Origin: a virus
Reading direction: 5' to 3' (one strand)
DNA length: 64,000 nucleotides
Virus record (IMG/VR): IMGVR_UViG_3300033149_004284
Coordinates: 22,288 to 86,287 of that record
Position numbers and translations under genes: made by a program. Below are positions 1-64,000 of this stretch, piece by piece (the first letter of the stretch is position 1; each line of letters begins with the position of its first letter). Below the pieces are notes generated by a model. It saw only the letters and a program-made list of their open reading frames with translations, was not told where the DNA came from and searched no databases.

Positions 1-40
1 ACCTGGGAAGTTTGCGATTGTTGTGAATCTATCACCTCGG

Positions 41-277
41 TCATGACTCATCCCACCTTTCTCTGTCTGCTCTGTTTTGCCATTCTGATACCCAGTTAGG
101 CATGGGTTCCAATTTCTCACCCCGCAGGCGAGCCTCCTCCTTGAGCCAAGTGTCCTCAGCCTCGTCGTCCAATTCAACAAAGGGACCTCGGAAGGGGCCT
201 TTGCGATTCTCTAGTTCTTGAAAGAAGGCTTGGTCCATAACCTCCTCTAACTCTTCAGACAATTCAGGCGTTCTCAC
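41..277 (-). CDS. hypothetical protein
   Basis: ORF 41..352 trimmed to a GTG at 277 that has an AAGGAGG RBS and overlaps the upstream stop (GTGA). Confidence 0.5.
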   Translation of the reverse strand: MRTPELSEELEEVMDQAFFQELENRKGPFRGPFVELDDEAEDTWLKEEARLRGEKLEPMPNWVSEWQNRADRERWDES

Positions 278-654
278 TTTGCCTCCTTTACCAAAGTAAC
301 ATCGACGGAAGAAATACTTACTCCGACTTGAAAGCGGGTTTTGTGCCTCCAAAACCGCATAATGCCGCTCGGATACTCACAGTCTGTTCGTAAAATGGGA
401 ATAAGGTTGAAGAGACTTTTGGGAACCGTCTCCTCAGTAAACTTCCAATTTACATCATCACAGTAGGCGGCTATCTCAGATATCCACTTTTCGCCTATTC
501 GTGTCACTCCCACGACTGCAATTTGCATGAAGCCGCTCTCATGCTTGCGACGTGTGGGGACAAGATATAGCCAGTCGTAAGTCGATACTTCGTCCCAAGG
601 CCTTTCAGGTAGGCTCAATAGGGCCTTATGGGTGATCTTACCTAGAACTTCCAT
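274..654 (-). CDS. hypothetical protein
   Basis: 126 aa ORF, GGAGG RBS, packed in operon. Confidence 0.6.
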   Translation of the reverse strand: MEVLGKITHKALLSLPERPWDEVSTYDWLYLVPTRRKHESGFMQIAVVGVTRIGEKWISEIAAYCDDVNWKFTEETVPKSLFNLIPILRTDCEYPSGIMRFWRHKTRFQVGVSISSVDVTLVKEAK

Positions 655-670
655 GATATACCTCCCCTAT

Positions 671-1420
671 TCAACAAATGTCTCGATAGCTACACCAACG
701 GCATAAGTAGGATTCTCTCCTGGGAAATCTGCCTGCCGAGACTCCTTCAACGAACTCTGGGATAATCACGGAGTCAAGTTCATCTAACTGTGCCTCACTA
801 CGGTGAACTTCAGCGATCTGCCACTGAACTGGGAGAGCCTTGGTGCCGATTACAAATAGGAATCTATGCCCAGGAATCTGTTTCATATAGCAAGTGGATT
901 GCAAATCCTCCTTGAGGCGTTTCTTGGGCCAAGGTCGAGAGGCAGTTTTGAAATCGTAGATAGCGTCTTCAGTCACTAGGTCAGGATGAGATATAAAGGG
1001 CAGATGACCGCCGTCTGGCAGTGAAACCTGTCTCCTCACTGTCATCTCCACGCCCACGATGGGAGAGAGGATAGATGGGGCTATCTCAGTCATGTAGGAG
1101 CGAACCATGGCGAGGCCTAAGGCCCGGAGATCGCTGGGATCGTTCCCAGACCAGTCGATCTGCTCTGTGAAAGTCACTACCCCATCTCGGAAGAAGTCAT
1201 CTGTGATCCCACAATCCCACTCTCTCTCGAATGCTGACAGAGCCCTGGTTTCCTCGTCTATCAGCCCAGCCGCTATGCCAGCATGCACACACCTACCAAA
1301 GTAAAGTGGCCATGGGCATGCTACTGGGATGGCTAGAACTTCCGAAAGATAGAACTTCCGAGGACACTGACGGTACTGGGATAGATATGTATAGGAGAGA
1401 GACTTAAGCTCGAAACTCAT
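671..1420 (-). CDS. PD-(D/E)XK exonuclease, Cas4/RecB-like
   Basis: LSYT..QCPRKFY, FGRCVH, PDLV..IYDFKT, DLQSTCY and C-terminal CRWCSYRDIC cysteine cluster. Confidence 0.85.
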   Translation of the reverse strand: MSFELKSLSYTYLSQYRQCPRKFYLSEVLAIPVACPWPLYFGRCVHAGIAAGLIDEETRALSAFEREWDCGITDDFFRDGVVTFTEQIDWSGNDPSDLRALGLAMVRSYMTEIAPSILSPIVGVEMTVRRQVSLPDGGHLPFISHPDLVTEDAIYDFKTASRPWPKKRLKEDLQSTCYMKQIPGHRFLFVIGTKALPVQWQIAEVHRSEAQLDELDSVIIPEFVEGVSAGRFPRRESYLCRWCSYRDIC

Positions 1421-1791
1421 ACCAGTCTCTCCTCACACTTGCTTGGTCTCTCCACATATCTCCCTACCCTTCCCATCTCATCATAGACGACTTCACATGG
1501 CAACTCGCCCTTTGTCCAGGCCAACCCGTTTATGATGATAGTTGTGCCCTCGTCATATTTACATAAGAGGCTATAAAGTAGAGATAATTCTTGTTCATAG
1601 CCTCTGATTTGACCCATAAGGCCATATCGAGGCAGGGCAACAACAGGAGTGACTTTGCCTGTTAGCCAATTCTTCCTTGCAGGCTTTAGAACCTCAGTTA
1701 ATGGCTCTTTGCGAAGATCATCTAGTTCCATCTGATACTTTTCAAGTATGGGCTCAATTACGGTCCTGAGGTCACTCTGTGGCTTACTCAT
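1417..1791 (-). CDS. hypothetical protein
   Basis: 124 aa ORF with ATGA overlaps on both sides. Confidence 0.6.
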   Translation of the reverse strand: MSKPQSDLRTVIEPILEKYQMELDDLRKEPLTEVLKPARKNWLTGKVTPVVALPRYGLMGQIRGYEQELSLLYSLLCKYDEGTTIIINGLAWTKGELPCEVVYDEMGRVGRYVERPSKCEERLV

Positions 1792-1985
1792 GCTAACTCC
1801 CCTGTGAACTCTAGGCTATCTCTGGGCTTGATCTCCACCCTGACTTTGGCTCCTCTCAATGCCTCAAACAAGTCCTGGCCGTAATGACGCTGTGCTGTTC
1901 TCAGAGTTAGCACCACTATGCTCTCCTGGCTAGATGCCGAACGACTTACTATTCTAACCAACTCACCGCTCAGAGTGATTTTCAT
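1788..1985 (-). CDS. hypothetical protein
   Basis: 65 aa, AGGAGG RBS, coupled to next gene. Confidence 0.55.
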   Translation of the reverse strand: MKITLSGELVRIVSRSASSQESIVVLTLRTAQRHYGQDLFEALRGAKVRVEIKPRDSLEFTGELA

Positions 1986-2001
1986 GGATGTCCTCCTGGA
2001 T

Positions 2002-2036
2002 GGTGGGCTAGGGCAAGAATGCTACTCTAGCCCACC
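2002..2036. terminator. intergenic stem-loop
   Basis: GGTGGGCTAG...CTAGCCCACC inverted repeat; no clear U tract on the coding strand. Confidence 0.45.
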
Positions 2037-2080
2037 TTCTCAAGGGAGATAAGCCTAAGGCAGACTTACTCCCCGCGACT

Positions 2081-2788
2081 CTAAAATCTCATCTCAAAGC
2101 TGTAGGCTCCGTTCTCCTCACTCACGCACTCGGCTGCTACTAGGCTGCTCAGAGCGCTGGCTCCTCTAGTGGCTATCGCGGCTTTGAGTCCCTTCTCGTG
2201 CTGATTGATGCTCAGCATCATCAAGGCAGGCCACTTGAGAGGGCCCTTGCCCGAAGCCTTGGCAGCTTCCAGAGTGTCCAGGAGAGCGTTCTGCACAGCT
2301 TCATCTGAGTCAGAGCCAGCAGAGCCAGTCTCCTCGGTCACGTCTCTCTTGCCCAAGTACTTGGTAGGGACCAGGATCATGGGCTCCCTATCACCGATCT
2401 TGATCTTGCGTCCTGATACCTCGGACATGGTCTTACGTTCCCAGTGGAAGGTCATACCCTCCCAAACTGAGGCCTCGTCCCCAGGAGGCAACTTAGCCTC
2501 ACACTTCAGAGCGGACTTAACCAGGAGGTCTATCTTGGAGTTCTCCTTGAACTGAGCTCCTCCTACTCTAAGCCCACCGTCCAGTACCACGAAGTCGCCC
2601 TTGCCAAGTGAGTACCAGGCAAGCTGATTCTCGCCTGCGTAGTCAGGGTCTAGGTTCTTGATCGAGAGAACCATCTGTACTCCGTAGTCGCCCTCTTGGA
2701 AGACGGCGGTCTCCACCACTCCATCGAACTTGTCCAGGAAGCCTGCAGGTTCAGGATTCCTGTTCCAACCAAACTCTCCTTTAGGCAT
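2081..2788 (-). CDS. hypothetical protein, possibly ssDNA-binding
   Basis: 235 aa, AAGGAG RBS, beta-rich aromatic N-terminal half, lies in the helicase/exonuclease module; function inferred from context only. Confidence 0.5.
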   Translation of the reverse strand: MPKGEFGWNRNPEPAGFLDKFDGVVETAVFQEGDYGVQMVLSIKNLDPDYAGENQLAWYSLGKGDFVVLDGGLRVGGAQFKENSKIDLLVKSALKCEAKLPPGDEASVWEGMTFHWERKTMSEVSGRKIKIGDREPMILVPTKYLGKRDVTEETGSAGSDSDEAVQNALLDTLEAAKASGKGPLKWPALMMLSINQHEKGLKAAIATRGASALSSLVAAECVSEENGAYSFEMRF

Positions 2789-2831
2789 GTCTTTCTCCTT
2801 TATGTAGATAAACGGCTAACCGATCTAGGCC

Positions 2832-3005
2832 TTATTCCCCTATTCTCCTCCTTTCGATTTTATCAGCTTGGCAGATGCGAGCAAGAACTGCCAGCAAGGA
2901 TGAACCACAGAAGACCGCAGTGGCAGTGGGGAGATCTCCGAGACACAACAGGATAGTAGCTGCAAATCCGCCAAGTGTCGCTAGGGCCATGAGGAAGTTG
3001 TCCAT
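2832..3005 (-). CDS. small membrane protein
   Basis: two hydrophobic segments; ATG at 3005 with GAGG RBS. Confidence 0.5.
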   Translation of the reverse strand: MDNFLMALATLGGFAATILLCLGDLPTATAVFCGSSLLAVLARICQADKIERRRIGE

Positions 3006-3234
3006 CGTTACCTCTTTTCTCCAATCGAGTCCTTGCATTGTGAATCTCCCTTTTCTGTTTTAGCCCGCTGCCGAGACCTCTTAAGTCAGCTCCTACTGCG
3101 ATGTGTGCTAAGGTAGCAAGACCTTCCTTTTTACTGTCTAGCATCAATCCTCTAGGTTAAAGCAAGTACTGCCAAGAGACAAGCACCAACGAGCACACCA
3201 GCAATAGATGACCAGCCAGGTCTCGCCATAGGCC

Positions 3235-3537
3235 TCATTCCATAGGTACCTCCTCATTGCCAGGAGCCTCGCGGGGCTTCATCTCGATCTCAACTACATT
3301 CTTCTTGGCCAGAAGAACACTCAATTTCCCGCCCCCCGATTCTCGGACTGTAAGTGAATTCTTGACGCCACGGGTCAGGAAGATCTTCCAACGAGGCCCT
3401 TTCCAATCCTCGCCCAGCATGTCTATAACTATGCCGCCGAGATCTTCGGTAAACCCCGTATCGCCTTCACTAACGATCTCCTCCCAGGCACCAGGACATT
3501 CACTGCCTTTGGGGAACTTAACCAAGTAAACCTTCAT
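3235..3537 (-). CDS. hypothetical protein
   Basis: 100 aa, AAGGAGG RBS. Confidence 0.6.
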   Translation of the reverse strand: MKVYLVKFPKGSECPGAWEEIVSEGDTGFTEDLGGIVIDMLGEDWKGPRWKIFLTRGVKNSLTVRESGGGKLSVLLAKKNVVEIEMKPREAPGNEEVPME

Positions 3538-3576
3538 TATCCCTCCTTTCCCTTGGACATACTTAGTTGTAACAGG

Positions 3577-5184
3577 CTAGCTACTTCCTTTTTTTCTCCA
3601 AACTATGGCATCTTTGAACCACTGGGGGAAATAGTCTCTATACTTATTGACCAGCCAACCCAGATGCCCGTCTAGCATGTAATTGACCGACCAGTCAGTG
3701 GGACTCCTAGTTGTACGCCCCGTAGTCTGCACGATGTTCATGCAGGTCTGATACTGATACCAACGCTTGCTCTCGTTTGCCCTCGCCCGAATCTGCGGAT
3801 CGGCTAGGGACGGAAAGGGCGTTTTGACCTGGATGGCGAATCTCGCTCTATCGTCATCGAAGGAGACCCCCTCGGACATAGATGGTGACACGAGAACCTT
3901 CGGTCCCTCTGCTGCCATGAACTCACCCAAGACCTCGCTCCTGTCCGCTCGGCCATGGGTTATCATGTACTCAGACCACCGCGAGTAGGCAAGTAGATAG
4001 TCTCGTATCTTGTAGCTCACGCTGTGAATGATACCCTTCTGGCCCTCGGCGAAATGCCTATCTAGTATCTTGTCGCATTCTTGGACTACTCTGGGAAGTT
4101 GGCTCTCCAGTGTCTTGCGATTCAACTTAACCACAGCCAGATTTATCAAAGGTCTACTTGCAACAGGAAAGGTAGATTGCACTTCAAGGCTACCATGCTC
4201 TCCTATTCCTAACACCTCAGGGAACGGTGGCGTTGCCGACATGAGCAGAAACTTCTGGCCATGCTTGAACAAGTACGGATAGGCATACTTGCTAACCCAC
4301 ACTGGCTTGAACTTGACAGACCAGGGTTTGTATTCCTCCAGCCAGGTCTCATTGAGCTCAGACAGCTTCCCGACTTCCTTGTAGACGCGGTCAAGTCTTT
4401 GGTAGTCTTTCATGAAGGACTTATCCCAATTGAATGATTGAGCCTGGGCAGCGAGCTTAGCCAGGACATCGCTGACCTTGGGCAGGATGGCCATTGCCCA
4501 TTCTTTCCACCTTGTAAAGCCTTTGAGACTGGGAACTTGGATGCCATACTTACCCAGGAGCTTCTTGTTGATAGAGATATTCACCCAGGACATGAGCTCC
4601 CGTTCTGTACGGTGAGACTCATCCAAGATCACAAAAGGCCGTCTCATCTTGCCAATATAGTTGAGCTCATTGAGAGCATAAGCGTAGGGCATCGCCACGA
4701 TGTCTGCTCCTAGCGCCCTCTTCTTAGCCAGGTAGTAGGGACATTTCGAGAACTTCACTGGGCACTGATCTCCCATAGTACATGGTGCGATGTCTGCAGT
4801 GAGATGCGGATAAACATAACAAGGATAATTACTCCTGCCTTTCATCACCACGACGCTTTCTGGGAAGGACATCTCATATTGAGAAGCCAGCTGCTTGGTG
4901 CCAACTAAGATGAGAGCTCTGAGCCTTAGCTCTTTTGCTACTGCGCAGCCAATCAACGACTTGCCCGTTCCGGTGGGTCCGCTCAGGCTTACAAGATTGT
5001 AAGAATCGCTAAGTTGTTTGGCGATTTCCCCAATGGCCTCGCGCTGATGGAGTCTCCAGTGCGGAAACCTTTCCCCTGGAAACCCCAAATCGGCAGGGGT
5101 GTCATAATTCATCGGCGCGTGGTCGGCGGGGAATCCTAGTTCTGATGGTCTAATCATCCAAGACCTCTGAGAGTACCTGGGCAT
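3577..5184 (-). CDS. DinG/XPD-family SF2 helicase with Fe-S cluster
   Basis: Q motif (RLHQ), GPTGTGKS, KGRSNYPC..C..C..CPYY, DESH, MSAT, SEGVSF, QTTGRTTR. Confidence 0.9.
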   Translation of the reverse strand: MPRYSQRSWMIRPSELGFPADHAPMNYDTPADLGFPGERFPHWRLHQREAIGEIAKQLSDSYNLVSLSGPTGTGKSLIGCAVAKELRLRALILVGTKQLASQYEMSFPESVVVMKGRSNYPCYVYPHLTADIAPCTMGDQCPVKFSKCPYYLAKKRALGADIVAMPYAYALNELNYIGKMRRPFVILDESHRTERELMSWVNISINKKLLGKYGIQVPSLKGFTRWKEWAMAILPKVSDVLAKLAAQAQSFNWDKSFMKDYQRLDRVYKEVGKLSELNETWLEEYKPWSVKFKPVWVSKYAYPYLFKHGQKFLLMSATPPFPEVLGIGEHGSLEVQSTFPVASRPLINLAVVKLNRKTLESQLPRVVQECDKILDRHFAEGQKGIIHSVSYKIRDYLLAYSRWSEYMITHGRADRSEVLGEFMAAEGPKVLVSPSMSEGVSFDDDRARFAIQVKTPFPSLADPQIRARANESKRWYQYQTCMNIVQTTGRTTRSPTDWSVNYMLDGHLGWLVNKYRDYFPQWFKDAIVWRKKGSS

Positions 5185-5500
5185 CTTTGGGCAGAACCAG
5201 GAACGGAAATCTCTGTTGCATAGCGGCCATCCTAGATAGAATAGTTTGGCTTCCTGTATTCCGCCAATCTGCTGCTAGACGTTGAAAGGTGGCCCTAATG
5301 TTCTCCCTGCGTCTAACAATCCGCCTAGATTGAATCAGGGAAAGCTCATCCTCAGTAAACCCCTGATCTTCCTCAATAGCTTTCTGAAGCTTCTCTCTTG
5401 CATACTCTGAGATGTTCCCGCCACGGCGGTTGGTGACTCTGATAAGACCATCCCAGGTCTCATCATCTAGGCGAACCCGAATCGTGTGATTGAGAGCCAA
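5150..5500 (-). CDS. ribbon-helix-helix DNA-binding protein
   Basis: TIRVRLDDE...NISEYARE pattern; TTG start with AGGAGG RBS. Confidence 0.75.
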   Translation of the reverse strand: MALNHTIRVRLDDETWDGLIRVTNRRGGNISEYAREKLQKAIEEDQGFTEDELSLIQSRRIVRRRENIRATFQRLAADWRNTGSQTILSRMAAMQQRFPFLVLPKDAQVLSEVLDD

Positions 5501-5858
5501 TGTTGTCTCCTCCTGTTCTTTTTCGGGTTACCTCGAGTGCCCTGACGACGGCAGGTTCCAGGCCTAAATTGGGATAAGTCTCGCGAAGACTCTGAATCGC
5601 TTCGAGGTGAGTAAAGTCACCCGTTTTAGTCCAAAGGCTATAGAGAGTCTTCACCTTCTCCTCAGCTAACTCAATGCTATGAAGTTGATGATAGAGGCTG
5701 GCAAGGGAACGTTCCCCCTCAGACGTTCCCCTAAGAATCTTCTCCTCAATCGCGGATCGCACATATTCAGAGAGCGAGGACCTGCCAGTCTCAAGAGCCT
5801 CACGGAGAGCAGCATATTCAACCCCGCTTAGACGGACCGAAATGACCTTCTCTTTCAT
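5463..5858 (-). CDS. ribbon-helix-helix DNA-binding protein, paralogue of 5150..5500
   Basis: VISVRLS...SLSEYVRSAI; shares C-terminal W..TG...(Y/F)P.L; ATG at 5858 after GGAGG. Confidence 0.75.
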   Translation of the reverse strand: MKEKVISVRLSGVEYAALREALETGRSSLSEYVRSAIEEKILRGTSEGERSLASLYHQLHSIELAEEKVKTLYSLWTKTGDFTHLEAIQSLRETYPNLGLEPAVVRALEVTRKRTGGDNIGSQSHDSGSPR

Positions 5859-6106
5859 TTCTCCTCCCTTTTGTATGACGGTAAGAACAGGGCGTTTACG
5901 TCCAAAACAGCCAAATCCTATAAAATCTCGCAATCAACAGTAACCAACCGCTATACATAACATGTGTAAACAATCATACGGCTTTTTGACTCTGGCCTAT
6001 TAAAGAATAGAGTAGATTTCTCGGTGGGACGGAGACAGAATCCTTGTAAACGCATAAACATCCTACGCCCCGTTGACGTATTATCGTGTGAATCTAGCCT
6101 AATTCT

Positions 6107-6135
6107 ACTATAGCACAAACGTACACGGTTGTCAA
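6107..6135 (-). promoter_or_regulatory. sigma70-type promoter for the RHH/helicase operon
   Basis: TTGACA-N17-TATAGT with TG extension. Confidence 0.85.
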
Positions 6136-6162
6136 GTCCCAATTTCACCCCCACCTATGGGC

Positions 6163-6252
6163 GTCGTTATGTCTAGTGGCTATGAGTGTCGTTATGTCTA
6201 GTGACTACCCTCGGACAGCTACCCGCGGACAGCTACCCTCGGATAACTATCT
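6163..6252. repeat. direct repeats upstream of promoter
   Basis: 2 x GTCGTTATGTCTAGTG (6163, 6188) then 3 x 14-bp CTACCC(T/G)CGGA(C/T)A(G/A) tandem (6205-6246). Confidence 0.9.
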
Positions 6253-6382
6253 ATGAAACCCTATCCAGGCCAGGCAACCGAGCAAGACCACTATTGCTAT
6301 CCCCGCCTCGACAGCCAGAATCTCCCAAATCAGTGTGGGCATGATTCACGTATCTCCCTTGGGCAATGTTTCATATGTCTCC

Positions 6383-6808
6383 CTATGGTTCACAGACCTC
6401 CTCTGGGCATGATTCACATGCCTCCCCTGGGTACACTTCACATACCTCTCTGGTGGGCCACCATGCCCAATTCTCACCAAGAGCATGGCAAGCTGCGAGA
6501 CTGCTCATCCAGGGACTCAAACGCGGATCGCCGTTCTTCTCCCAGTTCCATGTTACGCCCATATCGCGTAAGGCAACTCTGATGGATTCCTCATGCCACT
6601 GCCAAAGAGAAACAGCAGCCCCGTTATCGCCAACGGCATGTAGGTCCCAGTGCGACTCGTGCTCTACTATGCAGCAGGCCAGACTAGGGTCTACATGGTA
6701 GAGGCCCGCCGAGACTCTGACAACAGCCCTGAGATAGTCCTCTGGTGGCGGCTCAGATGCAGGGTGGATAGCCAATATGAGCAGGGCAGCCAGAATGCGA
6801 GGGTTCAA
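6383..6808 (-). CDS. secreted lytic transglycosylase-like protein
   Basis: signal-peptide-like N terminus; IVEHESHWDLHAVGD..AVSLWQW matches the SLT ES and GLxQ motifs. Confidence 0.65.
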   Translation of the reverse strand: MNPRILAALLILAIHPASEPPPEDYLRAVVRVSAGLYHVDPSLACCIVEHESHWDLHAVGDNGAAVSLWQWHEESIRVALRDMGVTWNWEKNGDPRLSPWMSSLAACHALGENWAWWPTREVCEVYPGEACESCPEEVCEP

Positions 6809-7158
6809 AATGGTGCCTCCTTGTCTCCTGTAGCAGCCTTGGCAGCTGCGATCCTGTCAGCTTGCATCAGGGCCGCCTCTTGAGCGTCCGCAATATGCCT
6901 ACCGAGGCTATATCCTTGCTCGTCTATTTCTGCCTGCGCTATCTGGTCATGTATCTCGGCGATCTCGTCAGGCAAGCGTCCTCCTGTGCAGTTCTCACAA
7001 GGCTCTTCTACGAATCCGCCAGCTTCTGGATAGTCTTCAAGAACATAGCCCGTGTCGAAACATTTTGTACAATTGTGCAACATGTCTATTGTCCTTAGAA
7101 ATACTTGATAGGAGCACCGAGATAGAGCATCTCTCCCTTTTTCGCCGTTCTCGAACAC
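6805..7158 (-). CDS. Zn-finger hypothetical protein
   Basis: CTKCFDTG...PCENC motif. Confidence 0.5.
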   Translation of the reverse strand: MFENGEKGRDALSRCSYQVFLRTIDMLHNCTKCFDTGYVLEDYPEAGGFVEEPCENCTGGRLPDEIAEIHDQIAQAEIDEQGYSLGRHIADAQEAALMQADRIAAAKAATGDKEAPF

Positions 7159-7175
7159 ATTCCTGATTGTTGAAG

Positions 7176-7532
7176 CTACAGCATTTGCCGGTCTACCAAC
7201 ATTTCTCCAACCCGCCAGTCACCAGGAAGCGCATCAGCCCGTCTTTGAGCAGCTTCTCTAGTACTCCACGCGGAGTCTACCTCCCAAGGATCGTGGTTAC
7301 TAAAGCATACCAGATATACAATAGACGGCTTCCTTCCCTCTATTATACCAGTGAAATCTTCTGGTGGATTGGTGACATCAACACCCTCACCAGTTACTGT
7401 ATGTCCTTCCCAGTCTCCCTTACGCATCATGTGTCCTCCTATAATCTCTCTAATATCCACAATCCTGCTTGGACGGCCAGTAACACTAGCACACAAAGAA
7501 CAGGTGGTTTCTCTTCTCTGTTCATGTTTCAC
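7176..7532 (-). CDS. hypothetical protein
   Basis: 118 aa ORF in operon. Confidence 0.45.
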   Translation of the reverse strand: MKHEQRRETTCSLCASVTGRPSRIVDIREIIGGHMMRKGDWEGHTVTGEGVDVTNPPEDFTGIIEGRKPSIVYLVCFSNHDPWEVDSAWSTREAAQRRADALPGDWRVGEMLVDRQML

Positions 7533-7977
7533 TATCCAGATATTGAGATAGGTCTTTGGCTATCACAACCCGTTGCCTCTTGATGTTGCTGACTGGTGCG
7601 TTAGCAAGGAAGGGAGCGGCTTCTAGGAACGCTGGCTTATCCAGTTTCACTAGGATGCCTCCGCGCCCACGACACCAGGCTAAAGCGTCATTCTCATCGA
7701 ACTCAACGGCCATGTGCTCCTCGATCTGCACCCCAGGCCAGGGATTCTTATTGCCAGTCTCTGCATAGACAGCCAGAGCTTTTTCTCGGATCCGTGCAGC
7801 AAGCCTATCTACTTCCCTTTGGCTTTCGCGTCGCCAGAATTGCGCATCGCGAAAATGGGTATATGCTGGGCTTTGTTCTACATCCGCCTGGCACTCTGCT
7901 TCAAACCGCTTCCGACTCTCCAGGCTCGCCCGTGCTTCAGCTAGTTGCTCCAATATCGCAAGTATCTCGTCATTCAT
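7522..7977 (-). CDS. coiled-coil phage protein
   Basis: AAGGAGG RBS; coiled coil followed by KNPWPGVQIEE. Confidence 0.6.
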   Translation of the reverse strand: MNDEILAILEQLAEARASLESRKRFEAECQADVEQSPAYTHFRDAQFWRRESQREVDRLAARIREKALAVYAETGNKNPWPGVQIEEHMAVEFDENDALAWCRGRGGILVKLDKPAFLEAAPFLANAPVSNIKRQRVVIAKDLSQYLDSET

Positions 7978-8398
7978 CTATCTCCTCCTTCGGCAAGTAT
8001 TGAGATAGGTCTTCCGCTATTGTAACCTGCGGCTCCTTAGCGATCGGGCTCTCCTCCTCGACCTGTACTCCAGGCCAAGGATTCTTGATGCTCCTCGTTG
8101 CATAGACGGTCAGAGCCGCAGCTCGGATTTGTGCGGCAAGCCTATCTACCTCCTTTTGGCTCATACGCCGTCGATATTGCGCCTTGGTAAGACAGGAATC
8201 TGCCAGGCGTTTTTCTTCCCGACTCTCTGCTTCGATCCTTTTCCAATTTTCCAGGTTTGCCCGCATCTTAGCTAGTCGCCGCAGCATCCAGGCCATGTCC
8301 CTCCCTTCCCTGCTCATTCTCCACTTGTTGGAAATAACGTTCTGCATTCTCCATAGCCTCCTTGTAATGCTTCTCGCAATAGTCATGCGAGACACCAC
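7970..8398 (-). CDS. shorter paralogue of 7522..7977
   Basis: shares EVDRLAA.IR..AL.VYA, KNPWPGVQ and IA.DLSQYL; true start uncertain. Confidence 0.6.
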   Translation of the reverse strand: MVSRMTIARSITRRLWRMQNVISNKWRMSREGRDMAWMLRRLAKMRANLENWKRIEAESREEKRLADSCLTKAQYRRRMSQKEVDRLAAQIRAAALTVYATRSIKNPWPGVQVEEESPIAKEPQVTIAEDLSQYLPKEEIDE

Positions 8399-8462
8399 CG
8401 CTTGGCGTCTCTATCCAGCGTAAGTGCTTCCCACAGACGCAGCACCGGACTTCTGTTCGCAT
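8268..8462 (-). CDS. small Zn-finger protein
   Basis: CCVCGKH...SHDYCEKH; GGAGG RBS. Confidence 0.5.
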   Translation of the reverse strand: MRTEVRCCVCGKHLRWIETPSGGVSHDYCEKHYKEAMENAERYFQQVENEQGREGHGLDAAATS

Positions 8463-8665
8463 ATCATAGCCTCCAGCATCTCGTCAACGGCCTCTGTCCA
8501 GTCAAGGCTCTCTCGCAAACGCTTCTCTAAGGAAGGCGCTGGCAATAGCTTGCCCGTCTCTATGTATGAGATAAATCTGTTATCTGTCATCGCCAAATCT
8601 GCCAATTTCTCTTGACTGTATCCTCTTGTGACTCGTAGGACCCGCATTCGCTTGCCAAAGTTCAT
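8411..8665 (-). CDS. XRE-family HTH regulator
   Basis: FGKRMRVLR..RGYSQEKLAD....ISYIETGK. Confidence 0.85.
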   Translation of the reverse strand: MNFGKRMRVLRVTRGYSQEKLADLAMTDNRFISYIETGKLLPAPSLEKRLRESLDWTEAVDEMLEAMICEQKSGAASVGSTYAG

Positions 8666-8943
8666 CCAGATGCCTCCCCTCTGTAGCAATGCACGGTTTT
8701 CATCAATTGTTCTTGTGTGGCCTTCCTAGCCTCGACTGCTATGTACTTGCGTTGTGATACTTTGCATAATAGCCATATCTCATTTGGGTGATTGATGATT
8801 AGCCAATAGCCTGGCCTGATTCTTTGTCATAGGGCCTCCTAAGGGGTGATCTGGGGGGCTGCAATGCTGACCAATGCTTTAGGCTGCTCCCCCCGCAGCA
8901 ATTCAATCAAGCGCTCTACAGTCATTGTCATGTTTGTCCTTTC

Positions 8944-9171
8944 TCAATGCTGACCGATGCTTCGGAACTCATTGAGAGTTTTGCTTACTGCTTGGGCCAT
9001 GGGTATAGGAAGACTGGCCGTAAGGCTAGTTCCATAACGCTCCTCAGTCCATGACAGGATGTCGCGACAAACGGAGTTGTTGCGCCTGAGGACTTCCCCG
9101 TAGACGAACAAGGCCCGTTTGAGGACTTGTAGTTCAGCGGGGGATACCTTGAGAACTACTTCTGCTTTCAT
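8944..9171 (-). CDS. hypothetical protein
   Basis: ATG at 9171 after AAGGAG. Confidence 0.5.
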   Translation of the reverse strand: MKAEVVLKVSPAELQVLKRALFVYGEVLRRNNSVCRDILSWTEERYGTSLTASLPIPMAQAVSKTLNEFRSIGQH

Positions 9172-9211
9172 TACGATCTCTCCTTTCTGCATGTTTGACT
9201 CATAGTGAGAT

Positions 9212-9418
9212 TCATCGGTCGCATGCATCATCAAGTATAGATTGTGCAATGCTGCCAAGATATGCTATCAGTCTAGTGAACGACAAGAGACTCCATCGCT
9301 CTGAGGCCAGAACAAGACGCAGCGCGCGACGTAAAGCCATCTGGCGAGAGTCAAATGGTTGTAAAGTGTCAGTTGCTTCATCCAGACACATTTCCAATTG
9401 TTCATCTACGGTGGTCAT
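9212..9418 (-). CDS. hypothetical protein
   Basis: ATG at 9418 after AGGAGG, within ORF 9212..9766. Confidence 0.45.
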   Translation of the reverse strand: MTTVDEQLEMCLDEATDTLQPFDSRQMALRRALRLVLASERWSLLSFTRLIAYLGSIAQSILDDACDR

Positions 9419-9584
9419 CGATCTTCCTCCTCTGGGGCACAAATAACTCCATATGGCAATCCCAGTGAGTTTTATCTGCCTGTTTACTTCCGCCAACGCC
9501 GCTGATGTAGTAGTCGAGTTGGTCACAAACAATGTACATGATGGACTCTGGCCTTGATACGCCGGAGGGCTTTGCCCTCCTCGA

Positions 9585-9851
9585 TTACGTGACCACTGGC
9601 GGGGCGTTGCCCGATTCTGTGATGCCGTCTGAGCTATCGAAAACCAGATCGAGCTTGCAACCGCCCGGTTGTGCCCCTTCTTGATAGTGCTTCTCGCAGA
9701 GGGCAAAAGTGGGCACCTTCTCGCCGGCTCGTGCAATGATGGTAGTGACACGCTCTCTACACCCACGGCAGTTGCAACGACGTAACCCCCAAGTGATAGC
9801 TAGTGCAGCTGTGTAGATGTTTGCTGTGTCTGGGTCTCGGATGATCTCCAT
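9585..9851 (-). CDS. Cys-rich hypothetical protein
   Basis: CNCRGC...LCEKH; AAGGAGG RBS. Confidence 0.55.
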   Translation of the reverse strand: MEIIRDPDTANIYTAALAITWGLRRCNCRGCRERVTTIIARAGEKVPTFALCEKHYQEGAQPGGCKLDLVFDSSDGITESGNAPPVVT

Positions 9852-9871
9852 TTGTTCCTCCTTGTCTACCG

Positions 9872-10102
9872 TCAGGGCGGGTCTGGCAACCCACTGAAAG
9901 GCATCCAGTGTGTAATCTCTGTGTAAGGAATTAAGCCCCGTGTGGGCCAGCGCATAAAGCTAGGGAGACCGAGAGATGTTGAGTGGCCCCAATAGCGAGC
10001 TAAAGCCACGATGCGCTCACCTTTACACAGACGCCGATAACAGATAAATACGTCACGGTCTCTAGGTACTGGGAAGTCTACTACCCGCTTCCACTCAGTC
10101 AT
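9872..10102 (-). CDS. DUF551-like phage protein
   Basis: MTEW...P start and ITHWMP..LPDPP end. Confidence 0.7.
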   Translation of the reverse strand: MTEWKRVVDFPVPRDRDVFICYRRLCKGERIVALARYWGHSTSLGLPSFMRWPTRGLIPYTEITHWMPFSGLPDPP

Positions 10103-10146
10103 TTGATTTCTCCTTCCTGCGGCTCGCTCTTCACTCGATACAGGCA

Positions 10147-11657
10147 TCACTTAGCATTGGGACCTCCTTCGCATAACATATTCAGCATCGGGCAATCATC
10201 TATCACCCGCTTTCTTGCCATCTTGCAATACTCCTCTGACAAGTCTATCCCAATCGCCCTCCTTCCTAGCCGCAGGGCCACCATGACGCTTGTCCCACTC
10301 CCAACAAAGGGGTCAAGAACTATGCAAGGAACTGGGTTATGCCCACATGAACACCCAGGCCGCCATTTGTCCGTTGCGCGACTGGTGAGAGCCCATCCCG
10401 TGCTATCAGTTTTCGTGGGTGCGTTGTTAGGTACGTGCGCTGGCTCTCGCTTGTTAATGTGGCCTGTCCGTTCGATGATTCTGTTCCATCCCTTCCCGCA
10501 CTCCGGGCAGCATCCGCGCTCGGAAGTTCCGAGGTGAATGCACCTCTCAGGAAGCACAGTGGGAAATACGGCGAAGTGCAGCCCTGGAAATCCGCTTGTG
10601 GGGAATCTCCAAACGTCTCTCAGGTTGGCTCCTCGCCTATCAGGCTCCCATCTCTTACCACTGTAGGTCGGATTCCCGTAGCCAGCTGCCTTCTCACCAC
10701 CGAACTTGATATTCAATCGCGGTCTGTCCATTGAGTGTACTGTCTGCCCAGGGACGCCGCGTGAGCGCTTATGGCTGTCGCTCACCCCGCGTTTGTACCT
10801 TGCTACTGAGGCTTCTTTCAAAGGCGTCCTTACAGCGTAGTTGTCATAGTAGTATCGGGCGCTTTTCGTAAGTAGCAGAATATGCTCGTAGCTGGATGTG
10901 CATCTGTCAGTGACACTTTCCGGCATCGGGTTCGGTTTGGCCCAGACTATTGACGACCTCAGCCACCATCCGTCTCTTTGCAGAGCCATGCCCAGCATCC
11001 AGGGGATAGGAACCCATTGTTTATCCTGGAATGAACCGGCTATGTTCAGCCACAGCGTGCCGTCATCCCTGAGCACCCTTTTCACTTCTCTGAATATCCC
11101 AACCAGATGGCAAATGTAGCAAGCTCCGCAAAGGCGCGGCCTGAAATACTTGGCTAGATGAGCAGGCACAGCGTATCTCGGTAGAGTTATCTCGGTTTGC
11201 ATCCTAGCCCTTTCGAGTTCTGACATGACATAGGCACGCTCTTTATCAGTCAGGTCTGGCCGCAATTCCTGGAATGGCCGCCCACAGTCTGGCGTTGGCT
11301 CCAGGCCCAGCGACCCGCGCCAGCAGCCACAGAGACGACAGAAGGCATGATTGTGCGGTTTATGTCGGCTTCCTGCATTACTATCCTGTTTTGCTGATGG
11401 CCCACCTGACATTCCTGGTCGTATCTGCTCGTCCCACTCATGCTTGCACTCATCCGAGCCGCCCCAGAGTAAGGGCGGCAAATTGTAGTCTCTTAATCCC
11501 CATGGAATCACCAGTAGGGTGGCGAGGTACAAACCGTCTGGACGCAAGCATCTGGCATAGTACGCAAGACATCCCTAACATCGCCCTGCACAACAGCCCA
11601 CTGCCGGCTTCCAGCCAATACCTCACTCAACCCTACTGGTTGTCTCTCTCCCTTCAT
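10147..11657 (-). CDS. beta-class N4-C/N6-A DNA methyltransferase, interrupted by an 11-nt insertion after SPPYW
   Basis: 5' segment 11657-11511 translates ...QGDVRDVLRTMPDACVQTVCTSPPYW then TGA; another frame continues GLRDY...WAKPNPMPESVTDR...HFAVFP...VLDPFVGSGT. Confidence 0.85.
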
Positions 11658-11830
11658 CTGATAAATTGCCTTTCATATTAGCCATGCTATGAACCCAGTG
11701 GTGACACTTACGCAAAGCAAAGTTAGATTGCCAAGGTCACAACGCAGCCATCTATCCTCGCCAAGACCTCCCTACAATCCCCCTGCACGATGGCCCACTT
11801 GCGCTGGCCTGATAATACTTCATCTATCAT
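11623..11830 (-). pseudogene. remnant: methyltransferase N terminus joined to an HNH C terminus
   Basis: MIDEVLSGQRKWAIVQGDCREVL, then in shifted frames LRCDLGNLTLLC and RKCHHWVHS. Confidence 0.65.
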
Positions 11831-12080
11831 TTGAGACTACCTCACCAGATATTTTGAGATTCAATTTAAGATATTCAGGGACACTCTCTCCTTCCTCGAA
11901 GAAGAGATACTCGGCGTCTTTACCTAGCCGTCGAATACACCGATCCCTGAATTCAGGCGTTACTGGCTCATGACCATGCTTGAGACGAGAGAGATGCTCG
12001 TAACTATAGCCTAACAGGTCAGCCATCTCTTTCATAGGTACTCTGTAGTCTTCGGCCCATCGAAACAGACTTGTCTGCAT
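11820..12080 (-). CDS. Cro/XRE-like HTH protein
   Basis: MKEMADLLGYSYEHLSRLKHG. Confidence 0.75.
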   Translation of the reverse strand: MQTSLFRWAEDYRVPMKEMADLLGYSYEHLSRLKHGHEPVTPEFRDRCIRRLGKDAEYLFFEEGESVPEYLKLNLKISGEVVSNDR

Positions 12081-12161
12081 AACAGTCTCCTTGCTAGTTG
12101 TTGTTAGTCATTGGTCACTTAGTCTCTTAGTCGCTCTAGGCTAGTATTCTCTCTAGCCTCT

Positions 12162-13076
12162 CTAACCTAGTATTCTCTCAAGATGGTTGCCAAAATTGCT
12201 ATGCCCTGCCCTCTTGAGATACTGTAAGCCGAGAACAGTCAGCTTGCGTCCCCGCCCTGTAATCTCAATAAGAGCCTTTCGCAGCAACAAGGGCTCATAG
12301 ATCTCCTTGATAGTTCTCGCGTTCTCGGCTAAGGCTCCTGCTAAGGTCGATGCGCCTGCTGGCCCTCCCCCAAACATTATACCAAGAACCATCAGGTACT
12401 TTCTCTCCTCAGGCCTAATTCCCAAGAAGTCTATCCCCAAACTAGACAGGATTTCGCCGATGTCAGAAGCCGATGCCTGGTTAGTCACGTCCCTGACACG
12501 TCTCAGCAGATGGTTCGCGATCCTCGGCGTGCCCCTGGCCCTTTCTGCCAAAGCCTCACTAGCACCTGGCTCCAGCGTCACGCCCAGTGCTGCTGCTGAG
12601 TTCTCGACAATCTCGGCTAAGTCCTCAGTCGGATAGAAGTCCAGTCTCAGTCTCAGAGGAAACCTGGTTCTGAGGGGGGCTGTTACCTCCGCAGGCCGCG
12701 TTGTGGCTGCTATGATAGTCCCTCGAGCGCTTCGATCCATTAGGTTTGCCAAACGCTCCTGGCTATCTATGTCCAGAGCATGAACCTCGTCTATGAAGAT
12801 GAACTGAACGGATTCAGGTTCCCTGCTTCCTAGTTCTCTAGTTAGGCCTGCTTCCAAGTCATCATAGTCTTGGCCTGTAACTCTGACAAGGTCCTGGCCT
12901 CCTACCAGCCTAGCCAGCGTCGTCTTGCCGAGCCCTGGTGGTCCAGTCAAGAGAAGGTGATCAAGAGGTTCTGACCTTCCCTCGGCTGCCCCCAGGGCCC
13001 TTCGCAAGACATCTTTGATTTGTTGCTGGCCAATAAAGTCCTGCCAGGCTTGGGGGCGGAGTTTACTATCGAGCAT
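12162..13076 (-). CDS. ruvB: RuvB-like AAA+ ATPase
   Basis: LRPQ..DFIGQ, LDHLLLTGPPGLGKTTLA, FIDEVH, AATTR, PLRTRF, RGTPRIA..LLRRVRD, YEP.L..ITGRGR. Confidence 0.9.
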   Translation of the reverse strand: MLDSKLRPQAWQDFIGQQQIKDVLRRALGAAEGRSEPLDHLLLTGPPGLGKTTLARLVGGQDLVRVTGQDYDDLEAGLTRELGSREPESVQFIFIDEVHALDIDSQERLANLMDRSARGTIIAATTRPAEVTAPLRTRFPLRLRLDFYPTEDLAEIVENSAAALGVTLEPGASEALAERARGTPRIANHLLRRVRDVTNQASASDIGEILSSLGIDFLGIRPEERKYLMVLGIMFGGGPAGASTLAGALAENARTIKEIYEPLLLRKALIEITGRGRKLTVLGLQYLKRAGHSNFGNHLERILG

Positions 13077-13114
13077 TGCTATTGACAATAGAGTGCAAGC
13101 CATCCACGTTTCCT

Positions 13115-13309
13115 CTACCTCCGAAAGTACGGGTTGACTAGCAGAGCCACTACAACCAAGAGCCAGCCCAGAACAAAGAAGACAACAAAGACACCAACCG
13201 CGACATCCAAGAGATTTCTCTTCATCACACCAACGCCTGGTTTGACCAACTGCCAGAACTTGGTCCACGTCATCATGGCCTTTTCCTCCTTCCTAGAATT
13301 ACCTCTCAT
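13115..13309 (-). CDS. small membrane protein
   Basis: one long hydrophobic segment. Confidence 0.5.
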   Translation of the reverse strand: MRGNSRKEEKAMMTWTKFWQLVKPGVGVMKRNLLDVAVGVFVVFFVLGWLLVVVALLVNPYFRR

Positions 13310-13321
13310 TGTCGCCTCCGT

Positions 13322-14287
13322 CTAAATGTGTGCATCAACCAGATAGACCCTCTGGTTAGGACTCGACTTCTCAAGCTCTCCCACGAAAGACCAGAAGGCT
13401 GCATCATAGCCTTCGTTTGGGTTGGTAGTCAGGGCCCAGTAACCCATCTGGGCTCGTTCTACCCATTCGCCATCCGAGGTCACAAAGGCAAAAGTCAGCG
13501 CCCTGGCCTTCTGCTTCAGGATGAACTCCTTTTCGGATAATGCCAGGAGACTATCGTCCCCCCAGAGAAAGATATTTTCCCTTTGCAGAACTCTCCCCAG
13601 TAGCCTCTGTTTAGTATACTCGTGAAGTGTGCCTTCCCAGTTCTTGTCTCTCTCAAGGAGACTCAGGAAGTCAGCTCTGAACTCGCCAAGGTGAGCCTGA
13701 ACATCCATCGCCTCAGCCTCTACCTGGCATGCCTTAACAGCACGGAAGCTCTCTAGGGCTTTCGTGAAATCTTTGCCTCGCATTCCTTCCCAGTCTATCC
13801 AGGATACAGGAGCCCAATCGCAACAGAGCGGGTCTCTCTGGGGCTTGCCAACGACGCCTGGCTCCCCGAACCCCACTGTACCGTCCGCAATACTCGCTGG
13901 ACTGGGCTTCCGCTTCATTCGCAAGTAGCCTGACCAGCGGCCTCCTATCTCCCACCAGTCGTACTTCGCGTTTTCGTTCTGCCAGTAGCCAATACGTCCC
14001 TTGAGTGGGTCTCGGTTGAGGCCCGCCCACTCATTGCAGAACTTGTCAAAGTCCCCCTGACCATAGTACTCCAACAGAGTCTGACCAACAGACTCAGGAT
14101 ACTGCCGACCTGTGTAGCTCTCCTCTGTGATGATCTCCTTGGCCTTCTCCTGGAGCTCGTCCTCTTTGTCAAAGAAAGACATGTAGTCGTAGGGAGGCTG
14201 GCTTACGCAGTTCTCCATGTAGGGTAACATCTTGTCTTCCAGGTCGTTCACGTCATCTGCGGGTATCAAGACACTAAAATGACTCAT
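13322..14287 (-). CDS. phage hypothetical protein
   Basis: MSHFSVLI start after AAGGAGG; NENAKYDWWEIGGRWSG; ends LVDAHI. Confidence 0.7.
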   Translation of the reverse strand: MSHFSVLIPADDVNDLEDKMLPYMENCVSQPPYDYMSFFDKEDELQEKAKEIITEESYTGRQYPESVGQTLLEYYGQGDFDKFCNEWAGLNRDPLKGRIGYWQNENAKYDWWEIGGRWSGYLRMKRKPSPASIADGTVGFGEPGVVGKPQRDPLCCDWAPVSWIDWEGMRGKDFTKALESFRAVKACQVEAEAMDVQAHLGEFRADFLSLLERDKNWEGTLHEYTKQRLLGRVLQRENIFLWGDDSLLALSEKEFILKQKARALTFAFVTSDGEWVERAQMGYWALTTNPNEGYDAAFWSFVGELEKSSPNQRVYLVDAHI

Positions 14288-14309
14288 CGAGATTCCTCCT
14301 TTTGTTGAT

Positions 14310-14762
14310 TCAGCCGCCGCCCCAGAGCAGAAACCCTCCCTGCTCAGCAACAACCAGTGGCTCCTTCTGAATATCCTTCTCGACTTGCTCCCGCAACGAA
14401 GCAAGGAGAATTGGATTCTTCACATGCTCGCCGATACTCTGCTCATACGCCTGAAACACTGCCCTCCGCGCTTCCTCAACATCACAAGCCAACGCAAACA
14501 CCACCCCGCTAGTCCAGTTGTAAAGAACATCCTCCCAGACGAACAGTTTGAGTTGATCTTGACCTCCCAACACCACAACTCTGTAAATAGACACATTCTC
14601 CTGATTCTCTGGACAGGGTGCATTCGTCCTGATGTAGACCTTCTCGCCGATGCTCTCCTTGTCCATGGCGTTATCCCAGTACCTAGAACCCGCCGTAGAG
14701 AAAAGGTCGCCTGGCTGTAAGTCTTTTCCCAGAACCGCCTCTGCGCGAGCCTTGACTGTCAT
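14310..14762 (-). CDS. hypothetical protein
   Basis: ATG at 14762 after AAGGAGG. Confidence 0.6.
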   Translation of the reverse strand: MTVKARAEAVLGKDLQPGDLFSTAGSRYWDNAMDKESIGEKVYIRTNAPCPENQENVSIYRVVVLGGQDQLKLFVWEDVLYNWTSGVVFALACDVEEARRAVFQAYEQSIGEHVKNPILLASLREQVEKDIQKEPLVVAEQGGFLLWGGG

Positions 14763-14849
14763 TTCTCCTCCTTTTGACATCAATTCCTTCATCGAGGAAG
14801 CCCCGCCATGACTATACTTCCGCCATCGAAGATTAGGGTTTGCATATTC

Positions 14850-15368
14850 TCACCCTCCCTTGCGGGCTCTCACAATCTGCGCTTCATACAGTAAGATAGC
14901 TTCTTTCCGAGTTGGCAGAGAACCCTTAGCGCAGAATATCATGCAGCGGTAGAAACAGCCGTCTGGGGACCTCGCAATTTCAGGTTTACCGCTAAAGTGG
15001 TCGGAGACTCGCCGATCAAATGGGCAGAAGTTCCTCAATGTATTGTACTTTGGAGCTACTCGCCCTCTCTTAATGAACTCGTCTGGCCACAGGTGATCTT
15101 CGGCATCTGGCCATGCTTCTGCGTCCCTACTACACTTACCCCAAGAGCAGTAGAACTCCTTGGCCCCGATCTCGTCACAGTTGTAGTATGAGAAATTCAA
15201 GCCTGCTTTCAATCGTTCCACCATCCGTTCAAGAAATACTACATAGCGTTCATTGGACAGTTCCATCTTCTTGTACCGACAGAGAATACAGATCGTCTCG
15301 GCCTCGACTGGGATAAACTCCTTGCCACAAGAATCACAAATGGCTGTCTTTCGCCTTCTTACTCGCAT
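14850..15368 (-). CDS. Cys-rich hypothetical protein
   Basis: CDSCG..CILC, CSWGKC, CPFD, GCFYRC. Confidence 0.6.
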   Translation of the reverse strand: MRVRRRKTAICDSCGKEFIPVEAETICILCRYKKMELSNERYVVFLERMVERLKAGLNFSYYNCDEIGAKEFYCSWGKCSRDAEAWPDAEDHLWPDEFIKRGRVAPKYNTLRNFCPFDRRVSDHFSGKPEIARSPDGCFYRCMIFCAKGSLPTRKEAILLYEAQIVRARKGG

Positions 15369-15742
15369 AGCCTTCTCGCCTCCGCAGTGTACCAATCCCA
15401 GGTATTCATCGAGGAAGCCTTACCTTTGTAAATTACTATCCCTCCACCACCGAAGTCGCCCACTCGCGGCTTAGAGCAGGTCCCTGCCCAGGAAAGACTC
15501 CAGGGCTCCTCTACCTCAAACCGTTCCTGGAAGGCGGCAACTGTGTCTGCCAGAGCGCCAATATCGCCTGAGTCTTCAGAGTGGACCCAAACATCCTTCC
15601 CCTCTGCTGCGAACTCGCACGGCGGATACGCTGTTCCGTCATCATCCTTGACTGCCCCTGTGAGTTTCTGTATCAGCCAGTCCTGCTGCTCCTTCGTCTT
15701 ACAAGGAACTATCTCCGAGAACAGGGTCCAATAGTCAGCCAT
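15359..15742 (-). CDS. hypothetical protein
   Basis: 127 aa, GGAGG RBS, CSKPRVGDFGGG motif. Confidence 0.7.
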   Translation of the reverse strand: MADYWTLFSEIVPCKTKEQQDWLIQKLTGAVKDDDGTAYPPCEFAAEGKDVWVHSEDSGDIGALADTVAAFQERFEVEEPWSLSWAGTCSKPRVGDFGGGGIVIYKGKASSMNTWDWYTAEARRLCE

Positions 15743-15745
15743 CAG

Positions 15746-16246
15746 TTACCTCCCAGGAGACTTTTCCGCTGTCGCCAAAGTCTTCAAGCTGCTGTCCTCG
15801 GGCAACTCCCCTTCCTCTGTGACGTAGGGCAGGACTCCCTCCAGGACATCCGCACTCTTGTAAGTAGGACCCGTCACAAACATATCCAGGAGATGGTGGT
15901 CAGGCGTAGTGATGATATAGCCATGCACGATACACCTGTCACCATTGTAGTGGAAGAGCTCTGAGACCCAGATGGAGTCCTTGCGCCCCGCTGTCAGTCT
16001 GATAACTGACTGCCGCACCGACGTAGGCATTGTGGGCCAGTTGCCCAGATCATAGTTGCGTAAGTAGCCTGGCTCATAGTCCGTTCGACTCCAGGTCTTG
16101 ACACACATCTCGCCTCGCACATAGAAGGCAGACTGAGTATTGGCTATAATGTTGCCTGTGCTGACGATGTTCGTCTGGCGGTCGAAAGTCTTATGCCCAG
16201 TCTCGACCAGCATACGATTAGGATTCTTCCAAACTTTCGCTTTCAT
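15746..16246 (-). CDS. hypothetical protein
   Basis: 166 aa, GGAGG RBS, ATGA overlap. Confidence 0.65.
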   Translation of the reverse strand: MKAKVWKNPNRMLVETGHKTFDRQTNIVSTGNIIANTQSAFYVRGEMCVKTWSRTDYEPGYLRNYDLGNWPTMPTSVRQSVIRLTAGRKDSIWVSELFHYNGDRCIVHGYIITTPDHHLLDMFVTGPTYKSADVLEGVLPYVTEEGELPEDSSLKTLATAEKSPGR

Positions 16247-16668
16247 GATCCCTCCCTTGAGACGCTAAAGAACCCGTTTTCGTCTCCGTACAGACCTCTC
16301 AACTCATCAAATATCTCCAGTAGCAAGGCTCGATCCTCGCCCTTCAACTCCCGACTAGCGCCATCAAACCAGTTGAGAAACCAGTACTCCACTCTCCAGG
16401 CATCATACCTCCCACCAGGATAGAAGCGAAACTCGTCCTGAGGGCCACCCCAGGAAATCTGATAACGATAGTAGCCCTGTTGCTGGTCCCTGAAAGTGCC
16501 CGCTTCCACATAGTCAAAACTCAGGCCATAGTCAAACAGATAGGACTCTACCTCTTCGCAGTACTCTTCGCTCCGCTGGTAGGAAGCCCAGAGCAACCTC
16601 AAATCCCTGAGCCTGGCCTCCATCTCCTCGTCAGTTCGCTCCTCACAAGTTCTCTGTTTCACAGTCAT
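16243..16668 (-). CDS. phage hypothetical protein
   Basis: YRYQISWGGPQDEFRF motif; AAGGAGG RBS. Confidence 0.7.
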   Translation of the reverse strand: MTVKQRTCEERTDEEMEARLRDLRLLWASYQRSEEYCEEVESYLFDYGLSFDYVEAGTFRDQQQGYYRYQISWGGPQDEFRFYPGGRYDAWRVEYWFLNWFDGASRELKGEDRALLLEIFDELRGLYGDENGFFSVSREGS

Positions 16669-16742
16669 ACTTCTCCCTCCTTAACAACTTAGTGAGATAC
16701 TACTGTCAATCCATTCGCTCCCTCAGCCTTGTGAGGGGGGTC

Positions 16743-16806
16743 AAAGGTGGGGGCGGGACTCGAACCCGCCCAGGCCTCATACCTGCCTGTTGCCATGCCC
16801 ACCTTT
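16743..16806 (-). ncRNA. tRNA-like element lacking a D arm
   Basis: AAAGGTGGG/CCCACCTTT stem, CAGGC/GCCTG stem, GGCGGG-TTCGAGT-CCCGCC T arm; intergenic, sense strand. Confidence 0.55.
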
Positions 16807-16819
16807 AACTGCCGTCTTC

Positions 16820-17146
16820 TCACGCCCTCGCCATGGCTTCTCGCCAGTCTCTTACCTTCTCTCGCCATAGTCCTGCGAACTCCCGCTGCTCGTCTGGGGT
16901 GACGTCTGCCACCTTGAACAGCCGCCTTAGGTTGGCCTCCCAGTCACTCAGGCTTCCAATGAAGTCGTTGCAGCCGATGTCTCCATCAATGCGAGCCAGC
17001 AGGCCACCATCGCAAGTGACATGCAGCTCCCGTATCTCAGGCTTTGTCCAGGACTGACCCAGAACATAACCCAGAATGGCTGACATCTTGCCACTCATAG
17101 CCGTGAACCTACTTGGGTGCAGCTTCTCACTTAGAGACATGTTCAC
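16820..17146 (-). CDS. hypothetical protein
   Basis: 108 aa, AAGGAGG RBS. Confidence 0.65.
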   Translation of the reverse strand: MNMSLSEKLHPSRFTAMSGKMSAILGYVLGQSWTKPEIRELHVTCDGGLLARIDGDIGCNDFIGSLSDWEANLRRLFKVADVTPDEQREFAGLWREKVRDWREAMARA

Positions 17147-17787
17147 TTCCTCCTTCTGCTATCCGCCCGTTGGCGGGGCTATTTTCTTGCCTGCCCACAA
17201 TGCACTCTCCTGGTAAGCTGGCACTCGCAAGAGCGCGGCCATCGCATATCTACGCTGTCACCCTCCCCACCCCGCGTCGCTGCTCTTATCCAGCGTTGCT
17301 ATGTTCACATGCACATCGCAGACTCGGCCAGGTCGCTTTGCCAGTTACGAGGCCACTGGCAGGGCACTGATTCTGCTCTCTGTGGTCATCTCGCCTTTTG
17401 GCAGACAGCACACCAGAGAGTTGCCGCCGAAGGGTGTTTACAGCGAATGCTGTACAAGTTGTGCCCACACTTCGGACACAGATAGCGAGTACGCCGCGAG
17501 CTGCTGACCCTCCAGGACGGCGTTCCTGGAAACGGCTGCCCTTTTCGGGGGATATATGGTGTATCCCTTGGGGTTGCCATCTCTCTTACTCCTTATCAGT
17601 CACGAGGCTACTGGTGAGCCGCACATCTACCTGCTTATCAATATTCCAGATAGTCCAGTAGCCAAAGCATCACTTGAAACCCAACTATGCCTAGCATCAG
17701 CCACAAGCCGCTCAGGTCAGGACGTCTCTTCTCAGGCTTCAGCCAGTCTTGACTCGCCCAGTCTCTCTTCATTTGCCTCTCTCCTGT

Positions 17788-18078
17788 CTACCTCACTATC
17801 TGATTGGCGATATATTCTTGTACAGCCACGAGAGCCCTCTCGCCTATCGAGCCTGTCTCTCCGCCCTTCATACGAGCCAGTGCGGGAATATCAGCACACA
17901 TCTGCAATGCCTCTCTCCTGTCCCAAGGCCCAAGGTCTTTAGCGACATCCAGGGCCAGATGCCAAGGGCTCCAAGAATTCCAGGAGTCAGGGCTCTCTTT
18001 CTGTCGGTACTTGGCCCACTCTTTGTGCTTGGCCCTGGCTTGCCTAACTATTCTCTCCAGTTTCTGTTTGCTGGTCAT
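17788..18078 (-). CDS. hypothetical protein
   Basis: 96 aa, AAGGAGG RBS. Confidence 0.6.
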   Translation of the reverse strand: MTSKQKLERIVRQARAKHKEWAKYRQKESPDSWNSWSPWHLALDVAKDLGPWDRREALQMCADIPALARMKGGETGSIGERALVAVQEYIANQIVR

Positions 18079-18106
18079 CCGAGTTCCTCCTTTTATGCTT
18101 GAGTTC

Positions 18107-18313
18107 CTATAACCATGGAAGAGTCTTTGCCTTACCTTCCTTTCTCCACTCCCACCCGCAAGTTAAGCAAAACCGTCTTTGCCTCTTTCTATGAATGTAC
18201 CGCCGCCTTGTCTCGCCACATACAGGACACTCCTCTCCAAGAGAGACTTTTCGCAGCGCCCCTTTGGAGATAACAATTCCTTTCGCTGCGAGGATTTCTC
18301 CTATCGTTGCCAT
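18107..18313 (-). CDS. Zn-ribbon protein
   Basis: CPVCG...CLTCGWEW. Confidence 0.6.
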   Translation of the reverse strand: MATIGEILAAKGIVISKGALRKVSLGEECPVCGETRRRYIHRKRQRRFCLTCGWEWRKEGKAKTLPWL

Positions 18314-18513
18314 CAGTCTGTGCCCCTCACTGCCGTCTGAGCAGCGATCTCCCTCTTCACTCCTACTAACGCCCTCTCAGCCCGGCTGGCTATCCATCGG
18401 GCCGTGTCAAGGCGATACCCTAGCCAAGGTTTCTCGGCAACGATTTTCTCCAAGCGATGTACTTCCGCCTTCGCCTTGGCTGCTGCGTCCTCAAAGTCAA
18501 CCAGGTTTGTCAT
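18313..18513 (-). CDS. hypothetical protein
   Basis: 66 aa, coupled to both neighbours. Confidence 0.5.
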   Translation of the reverse strand: MTNLVDFEDAAAKAKAEVHRLEKIVAEKPWLGYRLDTARWIASRAERALVGVKREIAAQTAVRGTD

Positions 18514-19049
18514 CTTGTGAATCTCTCTGGCCCAAAGCTCTCAAAAGGATAGTTTTGGACCAGCCTTCTTAGTATTGCCACAAAGTAGCGATTGTGCACT
18601 GAGCCTTTCCATCTCTCGTCTCTGTCCACCTGCAACACATGGGCAAACTCGTGCAGCACTACCCGCCAGACTCCCTCATATCCTCTTTTTACCCCACGCC
18701 AGACACACTCCTGTTCGAGCCTAGAGCCAACGCTGCCATACTGGTAGGCCCAGAGCAATCCTTCTCTGCCATAGGTGATGGCATGTGCCTGGCTTCGCTT
18801 GCCGCCACCTCGATGGCGACTACCTGTGCCTCTCACTACCTCAGTGTAGAAGTGCAAGCCAACTCGCTCCTTGCGATAGAGTTCCTCGGTCAGCGCAACT
18901 GCGTACCGTGCTAGGCTTACTTGCTCAAGGCTTACTTCCTCAGTGTATACTTGCTCCATATCTACCTGCCCCGCCGCTTGCGCCTTGGGCAAGTAGGCAA
19001 ATCTCGGTAGCAACATACCGCGCATCTCCATCGGAAAGCCTTCTGGCAA
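18510..19049 (-). CDS. SprT-like zinc metallopeptidase
   Basis: VVLHEFAHVLQ...HNRYF; start uncertain. Confidence 0.65.
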   Translation of the reverse strand: MPEGFPMEMRGMLLPRFAYLPKAQAAGQVDMEQVYTEEVSLEQVSLARYAVALTEELYRKERVGLHFYTEVVRGTGSRHRGGGKRSQAHAITYGREGLLWAYQYGSVGSRLEQECVWRGVKRGYEGVWRVVLHEFAHVLQVDRDERWKGSVHNRYFVAILRRLVQNYPFESFGPERFTR

Positions 19050-19229
19050 TCTTCTATCTCTCGCTTCCTAGCCATCTTCCGGTCCTTCGCCTCTAACCTC
19101 CTGGCAAGCCGCAGATACCGCATGGTGCCAGGCTTAGCGCCGCGTTCCTGGACACGAATGTCCAAGTCAGAATAATAGCCCACAATTCCCTCCTTTCGGC
19201 TACTTGCTCTTCTCTCTCCCACCTACTCC

Positions 19230-19442
19230 CTACTCTATCTTGTCCATTGCCGTAAAGTCCCCGCAAGATACCGTATACCTACCACGGCGCGCCTTGGGAT
19301 GCTCATCAAAGGCAAGATAATCCCACGTGTTCCAGTTCCCTCTACCCTGTTCGTATGCAGCAACTACGGCTTGCTCAGGTGAACAGGTGTACCAACGCTC
19401 CTCTCCCGTATCAAGATTCTTTACTCTCATCATCTCCATCAT
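19230..19442 (-). CDS. hypothetical protein
   Basis: 70 aa, coupled by ATGA. Confidence 0.55.
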   Translation of the reverse strand: MMEMMRVKNLDTGEERWYTCSPEQAVVAAYEQGRGNWNTWDYLAFDEHPKARRGRYTVSCGDFTAMDKIE

Positions 19443-19669
19443 ACCAGAGCCATCTCGCGCGTCTCTTCATCTTCCCGCATAGCCGACGCAATCAAGTCCA
19501 GTATCCATACCGACTCTTGGCCAAAGTCCACAATGCTCATTCCAGGATTCTCTGGATCGAAGATGAACCCGCAGGCCAGGCACTCCGTGTTGCCGTCGCC
19601 CAGTTCCTCCAACTCGTGCGCCCCGCACATAGCACAGGTGTGAGACGCATAACTCTCTCTCTGATACAT
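19439..19669 (-). CDS. Zn-ribbon protein
   Basis: CAMCG...CLACG; AAGGAGG RBS. Confidence 0.6.
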   Translation of the reverse strand: MYQRESYASHTCAMCGAHELEELGDGNTECLACGFIFDPENPGMSIVDFGQESVWILDLIASAMREDEETREMALV

Positions 19670-19693
19670 GGCTATCCTCCTTATACTCCACCC

Positions 19694-20110
19694 TTAATAT
19701 TGACGGAAGCCCATAGGCATCTCCTCTCTTCTCTCCCATGCCACTTGCTCTACTAGCTCCTCAGACCACTGAGGGTGTAGGATATGAAGCAACTCGTGTT
19801 CTAGGGTCGCTTGCCAATACCACTGACGCAAAGTCTCCGTTGGTATAAGTATGACCTTCGCCTTGCGATTAAGTGCCCTACCAGCAGACCGACACTGATA
19901 TTGCGGAGGAATTGTCATTCTGGCTCGTGCATATTCCTCTTTATACTGGGCAATCCACTCATCATCAAACAAGTTGAAAACGTCAGTGGGCATCACGACA
20001 ACTTTGACAGGAACCTGAAGGTCCGCGCATCGCGCTTCCCACCAGGCCTCTGCCCGCCGCCGCGCCGCACCAGTTCTACTGCCCCTGTCGAGAAACCTTA
20101 CTCCTCTCAT
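19694..20110 (-). CDS. HExxH metallopeptidase-like protein
   Basis: TLEHELLHILHP.WSE; ATG at 20110 after AAGGAGG. Confidence 0.6.
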   Translation of the reverse strand: MRGVRFLDRGSRTGAARRRAEAWWEARCADLQVPVKVVVMPTDVFNLFDDEWIAQYKEEYARARMTIPPQYQCRSAGRALNRKAKVILIPTETLRQWYWQATLEHELLHILHPQWSEELVEQVAWERREEMPMGFRQY

Positions 20111-20170
20111 CTGTCCCTCCTTAATATCTTGTGCCCCGCATATAGCGCAAGTGCGGGGCACACTTCCCCT

Positions 20171-20410
20171 CTACCTGCTCGCTGAATAGTTGCGTCGCAT
20201 ACTTGCAACTGCATCCTCCAAGGACTCATAGTCGAAGCCAACGTCCTCTGTCTCGAAACGCGAGCCTTCACTGTCGATACCATGATAGAAGTACCCGAAG
20301 CCCCCGTTCGCCTTGAAAATCGTTCCCCAAGTTCCCGCTTGGGGGGGCTCACCTTCTGTCTCGGCTCCATGTGGTCTTTTCTTGGACACCAGAATTGTGA
20401 TGTACGCCAT
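20171..20410 (-). CDS. hypothetical protein
   Basis: ATG at 20410 after GGAGG; in-frame alternative ATG at 20473. Confidence 0.55.
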   Translation of the reverse strand: MAYITILVSKKRPHGAETEGEPPQAGTWGTIFKANGGFGYFYHGIDSEGSRFETEDVGFDYESLEDAVASMRRNYSASR

Positions 20411-20481
20411 GTTCCCTCCCTTGTCCTTCCGAGTTATGCCAGTTCTTCTGCCGCTAAGTCCTACTCCTCTCATCTGTCCCT

Positions 20482-20721
20482 CCAGTTCCATAGTCGCTAA
20501 TCCAGTTCCCAGTTTCGCCTTTGACTGCCAGCCCTCAGTTCGACTATAGCCAGCAAATCGGCCAGTTCAGCTCGGCCAGTTCCTAGCCCCAGTTCGCCCC
20601 CTTGCCTAACTGCTGCTCGGTCTAGCAGTCGGACTGGCACGGGGGCTATAATAGCAGCCAGTTCAAAAGTGGCCAGTTCGGAGTGGCTAGCGGCCAGTTC
20701 CCAGTTCATAATGGCCAGTTT
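20482..20721. repeat. cluster of co-oriented CCAGTT(C/T) heptamers
   Basis: about 11 copies in 240 bp, irregular spacing. Confidence 0.85.
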
Positions 20722-20798
20722 CCGCCCGCCTGGTGTAGCCATGGTTGGCCAAGGCTATGACTATGATCGATCCCAGGCTAGGCCGCCGGCGAAATAGA

Positions 20799-21377
20799 CT
20801 ATGTTATGCTCGCGTACATTTCTGGTTTGTGTGTTTTTATCCAAGTGGCTGCGTTTGGTGGGTGTGTGCCCTCACCTCGCCAACTGATGCCGCCGCCGTT
20901 TGTGAGCTCGAGGATGTCGGCCATAGAAGCCCAACTGGAGTAGCTAACGCCCTCATAGGTGGGTTTGCGTATACCTCGACTGTCACCGTTGCCACGTGGT
21001 CCGCCCGTGGACCCCTTGCGCTTTTTTCCATAGACGGTTTCTATTCTGTCTATGGCAGCGGTGCCGTCCTCACGTCGGCCAATGCAGAAGCTAGTTATGG
21101 CGTCGGGTATGGCTACGCTGTTGACCCGTTCGAGGATCGCTTTGGCACATGGCGCGAAATCCGCCGATAGCTTCTCTATGAGCTCATCGTGAATAGACCG
21201 CTCCAAAGACCGAATCTCACGGGTTAGCGATCCGATAGTCCGAGCGAACATTATGGGATCTCTCTCCTCGAGATCGTAGCGCATGTCCTTCAAAGTTTCC
21301 AATTGTAACAGTGTTGCCGATGGCGTTTTGGTCGCTGCCACTTTACTAGTTATCGCCGTCGTCTTCTCATTAGGCAT
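20799..21377 (-). CDS. first gene of the leftward early operon, hypothetical protein
   Basis: 192 aa, GGAGG RBS, downstream of promoter 21516-21543. Confidence 0.7.
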   Translation of the reverse strand: MPNEKTTAITSKVAATKTPSATLLQLETLKDMRYDLEERDPIMFARTIGSLTREIRSLERSIHDELIEKLSADFAPCAKAILERVNSVAIPDAITSFCIGRREDGTAAIDRIETVYGKKRKGSTGGPRGNGDSRGIRKPTYEGVSYSSWASMADILELTNGGGISWRGEGTHPPNAATWIKTHKPEMYASIT

Positions 21378-21515
21378 GTCATTCCCTCCACATGCGTGAC
21401 GCCGGCGGCCTAGCCTAGAGTCGATCCATATGGAGGTTGATCGGTCGCGGAGGTTCCTCCCCTCCCCTCACCCTCGCCCAACACCTCATTTTTTAAGGTA
21501 CTCAAACCTACCCCC

Positions 21516-21543
21516 ATGATAGTCCTCGTGATGTAGATGTCAA
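21516..21543 (-). promoter_or_regulatory. sigma70-type early promoter
   Basis: TTGACA-N16-TATCAT. Confidence 0.7.
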
Positions 21544-21756
21544 ATCCGCTATTGTAGCGATGTGCGGTCGGTTGCTGTTTTCTATACCATAACACGACGA
21601 CTCAAAAGCAGGTTTTCCTGCTTTATGGGAACCCTGGCGCAGGAAAGTGAGATGGGGATGGATAGCCCCAGCCTCCATTTCCCCCATGTCTGAAACTTTT
21701 CCCTCTGCATAACAGCGTAAACGACTACAACCCGCTGCTAAGGACTAGGCTAGACC

Positions 21757-21831
21757 GTAGTTCACATAATGGTTATTAGCGGTTGGTTTACATAATGGCT
21801 ATCTGTCTGTGGGTAGTTTACATAACGGCTA
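21757..21831 (+). repeat. three direct repeats GTT(T/C)ACATAA(T/C)GG(C/T)TA
   Basis: ACATAAY cores at 21764, 21790 and 21820. Confidence 0.85.
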
Positions 21832-21856
21832 GATAACCACTAGCCAAAATTGGGCC

Positions 21857-21885
21857 TTGACAAGAGTGCCAATTAGGTGTATAAT
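21857..21885 (+). promoter_or_regulatory. consensus sigma70 promoter
   Basis: TTGACA-N17-TATAAT. Confidence 0.9.
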
Positions 21886-21912
21886 AGTAATTGCTAGGCT
21901 AAAGGGCAGGCT

Positions 21913-22044
21913 GGGCAATCTATGTAGTGGCATCCGAGAAGTCGGCTTTTTCTCTCAGGCAACCAGGAAGGAAGTTCATTCCTTCCCCCTGTTTGGATGC
22001 CCAGGGTTGCCCTTGGTTGCCTGAGAGAAGAGGGCGACTTCTCG
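21913..22044 (+). ncRNA. structured leader / long inverted repeat
   Basis: 21935-21967 pairs with 22011-22044 (perfect 10-bp and 16-bp helices); internal GAAGGAA/TTCCTTC hairpin. Confidence 0.55.
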
Positions 22045-22093
22045 TGTTATAGGCGATGCAAATAGGAGTAACCAGTAGATAAGCCGATTTGCT

Positions 22094-22834
22094 ATGAAGG
22101 AAATTCCCCTCACGCAGGACAAGGTGGCCCTGGTTGATGACCAGGACTACGAATGGCTTAATCAGTGGAAATGGACGTATACTTCTAGGGGCTGCACAGG
22201 CTATGCTTATCGGAATGTCTATCAAGGCTCCCGATATGTTAGGTGTGTCTTTATGCACCGTTTCATACTGAATCCACCTCCTGGCTTGGAGACAGATCAT
22301 ATCAATGGCAATGGCTTGGATAACCGCCGTTGCAATCTGCGTGCGTGCACACATATCCAGAATTCATGGAATAGCCGCAAGCAACAAGGCGCTACGAGTC
22401 AGTACAAAGGAGTCTCCTGGGCACGGAAAAACCAATGCTGGAGGGCGTTTATACATCAAGGTGGTCAGCAGATATCGTTAGGCAACTTTGACTCAGAGGA
22501 GGCCGCAGCGCTTGCCTACAACTATGCTGCGATCAAACTACGGGGTAGCCATACTCTTCTCAACCTTGTCCCTGACGGCCCTCCTCCATCCCGTCGACTA
22601 AAAAAGCGTCCAGGAAAGACTTCTCGCTATGTAGGAGTCTCCTGGTCTCGCCAACCGCAAGGTTGGCGAGCTGAGATTCGAGTTAAAGGCAAGCTCATAT
22701 ATCTGGGTTGCTTCACCTCAGAGGATGAGGCAGCGCGGGTCTGGAATGCGGCAGCGCTGAAGTGGAGAGGACCAGGAGCCAAGCAAAACATAGTACAAGG
22801 AGAAAGAGATGAATTTCTTGTTGAGCGAAGTTGA
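22094..22834 (+). CDS. HNH endonuclease with two AP2 domains
   Basis: MHRFI..TDHINGNGLDNRRCNLR; SQYKGVSW..LGNFDSEEAAALAYN; SRYVGVSW..LGCFTSEDEAARVWN. Confidence 0.92.
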   Translation: MKEIPLTQDKVALVDDQDYEWLNQWKWTYTSRGCTGYAYRNVYQGSRYVRCVFMHRFILNPPPGLETDHINGNGLDNRRCNLRACTHIQNSWNSRKQQGATSQYKGVSWARKNQCWRAFIHQGGQQISLGNFDSEEAAALAYNYAAIKLRGSHTLLNLVPDGPPPSRRLKKRPGKTSRYVGVSWSRQPQGWRAEIRVKGKLIYLGCFTSEDEAARVWNAAALKWRGPGAKQNIVQGERDEFLVERS

Positions 22835-23732
22835 GTTGTCAAGAAAGCCAAGGCTCTCTTTTTCATGGAGCGAGAAGCCTGTGCCTGTTCCCTATCACCG
22901 CCCACGAGACCCAGAGAGAAGGAAAAGATACTGTAATTTCTATTCTACTGAGATCGGTCTCTTAAGCGGTAGTCGGGTTTTCAAGCACGGGCCATGTGGA
23001 ATCTTTCAAGGACCCGACCCATGCCCTTCCTGCAGAGCAAGCCGCAAGCGAGAGATTCGCCTCGACTTGTCTTTGGCAAAGGAGATTTTCTATTTCTATG
23101 TACTTGCCCCCTCCAAAACAGAATGGGATACTCTCACCAAATACTGGAAGCGTCACAACATTCTCTTCAAGTGGTGCTATCAGGGCGAGAACTTGCTCCG
23201 ACTGGTCTTTCTCAGTGGATTCGACGAACGGATAGGCAAAAGAGGGGCCACTAGGGCGTCGAGTCTCAACTCTGTCTCACTTGACATGATAAGCCTCGAT
23301 ACAATCATGAATCAGATGCCGTTAGGGTCGAGTTTCCATGGAACATTGAGGGCCTCAAGGGGAGGAAGAGGGAAGCCAGAAGACGAGCAGACCGAGGATG
23401 TTCCCCCTGTACCTAAAGAGGCAATCCCCATAGAGGTCTTTTATGTTAAGGCTTCTCCTGGGGTCGAAGACGAAGCCTGGGATGCCGCCATGGAGAAGTC
23501 TTTGGATCTCAACCCGAAAACTAGGCAAGAGCTTATCCAGGGAGTCAGGAGACGCTGTGCTATTTATAAAGCGGAGCTGATTGCTAGGAATGCTGTTATT
23601 TCATATTCTCGCTGGGAGAAACGTTATGTCCAAATAGCCCTATTGGATTGGGAATCCTACAATTCTATCTGGACAGCTGCCCATGAGAGGGCATTTAGTT
23701 TTGCCCTACCTAGCCGTGCTTATGTCAATTGA
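22809..23732 (+). CDS. hypothetical protein with Cys cluster, possibly replication-related
   Basis: 307 aa; C..PCG..CPSC motif resembles the Zn-binding N terminus of some Rep proteins; no intact HUH motif. Confidence 0.5.
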   Translation: MNFLLSEVELSRKPRLSFSWSEKPVPVPYHRPRDPERRKRYCNFYSTEIGLLSGSRVFKHGPCGIFQGPDPCPSCRASRKREIRLDLSLAKEIFYFYVLAPSKTEWDTLTKYWKRHNILFKWCYQGENLLRLVFLSGFDERIGKRGATRASSLNSVSLDMISLDTIMNQMPLGSSFHGTLRASRGGRGKPEDEQTEDVPPVPKEAIPIEVFYVKASPGVEDEAWDAAMEKSLDLNPKTRQELIQGVRRRCAIYKAELIARNAVISYSRWEKRYVQIALLDWESYNSIWTAAHERAFSFALPSRAYVN

Positions 23733-23747
23733 CTAGCACGGCTGTTT
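23711..23747. terminator. hairpin at convergent gene ends
   Basis: AGCCGTGCT...GTCAATTGAC...AGCACGGCT followed by GTTT. Confidence 0.55.
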
Positions 23748-23948
23748 ACATAATCCACGATCTACTACATGGGCCTGAGCCACTAGAGTGGCCAGGTCTG
23801 AAAGGTGCTGTTTAAGAAATGTTTCTCTACTTCGCGCCAACACTCGGAAACTTCCTTCTCTGTCTGGTTTTTTTCCTGGCAGGTTGTCTCTACCTCTACA
23901 GTAAATGGTAGGCAGGGCCAGCAATCCATCTCAGTAGATACGACCTGC

Positions 23949-24476
23949 CTAGCTGCGTCTGGCCCCCCTCACTGCTGTCTTATGACCGATACCTATCTTC
24001 TCCTCAATCCAAATGCGTGTATCAGGATGCAGTTGCATCTTATCCTTATTCGCCTGGTACCAAGTCTTGGTATTGTCTTCGTAACCCTGTGCCTTGCCAG
24101 CTCCCCGCCAATCTGCCAACATCTCTTTTCGGTAGCGATCAGGCATAGGTAAGACCTTGATATCACCATCATCCTCTCGCAAAACCCACCATTGCCAGTG
24201 ATGCCTATTGCGATGGATGTGCTTGAGCCAAGCTAAGTCGAACTTGTCCTGCACCTCCTGTTTCGTCAGACCGAAGAGCCGCCCCTTGGTCCCTGGCGCG
24301 AATCTGTGCCAATCGGGATAGTTGCCGTAGAAGTATTTCGTATAGGGCCGCCATTCATCAGGCAGGAACTTGCTCCAATCATGCAAAAAGCCCAACCAAG
24401 GTATGCCTAACTTGCATGCCTCAACGAACACAAACCACTTATGTGCAATCATGTAGCGTAAATATTTCAGATACAT
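23949..24476 (-). CDS. DUF5662-like HD-domain protein
   Basis: HKWFV, LHDWSKF..EW, AWLKHIHRNRHHWQWW, MP..Y..EMLADW. Confidence 0.75.
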   Translation of the reverse strand: MYLKYLRYMIAHKWFVFVEACKLGIPWLGFLHDWSKFLPDEWRPYTKYFYGNYPDWHRFAPGTKGRLFGLTKQEVQDKFDLAWLKHIHRNRHHWQWWVLREDDGDIKVLPMPDRYRKEMLADWRGAGKAQGYEDNTKTWYQANKDKMQLHPDTRIWIEEKIGIGHKTAVRGARRS

Positions 24477-25046
24477 CTACTGCCTCCTTGCCCACCTCGC
24501 CGCTGGATCAACCCAGGCTCCCTTGTTATCCACTGCCAACTGACTCTTCAGTACAGCCAATATCTCGTCCCTCAGCGCAAACCTCTGCTCCACGGGCAAA
24601 TGTCTGGCCACTATCTCGGTTACTTTCTTGGCCATGGTTACAGCCACACTGACAGGAATCAGATAGCGTCGCTCTTGCTCGATCTTGTTCTTGGTCTGAA
24701 CTAGCTTCCGAATGGTGTCCAGCAGCAAGGCTAAGGTCCTCAAGTCTCCCTCTTTCTCAGCCTCAACCACCTTCTCCCTCGCTAGGGCAATCTCCCCCCT
24801 CAATTCCAACACCTCAGGGTCTTCGAGCTCCTGGCTTGACAGTTCTACCAAGTCCACAGGCTCGGCTACTGGCAATCGCTTGTCATGCAACCAGCAATAA
24901 CCGACCCCCTTGTGGTTAGTTCTGGCTCCTGCCCATCTGTGACAGATGCCGTCTTTGCCTTCTTTGCAAGGCGCACCACAGATTCTGCTCGGATCATTGC
25001 GGGCTTTGGCAAGCCCAATTCTCACTTTGTCTGTTATCATGGGCAT
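24477..25046 (-). CDS. terminase small subunit-like protein
   Basis: CGAPCK..C...AGARTNHKGVGYCWLH (HGGxSTG-like Zn finger), LRGEIALAR helix, adjacent to TerL. Confidence 0.65.
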   Translation of the reverse strand: MPMITDKVRIGLAKARNDPSRICGAPCKEGKDGICHRWAGARTNHKGVGYCWLHDKRLPVAEPVDLVELSSQELEDPEVLELRGEIALAREKVVEAEKEGDLRTLALLLDTIRKLVQTKNKIEQERRYLIPVSVAVTMAKKVTEIVARHLPVEQRFALRDEILAVLKSQLAVDNKGAWVDPAARWARRQ

Positions 25047-25099
25047 GGTTCTTCTCCTAGATAGTCCATGGGGAGGCTCTGGTACTGTCTTGTAAGTAG

Positions 25100-25128
25100 A
25101 TACTAGCCGTTATTTCGGAATTTGTCAA
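25100..25128 (-). promoter_or_regulatory. sigma70 promoter for the TerS-like operon
   Basis: TTGACA-N17-TAGTAT. Confidence 0.75.
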
Positions 25129-25134
25129 GCATAC

Positions 25135-25163
25135 TTGACAATTCAGAAGTTTGCTGCTAAGAT
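25135..25163 (+). promoter_or_regulatory. sigma70 promoter for the TerL/head operon
   Basis: TTGACA-N17-TAAGAT with TG extension; back-to-back with the leftward promoter. Confidence 0.8.
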
Positions 25164-25177
25164 AGAGACGAGAAAGA

Positions 25178-26038
25178 ATGGAGACTAAAGGCATGGAGAC
25201 ATCCTGGGACGCTAAAAGTCCACGCGCAGCCCTTGTTGAAACCTTCCTGACTGGCCTTGGCGAGGAGAAGACCAAGCCCAGGCGAGCTCGTCGGGACTTT
25301 GCATACTTCATAGAATATGTCTTTTCTGATCAGAGAGGAAAGCCCCTCAAGCTTCAGTGGTTCCACAGGCAAATGATCAAATATCTGATGTTTGAGAAGA
25401 GGGTGCTGGTACTCTTGCCGAGATCGTGGGGGAAAAGTACCATAGGCTCAGTAGCCTATCCGGCCTGGCGTCTTGGGGTAAACCGAGACCTCAGAATTAT
25501 CATAGCATCAAATACTATAACGCAAGCTAAGTGGTGGTTATCTGAGATCGAGAACTTGATGCTCAAGAATGATAACTTTCACGAGGTATTCGGCTTCATG
25601 GTTCCCAAGCCTAGGACGCTTCGCTGGACTGATACCGAGAAGCGAGTACTTGGGCGTTCTCCTTACGCTATGCACTCCTCACTTCTAGCCACGGGCATTG
25701 GTAGTGCATTGCTAGGAGCTAGAGCGGATGTTATCATTGCCGATGATTGTATCGGTGAAAGAGAGGCCATTTCACCTATCCAGCGCAAGCAAGCCTCGAC
25801 CTGGTTCTGGAAAGTTCTCCTCAACACGTTAGAGCCTGATGGCCAGGTGGTCGTCCTCGGCTCTCCCTGGGGGCCCAATGACCTCTACAAGGAAATCCAG
25901 GAGAGATGGAAGGATCTCCCGTCTGAGATGGCTACCTGGCAACGAGGCGACTTCGTTATGCCAGGGGATTATCCCAGCCAAAGTCAACTGCGTAAGATGG
26001 AGCGAGAAGGCAGCCTGGACCCACTGAGGAATGTTTGA
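25178..26038 (+). CDS. terL: terminase large subunit, ATPase part
   Basis: LPRSWGKST (Walker A), VIIADD (Walker B), VLGSPW..NDLY. Confidence 0.88.
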   Translation: METKGMETSWDAKSPRAALVETFLTGLGEEKTKPRRARRDFAYFIEYVFSDQRGKPLKLQWFHRQMIKYLMFEKRVLVLLPRSWGKSTIGSVAYPAWRLGVNRDLRIIIASNTITQAKWWLSEIENLMLKNDNFHEVFGFMVPKPRTLRWTDTEKRVLGRSPYAMHSSLLATGIGSALLGARADVIIADDCIGEREAISPIQRKQASTWFWKVLLNTLEPDGQVVVLGSPWGPNDLYKEIQERWKDLPSEMATWQRGDFVMPGDYPSQSQLRKMEREGSLDPLRNV

Positions 26039-26088
26039 TAACTTAGCCCCACTAGAACCTAGACCCACTAGAGAATGTTTGATAACTT
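26018..26088 (+). repeat. 27-bp imperfect direct repeat at the TerL break
   Basis: GACCCACT(GAG/AGA)GAATGTTTGATAACTT at 26018 and 26062. Confidence 0.9.
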
Positions 26089-26100
26089 TGAGGAGGGAAA

Positions 26101-26589
26101 ATGTTTGACGACGTGATAGTAACTGACAAGTATGGAGCTCCAACAATGAGAGGGGAAGTGACCAGATATGGTCTCGTAACAAAGAATCCTGATGATGTCA
26201 GAGGTGGCCTATACTGCTGGTATAAGCTAAAAAAGGCAGATGAATTTCTCCTCGCCTACAGGATCGAGGCAAGTAAAAAGCCCGTAGTTGAGCACACAGA
26301 TGTGGAGGAGTGGTATCCTGTTACGCTCAGAGAGTCTTTCAAGATAGCAGGAAAAGGGCGATTCATGTTCGAGGAAGGAGAAGGGCCCCATATCTGGTTC
26401 AGACTCTCGACGTTTACCACACCTAACAGGCTGAGGGCCAGGATAGCCGCAGTCAGGTCTGGCTGGCAACGATTCAGGCTTGCAGTTAAGTTTCTAAGAA
26501 GACGCCTTCGGGAAACCCTGGAGATTCTGAAGCCTGTCTATCGAAGAAGTGCCCGTCTCACTAATCCCCTCAGATGGCCTGGATATTAG
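26101..26589 (+). CDS. hypothetical protein between the TerL halves
   Basis: 162 aa, GAGGAGG RBS, no recognisable nuclease motif. Confidence 0.7.
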   Translation: MFDDVIVTDKYGAPTMRGEVTRYGLVTKNPDDVRGGLYCWYKLKKADEFLLAYRIEASKKPVVEHTDVEEWYPVTLRESFKIAGKGRFMFEEGEGPHIWFRLSTFTTPNRLRARIAAVRSGWQRFRLAVKFLRRRLRETLEILKPVYRRSARLTNPLRWPGY

Positions 26590-27506
26590 GGAGCATCGCC
26601 CCGATAGGCTGGGGGGAAGAGCATTGGAGGTTTATTATCGCTGGCATCTTGATCATACCTGCTCTAACGAACGACTCAGAAGGTAACCAGATCTCGAATT
26701 GGCCTGACCGCTGGCCTCTGAATCGTCTCCTGGCTAAGAAGCAGGAGATTGGTCCCATCCCTTTCTCTAGCCAGTTTATGCTTGATCCCGTTAACTTGGA
26801 ACACGCATTCCTCAAACGGGAATGGCTGCAATTCTACCTAGATGAAGACCTTCCTGACCTTATCAACTATATCGGAGTGGACCCGTCACCCTCAGGCAGG
26901 CAAGGTACTGACTACTTCGCCCTCGCTGTTCTAGGGGTAGATGTTGCCCATGTGGGATATCTCGAATCTGCCTACCGCATCCAAATCGATCCCCTGGAGC
27001 AGGCTCAGCGTATCCGCATTGAGGCGGGGGTCTGGCATCCAGCTTTAGTCATGGTAGAAGCCGTGGCAGCTCAAGCTCTCTTTACTCGCTATATGCTTCA
27101 GGACGTTACCTTTCCTCTCCGCGAGGGCACGACCAGATTTCCCAAGGAGCTTCGCTATGTCTCAATGTCTCGCTTATTCGCAAGTGGCAGAATCAAGATC
27201 AGAGGCAAGCGAAACAGTGACGGCGAGATCGTGCCTGCTGACTCTGTTGCCGACTTTGTTGAAGAGTGGGTAGGCTATGCGCCTAAGGGGCCTCGGGACG
27301 ACACTTTGGATGCTGTCGAGAAGGCTATTGAGGCCTCTCAGCTAATCTCAGGCAATCCTGTATTCCAGGCATCTCGCCCTGAAAATGTTCCTGTGGGTCG
27401 GGGGACGCATCCTGGACTTGCAAGTGGCGGCAACTTGCTGAGAGGGACCCGAACGCCATTTGGGAACAGGCAGCTGCGCTCGCGGCGATCCCTAGGGAGA
27501 CGATAG
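26574..27506 (+). CDS. terL: terminase large subunit, linker plus nuclease part
   Basis: IPAL..WPDRWPL..FSSQFMLDP, YIGVDPS, DYFA, VEAVAAQ, DDTLDA; start uncertain. Confidence 0.88.
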   Translation: MAWILGSIAPIGWGEEHWRFIIAGILIIPALTNDSEGNQISNWPDRWPLNRLLAKKQEIGPIPFSSQFMLDPVNLEHAFLKREWLQFYLDEDLPDLINYIGVDPSPSGRQGTDYFALAVLGVDVAHVGYLESAYRIQIDPLEQAQRIRIEAGVWHPALVMVEAVAAQALFTRYMLQDVTFPLREGTTRFPKELRYVSMSRLFASGRIKIRGKRNSDGEIVPADSVADFVEEWVGYAPKGPRDDTLDAVEKAIEASQLISGNPVFQASRPENVPVGRGTHPGLASGGNLLRGTRTPFGNRQLRSRRSLGRR

Positions 27507-27542
27507 GTTTAGCGAGATACACCTTCTACTGGGAGGAAGACA

Positions 27543-28121
27543 ATGACGAGAATACGTTCCTGGTTCCGAGACACAGTTGAACGAATAGTTGAAGACCATC
27601 TTGAGAGTCGCTTTGTTGAGATGCGTGGCGAGCTCTCCTCGAGTATCAGCCAGACCCAGAACGGCCTAGCTGCCGAGATCAAAGAGCGAGAAGACCGCAT
27701 TCTGGGCCAATTGAAGAATACCGAGAAGGCTATCCAGAGACGTCTCAAAGGCCAACTCACCTACTACCTTGAGAAGAAAATCAAGGCTCCTGATATCCTG
27801 GTTCAGGAGGAGCTCCAGCCTGAAATCGGAACTGACTATATCTTGGTAAACCTCGAGGTGAAAAACAACCAGCCTATCATGTTTGGGGGCAATCTGAATC
27901 TGGCCAATCTTGGGCGAGGGGACGCCGTGAATCTCGTCTGTCTTTATACCGATCATAAGGGTTCTGAGTCCACCTTCTTCAGACATGAAATCAGAGGCCC
28001 GCTTGATGACCCTTTCTACATTGTTGAGCCTCAAGTAGTAACTGCGGGAGCGAGAATAGTCTTCCGAGCTCTGCAGGGGCGCTCTCGACCTTTTACTTAC
28101 TGCTTTTATCGCTGGATATAG
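27543..28121 (+). CDS. hypothetical protein (coiled coil plus beta domain)
   Basis: 192 aa, GGAGG RBS. Confidence 0.65.
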   Translation: MTRIRSWFRDTVERIVEDHLESRFVEMRGELSSSISQTQNGLAAEIKEREDRILGQLKNTEKAIQRRLKGQLTYYLEKKIKAPDILVQEELQPEIGTDYILVNLEVKNNQPIMFGGNLNLANLGRGDAVNLVCLYTDHKGSESTFFRHEIRGPLDDPFYIVEPQVVTAGARIVFRALQGRSRPFTYCFYRWI

Positions 28122-28193
28122 TTGTTGCGAATAGACTGATGGCGCAGGGGGCTCTGCTAAGTTGTGATAAGCTGGTCTAAGGAGATATCCATT

Positions 28194-29624
28194 ATGCCGA
28201 TTTTAGGGCGAATTGCAAAGAGACGACTGGTTGAGGCAGCGGTTCCTGTTGACGATACGGCTTCCGATACCTCTCGATGGCGCCGATTGACCGAGAAGGC
28301 CCCCAGGAACCTTTCTGACTACGACCACAAGCGAATGTTAGATATCGCCTTGTATCTCTATCGCTTCAATCCATTAGCCCATCGAGGCGTTGAGATCATG
28401 CGAGATTTCGTAGTGGGCAGTGGCATTCGTATTGAGGCCAAGGACAAATCCATCCAGTCAGTCATAGATAGGTTCTGGAACAATCCCGTTCATAAGATGG
28501 ATCGCCTGCTGGCCAGGATAGCCTTCGAGCTCAGTCTCTATGGGGAATTCATATCTCCCGCACTGGTAAACAGGCATAACGGGGATGTCGAGCTGAGTTA
28601 TATTTCCCCCCTCCAGGTCAAGGATGTCACTCTCAATCGAGGAAACCTTCTCCTGTTTGATTCAGTCGAGATCATGCCCACTGACATCTCTACCGAATCA
28701 TCGAAGCTCAAGGTCATCAACCTAGAGACAGATGTTGAGGCCCACCTCGATCCTGAGGACCCAAACTCGCCCTCCACCTATGGCTATCGAACTGGAGACT
28801 GTTTCTACTTCTCGGTGAACCGAGTAGGGGATGCCAGCCGTGGCCTGAGCGATCTCCTGGCTGTTGCCGATTTCGTAGACAGCCTCGACCAACTTATCTT
28901 CAATTCATTGGAACGCATGACCCACGAGACAGGCTGGCTCTGGGATATCGAGATGCAGGGGGCCTCAAATGAGCAATGCCAGCAGAAAGTCGCGGAGTTA
29001 GAGGCCGCTCCTCCCCGACCGGGCTCCTTCCTAGTCCACAACGAATGGGTCAAGTGGAACCCCATGAAGATCGGTCTGGAAGCCGAGAACGTCACTGACG
29101 AGTCTCTTCTCATTCGGAACTATGCCCTGGGTGGCATGGGAGTTCCCGTTCACTTCTTCAGTGAACCGCAAGGAGCAGGTCGTGCTGTCGCTGAGTCCAT
29201 GGCTGCTCCAGCCTATCAATCTCTGGAGTCTCGCCAGTCTGAAGTTGAGGGCTTTGTTCGGGAGATTCTGGACTTCGTCATAGACCAGAAACTCGTTCGG
29301 AAGATGCTAGACAGCAACTTGGATCGAAGCTATGATGTGATCATGCCAAAGATTTCCCTCCGCAATCTCCAGCGTACAGGAGGGGCCATGAACAGGACGG
29401 CGCAGGCTCTCAAGACCGCCCAAGACGAAGGTTGGATCGATAGCGAGCAAGGAAAGAAAGTCTTTGTGGCCATGCTGGAGCAACTTGGGCTGGGTGTAGA
29501 CCTCACTCCTAGCCAAGAGTTGCCAGGTGTCGCTTCTAGCCAAAGGCTACCGTCTGATGTAGGTTTTAGCCAGGCAGATGTAGGTGTCGCTTCTAGCCAG
29601 GAACTGCCCAAGGAGCTGCGCTGA
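28194..29624 (+). CDS. portal protein
   Basis: position after TerL; YRFNPLAHRGVE..DFVVG, ELSLYGE, RGLSDL, GVPVHFF; ATG at 28194 after AAGGAG. Confidence 0.85.
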   Translation: MPILGRIAKRRLVEAAVPVDDTASDTSRWRRLTEKAPRNLSDYDHKRMLDIALYLYRFNPLAHRGVEIMRDFVVGSGIRIEAKDKSIQSVIDRFWNNPVHKMDRLLARIAFELSLYGEFISPALVNRHNGDVELSYISPLQVKDVTLNRGNLLLFDSVEIMPTDISTESSKLKVINLETDVEAHLDPEDPNSPSTYGYRTGDCFYFSVNRVGDASRGLSDLLAVADFVDSLDQLIFNSLERMTHETGWLWDIEMQGASNEQCQQKVAELEAAPPRPGSFLVHNEWVKWNPMKIGLEAENVTDESLLIRNYALGGMGVPVHFFSEPQGAGRAVAESMAAPAYQSLESRQSEVEGFVREILDFVIDQKLVRKMLDSNLDRSYDVIMPKISLRNLQRTGGAMNRTAQALKTAQDEGWIDSEQGKKVFVAMLEQLGLGVDLTPSQELPGVASSQRLPSDVGFSQADVGVASSQELPKELR

Positions 29625-31102
29625 TGCAAATTGGTCTTTTGCTTAGCTCCAAACACCATGCTGAGATGTTAGCATCTGGTAACAAGACCATGCTCATCAG
29701 AGCGAGGCGTTTCTACCGCTATGTCCGCATACCAGTCTACCTGCTGGCTGATCAGAAGTGTTATGCCAAGATGGTTCTTGGGTCTCCCCAAAAAATAGAC
29801 CTGAGTGGGTTTAGAGCATTGCGGAGTCAACACAGAGTAACTGAAAAGGAAAGGGAGCAACAGTGGCCTGACGAACTAGACTTCTACAGCTATAAAGTCC
29901 AGGTTCTCGAAACTTACGATCCGCCTAAGAAGGTTAAGTTCCCTCCCACCTCTCAGGCTTGGGTACGCCATTGGGAATGGTTAGACCGCCCTCCCAAGGA
30001 GCTCCATCTTGAGAAGGTGGCTGACCTAGAACACTATCATCCGTCCAAGATTCCTGACACAGCACGCGGCAGTGCTATCCTCAGGGACGACGCTCGGCTA
30101 CTCTTGGCCTACTGGTCGTCAAAACGGTCAGGCAAGGATGTCAAATATACCTACGACCTCTTGGAGCAGAAGTACACAGCCATCCTCCGTGAACTCGTTC
30201 GCAGGAGAGCAGCTCAGTTCAGTCCTCAGAACTATAAGCCTCATGCTAGAGATCTATTTGACAGAGCTGCGCGAACCCTCCAGTTGGAAGGTATTACTGT
30301 CCCACTCAGAAAGAGCTCGCATCTGAAAGGACTCACAGCCCTCCAGAATATGACGGATAAGGAACTCCTGGCTCACCATGACCACTTGCATCAAATGTAT
30401 GCTGAGGGCAAAGTGACTAAGGAGAGCATCGTCAATGCTCATATCTTTGCAGTCCAGGCAATGAGACATAGGGGCCTATCTCACAAGATCGAGGATGACC
30501 TTGACAGGGAGCTCCAGGGATCTGCTGCATCACGCCTCGTCCCCTTCGTCATCATAGACTCAATGGTTTGTCAAACTGGCTCTTCTGTCTACGACATCAG
30601 GCCCCCTCACGACTGCGACTTAGTGATACGCAGCGATGAGGAAGACTCCAAGATGACCGCAGCTATCCTTAAGGCCGTTAACCTCCCTCCATCAACCATC
30701 CACCGTATTTATGAACCCAGAGGCCCCTCCTTTGACTATGTGGCCCTCCTGGATTATGTAGCAGTGCCAGTAGCCTGGAAAGGTACCTGGACGAAGAAGA
30801 GCATCCGCCCCGAGGACATCCCCGAACACTCTTGGGCTATCTATCGGCAGTTGCCTCCTGCCGTCTTAGTCCACGACCCCTTCGTCACTCAAAGCAACAA
30901 TACTTTCTACGTCCGAGATGCTCGCCGCAACACTGGCATTGAGATCAAGCTCACCAGGCTGTTAGCGGCTAACCTCTCCTTCCGATGGCGCGGGGAGGAC
31001 GAAGCCATGGCAGGAACGCCGCTCTTTAAGTCTTTCCTGATTCCACATATACCTCTGAGGAGGGCCAAAGTCGATGAGCCTTTCTTCCGAAGATACTACT
31101 GA
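29624..31102 (+). CDS. multidomain protein: ASCH/PUA-like, helical His-rich, nucleotidyltransferase-like
   Basis: HAEMLASGNKTMLIR (ASCH-like); ELLAHHDHLHQ..IVNAH..MRHRGLSH; QTGSSV..HDCDLVIR (Pol-beta GS..DxD). Confidence 0.6.
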   Translation: MQIGLLLSSKHHAEMLASGNKTMLIRARRFYRYVRIPVYLLADQKCYAKMVLGSPQKIDLSGFRALRSQHRVTEKEREQQWPDELDFYSYKVQVLETYDPPKKVKFPPTSQAWVRHWEWLDRPPKELHLEKVADLEHYHPSKIPDTARGSAILRDDARLLLAYWSSKRSGKDVKYTYDLLEQKYTAILRELVRRRAAQFSPQNYKPHARDLFDRAARTLQLEGITVPLRKSSHLKGLTALQNMTDKELLAHHDHLHQMYAEGKVTKESIVNAHIFAVQAMRHRGLSHKIEDDLDRELQGSAASRLVPFVIIDSMVCQTGSSVYDIRPPHDCDLVIRSDEEDSKMTAAILKAVNLPPSTIHRIYEPRGPSFDYVALLDYVAVPVAWKGTWTKKSIRPEDIPEHSWAIYRQLPPAVLVHDPFVTQSNNTFYVRDARRNTGIEIKLTRLLAANLSFRWRGEDEAMAGTPLFKSFLIPHIPLRRAKVDEPFFRRYY

Positions 31103-32186
31103 GATTCGTGGTCTCCTGTATCGAGATAGGCAGACTAAGGTGGCATTAAGGTTTCTCAAAAGGATAAATGTATCCCTAGAAGCCATTAGGCGAAACCTCG
31201 CAAGAGCAGAGGAGGCCCTTGCGGATGAGCCTCTATCTAGCAATGTGAGACTTCTAGCCGGCAAGTTTCTGCTAGCGGAGGAAGACATCCCTCTGGAGGA
31301 TTTGGGTATTCTGACAAAGACTCCAAATCTAGCCAGCATCATCATTCTGAACTACAATACTCTCAAGATCACCTCTGACTGTATCAAAAGCGTTCTAGCC
31401 TTGACTGAATACCCTGCGGAGATGATAGTAGTTGATAACGGCAGCACGGATGGCAGTGTGGCCTGGCTCAAGAAACAGAATTACCTAACTTTGATATCTA
31501 ACAAGAATAACCGTGGCTGGACTGCCGCAAACAATCAGGGCATCAGAGTCTCCAAAGGGGCCTACTGCCTGTTACTTAACAGCGATACCATTGTGAGGAC
31601 AAGGGGCTGGCTCAAAGCCATGATTCGCCTCGCTCAGCCCCCTGACGTGGCGACGGTCGGGGCCAAGCTTCTTTACCAAGATGGTACCATTCAGCATATA
31701 GGGGGCAGCATCCACGACGTCAATCCCTTCCATCCCTTTGACGGAGCGCCTGCCGACATTCCCGAATCACTTAAAGTCAGAGAAGTCCCTTTCAACACGG
31801 GGGCCTGTCTCCTTATCAAGAAATCCGTCATCGAGCGGGTGGGCTTACTTGACGAGAAATATGTGTTCGGTTATGGTGATGTGGACTATGGCTTGAGGTG
31901 TCTTGAGGCAGGATTTAGGAATCTCTACTGTCCATCGTCTATCCTAACTCATCTCTGGGCTTACACTCAGCGAAAAACAGGCAAGTGGATTCCATCTGAG
32001 AGCTTTGCCAGGTACAAACAGAAGTGGACTGACAAGACGCCCGCTCTCTCTAAAAAGGTTGACATGGATTTCAGGTGGCCTGATTCTGCACAGTATATCA
32101 GAAGGACTGGTCCGGGCAGTCATATAGCAACTATTCGCAAGAAGGAGAGCGCTATGACCTGGGGGGCATTAAATGAAAACCAATGA
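31074..32186 (+). CDS. GT2 glycosyltransferase
   Basis: SIIILNYN, VVDNGSTDGS, NRGWTAANNQG, LLNSDT, TGACLLI, DVDYGLR. Confidence 0.92.
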   Translation: MSLSSEDTTEIRGLLYRDRQTKVALRFLKRINVSLEAIRRNLARAEEALADEPLSSNVRLLAGKFLLAEEDIPLEDLGILTKTPNLASIIILNYNTLKITSDCIKSVLALTEYPAEMIVVDNGSTDGSVAWLKKQNYLTLISNKNNRGWTAANNQGIRVSKGAYCLLLNSDTIVRTRGWLKAMIRLAQPPDVATVGAKLLYQDGTIQHIGGSIHDVNPFHPFDGAPADIPESLKVREVPFNTGACLLIKKSVIERVGLLDEKYVFGYGDVDYGLRCLEAGFRNLYCPSSILTHLWAYTQRKTGKWIPSESFARYKQKWTDKTPALSKKVDMDFRWPDSAQYIRRTGPGSHIATIRKKESAMTWGALNENQ

Positions 32187-33024
32187 GTTTGAGCCTAAAG
32201 TCTTTGTCAAGAACGCAAAGGAATCTGGGCAGCAGGTATCTCTAACCATGGTCACCTTTAATCGGTGGAATCTCACTCAGCAGAGTCTCTCTTCCATTTT
32301 CGAGCACACTCATCTGCCATACATTCTGACTGTTGTCGATAACGGGAGCTGGGACGAGACGAGGGAAAACCTACAGGAACTCAGGCGGTCTGGTAAGATT
32401 AACAGATTGATTCTTCTCCCCGAGAACCGAGGCATTGACATGGGGAAGAACTTCGGCCTGCGAGCTACCCAGGGCCAGGCTAGCTGGTACTGCTGTATCG
32501 ACAACGATATCAGAGTCAGTCCCTACTGGCTCAGCTACCTCTGCTATACATCTACTCTCCCTCGCCTTGGCATAATCGGCTGCAATGTTCAGGGATTTGG
32601 CACTCCTGGAGGCCCGAGCTGGTTTACACCCACGCACTGGAAAACTGTGAAAGGAGTTGTCCTAGACAACTGCCCTAATCCAGGTGGAATCTATGTCATC
32701 AGTGCAACTACATTCGAGAAGCTAGGCTTCTTCGTTGAGAGGGGCCTCTACGGTCTAGGGGACAGCCAATACTACTCACGGGAGTTTCAACATGGCCTCA
32801 GAAGCGTCTATGTGAGAAATGTCGATTGCAGAGAGATACCTGATGAGGACTTTGTGATGGCAGACGGTACGTCGTATAGGACTTTCAAGGCGACTTCTCA
32901 CAACTCTATGCGTCAGAAGGTCAGAGAAATGGCATCTCAAGGCATTGATATCCACCCAAAGCATTACGAGACTAGAGTAACGGCCCAAGAAGTTGAGAAG
33001 TATACCTGGACGCCAGAATCATGA
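32173..33024 (+). CDS. GT2 glycosyltransferase
   Basis: VTFNR, VVDNGSWD, ENRGI, CIDND. Confidence 0.88.
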   Translation: MKTNEFEPKVFVKNAKESGQQVSLTMVTFNRWNLTQQSLSSIFEHTHLPYILTVVDNGSWDETRENLQELRRSGKINRLILLPENRGIDMGKNFGLRATQGQASWYCCIDNDIRVSPYWLSYLCYTSTLPRLGIIGCNVQGFGTPGGPSWFTPTHWKTVKGVVLDNCPNPGGIYVISATTFEKLGFFVERGLYGLGDSQYYSREFQHGLRSVYVRNVDCREIPDEDFVMADGTSYRTFKATSHNSMRQKVREMASQGIDIHPKHYETRVTAQEVEKYTWTPES

Positions 33025-33050
33025 CCTTAGATACTTAGGGGTCCCCAACT

Positions 33051-33527
33051 ATGATTTTAGATGCAGGATCAGGCATGGCATCGAACCCAAGAGCCAACAT
33101 ACTCATGGACAAATATCTTCAAGGAGACAGTACCTCTCGTATAACGGGCACTCTTATGATTCGCAAAGGACAGACTATGATTTGTGGTGACCTTGAGGCC
33201 ATGCCATTTCTGGATAAGTCCTTCGACATTGTTATTTGCTCTCAGACGCTCGAACATGTTGATAATCCTGAGAAAGCCTGTGCTGAGTTGGTGCGGGTAG
33301 GAAGGAGTGGTTTCATAACTGCGCCAAACGAGACAGTAGAAAGGCGTCGATATGAGCGTCGCGAGAAGCTCTATCACAAGTGGCTTATCAAGCAACGGGG
33401 CACTCACCTCGACTTCTATCTCAGAAGTCTCGTTCCAAGCCTCCCGATGATGGAGCATCCTAGCCAGGGCGTGGATATGGCTTGGAAAGGGAGCTTCACT
33501 TGGTCAGTGTTCAGAGAATCGCCATGA
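33051..33527 (+). CDS. class I SAM methyltransferase
   Basis: ILDAGSG, MPFLDKSFD..CSQTLEHVDNP..ELVRVG. Confidence 0.88.
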   Translation: MILDAGSGMASNPRANILMDKYLQGDSTSRITGTLMIRKGQTMICGDLEAMPFLDKSFDIVICSQTLEHVDNPEKACAELVRVGRSGFITAPNETVERRRYERREKLYHKWLIKQRGTHLDFYLRSLVPSLPMMEHPSQGVDMAWKGSFTWSVFRESP

Positions 33528-34516
33528 CAAGACTCCCCAGAGTCCTATTCGTTAGCATAGCTCCGTCTCTCCACACGGAGTTCTGGGCTGCTGGCTTTAT
33601 GAAGGCCCTTCGCAAAGTTGCCGTTCCACTGGCTTTCCCTTTCAGGAAAATGGCTCATGACCACGGGGCAGCCTACATGAACGAGACGCTAGTGGAAACT
33701 GCTCTGGAGTTTCGTCCTGACCTGATCTTTATTAGGAAGGGGGAAAGCATTCTCGGCTCTAGCATTAAGACGCTCAGGGATTCCCTGCCTGCTTATATCA
33801 TCTACTATTGTGGGGACTTCCGTCTCAATCCAGTCTCCTTCATCGTCGATATTGGACGATACGCAGATTGTACCATTTTCAACAACGAGGACGAGAAGGT
33901 TGCTGATAGATATCAGGTTGCGGGTGTGAGACATGTGGGTCCTTGGTGGGACGGTGGAATTGACCCAGAAGTCTTTTGCCCGCAAGACGTACCCAGAGCC
34001 TGGGACCTAGCCTTCATGGGCACTAACGTCCCCTTGCCTCACAGGGGCTATCAGGTACGTCGCCAACTACTGGAGGCTATCGTCGAGAGTAACTACTCTC
34101 TTCACATCTTCGGTGGGGCTGAAGGCTGGAAGTACCTCCACACGAATACCCACCCGTTCGTTTATGGCCCTGCTTTCGCTAAGGCCTGTTCTCAATCGCG
34201 TATCACTCTGGGCGTCAATGGAGTGAACGACATGTATCTGTATGCTTCCTGGCAACGTACTTTCAAGTCAATGGCCAGTGGAGCGTTTCACCTTACTCAC
34301 TATGTCCCTGGACTGGAGACGTTCTTTGAGAACCGCAAGCATCTGGTCTGGTTCATCTCCATACCTGAGGCGATGAGTCTCATTGCTTACTATCTCACTC
34401 ACGACGAGGAACGTGAAGAAATAGCCATGGCAGGCCGACAGGAGGTTCTTGCTCACTTCACTTGGGACGATGCTGTCGCAAGGCTTATGAGGATTTGGCA
34501 AAGTGACTGCTGTTGA
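33524..34516 (+). CDS. CgeB-like GT-B glycosyltransferase
   Basis: FRPDLIF..KG, DLAFMG, SRITLG.N, RTF..MASGAF.LT, YYLTHDEEREEIA..G..HFTW. Confidence 0.88.
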   Translation: MTRLPRVLFVSIAPSLHTEFWAAGFMKALRKVAVPLAFPFRKMAHDHGAAYMNETLVETALEFRPDLIFIRKGESILGSSIKTLRDSLPAYIIYYCGDFRLNPVSFIVDIGRYADCTIFNNEDEKVADRYQVAGVRHVGPWWDGGIDPEVFCPQDVPRAWDLAFMGTNVPLPHRGYQVRRQLLEAIVESNYSLHIFGGAEGWKYLHTNTHPFVYGPAFAKACSQSRITLGVNGVNDMYLYASWQRTFKSMASGAFHLTHYVPGLETFFENRKHLVWFISIPEAMSLIAYYLTHDEEREEIAMAGRQEVLAHFTWDDAVARLMRIWQSDCC

Positions 34517-35186
34517 ACAATACCGTAGGGACTTCGCCACGTACATGAGCCTTCCTGGAGCTGAGAGGTGTAGACTCCAAATGTATCCTCGTCTTGAGGA
34601 TAAGACCGCATCAACTCCCCTGGATGCCTATTACTTTCGACAAGATACCTGGGCGTTCAAGCGGATAGTAGACCTCAAGCCTAGCAGCATAGTAGATGTA
34701 GGATCGACTGCGCTCCTCGTGGGAATTCTTGCCCAGATGTTTCCTACAACGAGTATCGATATAAGGCCCATTCCAGTATCTCTTCCTGGATTAACATGTA
34801 GGCAAGGCTCGATCACTAATCTCCCCTTCAAAGACGCCTCAGTTGAGCTCCTGAGCAGCCTATGTGTGATAGAGCATATAGGTCTAGGTCGATACGGCGA
34901 CAAGCTCGATCCGCTCGGTAGCATCAAAGCCTGCAAGGAGATCTCGAGGGTGCTCAAGCCTGGTGGACATTTCATAATGAGCACTCAAGTGAGTCATACC
35001 CCTGCCCTCTGCTTCAATGCGCACCGAATCTTCACGCAGGCCCAAGTTCTGGATATGTTGCCAGCCTTCTCGGTAACGGATGAGGCGTTCTTCTTCCCTC
35101 GGCCTGGCAATGCAGAAGACATAGAGGCACTCACGGGTTTCAGGTTCTGCTTCTGGTGCGTAGACTTGGTTAAGGAGTCAGCATGA
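34503..35186 (+). CDS. SAM methyltransferase-fold protein (DUF268-like)
   Basis: YFRQDTWA, VDVGS, SLCVIEHIGLGRYGDKLDP, FNAHRIF. Confidence 0.82.
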   Translation: MTAVEQYRRDFATYMSLPGAERCRLQMYPRLEDKTASTPLDAYYFRQDTWAFKRIVDLKPSSIVDVGSTALLVGILAQMFPTTSIDIRPIPVSLPGLTCRQGSITNLPFKDASVELLSSLCVIEHIGLGRYGDKLDPLGSIKACKEISRVLKPGGHFIMSTQVSHTPALCFNAHRIFTQAQVLDMLPAFSVTDEAFFFPRPGNAEDIEALTGFRFCFWCVDLVKESA

Positions 35187-35986
35187 CGCTCTCGGTTGTA
35201 ACTCCTAGCTACATTAACAACCAGCAACGAGCTGATTGGGCCAGAGACTCTCTGGCTTCCCTCAGGGAAACTATCGGCGACGGCTACTTACATGTTGTGG
35301 TGCTTGACAAATCCCTTGAATGGAATATTATTGCTCAGGCAATCTATAACCAGCCTAATGTAATGCTCATGCAGCGTCCCAAGCCTCTTGGCAATACTTC
35401 AGCTTTGCTAAAGGCCGTGAAGGAATCTCGCAAGTTGGGAGCAGATCTCTGTTTTGTCCATATGGACGATAACATCTATGTCCCCGAATTCGGACCTCTT
35501 CTCAGATATGCCCAGGACGCTTTCAGCAACGATAGGGAGTTGCAAGAAGTGCTCTTTGTTGGCTACCCGATCCTTATAAAGAGGCATAGCAAACCACTTC
35601 TTGGCAATCGCACAGGCCTAACTATCGAGGAGAATCAAGTCTCTTTCGATACCATACAGTTGCACCCTACTCGCTGTACGGATTATACTCTCTGGTGGTC
35701 TTATTTTCATGACCGAATGGTGGACGGGCGATTTTGGGCAGTTGTCATGTGGATGGCTCTCTACCGAGCTGAGTTCTTGGAGAGTGTCCTTACACTTGCC
35801 CCTACGGGCCGGACGCTTGGTCAGGTTGAATCTTACTACAGAAACAGAAGCAACTGGGAGAGACTATCCCATCGCTTTCCAGGAAAGCTCGGTTACATAA
35901 ACATGCAGTTCGGCGGTTTGGAGATGCACCATCATAGTCAGGAATGGTGTGAGATGATCCGTTTTCCTAATACGCCTGTGAGGTGA
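35183..35986 (+). CDS. putative GT-A fold glycosyltransferase
   Basis: LSVVTPSY, VVLDKS, FVHMDDN; cluster context. Confidence 0.55.
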   Translation: MTLSVVTPSYINNQQRADWARDSLASLRETIGDGYLHVVVLDKSLEWNIIAQAIYNQPNVMLMQRPKPLGNTSALLKAVKESRKLGADLCFVHMDDNIYVPEFGPLLRYAQDAFSNDRELQEVLFVGYPILIKRHSKPLLGNRTGLTIEENQVSFDTIQLHPTRCTDYTLWWSYFHDRMVDGRFWAVVMWMALYRAEFLESVLTLAPTGRTLGQVESYYRNRSNWERLSHRFPGKLGYINMQFGGLEMHHHSQEWCEMIRFPNTPVR

Positions 35987-36022
35987 GACATATAGGAGAA
36001 GACTTACCTGTGAGGTGAAGGA

Positions 36023-36661
36023 ATGACTTACAGAGAGAATCCAGAACTAGGTCAGGACATGGTTAAGTTTGCCTTTCATCGTTGGCAGCAAGGAGAATAT
36101 CTCTTAGAGCCTCCTCAGCGTCAAATCTACGAGAATATTGCGGTCAGAGCGAAAGGCAAGACGGTCTGTGATATAGGCTCTGGAGCGGGACTGGGAACTA
36201 CTATCCTAGCACAAAGGGCTCAGTCAGTTATTGGCATCGAGAAGGTTGCGTCTTCCGTCAGGTTCTCTAGGAAATGTCATCCCCTAACAAATGTGCAGTT
36301 TCTGAATGAGGATATAGGGAAGTGCTCTCTTTCTGACAACAGTTTCGATGTAGTGGTGGCGGTTGAGGTGATAGAGCATATCGCAAACTACCAGGCAGCA
36401 CTGGATCAGATGGCTCGAATTCTGAAAGAGTCTGGAACCCTATACATCTCGTCTCCTAACAGGAATCAAGATATTAGAGGAGGAGCGTCAGGCGCAGGCC
36501 CGCCAAGGAACAAGTATCATGTTCGAGAGTGGACAGCCGAGGAGTTTCGGCATATTCTTCTCTCGCGCTTCAGTCAGGTTAGGCTTTCTGACTATACCCT
36601 TGACCCTTGCCTAGACTCCTGTACGCGAGTCTCGCCAGTTATCGCGATCTGTCGAATATGA
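36023..36661 (+). CDS. class I SAM methyltransferase
   Basis: VCDIGSGAGLG, FDVVVAVEVIEH, SSPN, HVREW. Confidence 0.9.
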   Translation: MTYRENPELGQDMVKFAFHRWQQGEYLLEPPQRQIYENIAVRAKGKTVCDIGSGAGLGTTILAQRAQSVIGIEKVASSVRFSRKCHPLTNVQFLNEDIGKCSLSDNSFDVVVAVEVIEHIANYQAALDQMARILKESGTLYISSPNRNQDIRGGASGAGPPRNKYHVREWTAEEFRHILLSRFSQVRLSDYTLDPCLDSCTRVSPVIAICRI

Positions 36662-37326
36662 GAACTCTGTGGATCGTTATTCCAGCAAAAGATGAGGCTG
36701 CTACTATTGCAGACCTAGTTGCCGAAGCCGCCCACTACGGAACGGTGTTAGTAGTTACCAGTGGGCCTTCAGACGATACTGGCCCAAGAGCTGCCAGCGC
36801 GGGAGCCCAGGTAATCTACAACGGCCAGAGCATTGCAGGAAAGATAGTCACTGGCTGGCAGAGAGCCCTCGACAACAATGCGACACGAGTCATAGTCATG
36901 GATGCAGGCGGATCGCATAGGCCATCAGATATCCCCCGTCTCCTGGCAGCAGAGGCTGACATCGTAATAGGCAGTCGGTTTGTGGCTGGAGGCCAATATC
37001 ATGGCAGATCGTGGCGCAGGGTATGCAGTCAAGTCATGGCTCTGCTCTGCAACCTAGCCCAACCAGGTAAACAGGTCCATGACTGGTCTAGCGGCTTCAG
37101 GTGTTATTCGGTAGAAGCAATTGGGCAGCTACTAGCCGTCCATTATAAATCTGATATGCACGCTTGGCAAATCGAGGTGCTAGGCTGGGCTAGGCGCTTG
37201 CACCTTTCAGTTGAGGAAGTCCCTATACAGTATACTGCTGGGCACTCGTCTCTCTCCTGGGATGGGGCTCTCAGGGCTCTCAATATATTGTTAGACATCT
37301 TGCTCCGCAGGTGGGTAGTCGGATGA
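36658..37326 (+). CDS. GT2, DPM1-like glycosyltransferase
   Basis: VIPAKDEA, VMDAGGSH.P, VIGSRFV.GG, DWSSGFRCY, EEVPI. Confidence 0.85.
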   Translation: MRTLWIVIPAKDEAATIADLVAEAAHYGTVLVVTSGPSDDTGPRAASAGAQVIYNGQSIAGKIVTGWQRALDNNATRVIVMDAGGSHRPSDIPRLLAAEADIVIGSRFVAGGQYHGRSWRRVCSQVMALLCNLAQPGKQVHDWSSGFRCYSVEAIGQLLAVHYKSDMHAWQIEVLGWARRLHLSVEEVPIQYTAGHSSLSWDGALRALNILLDILLRRWVVG

Positions 37327-38396
37327 TATTCTACCTTGATACATACATTACTGACGAGCCTCTCCATCCTGCGTTTGTTTGGCCAAACAGGGAGATCAGG
37401 AACTCCTGTCCCCAGTATAAGATGCCACGGAGAATAGATATCACAAAGTACACGCTTGCGAGTTATAAGATGATTCCGTGGACACATGTTGTCATCGCAT
37501 ACGATGTTGCTGATAAGGATGATGAAAGCACGTTCCTGGACTTTGTGCAAGAAGTTTTCCCAGACGCAGATGTTAGTCGGCCTCGCTCCTCTAACCAGAA
37601 GACGTACAGGGCAAGAGTGGAGCAAGTTTGCAGTTTTGAGGATGACTTCATCTTTTATGCACCTAACAACGATCATCCCCTCATAGCAAGCAATCTCAAT
37701 CACCTGCCCAAGTTACTCAAAAAGGCTTCAAGGTTCTCACAAAACTACCCATTTGTCTCCGTTGTCTACTCGCACTTCAGTGAGTTCGTCAACGCGCCTG
37801 TCGTTGGGAGTCCTTTCTACAGACAGTTCTCTAGCGACTCACGCATAGTAGAAGACGACGAGATTGCTACGAGCTTTGTGAGATTCAATGGCGACAACTC
37901 TTCTATCCAGATCGTCAATAGGAATCTCCTGCAACACTGGTTTTGCTCACATGATCTCGGTGATGCCAGAATCATCAGAGCAGAAGATGTTCGCAGGTTT
38001 CTTCCAACTCCTAACCAGTTGATGATAGTGCCCAAGAAGGAGCTCTGTGCGCACTTTGACGGCTACTCGCATACAACTGGTATCACTAAGATCAGTCCTG
38101 ACCAGATTCCTCCTCTATTCATTCCAACAGGGTTCTTCGACAGCTCGATTCGGATCGCCTACGGATATCCAGAATACCGAGATGGCTGGGTAAACATAAA
38201 CCCTTCTGCGAGGGATTTCAGTTTCCGCGACCGAAAGACGGGCACAGATCTGAAAATTGGTCTTCAGGACATACCTCTTTTCTGGAAGAGCAGAATCGCA
38301 GAAATAGACATCAATGTGAATGCCGACCTCGAGCGAATTAAGGAGGGCAGAGAGAAATACTTTGAGACAGTTCGTAACCCCTGGAGGAAAGCCTAG
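37323..38396 (+). CDS. hypothetical protein, possibly GT-A fold
   Basis: 357 aa; IFYAPNNDH at a DxD-like position, ELCAHFDGY; cluster context. Confidence 0.5.
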   Translation: MIFYLDTYITDEPLHPAFVWPNREIRNSCPQYKMPRRIDITKYTLASYKMIPWTHVVIAYDVADKDDESTFLDFVQEVFPDADVSRPRSSNQKTYRARVEQVCSFEDDFIFYAPNNDHPLIASNLNHLPKLLKKASRFSQNYPFVSVVYSHFSEFVNAPVVGSPFYRQFSSDSRIVEDDEIATSFVRFNGDNSSIQIVNRNLLQHWFCSHDLGDARIIRAEDVRRFLPTPNQLMIVPKKELCAHFDGYSHTTGITKISPDQIPPLFIPTGFFDSSIRIAYGYPEYRDGWVNINPSARDFSFRDRKTGTDLKIGLQDIPLFWKSRIAEIDINVNADLERIKEGREKYFETVRNPWRKA

Positions 38397-38971
38397 TGAT
38401 CAAGTTGCATATAGGCTGTGGCCCCAGAGTGCTAAAGGGATGGATAAATATCGATCTCAAGTTCACTCCTTACCAGGCGTACCTGAAATACTACACTGAC
38501 AAGTACTACCCAGAGTCCGCTAGGGGCGACAAGTCAGATTTTCTTGCACTAGATGTGTCTAGGCAGCCTTTGCCCTTTCCTGACAATTCGGTAGATGTCG
38601 TCTTCCATGAGGACTTCCTTGAGCACCTGAACCAGCGTAGCCAAGTTCTCTTCCTAGCTGATTCTCTCCGAGTCTTGAAGCCAGACTCCATTCATCGAAT
38701 TGATACGCCTAACCTGTTAGCATCGATGCGCGATCACTCTAATTTCTCCCTTGGCTTTCAGGGTGTCTATGTCCATGAGTGGGATAAGTCCAAGCATCTC
38801 AATGTATTGACCCCTAGCTCGCTTGAAGAGATGGCTCTTATGGTTGGATATTCAACAGTAGTCTTCACAGGTAGAAACCAAAGTGCGTCGCCTCTGATTC
38901 CGCCTGAGTATCGCCCTGATCCAAGAGATCGGCCCGAGAACGGAAACATCTTTGCAGATTTGGTTGCTTAG
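38396..38971 (+). CDS. class I SAM methyltransferase
   Basis: KLHIGCG..GWINID, LPFPDNSVD..EDFLEH, RVLKP..RIDTP. Confidence 0.88.
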   Translation: MIKLHIGCGPRVLKGWINIDLKFTPYQAYLKYYTDKYYPESARGDKSDFLALDVSRQPLPFPDNSVDVVFHEDFLEHLNQRSQVLFLADSLRVLKPDSIHRIDTPNLLASMRDHSNFSLGFQGVYVHEWDKSKHLNVLTPSSLEEMALMVGYSTVVFTGRNQSASPLIPPEYRPDPRDRPENGNIFADLVA

Positions 38972-38981
38972 GAGTAGCGCC

Positions 38982-39860
38982 TTGAGGATATTTGTTCTTC
39001 CTGTGTCGTCTCAGTTTCAACCTCCTCCCATGAAGATTCTCTATCCTCCTCACAACAAGCGAGACTACGGCATTGAGCAAGACTTCGCTCAGCATCTCAC
39101 AGAGCCTTCTAGTGACTGGACGATCGCAGAGTCTTCTGACGTTGCTGATTGGCATTACCTTCCTATCTACTGGACACGTTACCATGTGACACATAACTAT
39201 GCCAAGACTGGCCTAGAAGCACTTCAGCGTGAAGTTGCCCGAAGAATCATTGACGACAAAAGGACCTTTACAATTTGCCAGTATGATGATGGGCCTTTGG
39301 TAGACCTTGGTAGAACTGTGCAGTTTCTAGGGTCTCGCAAAGGGGAAGAAGGCATCGACGTCCCTCTTCTTTCCTATCCTCATAAGCTCCCTGCAGTTGA
39401 TCCCCCTAAACAGTGGTTAGCGTCTTTTGCAGGGAGACTCCGAACGCACGAGGTTCGCGCAGACATGCAGCGTGTTCTGGGGCCTCGCCAGGACATTGAC
39501 ATTCAGGACACACGCAAAACCAGTAGATTCTTTGTAGACTTGATCCTTCGGTCGTATGTTTCCCTCTGTCCCAGGGGATGGGGTGGCTCGTCTTTTAGGT
39601 TTTATGAATCTATGCAACTGGGAGTAGTGCCCCTTCTCATTGGCAGCATAGACACCCGCCCCTTCAAACGTTTCCTGAACTGGAGTATAATGAGTCTCTA
39701 TGCTCGCACGGCCGAGGAAGCAAATGTGTCCCTCGACTCCCACACTCTGACAGAATTGCTAGAGATGGGGCGATGTGCCAAGAAAGCCTGGCATCAAGAT
39801 CTATCGTTTGGGCACTGGCACAAGTATGTGTTTCAGGAATTGGAGGCTCTATGGCATTAA
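38982..39860 (+). CDS. exostosin-family (GT47-like) glycosyltransferase
   Basis: LASFAG...H.VR, SLCPRGWGGSSFRFYESMQLGVVP; TTG start after AGGAG. Confidence 0.85.
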   Translation: MRIFVLPVSSQFQPPPMKILYPPHNKRDYGIEQDFAQHLTEPSSDWTIAESSDVADWHYLPIYWTRYHVTHNYAKTGLEALQREVARRIIDDKRTFTICQYDDGPLVDLGRTVQFLGSRKGEEGIDVPLLSYPHKLPAVDPPKQWLASFAGRLRTHEVRADMQRVLGPRQDIDIQDTRKTSRFFVDLILRSYVSLCPRGWGGSSFRFYESMQLGVVPLLIGSIDTRPFKRFLNWSIMSLYARTAEEANVSLDSHTLTELLEMGRCAKKAWHQDLSFGHWHKYVFQELEALWH

Positions 39861-41305
39861 AGCACCATCAGCACTCTCTACAGGCCGAGGCGGTATGGGG
39901 GAAAGCCTACGGCGTGTTTGATCGAATTGTTCAGTTGAGAGGTTTCAGGACTGGCGTCGAGGTTGGCGTTGCTTTTGGAGGGCACATAGAAGCACTTCTC
40001 AACATCCCCACTATTGAGAAGGTCTATGGAGTTGATCCCTATCAGCAAACAGGAACTAGCAGCTCCTTGGGCCTCTCGCAGTCTGAGATGGATACCCTCT
40101 ATCTCTTCGTTCTGAACAGACTTGCCCCGTTTGGCGATCGTTACCAGCCTGTACGAAAAAGCTCGGTAGAGGCATCGTCTATCATCCCGCAGGAGATTGA
40201 TTTCGTCTACATAGACGCTGACCATTCCTACCAGGAAGTTATGGCGGATCTCTGTGCTTGGTTTCCCAAAGTACGCGAAGGCGGGATAATTGGCGGCCAT
40301 GACTATTCTCATCCTGACTTGCCAGGAGTTAAGAAAGCCGTGGATAGATTCTTCAGTCGGTTTGCTCAGCGCGTTCACTCACTAGGCGAATATGTCTGGT
40401 GGATAGAGAAGAAGATGCCCAGCATCAGCTTCGTATTGCCTGCATACAACTGCGCTGAGTTCGTCGAGGAGTCTGTGAAGTCTATTCAGAAGGGGAACTT
40501 TGAAGATGGCGACGAGCTCATCATTGTTGACGATGGCTCATCTGACAATACCCTGATGATTTTGCAGAGACTGGCCGCGTACTATCCCTCAATAAGGCTT
40601 CTCAAACACGACAGTAATAGGGGCGCATCAGCAGCCAGGAATACAGCGATAGCCAGTGCCAAGAACTCCCTACTCTTCAACCTAGACTCAGATAATATCC
40701 TAGTGCCAGGCAGCATCCCCAAACTCAAAACATATTTGATTAGCTCCAATGCTGATATAGCAGTGTTCGAGGAGACGCGTTTCTTTAGAAACGGAACTGG
40801 CCAGATAACACACAGCTGGAAGTATGGCCCAGGTCTGTTGACTCTATCCGACTGCTTGGCTGGCCAAATAACTCCTGGGGCTAGTGGGAACTATATGTTC
40901 ACTAAGGAGTCCTGGGCCAAAGCTGAAGGTTACCCTGAGTTCGCAAAGACCTATGAAACCTGGGGATTCGCCTTCAGGCAGCTAGCCACAGGCTCCAAAA
41001 TGATGGCAATGCCCGACTCTTTCTATCTCCATAGGTATGGCCATTCGTCACTCTGGGTGCGAGAAGGAGGAAATCGGAACGCTTCTCGGAAAACTCTAAA
41101 GATGATTCTGCCCTTTCTTGGCCTGCTTGACTACAAGGACGTTGAATACATAATGAGCCACAAGGAGACCTGGCTTACTAACTTATCTCAGCACCCAATA
41201 CGAGTCAAGGGGAGCGCTCCTGGGAATTCGGGCAGCATCAAACTCCAGAGCCCTCCACTTGACTATATGGAGCTTTTGTGTCAGAATATAGACGAGGAGA
41301 CATAA
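39851..41305 (+). CDS. SAM methyltransferase-GT2 fusion
   Basis: GVEVGVAFG, DFVYIDADHSY, GGIIGGHDY; then SFVLPAYN, VDDGSSD, GASAARN, LDSDN. Confidence 0.92.
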   Translation: MALKHHQHSLQAEAVWGKAYGVFDRIVQLRGFRTGVEVGVAFGGHIEALLNIPTIEKVYGVDPYQQTGTSSSLGLSQSEMDTLYLFVLNRLAPFGDRYQPVRKSSVEASSIIPQEIDFVYIDADHSYQEVMADLCAWFPKVREGGIIGGHDYSHPDLPGVKKAVDRFFSRFAQRVHSLGEYVWWIEKKMPSISFVLPAYNCAEFVEESVKSIQKGNFEDGDELIIVDDGSSDNTLMILQRLAAYYPSIRLLKHDSNRGASAARNTAIASAKNSLLFNLDSDNILVPGSIPKLKTYLISSNADIAVFEETRFFRNGTGQITHSWKYGPGLLTLSDCLAGQITPGASGNYMFTKESWAKAEGYPEFAKTYETWGFAFRQLATGSKMMAMPDSFYLHRYGHSSLWVREGGNRNASRKTLKMILPFLGLLDYKDVEYIMSHKETWLTNLSQHPIRVKGSAPGNSGSIKLQSPPLDYMELLCQNIDEET

Positions 41306-41892
41306 TGATTGACTACAAGACAACCGCTGGTTTCTCCCTGACACTTGAGGAGCGTGAGTTCCTCAAAGACTCTGCTGAGGGCTCTGGCTCCATTGTCAGT
41401 ATCGAGTCTGGCCCCTGCGCTGCGCTATGGTGCTTCAGGGCAGGCGCGCCTGAGTCTTCCATCTACAGCGTGAAGGAGCAAGGATCGATCATAGATGGTG
41501 ATCCAGGAGTAACTATCCTTAGTGGCTTTTCTGACTTCCCTGGAAACTCTGTAGACCTGCTCTTCATAGATGGCTCACATGCTTTCAAGGATGTTCTACT
41601 CGACTTAGTTACTTGGCAAGATAGCATCCCGCTGAAAGGCTTAGTGGTCCTTCACGACTATGAGCACAACAATATGCCTGAAGTTAAGCTGGCTACTGAG
41701 TTCTGGCTCAAGAACGTCACCAGGAAAACCTGGCAGCCGATTGAGGCTCCTGGCTCTCTCTTTGCCCTCAGGCGTATTGCTCGTGGGAGGAAGCCAGCTG
41801 TTGTCCCCGTAGAGGCCCTCAAGGAACAGCACGCTGAGCAAGAGAGCGTATCAGAGAAGGCAACCGGCCAAGTGGACCCTAGACAGGACTGA
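41305..41892 (+). CDS. SAM methyltransferase (Methyltransf_24-like), degenerate motif I
   Basis: VDLLFIDGSH, GLVVLHDY. Confidence 0.75.
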   Translation: MIDYKTTAGFSLTLEEREFLKDSAEGSGSIVSIESGPCAALWCFRAGAPESSIYSVKEQGSIIDGDPGVTILSGFSDFPGNSVDLLFIDGSHAFKDVLLDLVTWQDSIPLKGLVVLHDYEHNNMPEVKLATEFWLKNVTRKTWQPIEAPGSLFALRRIARGRKPAVVPVEALKEQHAEQESVSEKATGQVDPRQD

Positions 41893-41903
41893 GGAGGGAA
41901 TAG

Positions 41904-42233
41904 ATGAGGTACTGCCCCATGTGCGACATCGCTTTGGGCTCACCTGAAGCCCACAAGACCGAATGGTTCTATCATTCAAGGGCAGTTACTATCGTTGAAG
42001 ACCTTGATCCCAAGGGCTATGTCCTAAGGCTCTTGGGCGTACCTCGCAAACATTTCGACTGTGAGGCTACAGGGGAGCTTATAGCAGCGATCCGCCAACA
42101 GACCATTGAGATAGCCTTAGGTGTAGCGCGGGCAATATGTCTGGAGCGAGGGCTAGCAATTGCCCAGATCGATACTGAGCATCATTCATTCAGAGATCAC
42201 TGGCATCTCCAGGTCTGTCTGAGTTTGAGGTGA
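41904..42233 (+). CDS. HIT-like nucleotide hydrolase/transferase
   Basis: CPMC, VPRKH, HWHLQ (HxHxQ). Confidence 0.6.
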   Translation: MRYCPMCDIALGSPEAHKTEWFYHSRAVTIVEDLDPKGYVLRLLGVPRKHFDCEATGELIAAIRQQTIEIALGVARAICLERGLAIAQIDTEHHSFRDHWHLQVCLSLR

Positions 42234-42239
42234 AAACCT

Positions 42240-45200
42240 ATGTCTGAGCTTCTGATTCGCAAGGTCGGCAACATCTGCTTTGTGCTGGACGAGAAGGGCA
42301 AAGATGTCTCAGGTGACTATGCAGACAGCCTTAACCAGTACAGAGATCTCGGGTTGTCCTCATTCTCCCTGTCAGCGCTGGGCTATGAGAATTCTCTCTA
42401 TCCTACTGACTGCCTGGAACTATCAGGGGAGAGCCTGGCTGAGCTCTCCCATCAGGAACGGGTAGACTTGTTCCTCACGGCTCTTCCCCAAGACCAGGAT
42501 ATCTCCTTCCGGCAATCGAAGCAAGTAGAGCTATTCAAACCCTTCACTCCGCTGAAGGCCCGCACTGGCTATGGTCTCTATGAGTTCAATAACAAACAAG
42601 ACCTCTGGGAGATGTGGGCCAAGGAGCGCATAGAGGCCAAGCGACCGATTGCTGTTCAGGCCAAGTTTGACGGTATCCGGCTTATCGTATTCAGGAAGGG
42701 CGACAGAGTTCAGATGCTCACCGAGGATAAGAAACGAGACCGTGCTTCTATTCTCCCTGAAGTCGTAGCAGAGATTAAATCTCTGCCAGGCGACTCCTGC
42801 ATACTGGATGTGGAAGCTGTCATTTGGCAGGAGAATCAGCCCATTCCTCGTCGTGAGATGATAAAGATGGTTGTGGGCAAAACACCTCTCAGGGGTGAGG
42901 ATATCCACATTAATGTCCACGATTGTCTGCTAGTAGATGGTAAGCCTCTTAACACTGAGCCCTACTCGGTGCGATTGGCAGCTCTTGACGAACTTCTCCC
43001 TAAGGATAAGAAGTTTCTCAGAAAGGCTCAAACTTGGGTAGCTAAGACTAAAAGCGAGTTCCTGTCTGCCCTCGACAAGGCATCTGCTTATCCTGGCTCA
43101 GAAGGAGCTATGGTCAAAACCTTGGATAGCGACTATCCTATTCGGGGTCGTACCCGAGAAGAGACTGCTGACTGGGGAAAGTTAAAGTTGGCGGTGGAGC
43201 TGCATTGCAAAGTCATAGGGCGTACTCGCAAGCCTAATCCCTGGCCTCCTGACGAACGCCCCAAACGCAATCTCCAGGGTGATGAGGCCCTTAAAGCCTT
43301 TCGTAAGTTGCAGAAAGGCTCCAAGACTTTCTACTATCGCTGTGCCCTTCGGGACGGTAAGAAGCTCATCCCTATCGACTCTGAGCACAAGCTGACTCCT
43401 GGAAACCTCTCCCTCAAGTGGGACGCCGAACACGAGGGCGGAGTCTGGAAAGGCACTGACGACCCTGAAATCTGGGAGATGGCTAAGGGTTTTGAGAACA
43501 GGCCCCGAGGCGACTGGGCTTATGGCAATACCTACGCCGTTAAGTACGACCCTCCGCCGAAACTGGGCGATATCATCACAGTGGCTCCCATCCTGATGCG
43601 AGCCTGGAAGGACAACAGCACTACTCACTACTCCTGGACTTTTCCTAGATGCAAAGAGTTTGATCCTACCCGTACACAGCCTGACACCGTCCAGGACGCA
43701 GAGCGCATCGTGGCAAAGTCTCCCAAGTCCATCCGCAAGCATGTTCGTCCTGGGCCTTTTGGGCATCCTGGAGGCAAAACCGTCTTGCTGAAGCATATCC
43801 TGCCTAGGATACCTGCCCATGAGACTTATTGTGAGCCTTATGTCGGATCAGGGGCTGTATTCTTCGCCAAGCCCAAAGCCCACAAGTCAGTTCTAGGGGA
43901 TACAGACCCTGAGATAATAGCAGCCCTCCGCTTTGTTCGGGACGCCTCAGCAGAGGATATCGAATGGCTGCGCAAGCAGAACTGGCAGCCGTCCAAGGGT
44001 CGCTGGCAGTTCCTCAAGGATCAAAAGCCAGTCCGCAAACGAGAGCGCTTCTATCGCTTTAGATACCTGGATATCAACTCCTGGGCTCACTCGCCTGCTA
44101 AAGGCTTCGCCCGTAGCAACCAGCCCGCATCCATGAAAGCCGAAATGGATAAGATCAGGGCAGGCCAGCAGAAACTACGTGGCAATGTCTCTATCGTCCA
44201 GCAAGACGCCTTCAAGACTATGCGGGAGAATGACTCACTGTCTACTTTCCACTACATTGATCCGCCCTATTGGGGCAGTGGTGACCTTCAGCCCTATGGT
44301 GGTAAGGCCCCTGACCCCGAAGCCCTTGTTAAGTTCCTCAAAGGACTACGCGGCAAGTGGCTACTATCCATGGCAGACAAACCTAGAACGCGCAAGGCCT
44401 TCAAGGATTTCAATATCAAGTCAGTCTCTCGTCAAATGACTTATACAGTTTACTCGCGTAAGACTAAGGCTGGTCAGCCAACACGCACTCGCCGTGAGCT
44501 CCTAATTGCTAACTACGACTTCGCCGATCTCCACGAAGCCGTAGTTCCTCCTGGCGAAGGCGAGAAACCCACCCACAAGAAGCAGCGTGCTGAGGCTGAG
44601 CGCAAGTTCGGCGATCCCTACATGGTTCACCAACCTCCCGACAAAACCTTTCCCTTTGTCTATATGCACCATGAGCGGGGTATCTGGACTCAGGCTGAGC
44701 TTGTGGGCCTACGCGCCGCACTCAAGAACGCCAGACGATATCCTGATCTTATTCCTGACATCTGGAAACGTTACAAGCCTGTCGTCCTAACGACTAGCCT
44801 AGAGTCTCTCAGGCGAGACGCAGAGGCAACCTCCGAGAAGCGGGGTGATGTCACTGCTGCTGTCCACAAGCACCTTGACGAGAAACCTCCCAAAGTTCTT
44901 CCTTCCAACAACAAGATACTCAATGTGGGCAATGTCCATGGTGACTGGCGAATGCGCTCTCCAGAGGGCGAGTTCCTCATTGGGTGGACCCTCTCTACCC
45001 CGTCGGTTGTACTCCAGTTTGCCGACGGCAAAACCGTCTATCCTATCAGGGACAGATTCCTTGAGAACAAGGAGGGCGACAAGATAGTAGCCTACCGCAA
45101 GTGTCCTAATCCACTCTGTGACGAGGAGCGCTATTTACGCCTAGTTGAATCCAATCCTCATGAGAGCGTGTCCCAGATGTTCGCCAGCGAGGAGGGCGAA

Positions 45201-46271
45201 ATAATTCTCGGTTCCCAACGTCCGTTAGCTATGCGATTGGCAGAATCAGGTGCAATCCAACTCTTGGCAGGCTTGCCAGAGAATCTTACTCAGGAATCGG
45301 TTCAGCCGATGGTATGGCTCACTATCGTCAATCCTAAGCGTCTCGTCTATCAGGTCTCAGCTGGAGGCGTAGGTGCAACGGCGAAGACTGGCGCTAGGTT
45401 CATCTTTCGGGATGCTGGGAAAGTGGCATATGGTTGCCAAAAGTCGGATTTCCATGAGGGGTTTTTCTGGTTCAACCGCCACAAAAATCTCTCAGGCCGC
45501 TGGGGAGTCCAGGAGCTAGCAGGTAGGCCTGAGTACACAAAGCTCGGAACTGAGGGTAACTGGTGGATGGTCAATCATGTCGTCAAAGACCCTCGGCCCT
45601 ACATCCTCCGCTACTCCCGTGATGCTAAGGAGCGGCAGGCTAAAAAGGAACATCTCAAACACATCATCTGGAACGCCGATGTCCTCAAAGTTCTCAAGGC
45701 TGACCCTCATGGCCGCAAATGGCTAGGGCTAACCTCCCAGAAGAAACTAGACGAGAAGTGGGCTGAGTTCTCTGCTGGCAATGGAGAGTTTCGCCTTCGC
45801 AAATCGCTCAGCTTCAGCTCGAAGCTCTTTCACTCACCGGCCGCCGAAAAGCAACTGTTTGTCTATGGGGCAATTCTCATCCCAGGCAAAACTGACGCTC
45901 AGGGCCACCATGTTACAGCAATAGAGGTCGCTAAGGCCATTCGCACAATGGGGGACATTGGTTTCGATATTGAGCATTCTGAGAAAGTCTCTCCCAACGA
46001 TCTTAGGCTTACCCAAATCTTCCAAGCCCCAGTTGGGTTCAAGATTGGCAGCCAGCATTTCAAGAAAGGCACTGCTATTGCCGAGATCGCTGTTCTGTCG
46101 CCCGCGATTCGCAAGCGTGTTCTCTCAGGTGAGATCAGGGGCTTCTCGATCTCCGGGAAAGGGGTTATGGACAACTCGGCAGGCCTGTACGACATTAAGA
46201 TTCAGAAGATCTCCCTTGTTGGGAGCCCTGCTATCAAAGAGGATTTCATAATAAAGGTTGAGGACGTGTAA
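42240..46271 (+). CDS. polyprotein: ATP-dependent DNA ligase, Dam-like adenine methyltransferase, LigD-type phosphoesterase, XkdF-like protease
   Basis: QAKFDGIR, ILDVE, EGAMVK, WGKLK; HPGGK, EPYVGSGAVFF, IDPPY, ELLIANY; FVYMHHERG..HGDWR..LIGWT; VYGAILIP..DAQG..IEH..GEIRGFSISG..ISLVGSPA. Confidence 0.85.
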   Translation: MSELLIRKVGNICFVLDEKGKDVSGDYADSLNQYRDLGLSSFSLSALGYENSLYPTDCLELSGESLAELSHQERVDLFLTALPQDQDISFRQSKQVELFKPFTPLKARTGYGLYEFNNKQDLWEMWAKERIEAKRPIAVQAKFDGIRLIVFRKGDRVQMLTEDKKRDRASILPEVVAEIKSLPGDSCILDVEAVIWQENQPIPRREMIKMVVGKTPLRGEDIHINVHDCLLVDGKPLNTEPYSVRLAALDELLPKDKKFLRKAQTWVAKTKSEFLSALDKASAYPGSEGAMVKTLDSDYPIRGRTREETADWGKLKLAVELHCKVIGRTRKPNPWPPDERPKRNLQGDEALKAFRKLQKGSKTFYYRCALRDGKKLIPIDSEHKLTPGNLSLKWDAEHEGGVWKGTDDPEIWEMAKGFENRPRGDWAYGNTYAVKYDPPPKLGDIITVAPILMRAWKDNSTTHYSWTFPRCKEFDPTRTQPDTVQDAERIVAKSPKSIRKHVRPGPFGHPGGKTVLLKHILPRIPAHETYCEPYVGSGAVFFAKPKAHKSVLGDTDPEIIAALRFVRDASAEDIEWLRKQNWQPSKGRWQFLKDQKPVRKRERFYRFRYLDINSWAHSPAKGFARSNQPASMKAEMDKIRAGQQKLRGNVSIVQQDAFKTMRENDSLSTFHYIDPPYWGSGDLQPYGGKAPDPEALVKFLKGLRGKWLLSMADKPRTRKAFKDFNIKSVSRQMTYTVYSRKTKAGQPTRTRRELLIANYDFADLHEAVVPPGEGEKPTHKKQRAEAERKFGDPYMVHQPPDKTFPFVYMHHERGIWTQAELVGLRAALKNARRYPDLIPDIWKRYKPVVLTTSLESLRRDAEATSEKRGDVTAAVHKHLDEKPPKVLPSNNKILNVGNVHGDWRMRSPEGEFLIGWTLSTPSVVLQFADGKTVYPIRDRFLENKEGDKIVAYRKCPNPLCDEERYLRLVESNPHESVSQMFASEEGEIILGSQRPLAMRLAESGAIQLLAGLPENLTQESVQPMVWLTIVNPKRLVYQVSAGGVGATAKTGARFIFRDAGKVAYGCQKSDFHEGFFWFNRHKNLSGRWGVQELAGRPEYTKLGTEGNWWMVNHVVKDPRPYILRYSRDAKERQAKKEHLKHIIWNADVLKVLKADPHGRKWLGLTSQKKLDEKWAEFSAGNGEFRLRKSLSFSSKLFHSPAAEKQLFVYGAILIPGKTDAQGHHVTAIEVAKAIRTMGDIGFDIEHSEKVSPNDLRLTQIFQAPVGFKIGSQHFKKGTAIAEIAVLSPAIRKRVLSGEIRGFSISGKGVMDNSAGLYDIKIQKISLVGSPAIKEDFIIKVEDV

Positions 46272-46351
46272 GGAAAAGGAGACCTTCGCCTTAGCCATCA
46301 TCTGGGAACTTGAATGAGGAAAAGACATGGCCTTAGATTCCTTCCTAGGAC

Positions 46352-46380
46352 TTGACAAGCGCAGCATAACCGGTTATAAT
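46352..46380 (+). promoter_or_regulatory. consensus sigma70 promoter upstream of the capsid gene
   Basis: TTGACA-N17-TATAAT. Confidence 0.9.
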
Positions 46381-46634
46381 GAAGATAACAAAGCTCATCC
46401 CATAGTGCGGGCCTGGATTAGCCAACTAATTCAGTCTAAAGAGCTAGCCCTGGTCCTAGACAGGTATGAGTTTCGGCGTATCGATGTGACGCTCTCAGCT
46501 AGTGGAGGTAAGGCGGTACTCAAACCGACGATCTCGTTTCGCTAATCACATAACCGCTCGCAATAGGCGGAGCAACTGTTTTGTAGTGAGGAGGAGACTA
46601 CAGCCTCCTCTCTTTCATTCTAAGGGAGGTAACA

Positions 46635-49313
46635 ATGGGTTTCACATTAAAGGTGAAAGGTTGGATTGAGGACTTCGTGAAGGCGGCTGAGGCGTCCAAA
46701 GAGGAGATTCCCAAGGCGGCCCAGGGTAGCTTCACTCGCCTGAAACTACTCTCGGCCCAGAAGCCTGTCAAGGATGTGGAGTCTAGCCGCAACTCCGAGG
46801 GTCTGGAGAAGCTTCAGGCATTCCTGAAGAGTGTGAAGGGCAAAGCCAAGTTGGAGACTGTTGCCAAGAAAGCCATTGACAACCTGACCGAATACTTTGG
46901 GAAGGACTATGGGGCAAAAGGGGAGGTCGCAAAAGCTTCCACTTATGTCTGCCCAAAGTGCGGCTACAAGGGCAAGCCTGACAAAGACGGCAACTGTCCC
47001 AAGTGTGGCACTAAGATGAAGGTGGATTACGGGAAAGCCTACGGCGACTACGGCAAGACCAAGTATGAGGATTATGGCAAGACCGAAGTTGCCAAATCTG
47101 AGCCCCATCCCCACGGCAAGCATGTCGTCTATTGCCCTAAATGTGGCTATGAGGAGACAGTCGAGGCTGGCGTCAAGGCTAAGGACAAGAAGTGTCCCAA
47201 GTGCGGAACTCGGATGCGGGCTAGGGAAATAGGTGAGCGGCGCGAGGCTGTCCACTTCAGGACCCTAACTGGCCGACTTCTTGAAGCTGTTGAAGGCACA
47301 GAGGGTAGCCAGTGGGAAGTCACTCTCATCGAGGCAGGCGTCTCTGAGAATCGCACCAAGTACAGTCTCCCTGTTCTTGAAAAAGCGCTTCCCCTCTTCG
47401 ATGGTGCTAAGTGCTTCGCTGACCATTCAACTGCCTCTGAGCGTCGCGAGCGCCCTGGACGCTCTATCAGAGACATCGTAGGCTGGTTTGAAAGCCCGAA
47501 AGTTCTCGGCGACGGAGTCAAAGGAATTGGGGCTGTCTTCAACATCCTAGAATCAGAACGATGGTTTCGAGATAAAGTCGTAGAGGCCTGGGAGCGAGGC
47601 AAACGAGACCTCATTGGCTTCTCGATCAGCGCCATCGGCAGACAGAAACTGATTCGCGAGGAGGACAAACTCCTCAAGGAAGTCGTTTCGATTGACAAAG
47701 TACAATCTGTAGATGCTGTCACTGAGCCTGCAGCTGGTGGCAAATTCGTGAAAATGCTAGAAGGGAAGGAGGCAGAAGAAGTGAGCCAACTAGATATTCT
47801 GAACACCATCACACTGGAGAATCTGAGAGAGGTGAGGCCAGACTTGTTCCCTGAGCCTGCTTCTGAGCCAGAGCCTGATTTGGAGCCTACGCCTGAGCCA
47901 GAGACTGAACCATCTCCTGATCTTTCTCACCTCACTGAGGCGGTCAAAGAGATCGAGAGCCTAAAGGCTACCCTGGCTGAAATGCAGGATACGTCTCGGA
48001 AGACGGATCTCAAGGCGCAGCTTGACTCGGCGCTTCAGTCCAGCGGTCTTCCCAAGCCTGTCCAGGATAAACTTGGGCGACGCTTCTCTTCTCTCGAATT
48101 CACCTCGGAGACTCTCACTGAGGCGATTCGCGAGGAGAAGGAAGTCTTAGCCCAAATTCTGCCACCAGAGCGTCGTTACTTCCCATCAATCAAGATGGGC
48201 GAGAGCGAGCGGGACAAGATTGACAAGGCTATGGATGGTCTCCTGGAGGGCGAAGATATCGACGGGATTCCTCGCTTCAGGAATCTGCGTGAAGCCTACT
48301 CGATAGTCACTGGTACACCGATTCTGGATGTCAGAGCTCAGCATATCCTGAATGCGTCGTCAGCCTTTGACTCGTCAGTTGGTTTCTTGCGAGAGGAGAT
48401 ATCGACAAGCACTTGGACGAACGTCTTCGGAACCAGCATGACCAGGAGACTGCTTAAGGAATACCGCAAACCTGGCTATGATGACTGGAAGAAGATTTGC
48501 TCCAGCGTCGAGACTCTCGACAACATGAAGTCCCAGGAGCGAGTCCGCATAGGTGGCTATGTTGCCCTCAGCTCGGTTTCCGAGGGAAGCACCTACACAG
48601 AGCAGTCGTATGATCCTCCAAATGAGATGCAGAACTACACCCCGACCAAAAAGGGTAACTTGGAGAGTATCACACTGAAAGCTATCGCCAACGACGACCT
48701 TGGTGCTCTACGGCGAATTCCCAAGGCTATGGCCTTTGCAGCCAAGGTGGGTGTCTACAAGGCAGTTTTCGACGTTCTGACCACGAACGCTGCAATGAAC
48801 TATGATTCAGTGGCTCTGTTCAACGCGGCCAGTCACGGGAACTATGGGACAACTGCTCTTAGCTATGAAGAGCTCACAAGTGCCAAGAATGCTATGCTGG
48901 AGCAGATGGAGCCAGTAGGGTCTGGTGGAACTGAGCTCACCTATCTGGACGTGGAGCCCAAGTACTTGCTGGTTCCACTAGAGCTCCGAGGCACAGCCTG
49001 GGACCTCATCAATTCGCCAGTTAGGGCACTTGCCAGTTCCTTCAACGCAACTCAGCCCAACATGCACTATAAGACGCTTGAGCTGATTGTAGTGAGGCAC
49101 TGGACTGATTCTAACAACTGGTACTTGATCGCAGACCCTTCATTGATTGCAACCATCGAGGTTGGTTTCTATGGTTCTCAGGAGCCCGAAATCTTTACCG
49201 AGTTGGCCAATGCTGGGTCGAATTTCACTGCTGATAAGCTCCGCTACAAGATTCGTCATATCTATGGGGTAGCAGCTCTTGAGCATCGTGGAATGTACGC
49301 CGAGATCGTGTGA
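46635..49313 (+). CDS. Zn ribbons, prohead protease, scaffold and Mu gpT-like major capsid protein fusion
   Basis: two CPKCG..CPKCG ribbons; FADH, RSIRDIVG, IGFSI, SVDAVTEPAAGG; ANDDLG, PKYLLVP.EL, WYLIADP, IEVGF, YKIRHIYG. Confidence 0.9.
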   Translation: MGFTLKVKGWIEDFVKAAEASKEEIPKAAQGSFTRLKLLSAQKPVKDVESSRNSEGLEKLQAFLKSVKGKAKLETVAKKAIDNLTEYFGKDYGAKGEVAKASTYVCPKCGYKGKPDKDGNCPKCGTKMKVDYGKAYGDYGKTKYEDYGKTEVAKSEPHPHGKHVVYCPKCGYEETVEAGVKAKDKKCPKCGTRMRAREIGERREAVHFRTLTGRLLEAVEGTEGSQWEVTLIEAGVSENRTKYSLPVLEKALPLFDGAKCFADHSTASERRERPGRSIRDIVGWFESPKVLGDGVKGIGAVFNILESERWFRDKVVEAWERGKRDLIGFSISAIGRQKLIREEDKLLKEVVSIDKVQSVDAVTEPAAGGKFVKMLEGKEAEEVSQLDILNTITLENLREVRPDLFPEPASEPEPDLEPTPEPETEPSPDLSHLTEAVKEIESLKATLAEMQDTSRKTDLKAQLDSALQSSGLPKPVQDKLGRRFSSLEFTSETLTEAIREEKEVLAQILPPERRYFPSIKMGESERDKIDKAMDGLLEGEDIDGIPRFRNLREAYSIVTGTPILDVRAQHILNASSAFDSSVGFLREEISTSTWTNVFGTSMTRRLLKEYRKPGYDDWKKICSSVETLDNMKSQERVRIGGYVALSSVSEGSTYTEQSYDPPNEMQNYTPTKKGNLESITLKAIANDDLGALRRIPKAMAFAAKVGVYKAVFDVLTTNAAMNYDSVALFNAASHGNYGTTALSYEELTSAKNAMLEQMEPVGSGGTELTYLDVEPKYLLVPLELRGTAWDLINSPVRALASSFNATQPNMHYKTLELIVVRHWTDSNNWYLIADPSLIATIEVGFYGSQEPEIFTELANAGSNFTADKLRYKIRHIYGVAALEHRGMYAEIV

Positions 49314-49332
49314 TATCCTTTCTCTCTCGCCT

Positions 49333-49365
49333 GGAGAGTCAGTCTTGCCCAGGGGCTGACTCTCC
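49333..49365 (+). terminator. strong hairpin after the capsid gene
   Basis: GGAGAGTCAG.../...CTGACTCTCC; no U tract, so possibly an mRNA stabiliser or partial terminator. Confidence 0.6.
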
Positions 49366-49389
49366 CAAACCCTATATCAGGAGCAGAAC

Positions 49390-50088
49390 TTGACAAAGTA
49401 TCTGAGCTCCTACGTTGATGCTGTGCGTAATCGGCTTCAGGAGGTTGAGGCCAGTGAGGAAATCAGCACTACTGAGATCAACGACTCCATAGAGCTCGCC
49501 GTGCGGTATCACAGTCGTTTCAGGCCACAGATCATCGTAGACGATATCGCAGGCTCTGGAGTCTATGACCTCACTCTGCCTGACACTTGGGAAAAGGACT
49601 TCTCGGTTATCCTGGCTGTGGAGTGTCCTCAGGGCAGCAGGACGCCCACTTACCTTGAGCCCAAGGATTGGATGCTTTATCGGGGTACAAGCGGCAATCC
49701 TTCCTTAAGGCTCCTCAGCTTCACTCCGAGCGCCAGCCAGACTGTACGTATAACCTTTACCCATACTCATTTAGTAACTGCCTCTACTACTACCATCCAG
49801 GATGAGGATTACTGGGCTGTGGGTAACTTAGCTGCCTCGATGGCAGCTCGCCTGCTTGCTGCCCGCTACGCTCGCGTGTGGGGGCCAGTTCTTAATGTAG
49901 ATGTTGTGAACTATCCTAACAAATCGGAACAGTATCTAGCTTTGGCCAAGGAATGTGAGAATATCTGGAGGCTCCATCTTGGGCTTCCTCCTGAGGGAGC
50001 GCCTAGCCCCTCGTTCCAATATGGGGACTGGGATATGACATATTCTTGGAATAGAGGGCTTCTGGTTCACAAGCCTGAATATAGATAA
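49390..50088 (+). CDS. head-tail adaptor-like protein
   Basis: position after capsid gene; TTG start with AGGAG. Confidence 0.6.
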   Translation: MTKYLSSYVDAVRNRLQEVEASEEISTTEINDSIELAVRYHSRFRPQIIVDDIAGSGVYDLTLPDTWEKDFSVILAVECPQGSRTPTYLEPKDWMLYRGTSGNPSLRLLSFTPSASQTVRITFTHTHLVTASTTTIQDEDYWAVGNLAASMAARLLAARYARVWGPVLNVDVVNYPNKSEQYLALAKECENIWRLHLGLPPEGAPSPSFQYGDWDMTYSWNRGLLVHKPEYR

Positions 50089-50100
50089 TGGCTGAGGATA

Positions 50101-50589
50101 ATGGCTTCCACCCGTAAGCAGATTTCAACTGCCATCAAAGGCATTCTAGAAACCGTCAGTGGTGTAGGGGTAGTTCAGGAGTATCACCGCTATACCCGCT
50201 CCCCTGAAGGGTTCAAAGAGTACTTTACTAAGTTGGTAGATCAGTACTCACGGGAAGCCAATGCTTGGCTAGTCTGCCGAGACAGCTTCTCACAGACCAC
50301 GGCAGGAATGCCGATTCCTCAGGAGATGCGAGAGCATCAGTGGACTATTGTGGGCTATGTCGGGCTGAAAGATTCAACAGGTTCTGAGGAGACGTTCCAG
50401 GACTTGGTCGATGAAATCGTGAACGCTTTTGAGGCTCGCAAGCAGTTAGGGCTTCCTACCATAGTCGAATATGTCAGGCCGCCCCAGGTTCCAACAATCG
50501 ACCACGCCTGGTTTGGGCCAGTTCTATGTCATCATTGTGTGATTCAGTTGGCAGTTCTCGAAAGGCGTACTATAGTATATGCGTCCTAG
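50101..50589 (+). CDS. tail terminator/completion-like protein
   Basis: size and position; FQDLVDEI, FGPVLCHH. Confidence 0.6.
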   Translation: MASTRKQISTAIKGILETVSGVGVVQEYHRYTRSPEGFKEYFTKLVDQYSREANAWLVCRDSFSQTTAGMPIPQEMREHQWTIVGYVGLKDSTGSEETFQDLVDEIVNAFEARKQLGLPTIVEYVRPPQVPTIDHAWFGPVLCHHCVIQLAVLERRTIVYAS

Positions 50590-50644
50590 CAAGCAACGAA
50601 TTGGTGTATCCTAAGTAAGTGGTGGCCCTAGTTGAGGATAAGCA

Positions 50645-51808
50645 ATGGCCCGCTATGGGAGAGTTCTTCAGTCCAGACGTCAGCAACCTTTAAGGGTGAT
50701 AGCTCCTTGCTATGAACTAGCAGCTAGTGGCTATTATCGGGTTCTGCTACCGCTCAAGGTCTTGCTCGACAGGGGGGCTATCGAGGCAGTTTGGAAGGGG
50801 ATGTTACCCTGCAAGCCAGGGGAGAAGCCTGAGCGCGGCTCTCGACTTGCTAATTTGATGGCTCAACTCCTCAATTGGGCTAACGTCTACTTCCTAGAGA
50901 GAGAGGAACGAGAGAACCTTATTCCCATACTTGAGAAAGCCAAACGACTCGGCAAGGCTATCGTGATGGACATAGATGACCATGTAGTTGCCTTTCCTGA
51001 TATTCCTCAAAGGCAGGTATCGGATTTTTGGAAGGAGCGAGTGCCCTATTTCCTGAAGATCCTCCAGCAGGTTGATTTGTTGATTACCACTACCGACAGA
51101 CTAGCAAGGAGTTATAAGGAGTACCTGGGCGATGGTGCCGAGACAGTTAGTATTCCAAACTTCATCGATACGAGGCATCCTCGCTGGCAAGTTCAGCCTA
51201 GCGAAAAGACTGACGGGACAATCACTATTGGCTGGATGGGCGGCCCGACTCACATAGATGATCTGGAACTCCTCCGAGAGCCGCTCTCTATTATTCTGAA
51301 CCGATACCCCAAGGCTGTCTTCAAGTGTGTAGGGCTGATTCCAGAGTGGTTGGACAGTTTGCCTTCCGGCCAGGTCGTCAGGAGTGAGGGCTATTCTGGC
51401 CTTGCTGACTATCCAAAGCGCTTCGCAGATTTCGATATAGGACTTATCCCACTCACTGACAATGAGTTCAATCGGAAGGGTAAATCAGCGTTAAAGTATC
51501 TCGAATATTCGATGTTCGGAATTGCCTCAGTTGTCAGCAAAGTGCCCGCTTATTGGGGAGCGGTTAGCAGGAAGCGAGGCTTTCTAACGCCCAATACGAC
51601 CGAAGATTGGATCAAGTCCATAGAAACACTTATCACCAGGGAAGCCCTTCGCAAATCCCTGGGCAATGCGGCCAAAGACTATGTTCTCAAGCAGCGTTCT
51701 ATCGATGGCAACGCCTATCGTTGGGCTGCTGCCTTTGAGCAAGCTCGTCGAATCAGACGGAGCCGGAATCAAATCCTAGTGCCTGCACTAGAAGGAGTAG
51801 CAATATGA
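50645..51808 (+). CDS. GT4-like (GT-B) glycosyltransferase within the tail operon
   Basis: GYYRVLLP, MDIDD, IGWMGGPTH..DL, DIGLIPL.DN.FN..KSALKYLEYS. Confidence 0.9.
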   Translation: MARYGRVLQSRRQQPLRVIAPCYELAASGYYRVLLPLKVLLDRGAIEAVWKGMLPCKPGEKPERGSRLANLMAQLLNWANVYFLEREERENLIPILEKAKRLGKAIVMDIDDHVVAFPDIPQRQVSDFWKERVPYFLKILQQVDLLITTTDRLARSYKEYLGDGAETVSIPNFIDTRHPRWQVQPSEKTDGTITIGWMGGPTHIDDLELLREPLSIILNRYPKAVFKCVGLIPEWLDSLPSGQVVRSEGYSGLADYPKRFADFDIGLIPLTDNEFNRKGKSALKYLEYSMFGIASVVSKVPAYWGAVSRKRGFLTPNTTEDWIKSIETLITREALRKSLGNAAKDYVLKQRSIDGNAYRWAAAFEQARRIRRSRNQILVPALEGVAI

Positions 51809-52761
51809 CCATATCACGATTGACCAAGATTGGTGTTGCGCGCGAAAGCTCCTGGGGAGCCGCTGATGCTCCACAGGTACTTCTGCCTGTCGAGCCGCCT
51901 AGTATAACAGAGCCTTATGAGCAGATTCTGGACAATCTACAGCGTGGCCTCTATGCTGCGGACTTCGGCGCATATCAGGGCGCAGGCCATGTGGAAATGT
52001 CGCTTTCTGGGCAATTCTACCCAGAGGAAGTGGGCTTTCTACTTACAGCTATGATAGGCTCACCCTCTAGCGGTACGAGTGTACCCTATGAGCATGACTT
52101 CACCATGGCGACTTCTCAGCCGCCTAGTCTCGCTATCCAGGACGAAGGCGCTGTCTATAAATCAGGGGCCACCAAGCGACGCTACACAGGGATGCTGCCA
52201 TCTAGCCTCGTTTTCAGCTTTAGCTCAGCTGAGGGAGTGCTTGCCTGGTCTGCTGACCTAACAGGCAAACTAGGAACTGCGCCAGGCAGCGGAGCTATCC
52301 CTAGTGCTGTAGGTACGTCTCCCTTCCTTGGCTGGCAAGGAGCCCTCACTATTGGGAGTGCTAACACTCGCCTCATTGACGCTGAGATTACTCTTGAGCG
52401 AGAGGTTGAGATGCGGCATGGCTCAGACGGAACTCAGTATGCAGTCGCGGGTTACTCTGGAGCCTTAACTGCCACAGCCACCATGACACTTGATGCAATA
52501 GACAACACAGAGCTTGACTACGTTCTTGGTCACTCTTCCAACACAGTTGTGCTCACTTTCTCCTATGGAGCTGGCAATGCTGAGCGTAGCATCGCCTTCA
52601 CTATGACTAAATTCAACTGGGGGGAGGCACCAGCAGAACTAGACCGCAGCGGGGTCTTCGTCACTTTGGGAATCAGCGGCAGAGCTCTCTACAATGATAC
52701 GGATGCTGGGCCTATCGCAGTTACGCTCAAAAACGCTAGGTCTAGTTACGCAGCTGCCTGA
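51805..52761 (+). CDS. major tail tube protein
   Basis: IGVARESSWG start, HDFT, ends VTLKNARSSY; no sheath gene seen. Confidence 0.85.
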   Translation: MTISRLTKIGVARESSWGAADAPQVLLPVEPPSITEPYEQILDNLQRGLYAADFGAYQGAGHVEMSLSGQFYPEEVGFLLTAMIGSPSSGTSVPYEHDFTMATSQPPSLAIQDEGAVYKSGATKRRYTGMLPSSLVFSFSSAEGVLAWSADLTGKLGTAPGSGAIPSAVGTSPFLGWQGALTIGSANTRLIDAEITLEREVEMRHGSDGTQYAVAGYSGALTATATMTLDAIDNTELDYVLGHSSNTVVLTFSYGAGNAERSIAFTMTKFNWGEAPAELDRSGVFVTLGISGRALYNDTDAGPIAVTLKNARSSYAAA

Positions 52762-52810
52762 TAAGGGAGTATGGGCTGTCAGCGATGTCCTTGCCTCTCT
52801 TTCAGTTCAC

Positions 52811-52839
52811 TTGACATCTTGGCTCGTTTCTGCTAGAAT
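52811..52839 (+). promoter_or_regulatory. internal sigma70 promoter
   Basis: TTGACA-N17-TAGAAT with TG extension. Confidence 0.8.
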
Positions 52840-52857
52840 AAGAAGCAGGAGGTTAGG

Positions 52858-53472
52858 ATGCCAAAGGGAGTCTATGCCAGGGTTCAAGAAACCCAGGGCT
52901 ATCGCGATAGGAGCTACTGGGCGAAGAAGATTAAGGCGCAGGCTGGTTTCGTCTGCCAGAGATGTGGCAGGTATCAGCCTGCTTCCCTGTTAAGGGTTAG
53001 GCCCCTCTCGGAGAAACTCACTCTCGATGCTGGAGAGGTGCTGTGCTTCCGATGCCTAGCTGAGGAAGAATTCGGTGGAGATGTTGTTCTTCTTGCCGAC
53101 TTCCTGCTATGGGTTTCGGATGCTGGTGTATCTCTCACTTCAAATCTCCTCAAACAGTGGACTAGGGAGGGGCTACTCCCCAAGCCCCTCTATGGATTTC
53201 TTCCGATGTCGCTTCGCCCAAAAGTGGCTCTCCTGTTCCATAACCGCTCCCTTCCTACAGAATCCCTGAGGGAACTTCTCTCCAGGCAGAAGGTCGAAAC
53301 CCTGATTATGCGTAACCTCAAAACAGGCAAAACTGAAATCCTAACCGTTATAGAAGAATTTCCTGCCATCAGTCTTGATGGCCATAGATACTATTGTCGC
53401 AGACTTCTCAACGGAGATATCCTTACAAGATCAGAGAGGAGGAAAAAAGATGAGCGGCTGGTTCAATCCTGA
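52858..53472 (+). CDS. degenerate HNH-like Zn finger plus MerR-like HTH protein
   Basis: CQRCG...LCFRC with no HNH histidines; LLKQWTREGLLPKP. Confidence 0.55.
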   Translation: MPKGVYARVQETQGYRDRSYWAKKIKAQAGFVCQRCGRYQPASLLRVRPLSEKLTLDAGEVLCFRCLAEEEFGGDVVLLADFLLWVSDAGVSLTSNLLKQWTREGLLPKPLYGFLPMSLRPKVALLFHNRSLPTESLRELLSRQKVETLIMRNLKTGKTEILTVIEEFPAISLDGHRYYCRRLLNGDILTRSERRKKDERLVQS

Positions 53473-53845
53473 GACGATCAAAGTCGATTTTGAGGATTTA
53501 GGCTATTCCCAGTTCTGGGTGGATGTTAAGAAGCCTGGCTCTTTGCTCTATGGTGAGATGTTGGGCCTCGATAAGTTAGGCGAGGACAGTCCTCCCAAGG
53601 AGGTAATGGGAGCCTTAGCCCTGATGATTCAGGACTGGAACTTGACTGATCCTGTGACAGAGGAGGCTCTGTCAGTCCCAACTCAGAAAGACCCAACTCC
53701 TCTCTATCGGCTGCCAAACGCCTTTTTGAGGTTACTCCAGCAACGTATCACTGCTGAGTCAGAGGCCTTTGCAGGGCCTGAGGGTGTGCTAAAAAAAGCC
53801 AAAGAGATGCCGCTCGAAGCTATTTCAGAGGAATCAAGGGAGTGA
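53450..53845 (+). CDS. tail assembly chaperone (gpG-like)
   Basis: IQDWNLTD motif, GGAGG RBS, position. Confidence 0.8.
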   Translation: MSGWFNPETIKVDFEDLGYSQFWVDVKKPGSLLYGEMLGLDKLGEDSPPKEVMGALALMIQDWNLTDPVTEEALSVPTQKDPTPLYRLPNAFLRLLQQRITAESEAFAGPEGVLKKAKEMPLEAISEESRE

Positions 53846-53994
53846 AAGCCCCAGGCTGGGTAGTGGAGATAGCCATCATGGAGCGATTTGGATGGACTGA
53901 GCGGCAGCTCTATGAAGAGAACTCTGTCAAGCGCATCTTTACAATTGTCGAGGAGATGAATCTGAGAGGGCAGGCCGAGAAGTCGAGGAGATAG
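53791..53994 (+). CDS. gpGT-like extension via -1 frameshift
   Basis: slippery A AAA AAA at 53791-53797; -1 frame reads SQRDAA..APGWVV..MERFGWTERQL to TAG at 53994. Confidence 0.8.
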   Translation, partial: KKSQRDAARSYFRGIKGVKAPGWVVEIAIMERFGWTERQLYEENSVKRIFTIVEEMNLRGQAEKSRR

Positions 53995-53995
53995 C

Positions 53996-54694
53996 ATGGC
54001 AGAGAGCTTCCAGGTGAGAATAGACATTCTGACTAGGAAAGACGGCTGGGTTGAGAGCCTTATTGCCGATGGTCTGCAAAACAAGGCAGGTCGCCAGATA
54101 CTCCTGGAAAGGCTTGGGCCTCAGCTCAAGCCCATCCTCGACGAATGCACTAGGAGAACTAAAGAGATTGTCTTGGAGGCGTACCGAACTCCAGGTTTCG
54201 TCCCAGGCGATACTCTCCGAATGGCTTTCTTGGGCGGCTATGGTGAAAGCGTCCAGCGGCGCTTCCGAGCTCAGACAACTCAGACCTGGCCCTGGGCCTA
54301 TGTAGGTCTTTATCCCCAGCCAGGAGCAGATACGCTCCAATCTCGCAATCCTGCTATCTACATTCCCTCGATAGAGACAGGGATGACGCCTGCGGGCTGG
54401 ACAGACTTTCAACATGATGGCTCTGGGAGACGCAAATCCACAGGCACTGGTGGCTGGATGATGTTTCAGCGATTGGCTTATTGGGCCAGGAAGAAGCTTG
54501 GGGTTGATGAGGGAACTCGCAGGGGACATACTTTCGTTTGGTTGCTCTATAAGAAGATTCTTGAGAGAGGCACGAGAGCTAAGTATCTCTTTCGTCAGGT
54601 CGAGGACACACCTGAGTTTCAGAAGTTCCTTCAGGAGAAACAGAAACGAGTCTTTAATGCAATTCGGAGAGCGTTCCTGCCCTTTCGGAGATAG
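53996..54694 (+). CDS. HK97 gp10-like tail completion protein
   Basis: IETG, WARKKLG, ILERGTRAKYLF. Confidence 0.55.
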   Translation: MAESFQVRIDILTRKDGWVESLIADGLQNKAGRQILLERLGPQLKPILDECTRRTKEIVLEAYRTPGFVPGDTLRMAFLGGYGESVQRRFRAQTTQTWPWAYVGLYPQPGADTLQSRNPAIYIPSIETGMTPAGWTDFQHDGSGRRKSTGTGGWMMFQRLAYWARKKLGVDEGTRRGHTFVWLLYKKILERGTRAKYLFRQVEDTPEFQKFLQEKQKRVFNAIRRAFLPFRR

Positions 54695-54696
54695 CA

Positions 54697-57600
54697 ATGC
54701 CAACTGATGTCTTCACCACAGTATTTGATTTCAAGTCCCGCAACGACAAAGTTGTAAGCAAGGTTGCTGCCGACCTTGCTCGGTTGAGCAAGGCTGCCCA
54801 ATCTGCTGGCCAGCAGGCAATTCCGCCTATGGTGAAGTCCGTTAACCAGATGGTGGCCGCCTTCCCGAAAGTCTCTCCCCGTATCATGGATATCTCCAAA
54901 GCCCTTCAGCGAATCTCCGAGCCAGCGAAAGTTACAGGGAACCTGATCACCGCCCTCCGCGCGGACATTATGAATGTCAAAAAGGCAGGGGGTCCTTTTT
55001 CCGCTACAGCTAGAGATATCGACAAAGTCCTGAGGAAGATGAGTGGGACTCTCCTAGTCCTCACATCAGGTACGCAAGTTGCTGAAGAAGGTGCCAAAAG
55101 ATTTCTAAGCGTACTTACAAAGGACGCTCCCCCGAAAATCATAGCCTTACGAGAAGAGGTTGCAAGACTTGAGGAGGAGCTCGAGGCTGAGCAGGCCATA
55201 ATAAAAGAAACGGGGTCTCTTGAGGAATTTGCGGGTGTACACAAGGCGGCTTCGATTAATGTTAAAGATCTCAAGGAAAAACTGAAAGGAGTCAAAGGTG
55301 AGCTGAAAGCAGTAGAGACTCCCTACAAACGTGCAATTGCTCCTATAATTTCCACTATGGAAAAACTTGCTTCAGGAGGCCGAGTTACATCGGGCAAAAT
55401 TACAGAATTAATGAGCAGAGTACGCCGTTTGGGTAAGGACTTTGGCTATGCAGCAGGATGGGCCCGGCCCTTGGTTCGAAGACTCTCCGATATGCAGCGA
55501 GCCTTAGTTGATACCGAGAGGGCAGCTAAGTCTCAAGTCTCTGATGCCCTTAGGCCCTGGTCGAAGACCCTCCAGAACGTCATTGCTCAGTTTGGAACCG
55601 TCCCCGCGCCCATGCAACGTATCCAAAAGGGGATGACAGATCTCCAGGCATCTTTCCAGGCGGGCAGCCTTAGCGCCAAGCAAGTTCAGCGGGCGATCAA
55701 CTTGGTCAGGGTAGCTGGCGGAGAGCTCTCTGCCCAGCAACGCGCCATGATTCCCAAAACTCTGGTTTCAGACCTTGAGAAGCTCTTTAGCGTTCTCAAG
55801 AAGAATGAGGCGGTACAGAGAGAGCTTGGGCGGGCTATGGCTTTCGGCTTTGATCGAGGAGAAAAAGAGATAAAGTCTCTCCGTAGAATGCAGTCGGTTG
55901 CCTCAGGTGTGATGATGGGAACATCGTTGCTCCAGGGCAATATCAGGTCGCTGGCCTTCTCTTTCGTCTTCCTCAGGTTTGCACAGAAGAAAGCCGTCTT
56001 TCAAGCAGCGGCTCTCACTGTTGCATTTGGACTCCTGGCTAAAGCCGTGAAGCTAGTTATCTCCACTCTCTTGTCTCTTATCAAGGGTTTCCTCTCAATC
56101 ATTGTCAAGGCTATCAAAGGAGCTGTCTCACTCATAACTAGGCTCGTCAAGGGTATTTGCTCCCTTGTGGTCAAACTCGTCAAGGGAGCTATGAGTCTCG
56201 CAGTCAAGGTTCTGAAAGGCGCTCTGGGGGCAGCAGGAGGATTGCTAACAAGTTTTCTCGATCTTGTTAATAGGATATTCAGCAAAGTTGCTGAGATAAT
56301 AGTGAGGAGTGTTCAGAGAGCTTCTACCGCCTTACAGGGATTAGGTAAGGCTATCTTGGAAGCGACAAGGAAGATACCCCAGATAGGAGAGCCATACGAA
56401 AAGGCATCTGCTTCTATTCGGGAATCAATTCAGAAGCTGCTGGCTGTTATCGGTCAGCCCTTTGTCAGGGATGTCATTCTTCCCCTGTTAGAAATCCTTG
56501 CGAGATTAGCAAATGAGGTCTTTTCACTTGCCAGATCGTTTATGACCTGGGTTCAGAAGTCTGGCCTGTGGGCGGCGGCTCTCCAGGTCTGGAAGGATGC
56601 CATCCAGGATTTCATGCCCACCTTAAGGGAGATGTGGATTGGCATCAAGATCATACTCATTGGAGCCATTTACCTCAGCATAGCAGCTTTCAAGGCCCTG
56701 GGTTTCATCATTGGCAGAGTTATGAAGGCAGTGGCTGGACTCTGGGCCTGGTTCAAGAAGTGGCTCAAAACCATGAAGCCCCTCTGGGACTCTCTCAGAA
56801 TGATGTCTCAAGCCCTCAAGGAGATGGACTGGCGAGCCTTCCTGCAAGGAGCCAAAGATTTCATTACTAACTTGCCTCCCCAGCTTTACTCTGCTCTTCT
56901 TGCAGCCATTGGGCTGATTGCCCTCTTCTTTGGCGCGAAACTAGCTAGCGCGATTGCCACAAGTCTAGGAGGGCAAGCATGGGGAATGGCAGTCAATGCT
57001 ATCTTTATAGGATTGGCCGCTGCCCTTTTAGCAGGGATTATTGACTTTGAGAAGAACCCTGATTTTGTAACAGCTTGGCACAAGCTCCTTGGCGCAATCG
57101 CGAAGGCATTAGCGTCAGGCGAATACTCAGATGCTTTCATGATGGTTGGGGGAGCCCTCTTAGCAGGGATAGCAAGAGGGCTAACCATGTTTATTATGCC
57201 TAAGGGAGCACAGGGTGAATTATCAGATAGGGTTACCAAAGGAATCAACGAAGCCCTCGGAATGGTTGCTGATAAAGATGTCAAAGGAGGAGTAGGGAAA
57301 TTAGGCGAGGTACTTGAAGATGTTGTGAGCACAGAATGGCTTCGTGTTCTCATAATAGGACTCGCTGCTGCTTTGGCCACGGCCTTCGGCAGCCCCGCCC
57401 TGGGTGTCGCGATGGCCGCTGGGGTTGGCTTGATGTTACGAAATGTCCCAGAGGGGAAACTGAAGGAGGAGCTAGTCAGTTGGACAAAGGACACCTTCGG
57501 GCCTGCGCTTGCAGGTGCACTAGCGGCACTTGTAGTTCCTCCACCAAAGCATGTATTTCGATATCCGAGTGAAGTGGAGCCAGACACGTCTTTTCTGAAA

Positions 57601-59130
57601 AGACTCGCGACATTCGCGGTGGAGCTTGTCAAGGCTATTGGGAAAAAGATCCAAGCGGCATTCGAAACCCCTGAGGGCAAGGCCACAATCAAGACCGTCC
57701 TGGAGGCCTTTGGGGCCGCCATAATTGGAGGCCTCGAATTCCTGACCCAGTTTCTGGAAAAACATAAATCTGACATTGTTGGCTGTATCACAGACACCCT
57801 GAACGCAATTACAGATGCAATCACGAGTGGCCCAGAAACCCCTCCTCGACCCTCGTGGATGATACCAGATATCCCACCGCCGGTTCCTCCTAAGAAATCT
57901 GACCTCTCAGGAGTTGCTGGTGCGTTTGCGAGGTTCTTTACTACGGTACTAGAGATAGTACAGGCGTCCTTGATAGATTCAGGAGCCCTTGCAAATCTCG
58001 CTGGTGCGCTTATAAACGAACTTGTGAAGTTCTTCGATCCAAAGAGTGGGCCAGGGGGCAAGCTAGTCACGGCTCTTACTGAGCTCTTTGTCTCTAGTCT
58101 CAGGTCTGCCATTGATACGCTCCTAGAAGCAGAGGAGGGGGAGGAGAACCGTCTTGTCAAGATTGGCAAGGCCATTGGGGGTGGAATAATAGCAGGGGTA
58201 GAAGAGAGCCTTAAGGGAACTCCTTTATCTGAAGCGTATGACCTTGAGGTAACCCCTGAAGGTGAAAGAAAGGCCAGAACCTTTGGGGGCTTGCTAGCTG
58301 CCATAGTCACTAATGCCTTTGCTCCGAAAGAGCTCGCGACCTCCCCTGCCAAATTGATCAAAGCATACTTCAGGCCTCAGGACGTTGAAGTGGTAAAGGC
58401 CGAAGCCGAGGCGGAGAGCGCAGGCATACGGCTCCGCGATAAGTATTTCACGCCCTGGTATGTCCCCTGGGCAGGAGCTGCCAATCTTATCAAATGGATC
58501 AGGCTCTGGCTACTTCCTAATAAGACCGCAGATGCAGAAAGCGCTGCTCAAGCCGCTGGCAAGCGTCTCCTAGCTGGGGGCTCTCCTGGATTCCTACCTG
58601 GTGTTGAAGCAGGTTGGACTGAGTCTCTGCGTCCCTATCTCGAAGAAACTGTTGTTGGGGGGATTACCGATCTGCTCACAGTTGGACTCCCCTCTGAGGA
58701 ATGGGGTTCTGACTTCACCGAGCACTTTAAAACAGGTGTTCAGTCTAAGTTAGAAAATCTTCTAAAGGAGATTAAGTCAATCGGAAAGAAGATTCGGGAT
58801 TCCTTGTATGATGGGATTGGAGAGATAGTGGTTCATGTGAAAGTGGTCTATCATGGATCTCTGCCTCCTTCTCCCCCTGTTAATGAACTTCAACATGGTG
58901 GTATTGTCACCAGACCGACCCTAGCGCTAATTGGCGAGCGGGGGCCCGAAGCCGTAGTTCCCCTTAGCGGAGGTAGAGGGCGGGTAGGGGTTGCCCCTGT
59001 GAACGTTTACGTAACTGGCAACTACATCCTTGACGATATGGCCGCTGGCCGCCTGGCTGACAAGGTAGGTCAGGCAGTAGTCAAGAAGATCAATCGCCAC
59101 TATCAGATCGGCTTCGTAGGAGTGGGCTGA
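54697..59130 (+). CDS. tape measure protein
   Basis: 1477 aa, helical Ala/Leu/Lys-rich with 11-residue periodicity; C-terminal LQHGGIVTRPTLALIGERGPEAVVPL. Confidence 0.92.
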   Translation: MPTDVFTTVFDFKSRNDKVVSKVAADLARLSKAAQSAGQQAIPPMVKSVNQMVAAFPKVSPRIMDISKALQRISEPAKVTGNLITALRADIMNVKKAGGPFSATARDIDKVLRKMSGTLLVLTSGTQVAEEGAKRFLSVLTKDAPPKIIALREEVARLEEELEAEQAIIKETGSLEEFAGVHKAASINVKDLKEKLKGVKGELKAVETPYKRAIAPIISTMEKLASGGRVTSGKITELMSRVRRLGKDFGYAAGWARPLVRRLSDMQRALVDTERAAKSQVSDALRPWSKTLQNVIAQFGTVPAPMQRIQKGMTDLQASFQAGSLSAKQVQRAINLVRVAGGELSAQQRAMIPKTLVSDLEKLFSVLKKNEAVQRELGRAMAFGFDRGEKEIKSLRRMQSVASGVMMGTSLLQGNIRSLAFSFVFLRFAQKKAVFQAAALTVAFGLLAKAVKLVISTLLSLIKGFLSIIVKAIKGAVSLITRLVKGICSLVVKLVKGAMSLAVKVLKGALGAAGGLLTSFLDLVNRIFSKVAEIIVRSVQRASTALQGLGKAILEATRKIPQIGEPYEKASASIRESIQKLLAVIGQPFVRDVILPLLEILARLANEVFSLARSFMTWVQKSGLWAAALQVWKDAIQDFMPTLREMWIGIKIILIGAIYLSIAAFKALGFIIGRVMKAVAGLWAWFKKWLKTMKPLWDSLRMMSQALKEMDWRAFLQGAKDFITNLPPQLYSALLAAIGLIALFFGAKLASAIATSLGGQAWGMAVNAIFIGLAAALLAGIIDFEKNPDFVTAWHKLLGAIAKALASGEYSDAFMMVGGALLAGIARGLTMFIMPKGAQGELSDRVTKGINEALGMVADKDVKGGVGKLGEVLEDVVSTEWLRVLIIGLAAALATAFGSPALGVAMAAGVGLMLRNVPEGKLKEELVSWTKDTFGPALAGALAALVVPPPKHVFRYPSEVEPDTSFLKRLATFAVELVKAIGKKIQAAFETPEGKATIKTVLEAFGAAIIGGLEFLTQFLEKHKSDIVGCITDTLNAITDAITSGPETPPRPSWMIPDIPPPVPPKKSDLSGVAGAFARFFTTVLEIVQASLIDSGALANLAGALINELVKFFDPKSGPGGKLVTALTELFVSSLRSAIDTLLEAEEGEENRLVKIGKAIGGGIIAGVEESLKGTPLSEAYDLEVTPEGERKARTFGGLLAAIVTNAFAPKELATSPAKLIKAYFRPQDVEVVKAEAEAESAGIRLRDKYFTPWYVPWAGAANLIKWIRLWLLPNKTADAESAAQAAGKRLLAGGSPGFLPGVEAGWTESLRPYLEETVVGGITDLLTVGLPSEEWGSDFTEHFKTGVQSKLENLLKEIKSIGKKIRDSLYDGIGEIVVHVKVVYHGSLPPSPPVNELQHGGIVTRPTLALIGERGPEAVVPLSGGRGRVGVAPVNVYVTGNYILDDMAAGRLADKVGQAVVKKINRHYQIGFVGVG

Positions 59131-59164
59131 TGCGAGGTCCCAAACTTAACTTAGGAGTCTGCTG

Positions 59165-60616
59165 ATGGCCTTCACCTTCACCATAGACGGCTACGACCGA
59201 AACGACTACCTGATTCTATCGAGCCTGGAAGTAACCGAGGGGTCGGGGCCCCATGGCGACACTTGCAGTTTCGTAATAGAGATACCCAACGCTCTAGTGC
59301 CTGACACCGTAGACAGACCAACAAGCGGCAACCCAGTTGAGATCACAATAGATAAAAATCTTCCAACTGAAGTTGTCCATTTCAAAGGCATTGTAGCTGA
59401 AGTAACTGAAGAGCCTTTCAATCCAGATGTGACTCGATACAGTTGCTCATGCACTGACTATACGCGATGGCTGGACCGAGTGCTGATTACTACCGAGCGC
59501 CCAGCAGAGCTGGCAGGGGACAGAATCAAGGCTTTGGTCACCTGGATACTTAATGAGCTTGAGGGAGCCCCCTTCCCCTTTGGGACCTCGCATGTCGAGA
59601 ACGGCTATACAGTTGAAGCCGAGAGTTACGACTACGTCACTCTTAGCTCAATTCTGAGTTCATTAGCGGAAACCTGTATCTATCATTGGTACGTTGACTT
59701 TGACAAAGAGATTTACTTCTACGAAATTGAGTCTGCTGACAATGTATCGCCCTTAGACACGAGCTACAGCAACATCCTAGACTTGGACGATTCAGATACC
59801 AACCTCGTCATTGGGGACATAGTAATATCTGAGGATTCTACTCAGATCAAGAACCGTATTTATATCAAAGGATACTCTGAAAAAGATTCTAATGCTCGTC
59901 CTGAAACCCACACTGCAGAGGCAGATAAGAGTTTCTACAAACTCTTCCAGGCTCCCTGGGACGCAGAATCTACTACTGTTACCGTCGATGGGACACCAAG
60001 GACTGTGGTAATTGACCCCCTGGATGGAGCCCAGGTGACCCTAGACGGCAAAGAGGGATTGGCCTACATTTGCACATTCAACATGGGCTTAAGGTTCCCT
60101 CTAACTGATTTGCCAACTGCTGGTCAGGCAATCGCGATAACCTACCATTCTGAATTGCCTGATAGAATTTCCATGTTCGAGGACAAAGCCAGTATTGACT
60201 TTTTCGCCGACAGAGAAAGCTACGGAACTGCTTCCGTTAATCAGTCCTCAGGCGTGCATTCGTTTATGGTATCTGTGCCAAATGTGAAGGTTACCTCCAT
60301 TGATCCAATCGAGGCTATGGGGGAGTACCTCCTAGCTAGGTATGCCTGGCCTTTGAGGTCAGGGTCTTTCACGACTTATAGTCTCACAGGTTGGAAATCT
60401 GGCCAATATTTCAATCTCACAAGCGACTCCGCCCACCGAGACATCTATGACTACGAGAGTTATTGGAAATCGGGAGACGACGAAACCAAGAACCCTGTCG
60501 TCATGTACGTCCATCAAGTGAGAAAGACCTTCCAGGTAGTTAGCGATGGGGCAGGCGGTACTGAGGAGTTAGTCCGAGAGGAAGTCGAGTTCTCCAATCA
60601 GCCATATCTTTCTTGA
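59165..60616 (+). CDS. tail tip/hub protein
   Basis: follows TMP; FKGIV, CTDYT..LD, WYVDFDK, IKNRIYIKG. Confidence 0.7.
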   Translation: MAFTFTIDGYDRNDYLILSSLEVTEGSGPHGDTCSFVIEIPNALVPDTVDRPTSGNPVEITIDKNLPTEVVHFKGIVAEVTEEPFNPDVTRYSCSCTDYTRWLDRVLITTERPAELAGDRIKALVTWILNELEGAPFPFGTSHVENGYTVEAESYDYVTLSSILSSLAETCIYHWYVDFDKEIYFYEIESADNVSPLDTSYSNILDLDDSDTNLVIGDIVISEDSTQIKNRIYIKGYSEKDSNARPETHTAEADKSFYKLFQAPWDAESTTVTVDGTPRTVVIDPLDGAQVTLDGKEGLAYICTFNMGLRFPLTDLPTAGQAIAITYHSELPDRISMFEDKASIDFFADRESYGTASVNQSSGVHSFMVSVPNVKVTSIDPIEAMGEYLLARYAWPLRSGSFTTYSLTGWKSGQYFNLTSDSAHRDIYDYESYWKSGDDETKNPVVMYVHQVRKTFQVVSDGAGGTEELVREEVEFSNQPYLS

Positions 60617-60625
60617 GGTTAGCCA

Positions 60626-60871
60626 ATGGACCTTTCGTCTTTCATAGGCCAGTTGTTCGGCAAGGCAATGAGAATTGCTCCACCTAAGAGTGCTCATAGG
60701 CTTCTAACTACCTTCTTGGGACTGTACGAGGACGTTAACCTTGGGCAGCCTGAGGTGATAGAAGTAAGGGCCTGTCCTACAGAGGTTGCAGATGGCTATT
60801 GGGCTGATAGCGAAGGCGCTTGGAGCGAAACAGTCAATCTGCGCTGGGATGAAGGTGCTTGGGGTGAATAG
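60626..60871 (+). CDS. small tail protein
   Basis: KSAHRLLTTFLG.YE, Trp/Asp-rich C terminus. Confidence 0.65.
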   Translation: MDLSSFIGQLFGKAMRIAPPKSAHRLLTTFLGLYEDVNLGQPEVIEVRACPTEVADGYWADSEGAWSETVNLRWDEGAWGE

Positions 60872-61166
60872 GCTGGCATCGATTCTGGGTAGGCTCTACA
60901 GGGTCCTAGACCAGAGAGTGGCTAAAAGTGCTCACAGGATACTCACGACCTTCCTTGGTATCTATGAGGAGGTTGGTCTGAGCCAGCCTGCGGCAATCGA
61001 AGTTCGCAGTCCACCCTATGTAGCATATTGGGCCGACAGCGAGGAGAGTTTTGACTCTGACAAGAATATCTACTGGGATGAGGGGCAGCATGGCTTCTAC
61101 CCCGGCGGAGGCTTCTGGGATGACGGTGTATCAAAGTGGGACGATGCGGTAACAAAGTGGGGATGA
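60864..61166 (+). CDS. small tail protein, paralogue of 60626..60871
   Basis: GTG at 60864; KSAHRILTTFLGIYE, YWADSE, WDEG. Confidence 0.65.
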   Translation: MNRLASILGRLYRVLDQRVAKSAHRILTTFLGIYEEVGLSQPAAIEVRSPPYVAYWADSEESFDSDKNIYWDEGQHGFYPGGGFWDDGVSKWDDAVTKWG

Positions 61167-61171
61167 CATAG

Positions 61172-64000
61172 ATGGCATATCCTGAATCTTCTGACATATC
61201 TCCAGGCAATGACCTGCTCTCAGCTCAATACAATAATTTGAGAAGCGATCTCCTGCATGCGACCTCTGGGCATGACCACACCGGCGCAGTTGACCATGGA
61301 ACAAGGATACCTCTTGGACCTGGGCTAGAGTGGAGCGGAGGTGCTTATCGACTCTCAGCCTATGTGCAGCTGACTGGCCTGGGTATTGGCACGGCGGCTG
61401 GGGTAGCCAATCAAATCACAATGGTGGATGGAGGCACTATTGGTCAGACATCTGGAGCACTCCTCACTTTCAATGATTCGGATAGTAGCTTCCAGGTAGA
61501 TGTGGGAGGGAAGACAGCACTTTACCTAGATGACACTGATACCAATGTTCTCTTTGGGGCTGATGCCGGCGCTACGGTTGACGCAGACGGAGATAATACC
61601 TTTCTTGGGCACTCGGCAGGCTATAGCACTACGAGCGGAGGTGATAATGTTTATGTCGGCCACCAGGCAGGTTACACAGGCATTAGCGAAGATTGGAATG
61701 TTGCCATCGGTGTGGATGCAATGCAATTGGCCAAAGCAAGTGCAAATGTAGCCATAGGTTACAAGGCATTAGAGGATGCCGGAACGACGAGTGATGGTGA
61801 TTCCAATGTCGCAGTAGGTGCTTGGGCGATGGAGGAAATGGATACTGGTTCACTTAACGTAGCAATTGGTCAATCTGCTATGGAGAACTTCGTCAGTGGT
61901 GATTGCAATGTGGCTATTGGCGAAGAGGCCATGGAGTCCGCAGCAGGCAGTGGCGAGTATAACGTCGCCGTTGGCTATCTGGCTATGGAGGCCATCACAT
62001 CTGGAGGGGATAATGTCGCCGTTGGCTCATTTGCATTGGTCTACATCACAGAGGGCAACCGAAACATTGCGATAGGTCGGGAGGCCTTAACAGATCTTAC
62101 AACAGCTTCCGATATGATAGGGATTGGCTACCATGCAGGTCACAGTACGACGACTGCCACTGATAGCATTCTTATTGGGAAGGAGGCGGGGTATACATTG
62201 ACGACCGGCAGCAGTAATGTTGCTGTCGGTTACCAGGCTATGCAACTCACTGGAGTTGGCGTCTCATACAGTGTGGCCATGGGCTATCAGGCCCTACAAG
62301 ACGCAGGCACAACTAGCGATGGTGATTATAACACTGCCATTGGCTACGCTGCTATGTTGCAGGCCGACCAGGGCGAGTACAACGTCGCAGTGGGCGCAAG
62401 TGCTTTGCAAAATGCCACTGACGGCGACTTCAACACTGCCATAGGCATGGAGGCGATGGCAAGTGGTGTAGGTACTCCAGTGAGCAATGTAGCTGTTGGT
62501 TATCAGGCGATGTATGGAGGGGGAACTTCACCGACAGGGAACGTAGCCGTAGGGAATTCCGCAGGACTGGCACTGGACACGGGTAACTACAATGTGCTGA
62601 TTGGTTTCGAAGCGGGCATCGCTCTCACCGAGGGCACTGAAAATATCATAATAGGCCCTGAGGCTGGCCTTTCTCTTACGACTGGTAACTACAATATCTT
62701 AATTGGCGACGAAGCTGGCTACAATCTCGTAGATGGCGGCTGGAACACAGCAGTTGGCGATTTGGCCATGGAGAAGTGTGGGACAGGCGCAAATTTCAAC
62801 ACTGCCATTGGCGAGAATGCTTTACGGGATGTAGGGAAAACGAGCGACGGCGAATGCAACACTGCTGTCGGGGGTGAAGCCCTATATGATATGGACACTG
62901 GTGAGTATAATGTGGCGGTGGGGTACGCTGCCATGGTCTGGGCTGTTGCTGGGGATTACAATACTGCGGTTGGTGCCCACGCAATGGAAGGTCATTCTGA
63001 ATCAACAGGAAGTTACAATATCGGAATAGGCTATGAGGCGTTGTATTATGGGCCAGGCACAGGAGATCACAACATTGGAATAGGAATGTTAGCAGCTGCA
63101 CGTCTTGGGGCAGGTGCAGGCGCTCACAATGTTGCCATCGGTTATCGTGCAATGTACGAGAATGAGGAGGCAAGTAACAATGTTGTAATCGGTTCTGAGG
63201 CGGGGAGAGGGGTTGCCGCGACTGACTTCGCGGATAGTGTGGTCATTGGCTATCAGGCAGGATTCGCATTGACCTCTGGGAGCAATAATGTATTGGCTGG
63301 TTATCAATCGGGCCTTGCGCTTACTACGGGCGAAGCCAACGTTTTCCTCGGCTATCAGGCCGGATACAGTGAGACGGGTTCTAACAAGCTCTATATCGAA
63401 AACTCGGACTCAGCAGAGCCCCTCATCTATGGAGAGTTCGATAACGATCTGGTAAAGGTCAATGGTACTGTAGAATCGTCTGTGGGCTTCATCGTCGAGC
63501 AGGTTGATGCCTCGACGTATAAGTATCTGCAAGATTGGATGAATACCACCCAAAGTGCTGGTGCTATCTCTGGTGGAGCGATTACAGCGACAACCTACGC
63601 CATCACTGACGCCGACGATGTGGCAAACACATTCAAAGTCGCTGACGACATGACGGCATATTTCACTGACGGAGTGGAGTTCACAGTTTCTGGGTCTACT
63701 GGCAATGATGGTGATTATACGACTGTTGGCGATGCAACCTTTGCTGCTGGTGAAACCACGATAACGGTAGCGAACGTACCCGATGGAACAGATGATGGTG
63801 ATATTGCTGATGGGCGTGTGGATGTTGATTTCGGCGCAGGAATGGTCAAGAAGACGGATGATGATATAGACGGTGTTACGGCTTTTATGGACTGGCCCAA
63901 AACTGAACACATCTTGTTGGTTGATGCTACGCGAAATGTTATCTATGTTGATTACAATGCTGGAACCCCACTTGTCAAGGCTACGGATGACCCTGGTACA
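61172..64000 (+). CDS. tail fibre/adhesin with YadA-head-like repeats, partial
   Basis: absent from the ORF track, apparently because it runs off the window; MAYPESSD..QYNNLRSD..GHDH, then many N(V/T)A(I/V)GxxA repeats. Confidence 0.85.
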   Translation, partial: MAYPESSDISPGNDLLSAQYNNLRSDLLHATSGHDHTGAVDHGTRIPLGPGLEWSGGAYRLSAYVQLTGLGIGTAAGVANQITMVDGGTIGQTSGALLTFNDSDSSFQVDVGGKTALYLDDTDTNVLFGADAGATVDADGDNTFLGHSAGYSTTSGGDNVYVGHQAGYTGISEDWNVAIGVDAMQLAKASANVAIGYKALEDAGTTSDGDSNVAVGAWAMEEMDTGSLNVAIGQSAMENFVSGDCNVAIGEEAMESAAGSGEYNVAVGYLAMEAITSGGDNVAVGSFALVYITEGNRNIAIGREALTDLTTASDMIGIGYHAGHSTTTATDSILIGKEAGYTLTTGSSNVAVGYQAMQLTGVGVSYSVAMGYQALQDAGTTSDGDYNTAIGYAAMLQADQGEYNVAVGASALQNATDGDFNTAIGMEAMASGVGTPVSNVAVGYQAMYGGGTSPTGNVAVGNSAGLALDTGNYNVLIGFEAGIALTEGTENIIIGPEAGLSLTTGNYNILIGDEAGYNLVDGGWNTAVGDLAMEKCGTGANFNTAIGENALRDVGKTSDGECNTAVGGEALYDMDTGEYNVAVGYAAMVWAVAGDYNTAVGAHAMEGHSESTGSYNIGIGYEALYYGPGTGDHNIGIGMLAAARLGAGAGAHNVAIGYRAMYENEEASNNVVIGSEAGRGVAATDFADSVVIGYQAGFALTSGSNNVLAGYQSGLALTTGEANVFLGYQAGYSETGSNKLYIENSDSAEPLIYGEFDNDLVKVNGTVESSVGFIVEQVDASTYKYLQDWMNTTQSAGAISGGAITATTYAITDADDVANTFKVADDMTAYFTDGVEFTVSGSTGNDGDYTTVGDATFAAGETTITVANVPDGTDDGDIADGRVDVDFGAGMVKKTDDDIDGVTAFMDWPKTEHILLVDATRNVIYVDYNAGTPLVKATDDPGT

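Follow-up and report, generated by a model that had tools for sequence, protein, structure and literature searches.

A phage head-module polyprotein joining DNA ligase, adenine methylase, a LigD phosphoesterase fold and an XkdF-type peptidase, probably for loading into the virus head

Polyvalent proteins were described by Iyer, Burroughs, Anand, de Souza and Aravind in 2017 as proteins predicted to be packaged and delivered with the DNA (PMC5512222). They combine unrelated enzyme domains, including DNA methylases, in one chain, are encoded among portal, terminase and capsid genes, and always have a capsid-protease-type (assemblin-like) peptidase as the final domain (PMC5512222). Neither XkdF nor an ATP-dependent DNA ligase or a LigD-type phosphoesterase is mentioned in that paper. 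The large enzymes P1 DarB of the Dar system, T4 Alt and the N4 virion RNA polymerase are head-packaged and injected, and the methylase/helicase DarB shields incoming DNA against restriction (PMC5512222). Their packaging was shown by experiment, whereas the polyprotein described here, likewise a large enzyme, is known from sequence and models. DarB, Alt and the N4 polymerase are also targeted otherwise, by Dar partners or a capsid-targeting sequence (PMC5512222), and contain no ligase, phosphoesterase (PE)-like domain or XkdF. A further comparison is offered by bacterial LigD, the ligase of non-homologous end joining, which has POL, PE and LIG domains and is accompanied by Ku. Mycobacteriophages Corndog and Omega reportedly encode Ku and use the host LigD for genome circularisation. 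This reliance on LigD-type joining after entry suggests what a delivered ligase/PE pair could plausibly do. Corndog and Omega bring the Ku gene and borrow the host ligase, whereas the phage studied here supplies a ligase and a PE-like domain, and neither Ku nor a LigD polymerase partner was found in its contig or bin.

The window analysed is a stretch of 64,000 nucleotides from this uncultured phage. At 42240..46271 (+) it encodes a polyprotein of 1343 aa (P0001), which starts with ATG, is preceded by the Shine-Dalgarno sequence GAGGTG at 42227-42232 and remains open without a break across 4029 nt. Four recognisable domains follow an N-terminal region in the order ligase, Dam-class methyltransferase, LigD-PE-fold domain and C-terminal XkdF peptidase. 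Ligase, D12/Dam methyltransferase and XkdF score above the curated cut-offs of Pfam and the PE-like domain was recognised by its fold in an AF2 model, so that all four domain calls of an earlier note on this DNA are borne out; the motifs it had quoted lie where it had placed them and read KFDGIR, DPPY, HHERG, HGDWR, GWT and GFSISG. The N-terminal region (residues 1-133; 42240..42638, +) has no match in Pfam, PHROG or NCBIfam and shows 55-71% identity in close relatives.

The nucleotidyltransferase domain of the ATP-dependent DNA ligase (residues 134-316; 42639..43187, +) matches DNA_ligase_A_M (PF01068) over its whole length with an E value of 6e-22 and 78.7 bits against a cut-off of 26.2. The motif I lysine is K142 of KFDGIR (codon 42663-42665), and the further motifs III, IV and V are LDVE (E192), SEGAMVK (E288, K293) and WGKLK (K314, K316). 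These motifs are retained by 45-54 of 50-55 relatives; the counts are 49/50 for K142, 49/51 for E192, 52/54 for E288, 54/54 for G289, 53/55 for both K293 and K314, and 51/55 for K316. The region behind the ligase core (residues 317-500; 43188..43739, +) contains invariant columns in alignment A1 and accompanies the core in every case, as judged from jackhmmer envelopes. It occupies the position expected for an OB domain; the PDB ligase alignments end near residue 334, and for the OB fold and motif VI no Pfam profile or PDB alignment reaches beyond about this residue. No other ligase is encoded on the 86-kb phage contig, so the polyprotein ligase could be the general ligase of the phage.

The Dam/D12-class N6-adenine DNA methyltransferase domain (residues 508-766; 43761..44537, +) was identified with MethyltransfD12 (PF02086; residues 510-734, E 1e-17, 65.3 bits against a cut-off of 22) and phrog_56 (E 1e-37), and its matches in the PDB are 7m6b, DpnM, T4 Dam and E. 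coli Dam. It contains the glycine-rich SAM-binding motif EPYVGSGAVFF and the motif IDPPYW with the DPPY codons at 44259-44270. Within the family, D-P-P is kept in 27/27 sequences and the tyrosine in 23/27.

The divergent LigD-PE-fold domain (residues 803-1118; 44646..45593, +) gave no Pfam or PDB sequence match, and neither the polyprotein nor 22 relatives reached the Pfam gathering score of LigD_N (PF13298). An AF2 model of residues 790-1195 (pLDDT 84) matched LigD 3'-phosphoesterase structures only, namely 3p4h_A (Z 11.7, rmsd 2.1, 117/118 residues aligned) and 3n9b_A (Z 9.8), the next chain being at Z 3.3; the same top specific matches were obtained with Foldseek. By this model, the LigD-PE beta-barrel fold is confirmed. 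The two insertions that the earlier note had described in the domain are real. The first, helical and of about 74 residues (819-892; 44694..44915, +), was delimited by model secondary structure and alignments A1 and A2; it separates the two metal-binding histidines and is 57-58% identical in close relatives. The second, of about 53 residues (963-1015; 45126..45284, +), has a pLDDT below 50 at model residues 173-230, shows 31-36% identity in close relatives and is missing in most relatives. Whole PE-like alignments gave no significant hhalign match to LigD_N; the core with both insertions cut out matched it with a probability of 86.6% (E 4.4e-6). A helical tail or linker (residues 1119-1195; 45594..45824, +), seen as helices in the model and in alignment A1, leads from the PE fold to the peptidase.

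The motifs of the domain are HHERG (H811, R813, G814; H811 codon 44670-44672), HGDWR (H900, D902, R904; codons 44937-44951) and GWT. In the hhalign alignment H811, H900, D902 and R904 fall on His42, His48 and Asp50 of LigD in Pseudomonas numbering, which we take to be the metal ligands, and on Arg52. As in LigD these residues are conserved, with H811 in 88/88, H900 in 107/108 and D902 and R904 each in 106/108 family members. The positions of His84 and Tyr88, presumably the phosphate-contacting residues of LigD, are taken by Gln1022 and Trp1026, an equivalence read from the hhalign trace and not from superposed coordinates. Position 1022 is Q in 73, E in 9 and H in 8 of 104 members, and Trp1026 is kept in 102/105. 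Both His84 and Tyr88 are said to be essential in Pseudomonas LigD according to mutational studies of that enzyme. The LigD PE-like designation of the earlier note thus holds for the fold, the metal ligands and the arginine and breaks down at the Gln/Trp pair.

Judged from its conserved residues, 3'-phosphoesterase chemistry of the domain is likely, though not assured. With His at position 1022 in only 8/104 members, with Gln1022/Trp1026 in place of His84/Tyr88, with no LigD_N Pfam match and with a fold interrupted by two large insertions, the domain might instead bind DNA ends or be a differently specific metal enzyme that shares only the LigD-PE fold. We consider this possible but rather unlikely: 98-100% of members retain the equivalents of the three metal ligands and of Arg52, the family has near-invariant residues of its own, E1073 (110/111), K1068 and H1072, that could complete an active site, and a DNA ligase resides in the same chain in 60/112 members, as in LigD. 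Inteins typically sit at functionally critical sites, and the family member P0065 carries an intein at the conserved GEVGA motif, which also argues against an altered function.

The likeness to LigD is that an ATP-dependent ligase and a PE-fold domain (Z 9.8-11.7) share one polypeptide. Unlike LigD, the phage chain has no polymerase domain and its ligase precedes the PE-like domain with the methylase between them; the PE-like domain itself departs from LigD in the features just described. Matches of the family profile to PDB ligases reach an E value of 1e-23 and place the ligase closer to archaeal/Lig1-type enzymes (1e-23) than to M. tuberculosis LigD (8e-8). Of the LigD framing first given to this protein, the joining of ligase and PE fold in one chain therefore stands, but not the kinship of the ligase.

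The C-terminal domain (residues 1196-1343; 45825..46268, +) is an XkdF-type serine peptidase (Peptidase_S78_2, PF14550), with a Pfam match at residues 1200-1308 (E 9e-8, 32.6 bits against a cut-off of 24) and a match to phrog_3017 'head maturation protease' at positions 41-155. Its predicted catalytic set consists of D1219, H1246 and S1303 of GFSISG (S1303 codon 46146-46148); Asp, His and Ser are kept in 40/40 family members, as in canonical XkdF/phrog_3017 protease-scaffold genes. Identity of the domain among close relatives is 62-79%, on a par with the enzyme domains. The 32.6 bits of P0001 compare with 70-107 bits in other lineages, and two Trp residues retained by most relatives are absent from it. 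In contrast to canonical XkdF genes, about 1200 residues of enzymes precede the peptidase, and the scaffold half is missing from the polyprotein. In the loci L005, L011 and L015, XkdF does occupy the canonical prohead-protease slot: downstream of it come an ORF whose match to phrog_3017 is confined to the scaffold part and then the capsid gene; this arrangement of protease and scaffold is not found for XkdF in our phage.

The head-module position claimed in the earlier note holds: the polyprotein gene lies between the portal gene (28164-29624) and a protease-scaffold-capsid gene, and the same order of portal, polyprotein and capsid recurs in 25 IMG/VR loci. An ORF of 72 codons separates it from the capsid fusion gene (892 aa; 46635..49313, +), which was identified by Pfam (Phage_capsid_4 at its end), by an NCBIfam protease/MCP fusion family (2e-51), by phrog_15531 (1.7e-22) and by AF2 models. 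In the product, Zn ribbons (about residues 100-205) are succeeded by a T4 gp21-like prohead protease (about residues 203-364; 47241-47726), a Pro/Glu-rich linker, a scaffold and an HK97-type major capsid domain (586-892). The protease model matches 5jbl_A with Z 12.3, and its BFVD matches are prohead proteases. That the capsid gene has its own gp21-like protease is, on this modelling, a new observation. XkdF is thus not the sole head protease here, nor is it needed for head maturation, because scaffold and capsid are joined to a second, canonical prohead protease. In the sister loci L007, L018 and L020 the ligase-MTase-PE polyprotein persists without XkdF, so the cargo is independent of the XkdF anchor. 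For both reasons, the case for prohead targeting through the protease end is weaker in this phage than in lineages with XkdF in the canonical slot. The post-portal gene (492 aa; 29624..31102, +) has relatives, detected by jackhmmer, that form the N-terminus of the polyprotein in L003, L004, L007, L015, L016, L018 and L020-L022. For its residues 1-125, an Atlas structure search gave ASCH as a tentative lead.

In a survey of 112 cluster representatives carrying the PE-like domain, the domains repeatedly occur as (MTase)-ligase-(MTase)-PE-like-(XkdF); 60 proteins contain the ligase and 38 contain XkdF, which is the last domain in all 38. Minimal proteins of PE-like domain and XkdF exist as well. 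Swapping of cargo ahead of a C-terminal XkdF had been predicted in the earlier note, and it was seen among the homologues: P0008 contains a Nudix domain, the 2838-aa chain of L009 five C5-methylase stretches and L023 a UDG-like domain. In no cultured phage was the PE-like domain found.

Two or more disparate effector-type domains in one chain, a virion-module context and, where a peptidase is present, its assemblin-like type and C-terminal place are the hallmarks of polyvalent proteins. The polyprotein shows them with its four domains, its gene between portal and capsid, and XkdF last in 38/38. Unlike in the examples of Iyer et al. (2017), ligase and PE-like domain are the recurrent core cargo of the family and the capsid protein of this phage carries a further protease; the polyvalent design was predicted in 2017, the ligase plus PE-like cargo was not among the predictions, and our literature search found no paper on it. 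We favour, with a probability of roughly 0.52, the reading that the polyprotein is a packaged-and-delivered polyvalent head-module protein whose enzymes act on incoming DNA, having probably been strung on a capsid-type protease for loading into the virus head. HK97- and T4-type prohead proteases act inside the procapsid, and P1 DarB, T4 Alt and the N4 virion RNA polymerase illustrate that heads can take up and eject large enzymes. We infer that the polyprotein would be made late, along with portal and capsid, and that most likely it would co-assemble into the procapsid through its peptidase end or as an entire chain; there XkdF, the capsid-fused gp21-like protease or both may cut the chain between domains. 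The freed enzymes would remain beside the packaged DNA and accompany it into the host. In the host cell, according to their presumed activities and specificities, the three enzymes would act before host nucleases do: the PE-like domain by removing blocks from 3' ends, the ligase by closing nicks or joining the ends of the genome, and the methylase by modifying GATC-like sites. Nudix domains fused to a capsid-processing serine peptidase have been interpreted likewise (PMC9503650). Methylation after DNA entry needs host SAM and time, which counts against delivery, and the low XkdF score and the two lost Trp residues also count against this reading.

Alternatively, the polyprotein could be a late cytoplasmic DNA-maturation enzyme that is absent from the virion, with XkdF only cutting the chain or being a remnant. 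Its enzymes would then act on concatemers before or during packaging, sealing nicks, cleaning ends and methylating progeny DNA for the next host, much as T4 and P1 Dam-type methylases act late on progeny DNA. The presence of the sole ligase of the contig in this chain, the XkdF-less polyproteins of L007, L018 and L020 and the separate prohead protease in the capsid gene fit such a role. They have to be set against the strictly C-terminal position of XkdF and its canonical slot before scaffold and capsid in other lineages, where the procapsid must take in the fused domains, as well as against the minimal proteins of PE-like domain and XkdF and the fusion of post-portal gene relatives to the ligase, that gene's slot being typical of packaged minor head proteins. 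We regard a purely cytoplasmic role as unlikely, though worth serious consideration.

The position and architecture that support packaging would equally suit a protein that is packaged but not delivered, which acts in the procapsid or at the portal and is then degraded or left in the empty capsid. It might deal with ends or nicks in the DNA while packaging proceeds or once it is over, or serve as internal scaffold-like mass, and HK97-type proteases do digest themselves and the scaffold, the fragments leaving the head. This appears improbable: the strict conservation of catalytic residues in three nucleic-acid enzymes speaks against a mere structural role, and a sealed capsid holds no ATP or SAM, although a ligase that had been adenylylated beforehand could close a single nick.

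An assembly chimera or a frameshift artefact, for which nothing was found in support, can be dismissed in view of the 4029-nt frame with Shine-Dalgarno sequence and ATG and of full-length relatives on independent contigs. P0003 is 68% identical to P0001 at 100% coverage and L001 is 71% identical, each with the same domain order on an independent contig. P0002-P0004 and L001 (1342-1511 aa) come from independent assemblies and are alike in domain order, which is shared by dozens of more distant relatives.

The polyprotein gene (42240–46271, plus strand) is a real open reading frame of 1343 codons, beginning with ATG and preceded eight bases upstream by GAGGTG. Pfam searches identified DNA_ligase_A_M at residues 134–316 (E 6e-22), MethyltransfD12 at residues 510–734 (E 1e-17) and Peptidase_S78_2 (XkdF) at residues 1200–1308 (E 9e-8), each above the curated cut-off, and these calls were also supported by PHROGs, NCBIfam and PDB sequence searches. 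The ligase, adenine methylase and XkdF domains described in an earlier note are thus backed by profiles, and every motif quoted there was found at its place. Motifs seen by eye at the domain junctions, [KR]-S-P-K after the ligase and L-x-K-S/A before XkdF, are candidate cleavage motifs on which we base no claim. The fusion is neither an assembly chimera nor unique. Relatives with the same domain order were recovered from independent assemblies, among them the metagenome proteins P0003 (1342 aa, 68% identity at 100% coverage), P0002 (1511 aa) and P0004 (1507 aa), and the IMG/VR locus L001 encodes a full-length relative with 71% identity. The full fusion was absent from 50,697 deposited phage genome records.

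Among 115 collected proteins, the PE-like domain, which had been likened to the LigD 3'-phosphoesterase (PE), is present in 112, the ligase in 60 and XkdF in 38. XkdF ends no more than 15 residues from the C-terminus in all 38 cases, and the order (methylase)–ligase–(methylase)–PE-like–(XkdF) is nearly invariant; 11 minimal proteins consist of the PE-like domain and XkdF alone. The survey of homologues also revealed the swapping of cargo ahead of XkdF for which the earlier note had proposed to look. P0008 carries a Nudix domain, locus L023 a UDG-like region, and the 71%-identical P0002 and P0004 two small extra domains, while a 2838-aa polyprotein (L009:2876–11392) contains five stretches of C5-cytosine methylase along with other methyltransferase domains, which are followed by ligase, PE-like domain and XkdF. 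This recurrent rule, cargo upstream and capsid protease last, offers a simple predictor of virion-loaded proteins in metagenomic phages and is also worth trying for loading chosen proteins into capsids. At two loci (L014:8417–11465 and L019:9680–12728) adjacent genes each encode an XkdF-type domain, the first ending a 556-aa protein of PE-like domain and XkdF and the other beginning the next protein of 461 aa.

The PE-like domain (approximately residues 790–1195) gave no sequence match in Pfam or in the PDB, the latter searched by phmmer and with a family profile, nor did 22 relatives in Pfam. Full-length hhalign comparisons with one LigD_N protein and with the LigD_N alignment were not significant. 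An AlphaFold2 model based on 22 relatives (pLDDT 84) is confident except in one variable insertion; compared with 48,161 PDB representatives, it matched only two chains at Z ≥ 5, both of them LigD 3'-phosphoesterase domains. These were 3p4h_A (Z 11.7, rmsd 2.1, 117 of 118 residues aligned) and 3n9b_A (Z 9.8), followed by a chain with a Z of 3.3, and the 3p4h and 3n9b entries also ranked first in Foldseek. Two insertions split the fold, one helical (residues 819–892) and one variable (residues 963–1015), and when both were cut out hhalign aligned 121 columns with the LigD_N alignment (probability 86.6%, E 4.4e-6). The link to LigD PE thus emerged only from the modelled fold and, once the insertions were removed, from profile comparison.

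Equivalent residues were read from the hhalign trace and are alignment-based, not taken from the model coordinates. H811 corresponds to the first metal-binding His of LigD and is kept in 88 of 88 family members, and H900-x-D902-x-R904 corresponds to the H-x-D-x-R motif (kept in 107, 106 and 106 of 108). Within the E-D-H-P-x-x-Y motif of LigD, His84 is matched by Q1022 (Q in 73, E in 9 and H in 8 of 104) and Tyr88 by W1026 (kept in 102 of 105). E1073 (110 of 111), K1068 (98 of 111) and H1072 (89 of 111) are specific to the PE-like family. Fold match and residue equivalences together indicate that the domain belongs to the LigD-PE superfamily as a divergent branch, with a predicted intact metal site and a predicted altered phosphate-binding site. 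With Gln and Trp in place of His and Tyr, it is well suited to testing how the LigD phosphoesterase works.

An exhaustive phmmer search covering 1.84 billion cluster representatives returned 98 relatives at E ≤ 1e-3 (98 clusters at 50% identity), 50 of them at E ≤ 1e-30. No match was obtained in the 50,697 deposited phage genomes (tblastn), and a scan of genome contigs with the motif pattern yielded no relative. The domain represents a sizeable unannotated LigD phosphoesterase branch without a Pfam model. In P0065, another metagenome relative, it is interrupted exactly after the conserved GEVGA motif by an insertion resembling an intein (Cys ... His-Asn; Pfam hits to the Hint domain; protein alignment A2, columns 617–773 approximately). 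A weak match to its second half (E 2.7e-7) lies on a short contig (L029, G005:C156:1714–3648) from a genome that shares its genus with the bin holding the phage contig. The ligase is nearer to archaeal/Lig1-type enzymes than to LigD, and neither Ku (PF02735) nor LigD_N (PF13298) was found in this bin, which is 85% complete. The likeness to LigD therefore lies in the paired activities and not in orthology.

The best reading for such an architecture is provided by the polyvalent proteins of Iyer et al. (2017; PMC5512222). In these, assemblin-like peptidases are always C-terminal and probably process the protein at virion assembly, and the phage-encoded forms are predicted to be packaged and then delivered with the DNA. 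A Nudix domain fused to a capsid-processing peptidase has been read likewise (PMC9503650). In neither article does XkdF appear alongside a DNA ligase or a phosphoesterase of LigD type, and a wider literature search found no such combination. By analogy, the polyprotein would be incorporated into the procapsid, its chain would be cut, and the resulting enzymes would be delivered with the DNA, whose ends or nicks the ligase and PE-like domain could then heal and seal and which the methylase could modify. We consider this sequence of joining the procapsid, cleavage and delivery the most likely course, with a probability of about one half. What the earlier note had observed is confirmed; its interpretation is partly supported, virion loading and delivery being predicted.

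The capsid gene (46635–49313, plus strand, 892 aa) bears on this question, for it encodes a protease of its own. Its product contains, in order, two Zn ribbons (approximately residues 100–205), the protease (approximately 203–364), a linker rich in Pro and Glu, a scaffold and, last, a capsid domain of HK97 type. Such ribbons ahead of a protease–scaffold–capsid fusion look unusual, and the relative at the sister locus L007 is without them. The protease matches phrog_15531 'head maturation protease' (E 1.7e-22) and shows the motifs ADH, GFSISAIG and SVDAVTEPAAGG, while the scaffold and capsid part matches an NCBIfam protease/capsid fusion family (E 2e-51). A model of residues 195–420 (AF2, pLDDT 70) superimposed on the T4 gp21 protease with Z 12.3 and rmsd 3.2 over 141 of 165 residues, herpesvirus proteases coming next, and at E ≤ 1e-3 it matched 140 viral models, of which most bear a prohead protease annotation. 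XkdF is therefore a second assemblin-type peptidase of this head module.

At the sister loci L007, L018 and L020, which have the capsid-fusion type and neighbouring genes in common with the window, the polyprotein ends at the PE-like domain and lacks XkdF. That sister phages do without XkdF, that another protease exists and that the polyprotein ligase is the only one on the phage contig all favour the main rival, in which the polyprotein acts late in the cytoplasm and matures progeny DNA; we regard this as rather unlikely. The window XkdF scores 32.6 bits, compared with 70–107 bits in other lineages, and two widely conserved Trp are replaced. It keeps Asp, His and Ser and is as conserved among close relatives (62–79%) as the enzyme domains (68–78%), which argues that it is not decaying. 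In the lineages of L005, L011 and L015, XkdF is followed by an ORF that matches only the scaffold half of phrog_3017 ('head maturation protease') and then by the capsid, so that XkdF occupies the canonical protease position there. XkdF gave two weak matches only in the 50,697 deposited phage genomes (tblastn). A predicted complex of the XkdF end (residues 1160–1343) with the scaffold–capsid part (residues 430–892) scored 0.00, which is evidence neither way. A third reading would have the polyprotein packaged yet not delivered.

If packaging and delivery do take place, the phage would bring along enzymes for DNA repair and modification that are ready for use, active in the first seconds of infection and before transcription, and hence a counter-defence layer distinct from the anti-restriction and anti-CRISPR proteins studied to date, which are expressed. 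Tentatively, a large uncultured group of tailed phages may load its capsids with a pre-charged ligase and a new LigD-PE branch, often together with variable methylases, by fusion to a capsid-type protease; once injected, the enzymes would join genome ends or heal and seal the damage done by nucleases, all before phage gene expression. This would amount to a pre-expression counter-defence at the protein level, so far undescribed.

The window is phage DNA with a plus-strand gene order from terminase to tail-spike-like genes. Separate ORFs encode the ATPase (25178–26038) and the nuclease (26574–27506) of the large terminase, with a 162-aa ORF (26101–26589) in between; related loci have a single, undivided terminase gene of 490–610 aa. 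The portal (28164–29624) and a post-portal gene of 492 aa (29624–31102) follow, and after the capsid gene come the tape-measure gene (54697–59130), other tail genes and the tail-spike-like genes, all on the plus strand. An additional glycosyltransferase (50645–51808) lies amid the tail genes. A second DNA methyltransferase (10147–11547, minus strand; phrog_67, E 2e-50) is located in the early/replication arm alongside a helicase (3577–5184) and a clamp-loader-like gene (12162–13268).

In 25 IMG/VR loci, the polyprotein gene lies downstream of terminase and portal and upstream of the capsid gene. In many related phages, the ligase polyprotein has as its N-terminus a relative of the post-portal gene product, and at L018 post-portal-type residues 6–194 directly precede the ligase. 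Thus, the island of approximately 11 kb within the head operon of the window (31074–42233), which encodes glycosyltransferases (GT2, GT47-like) and SAM-methyltransferases and extends from the post-portal gene to the polyprotein, appears to hold apart two segments that are joined in a single gene elsewhere. The post-portal protein had no match in Pfam, PHROGs, NCBIfam or PDB; the sole lead is an ASCH-like assignment of its first 125 residues in an Atlas structure search.

The window forms the final 64 kb of the 86,287-bp contig G000:C244, by far the longest in a bin of 411 contigs, and the first 20 kb of this contig likewise carry phage lysis and tail genes and no host flank. The link to a host has binning as its only basis; the closest match (71%) of the bin's NAD-ligase is in a MAG labelled Candidatus Eisenbacteria. 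CCGG and GATC are depleted in the phage contig (observed/expected 0.33 and 0.58). The remainder of the bin shows no such depletion (1.02 and 0.83), its own depleted words being CTAG (0.34) and GGCC (0.52), which are not depleted in the phage contig. As the depleted words differ, host assignment by binning is uncertain; restriction pressure on the phage at CCGG and GATC is likely.

Between polyprotein and capsid gene lies a perfect sigma-70 consensus (46352–46380; TTGACA, 17 nt, TATAAT; 12 of 12 positions), which falls inside a 72-codon ORF (46327–46545). Possibly this ORF is no gene but a promoter with a leader region; transcription of the capsid gene would then be stronger than that of the polyprotein.
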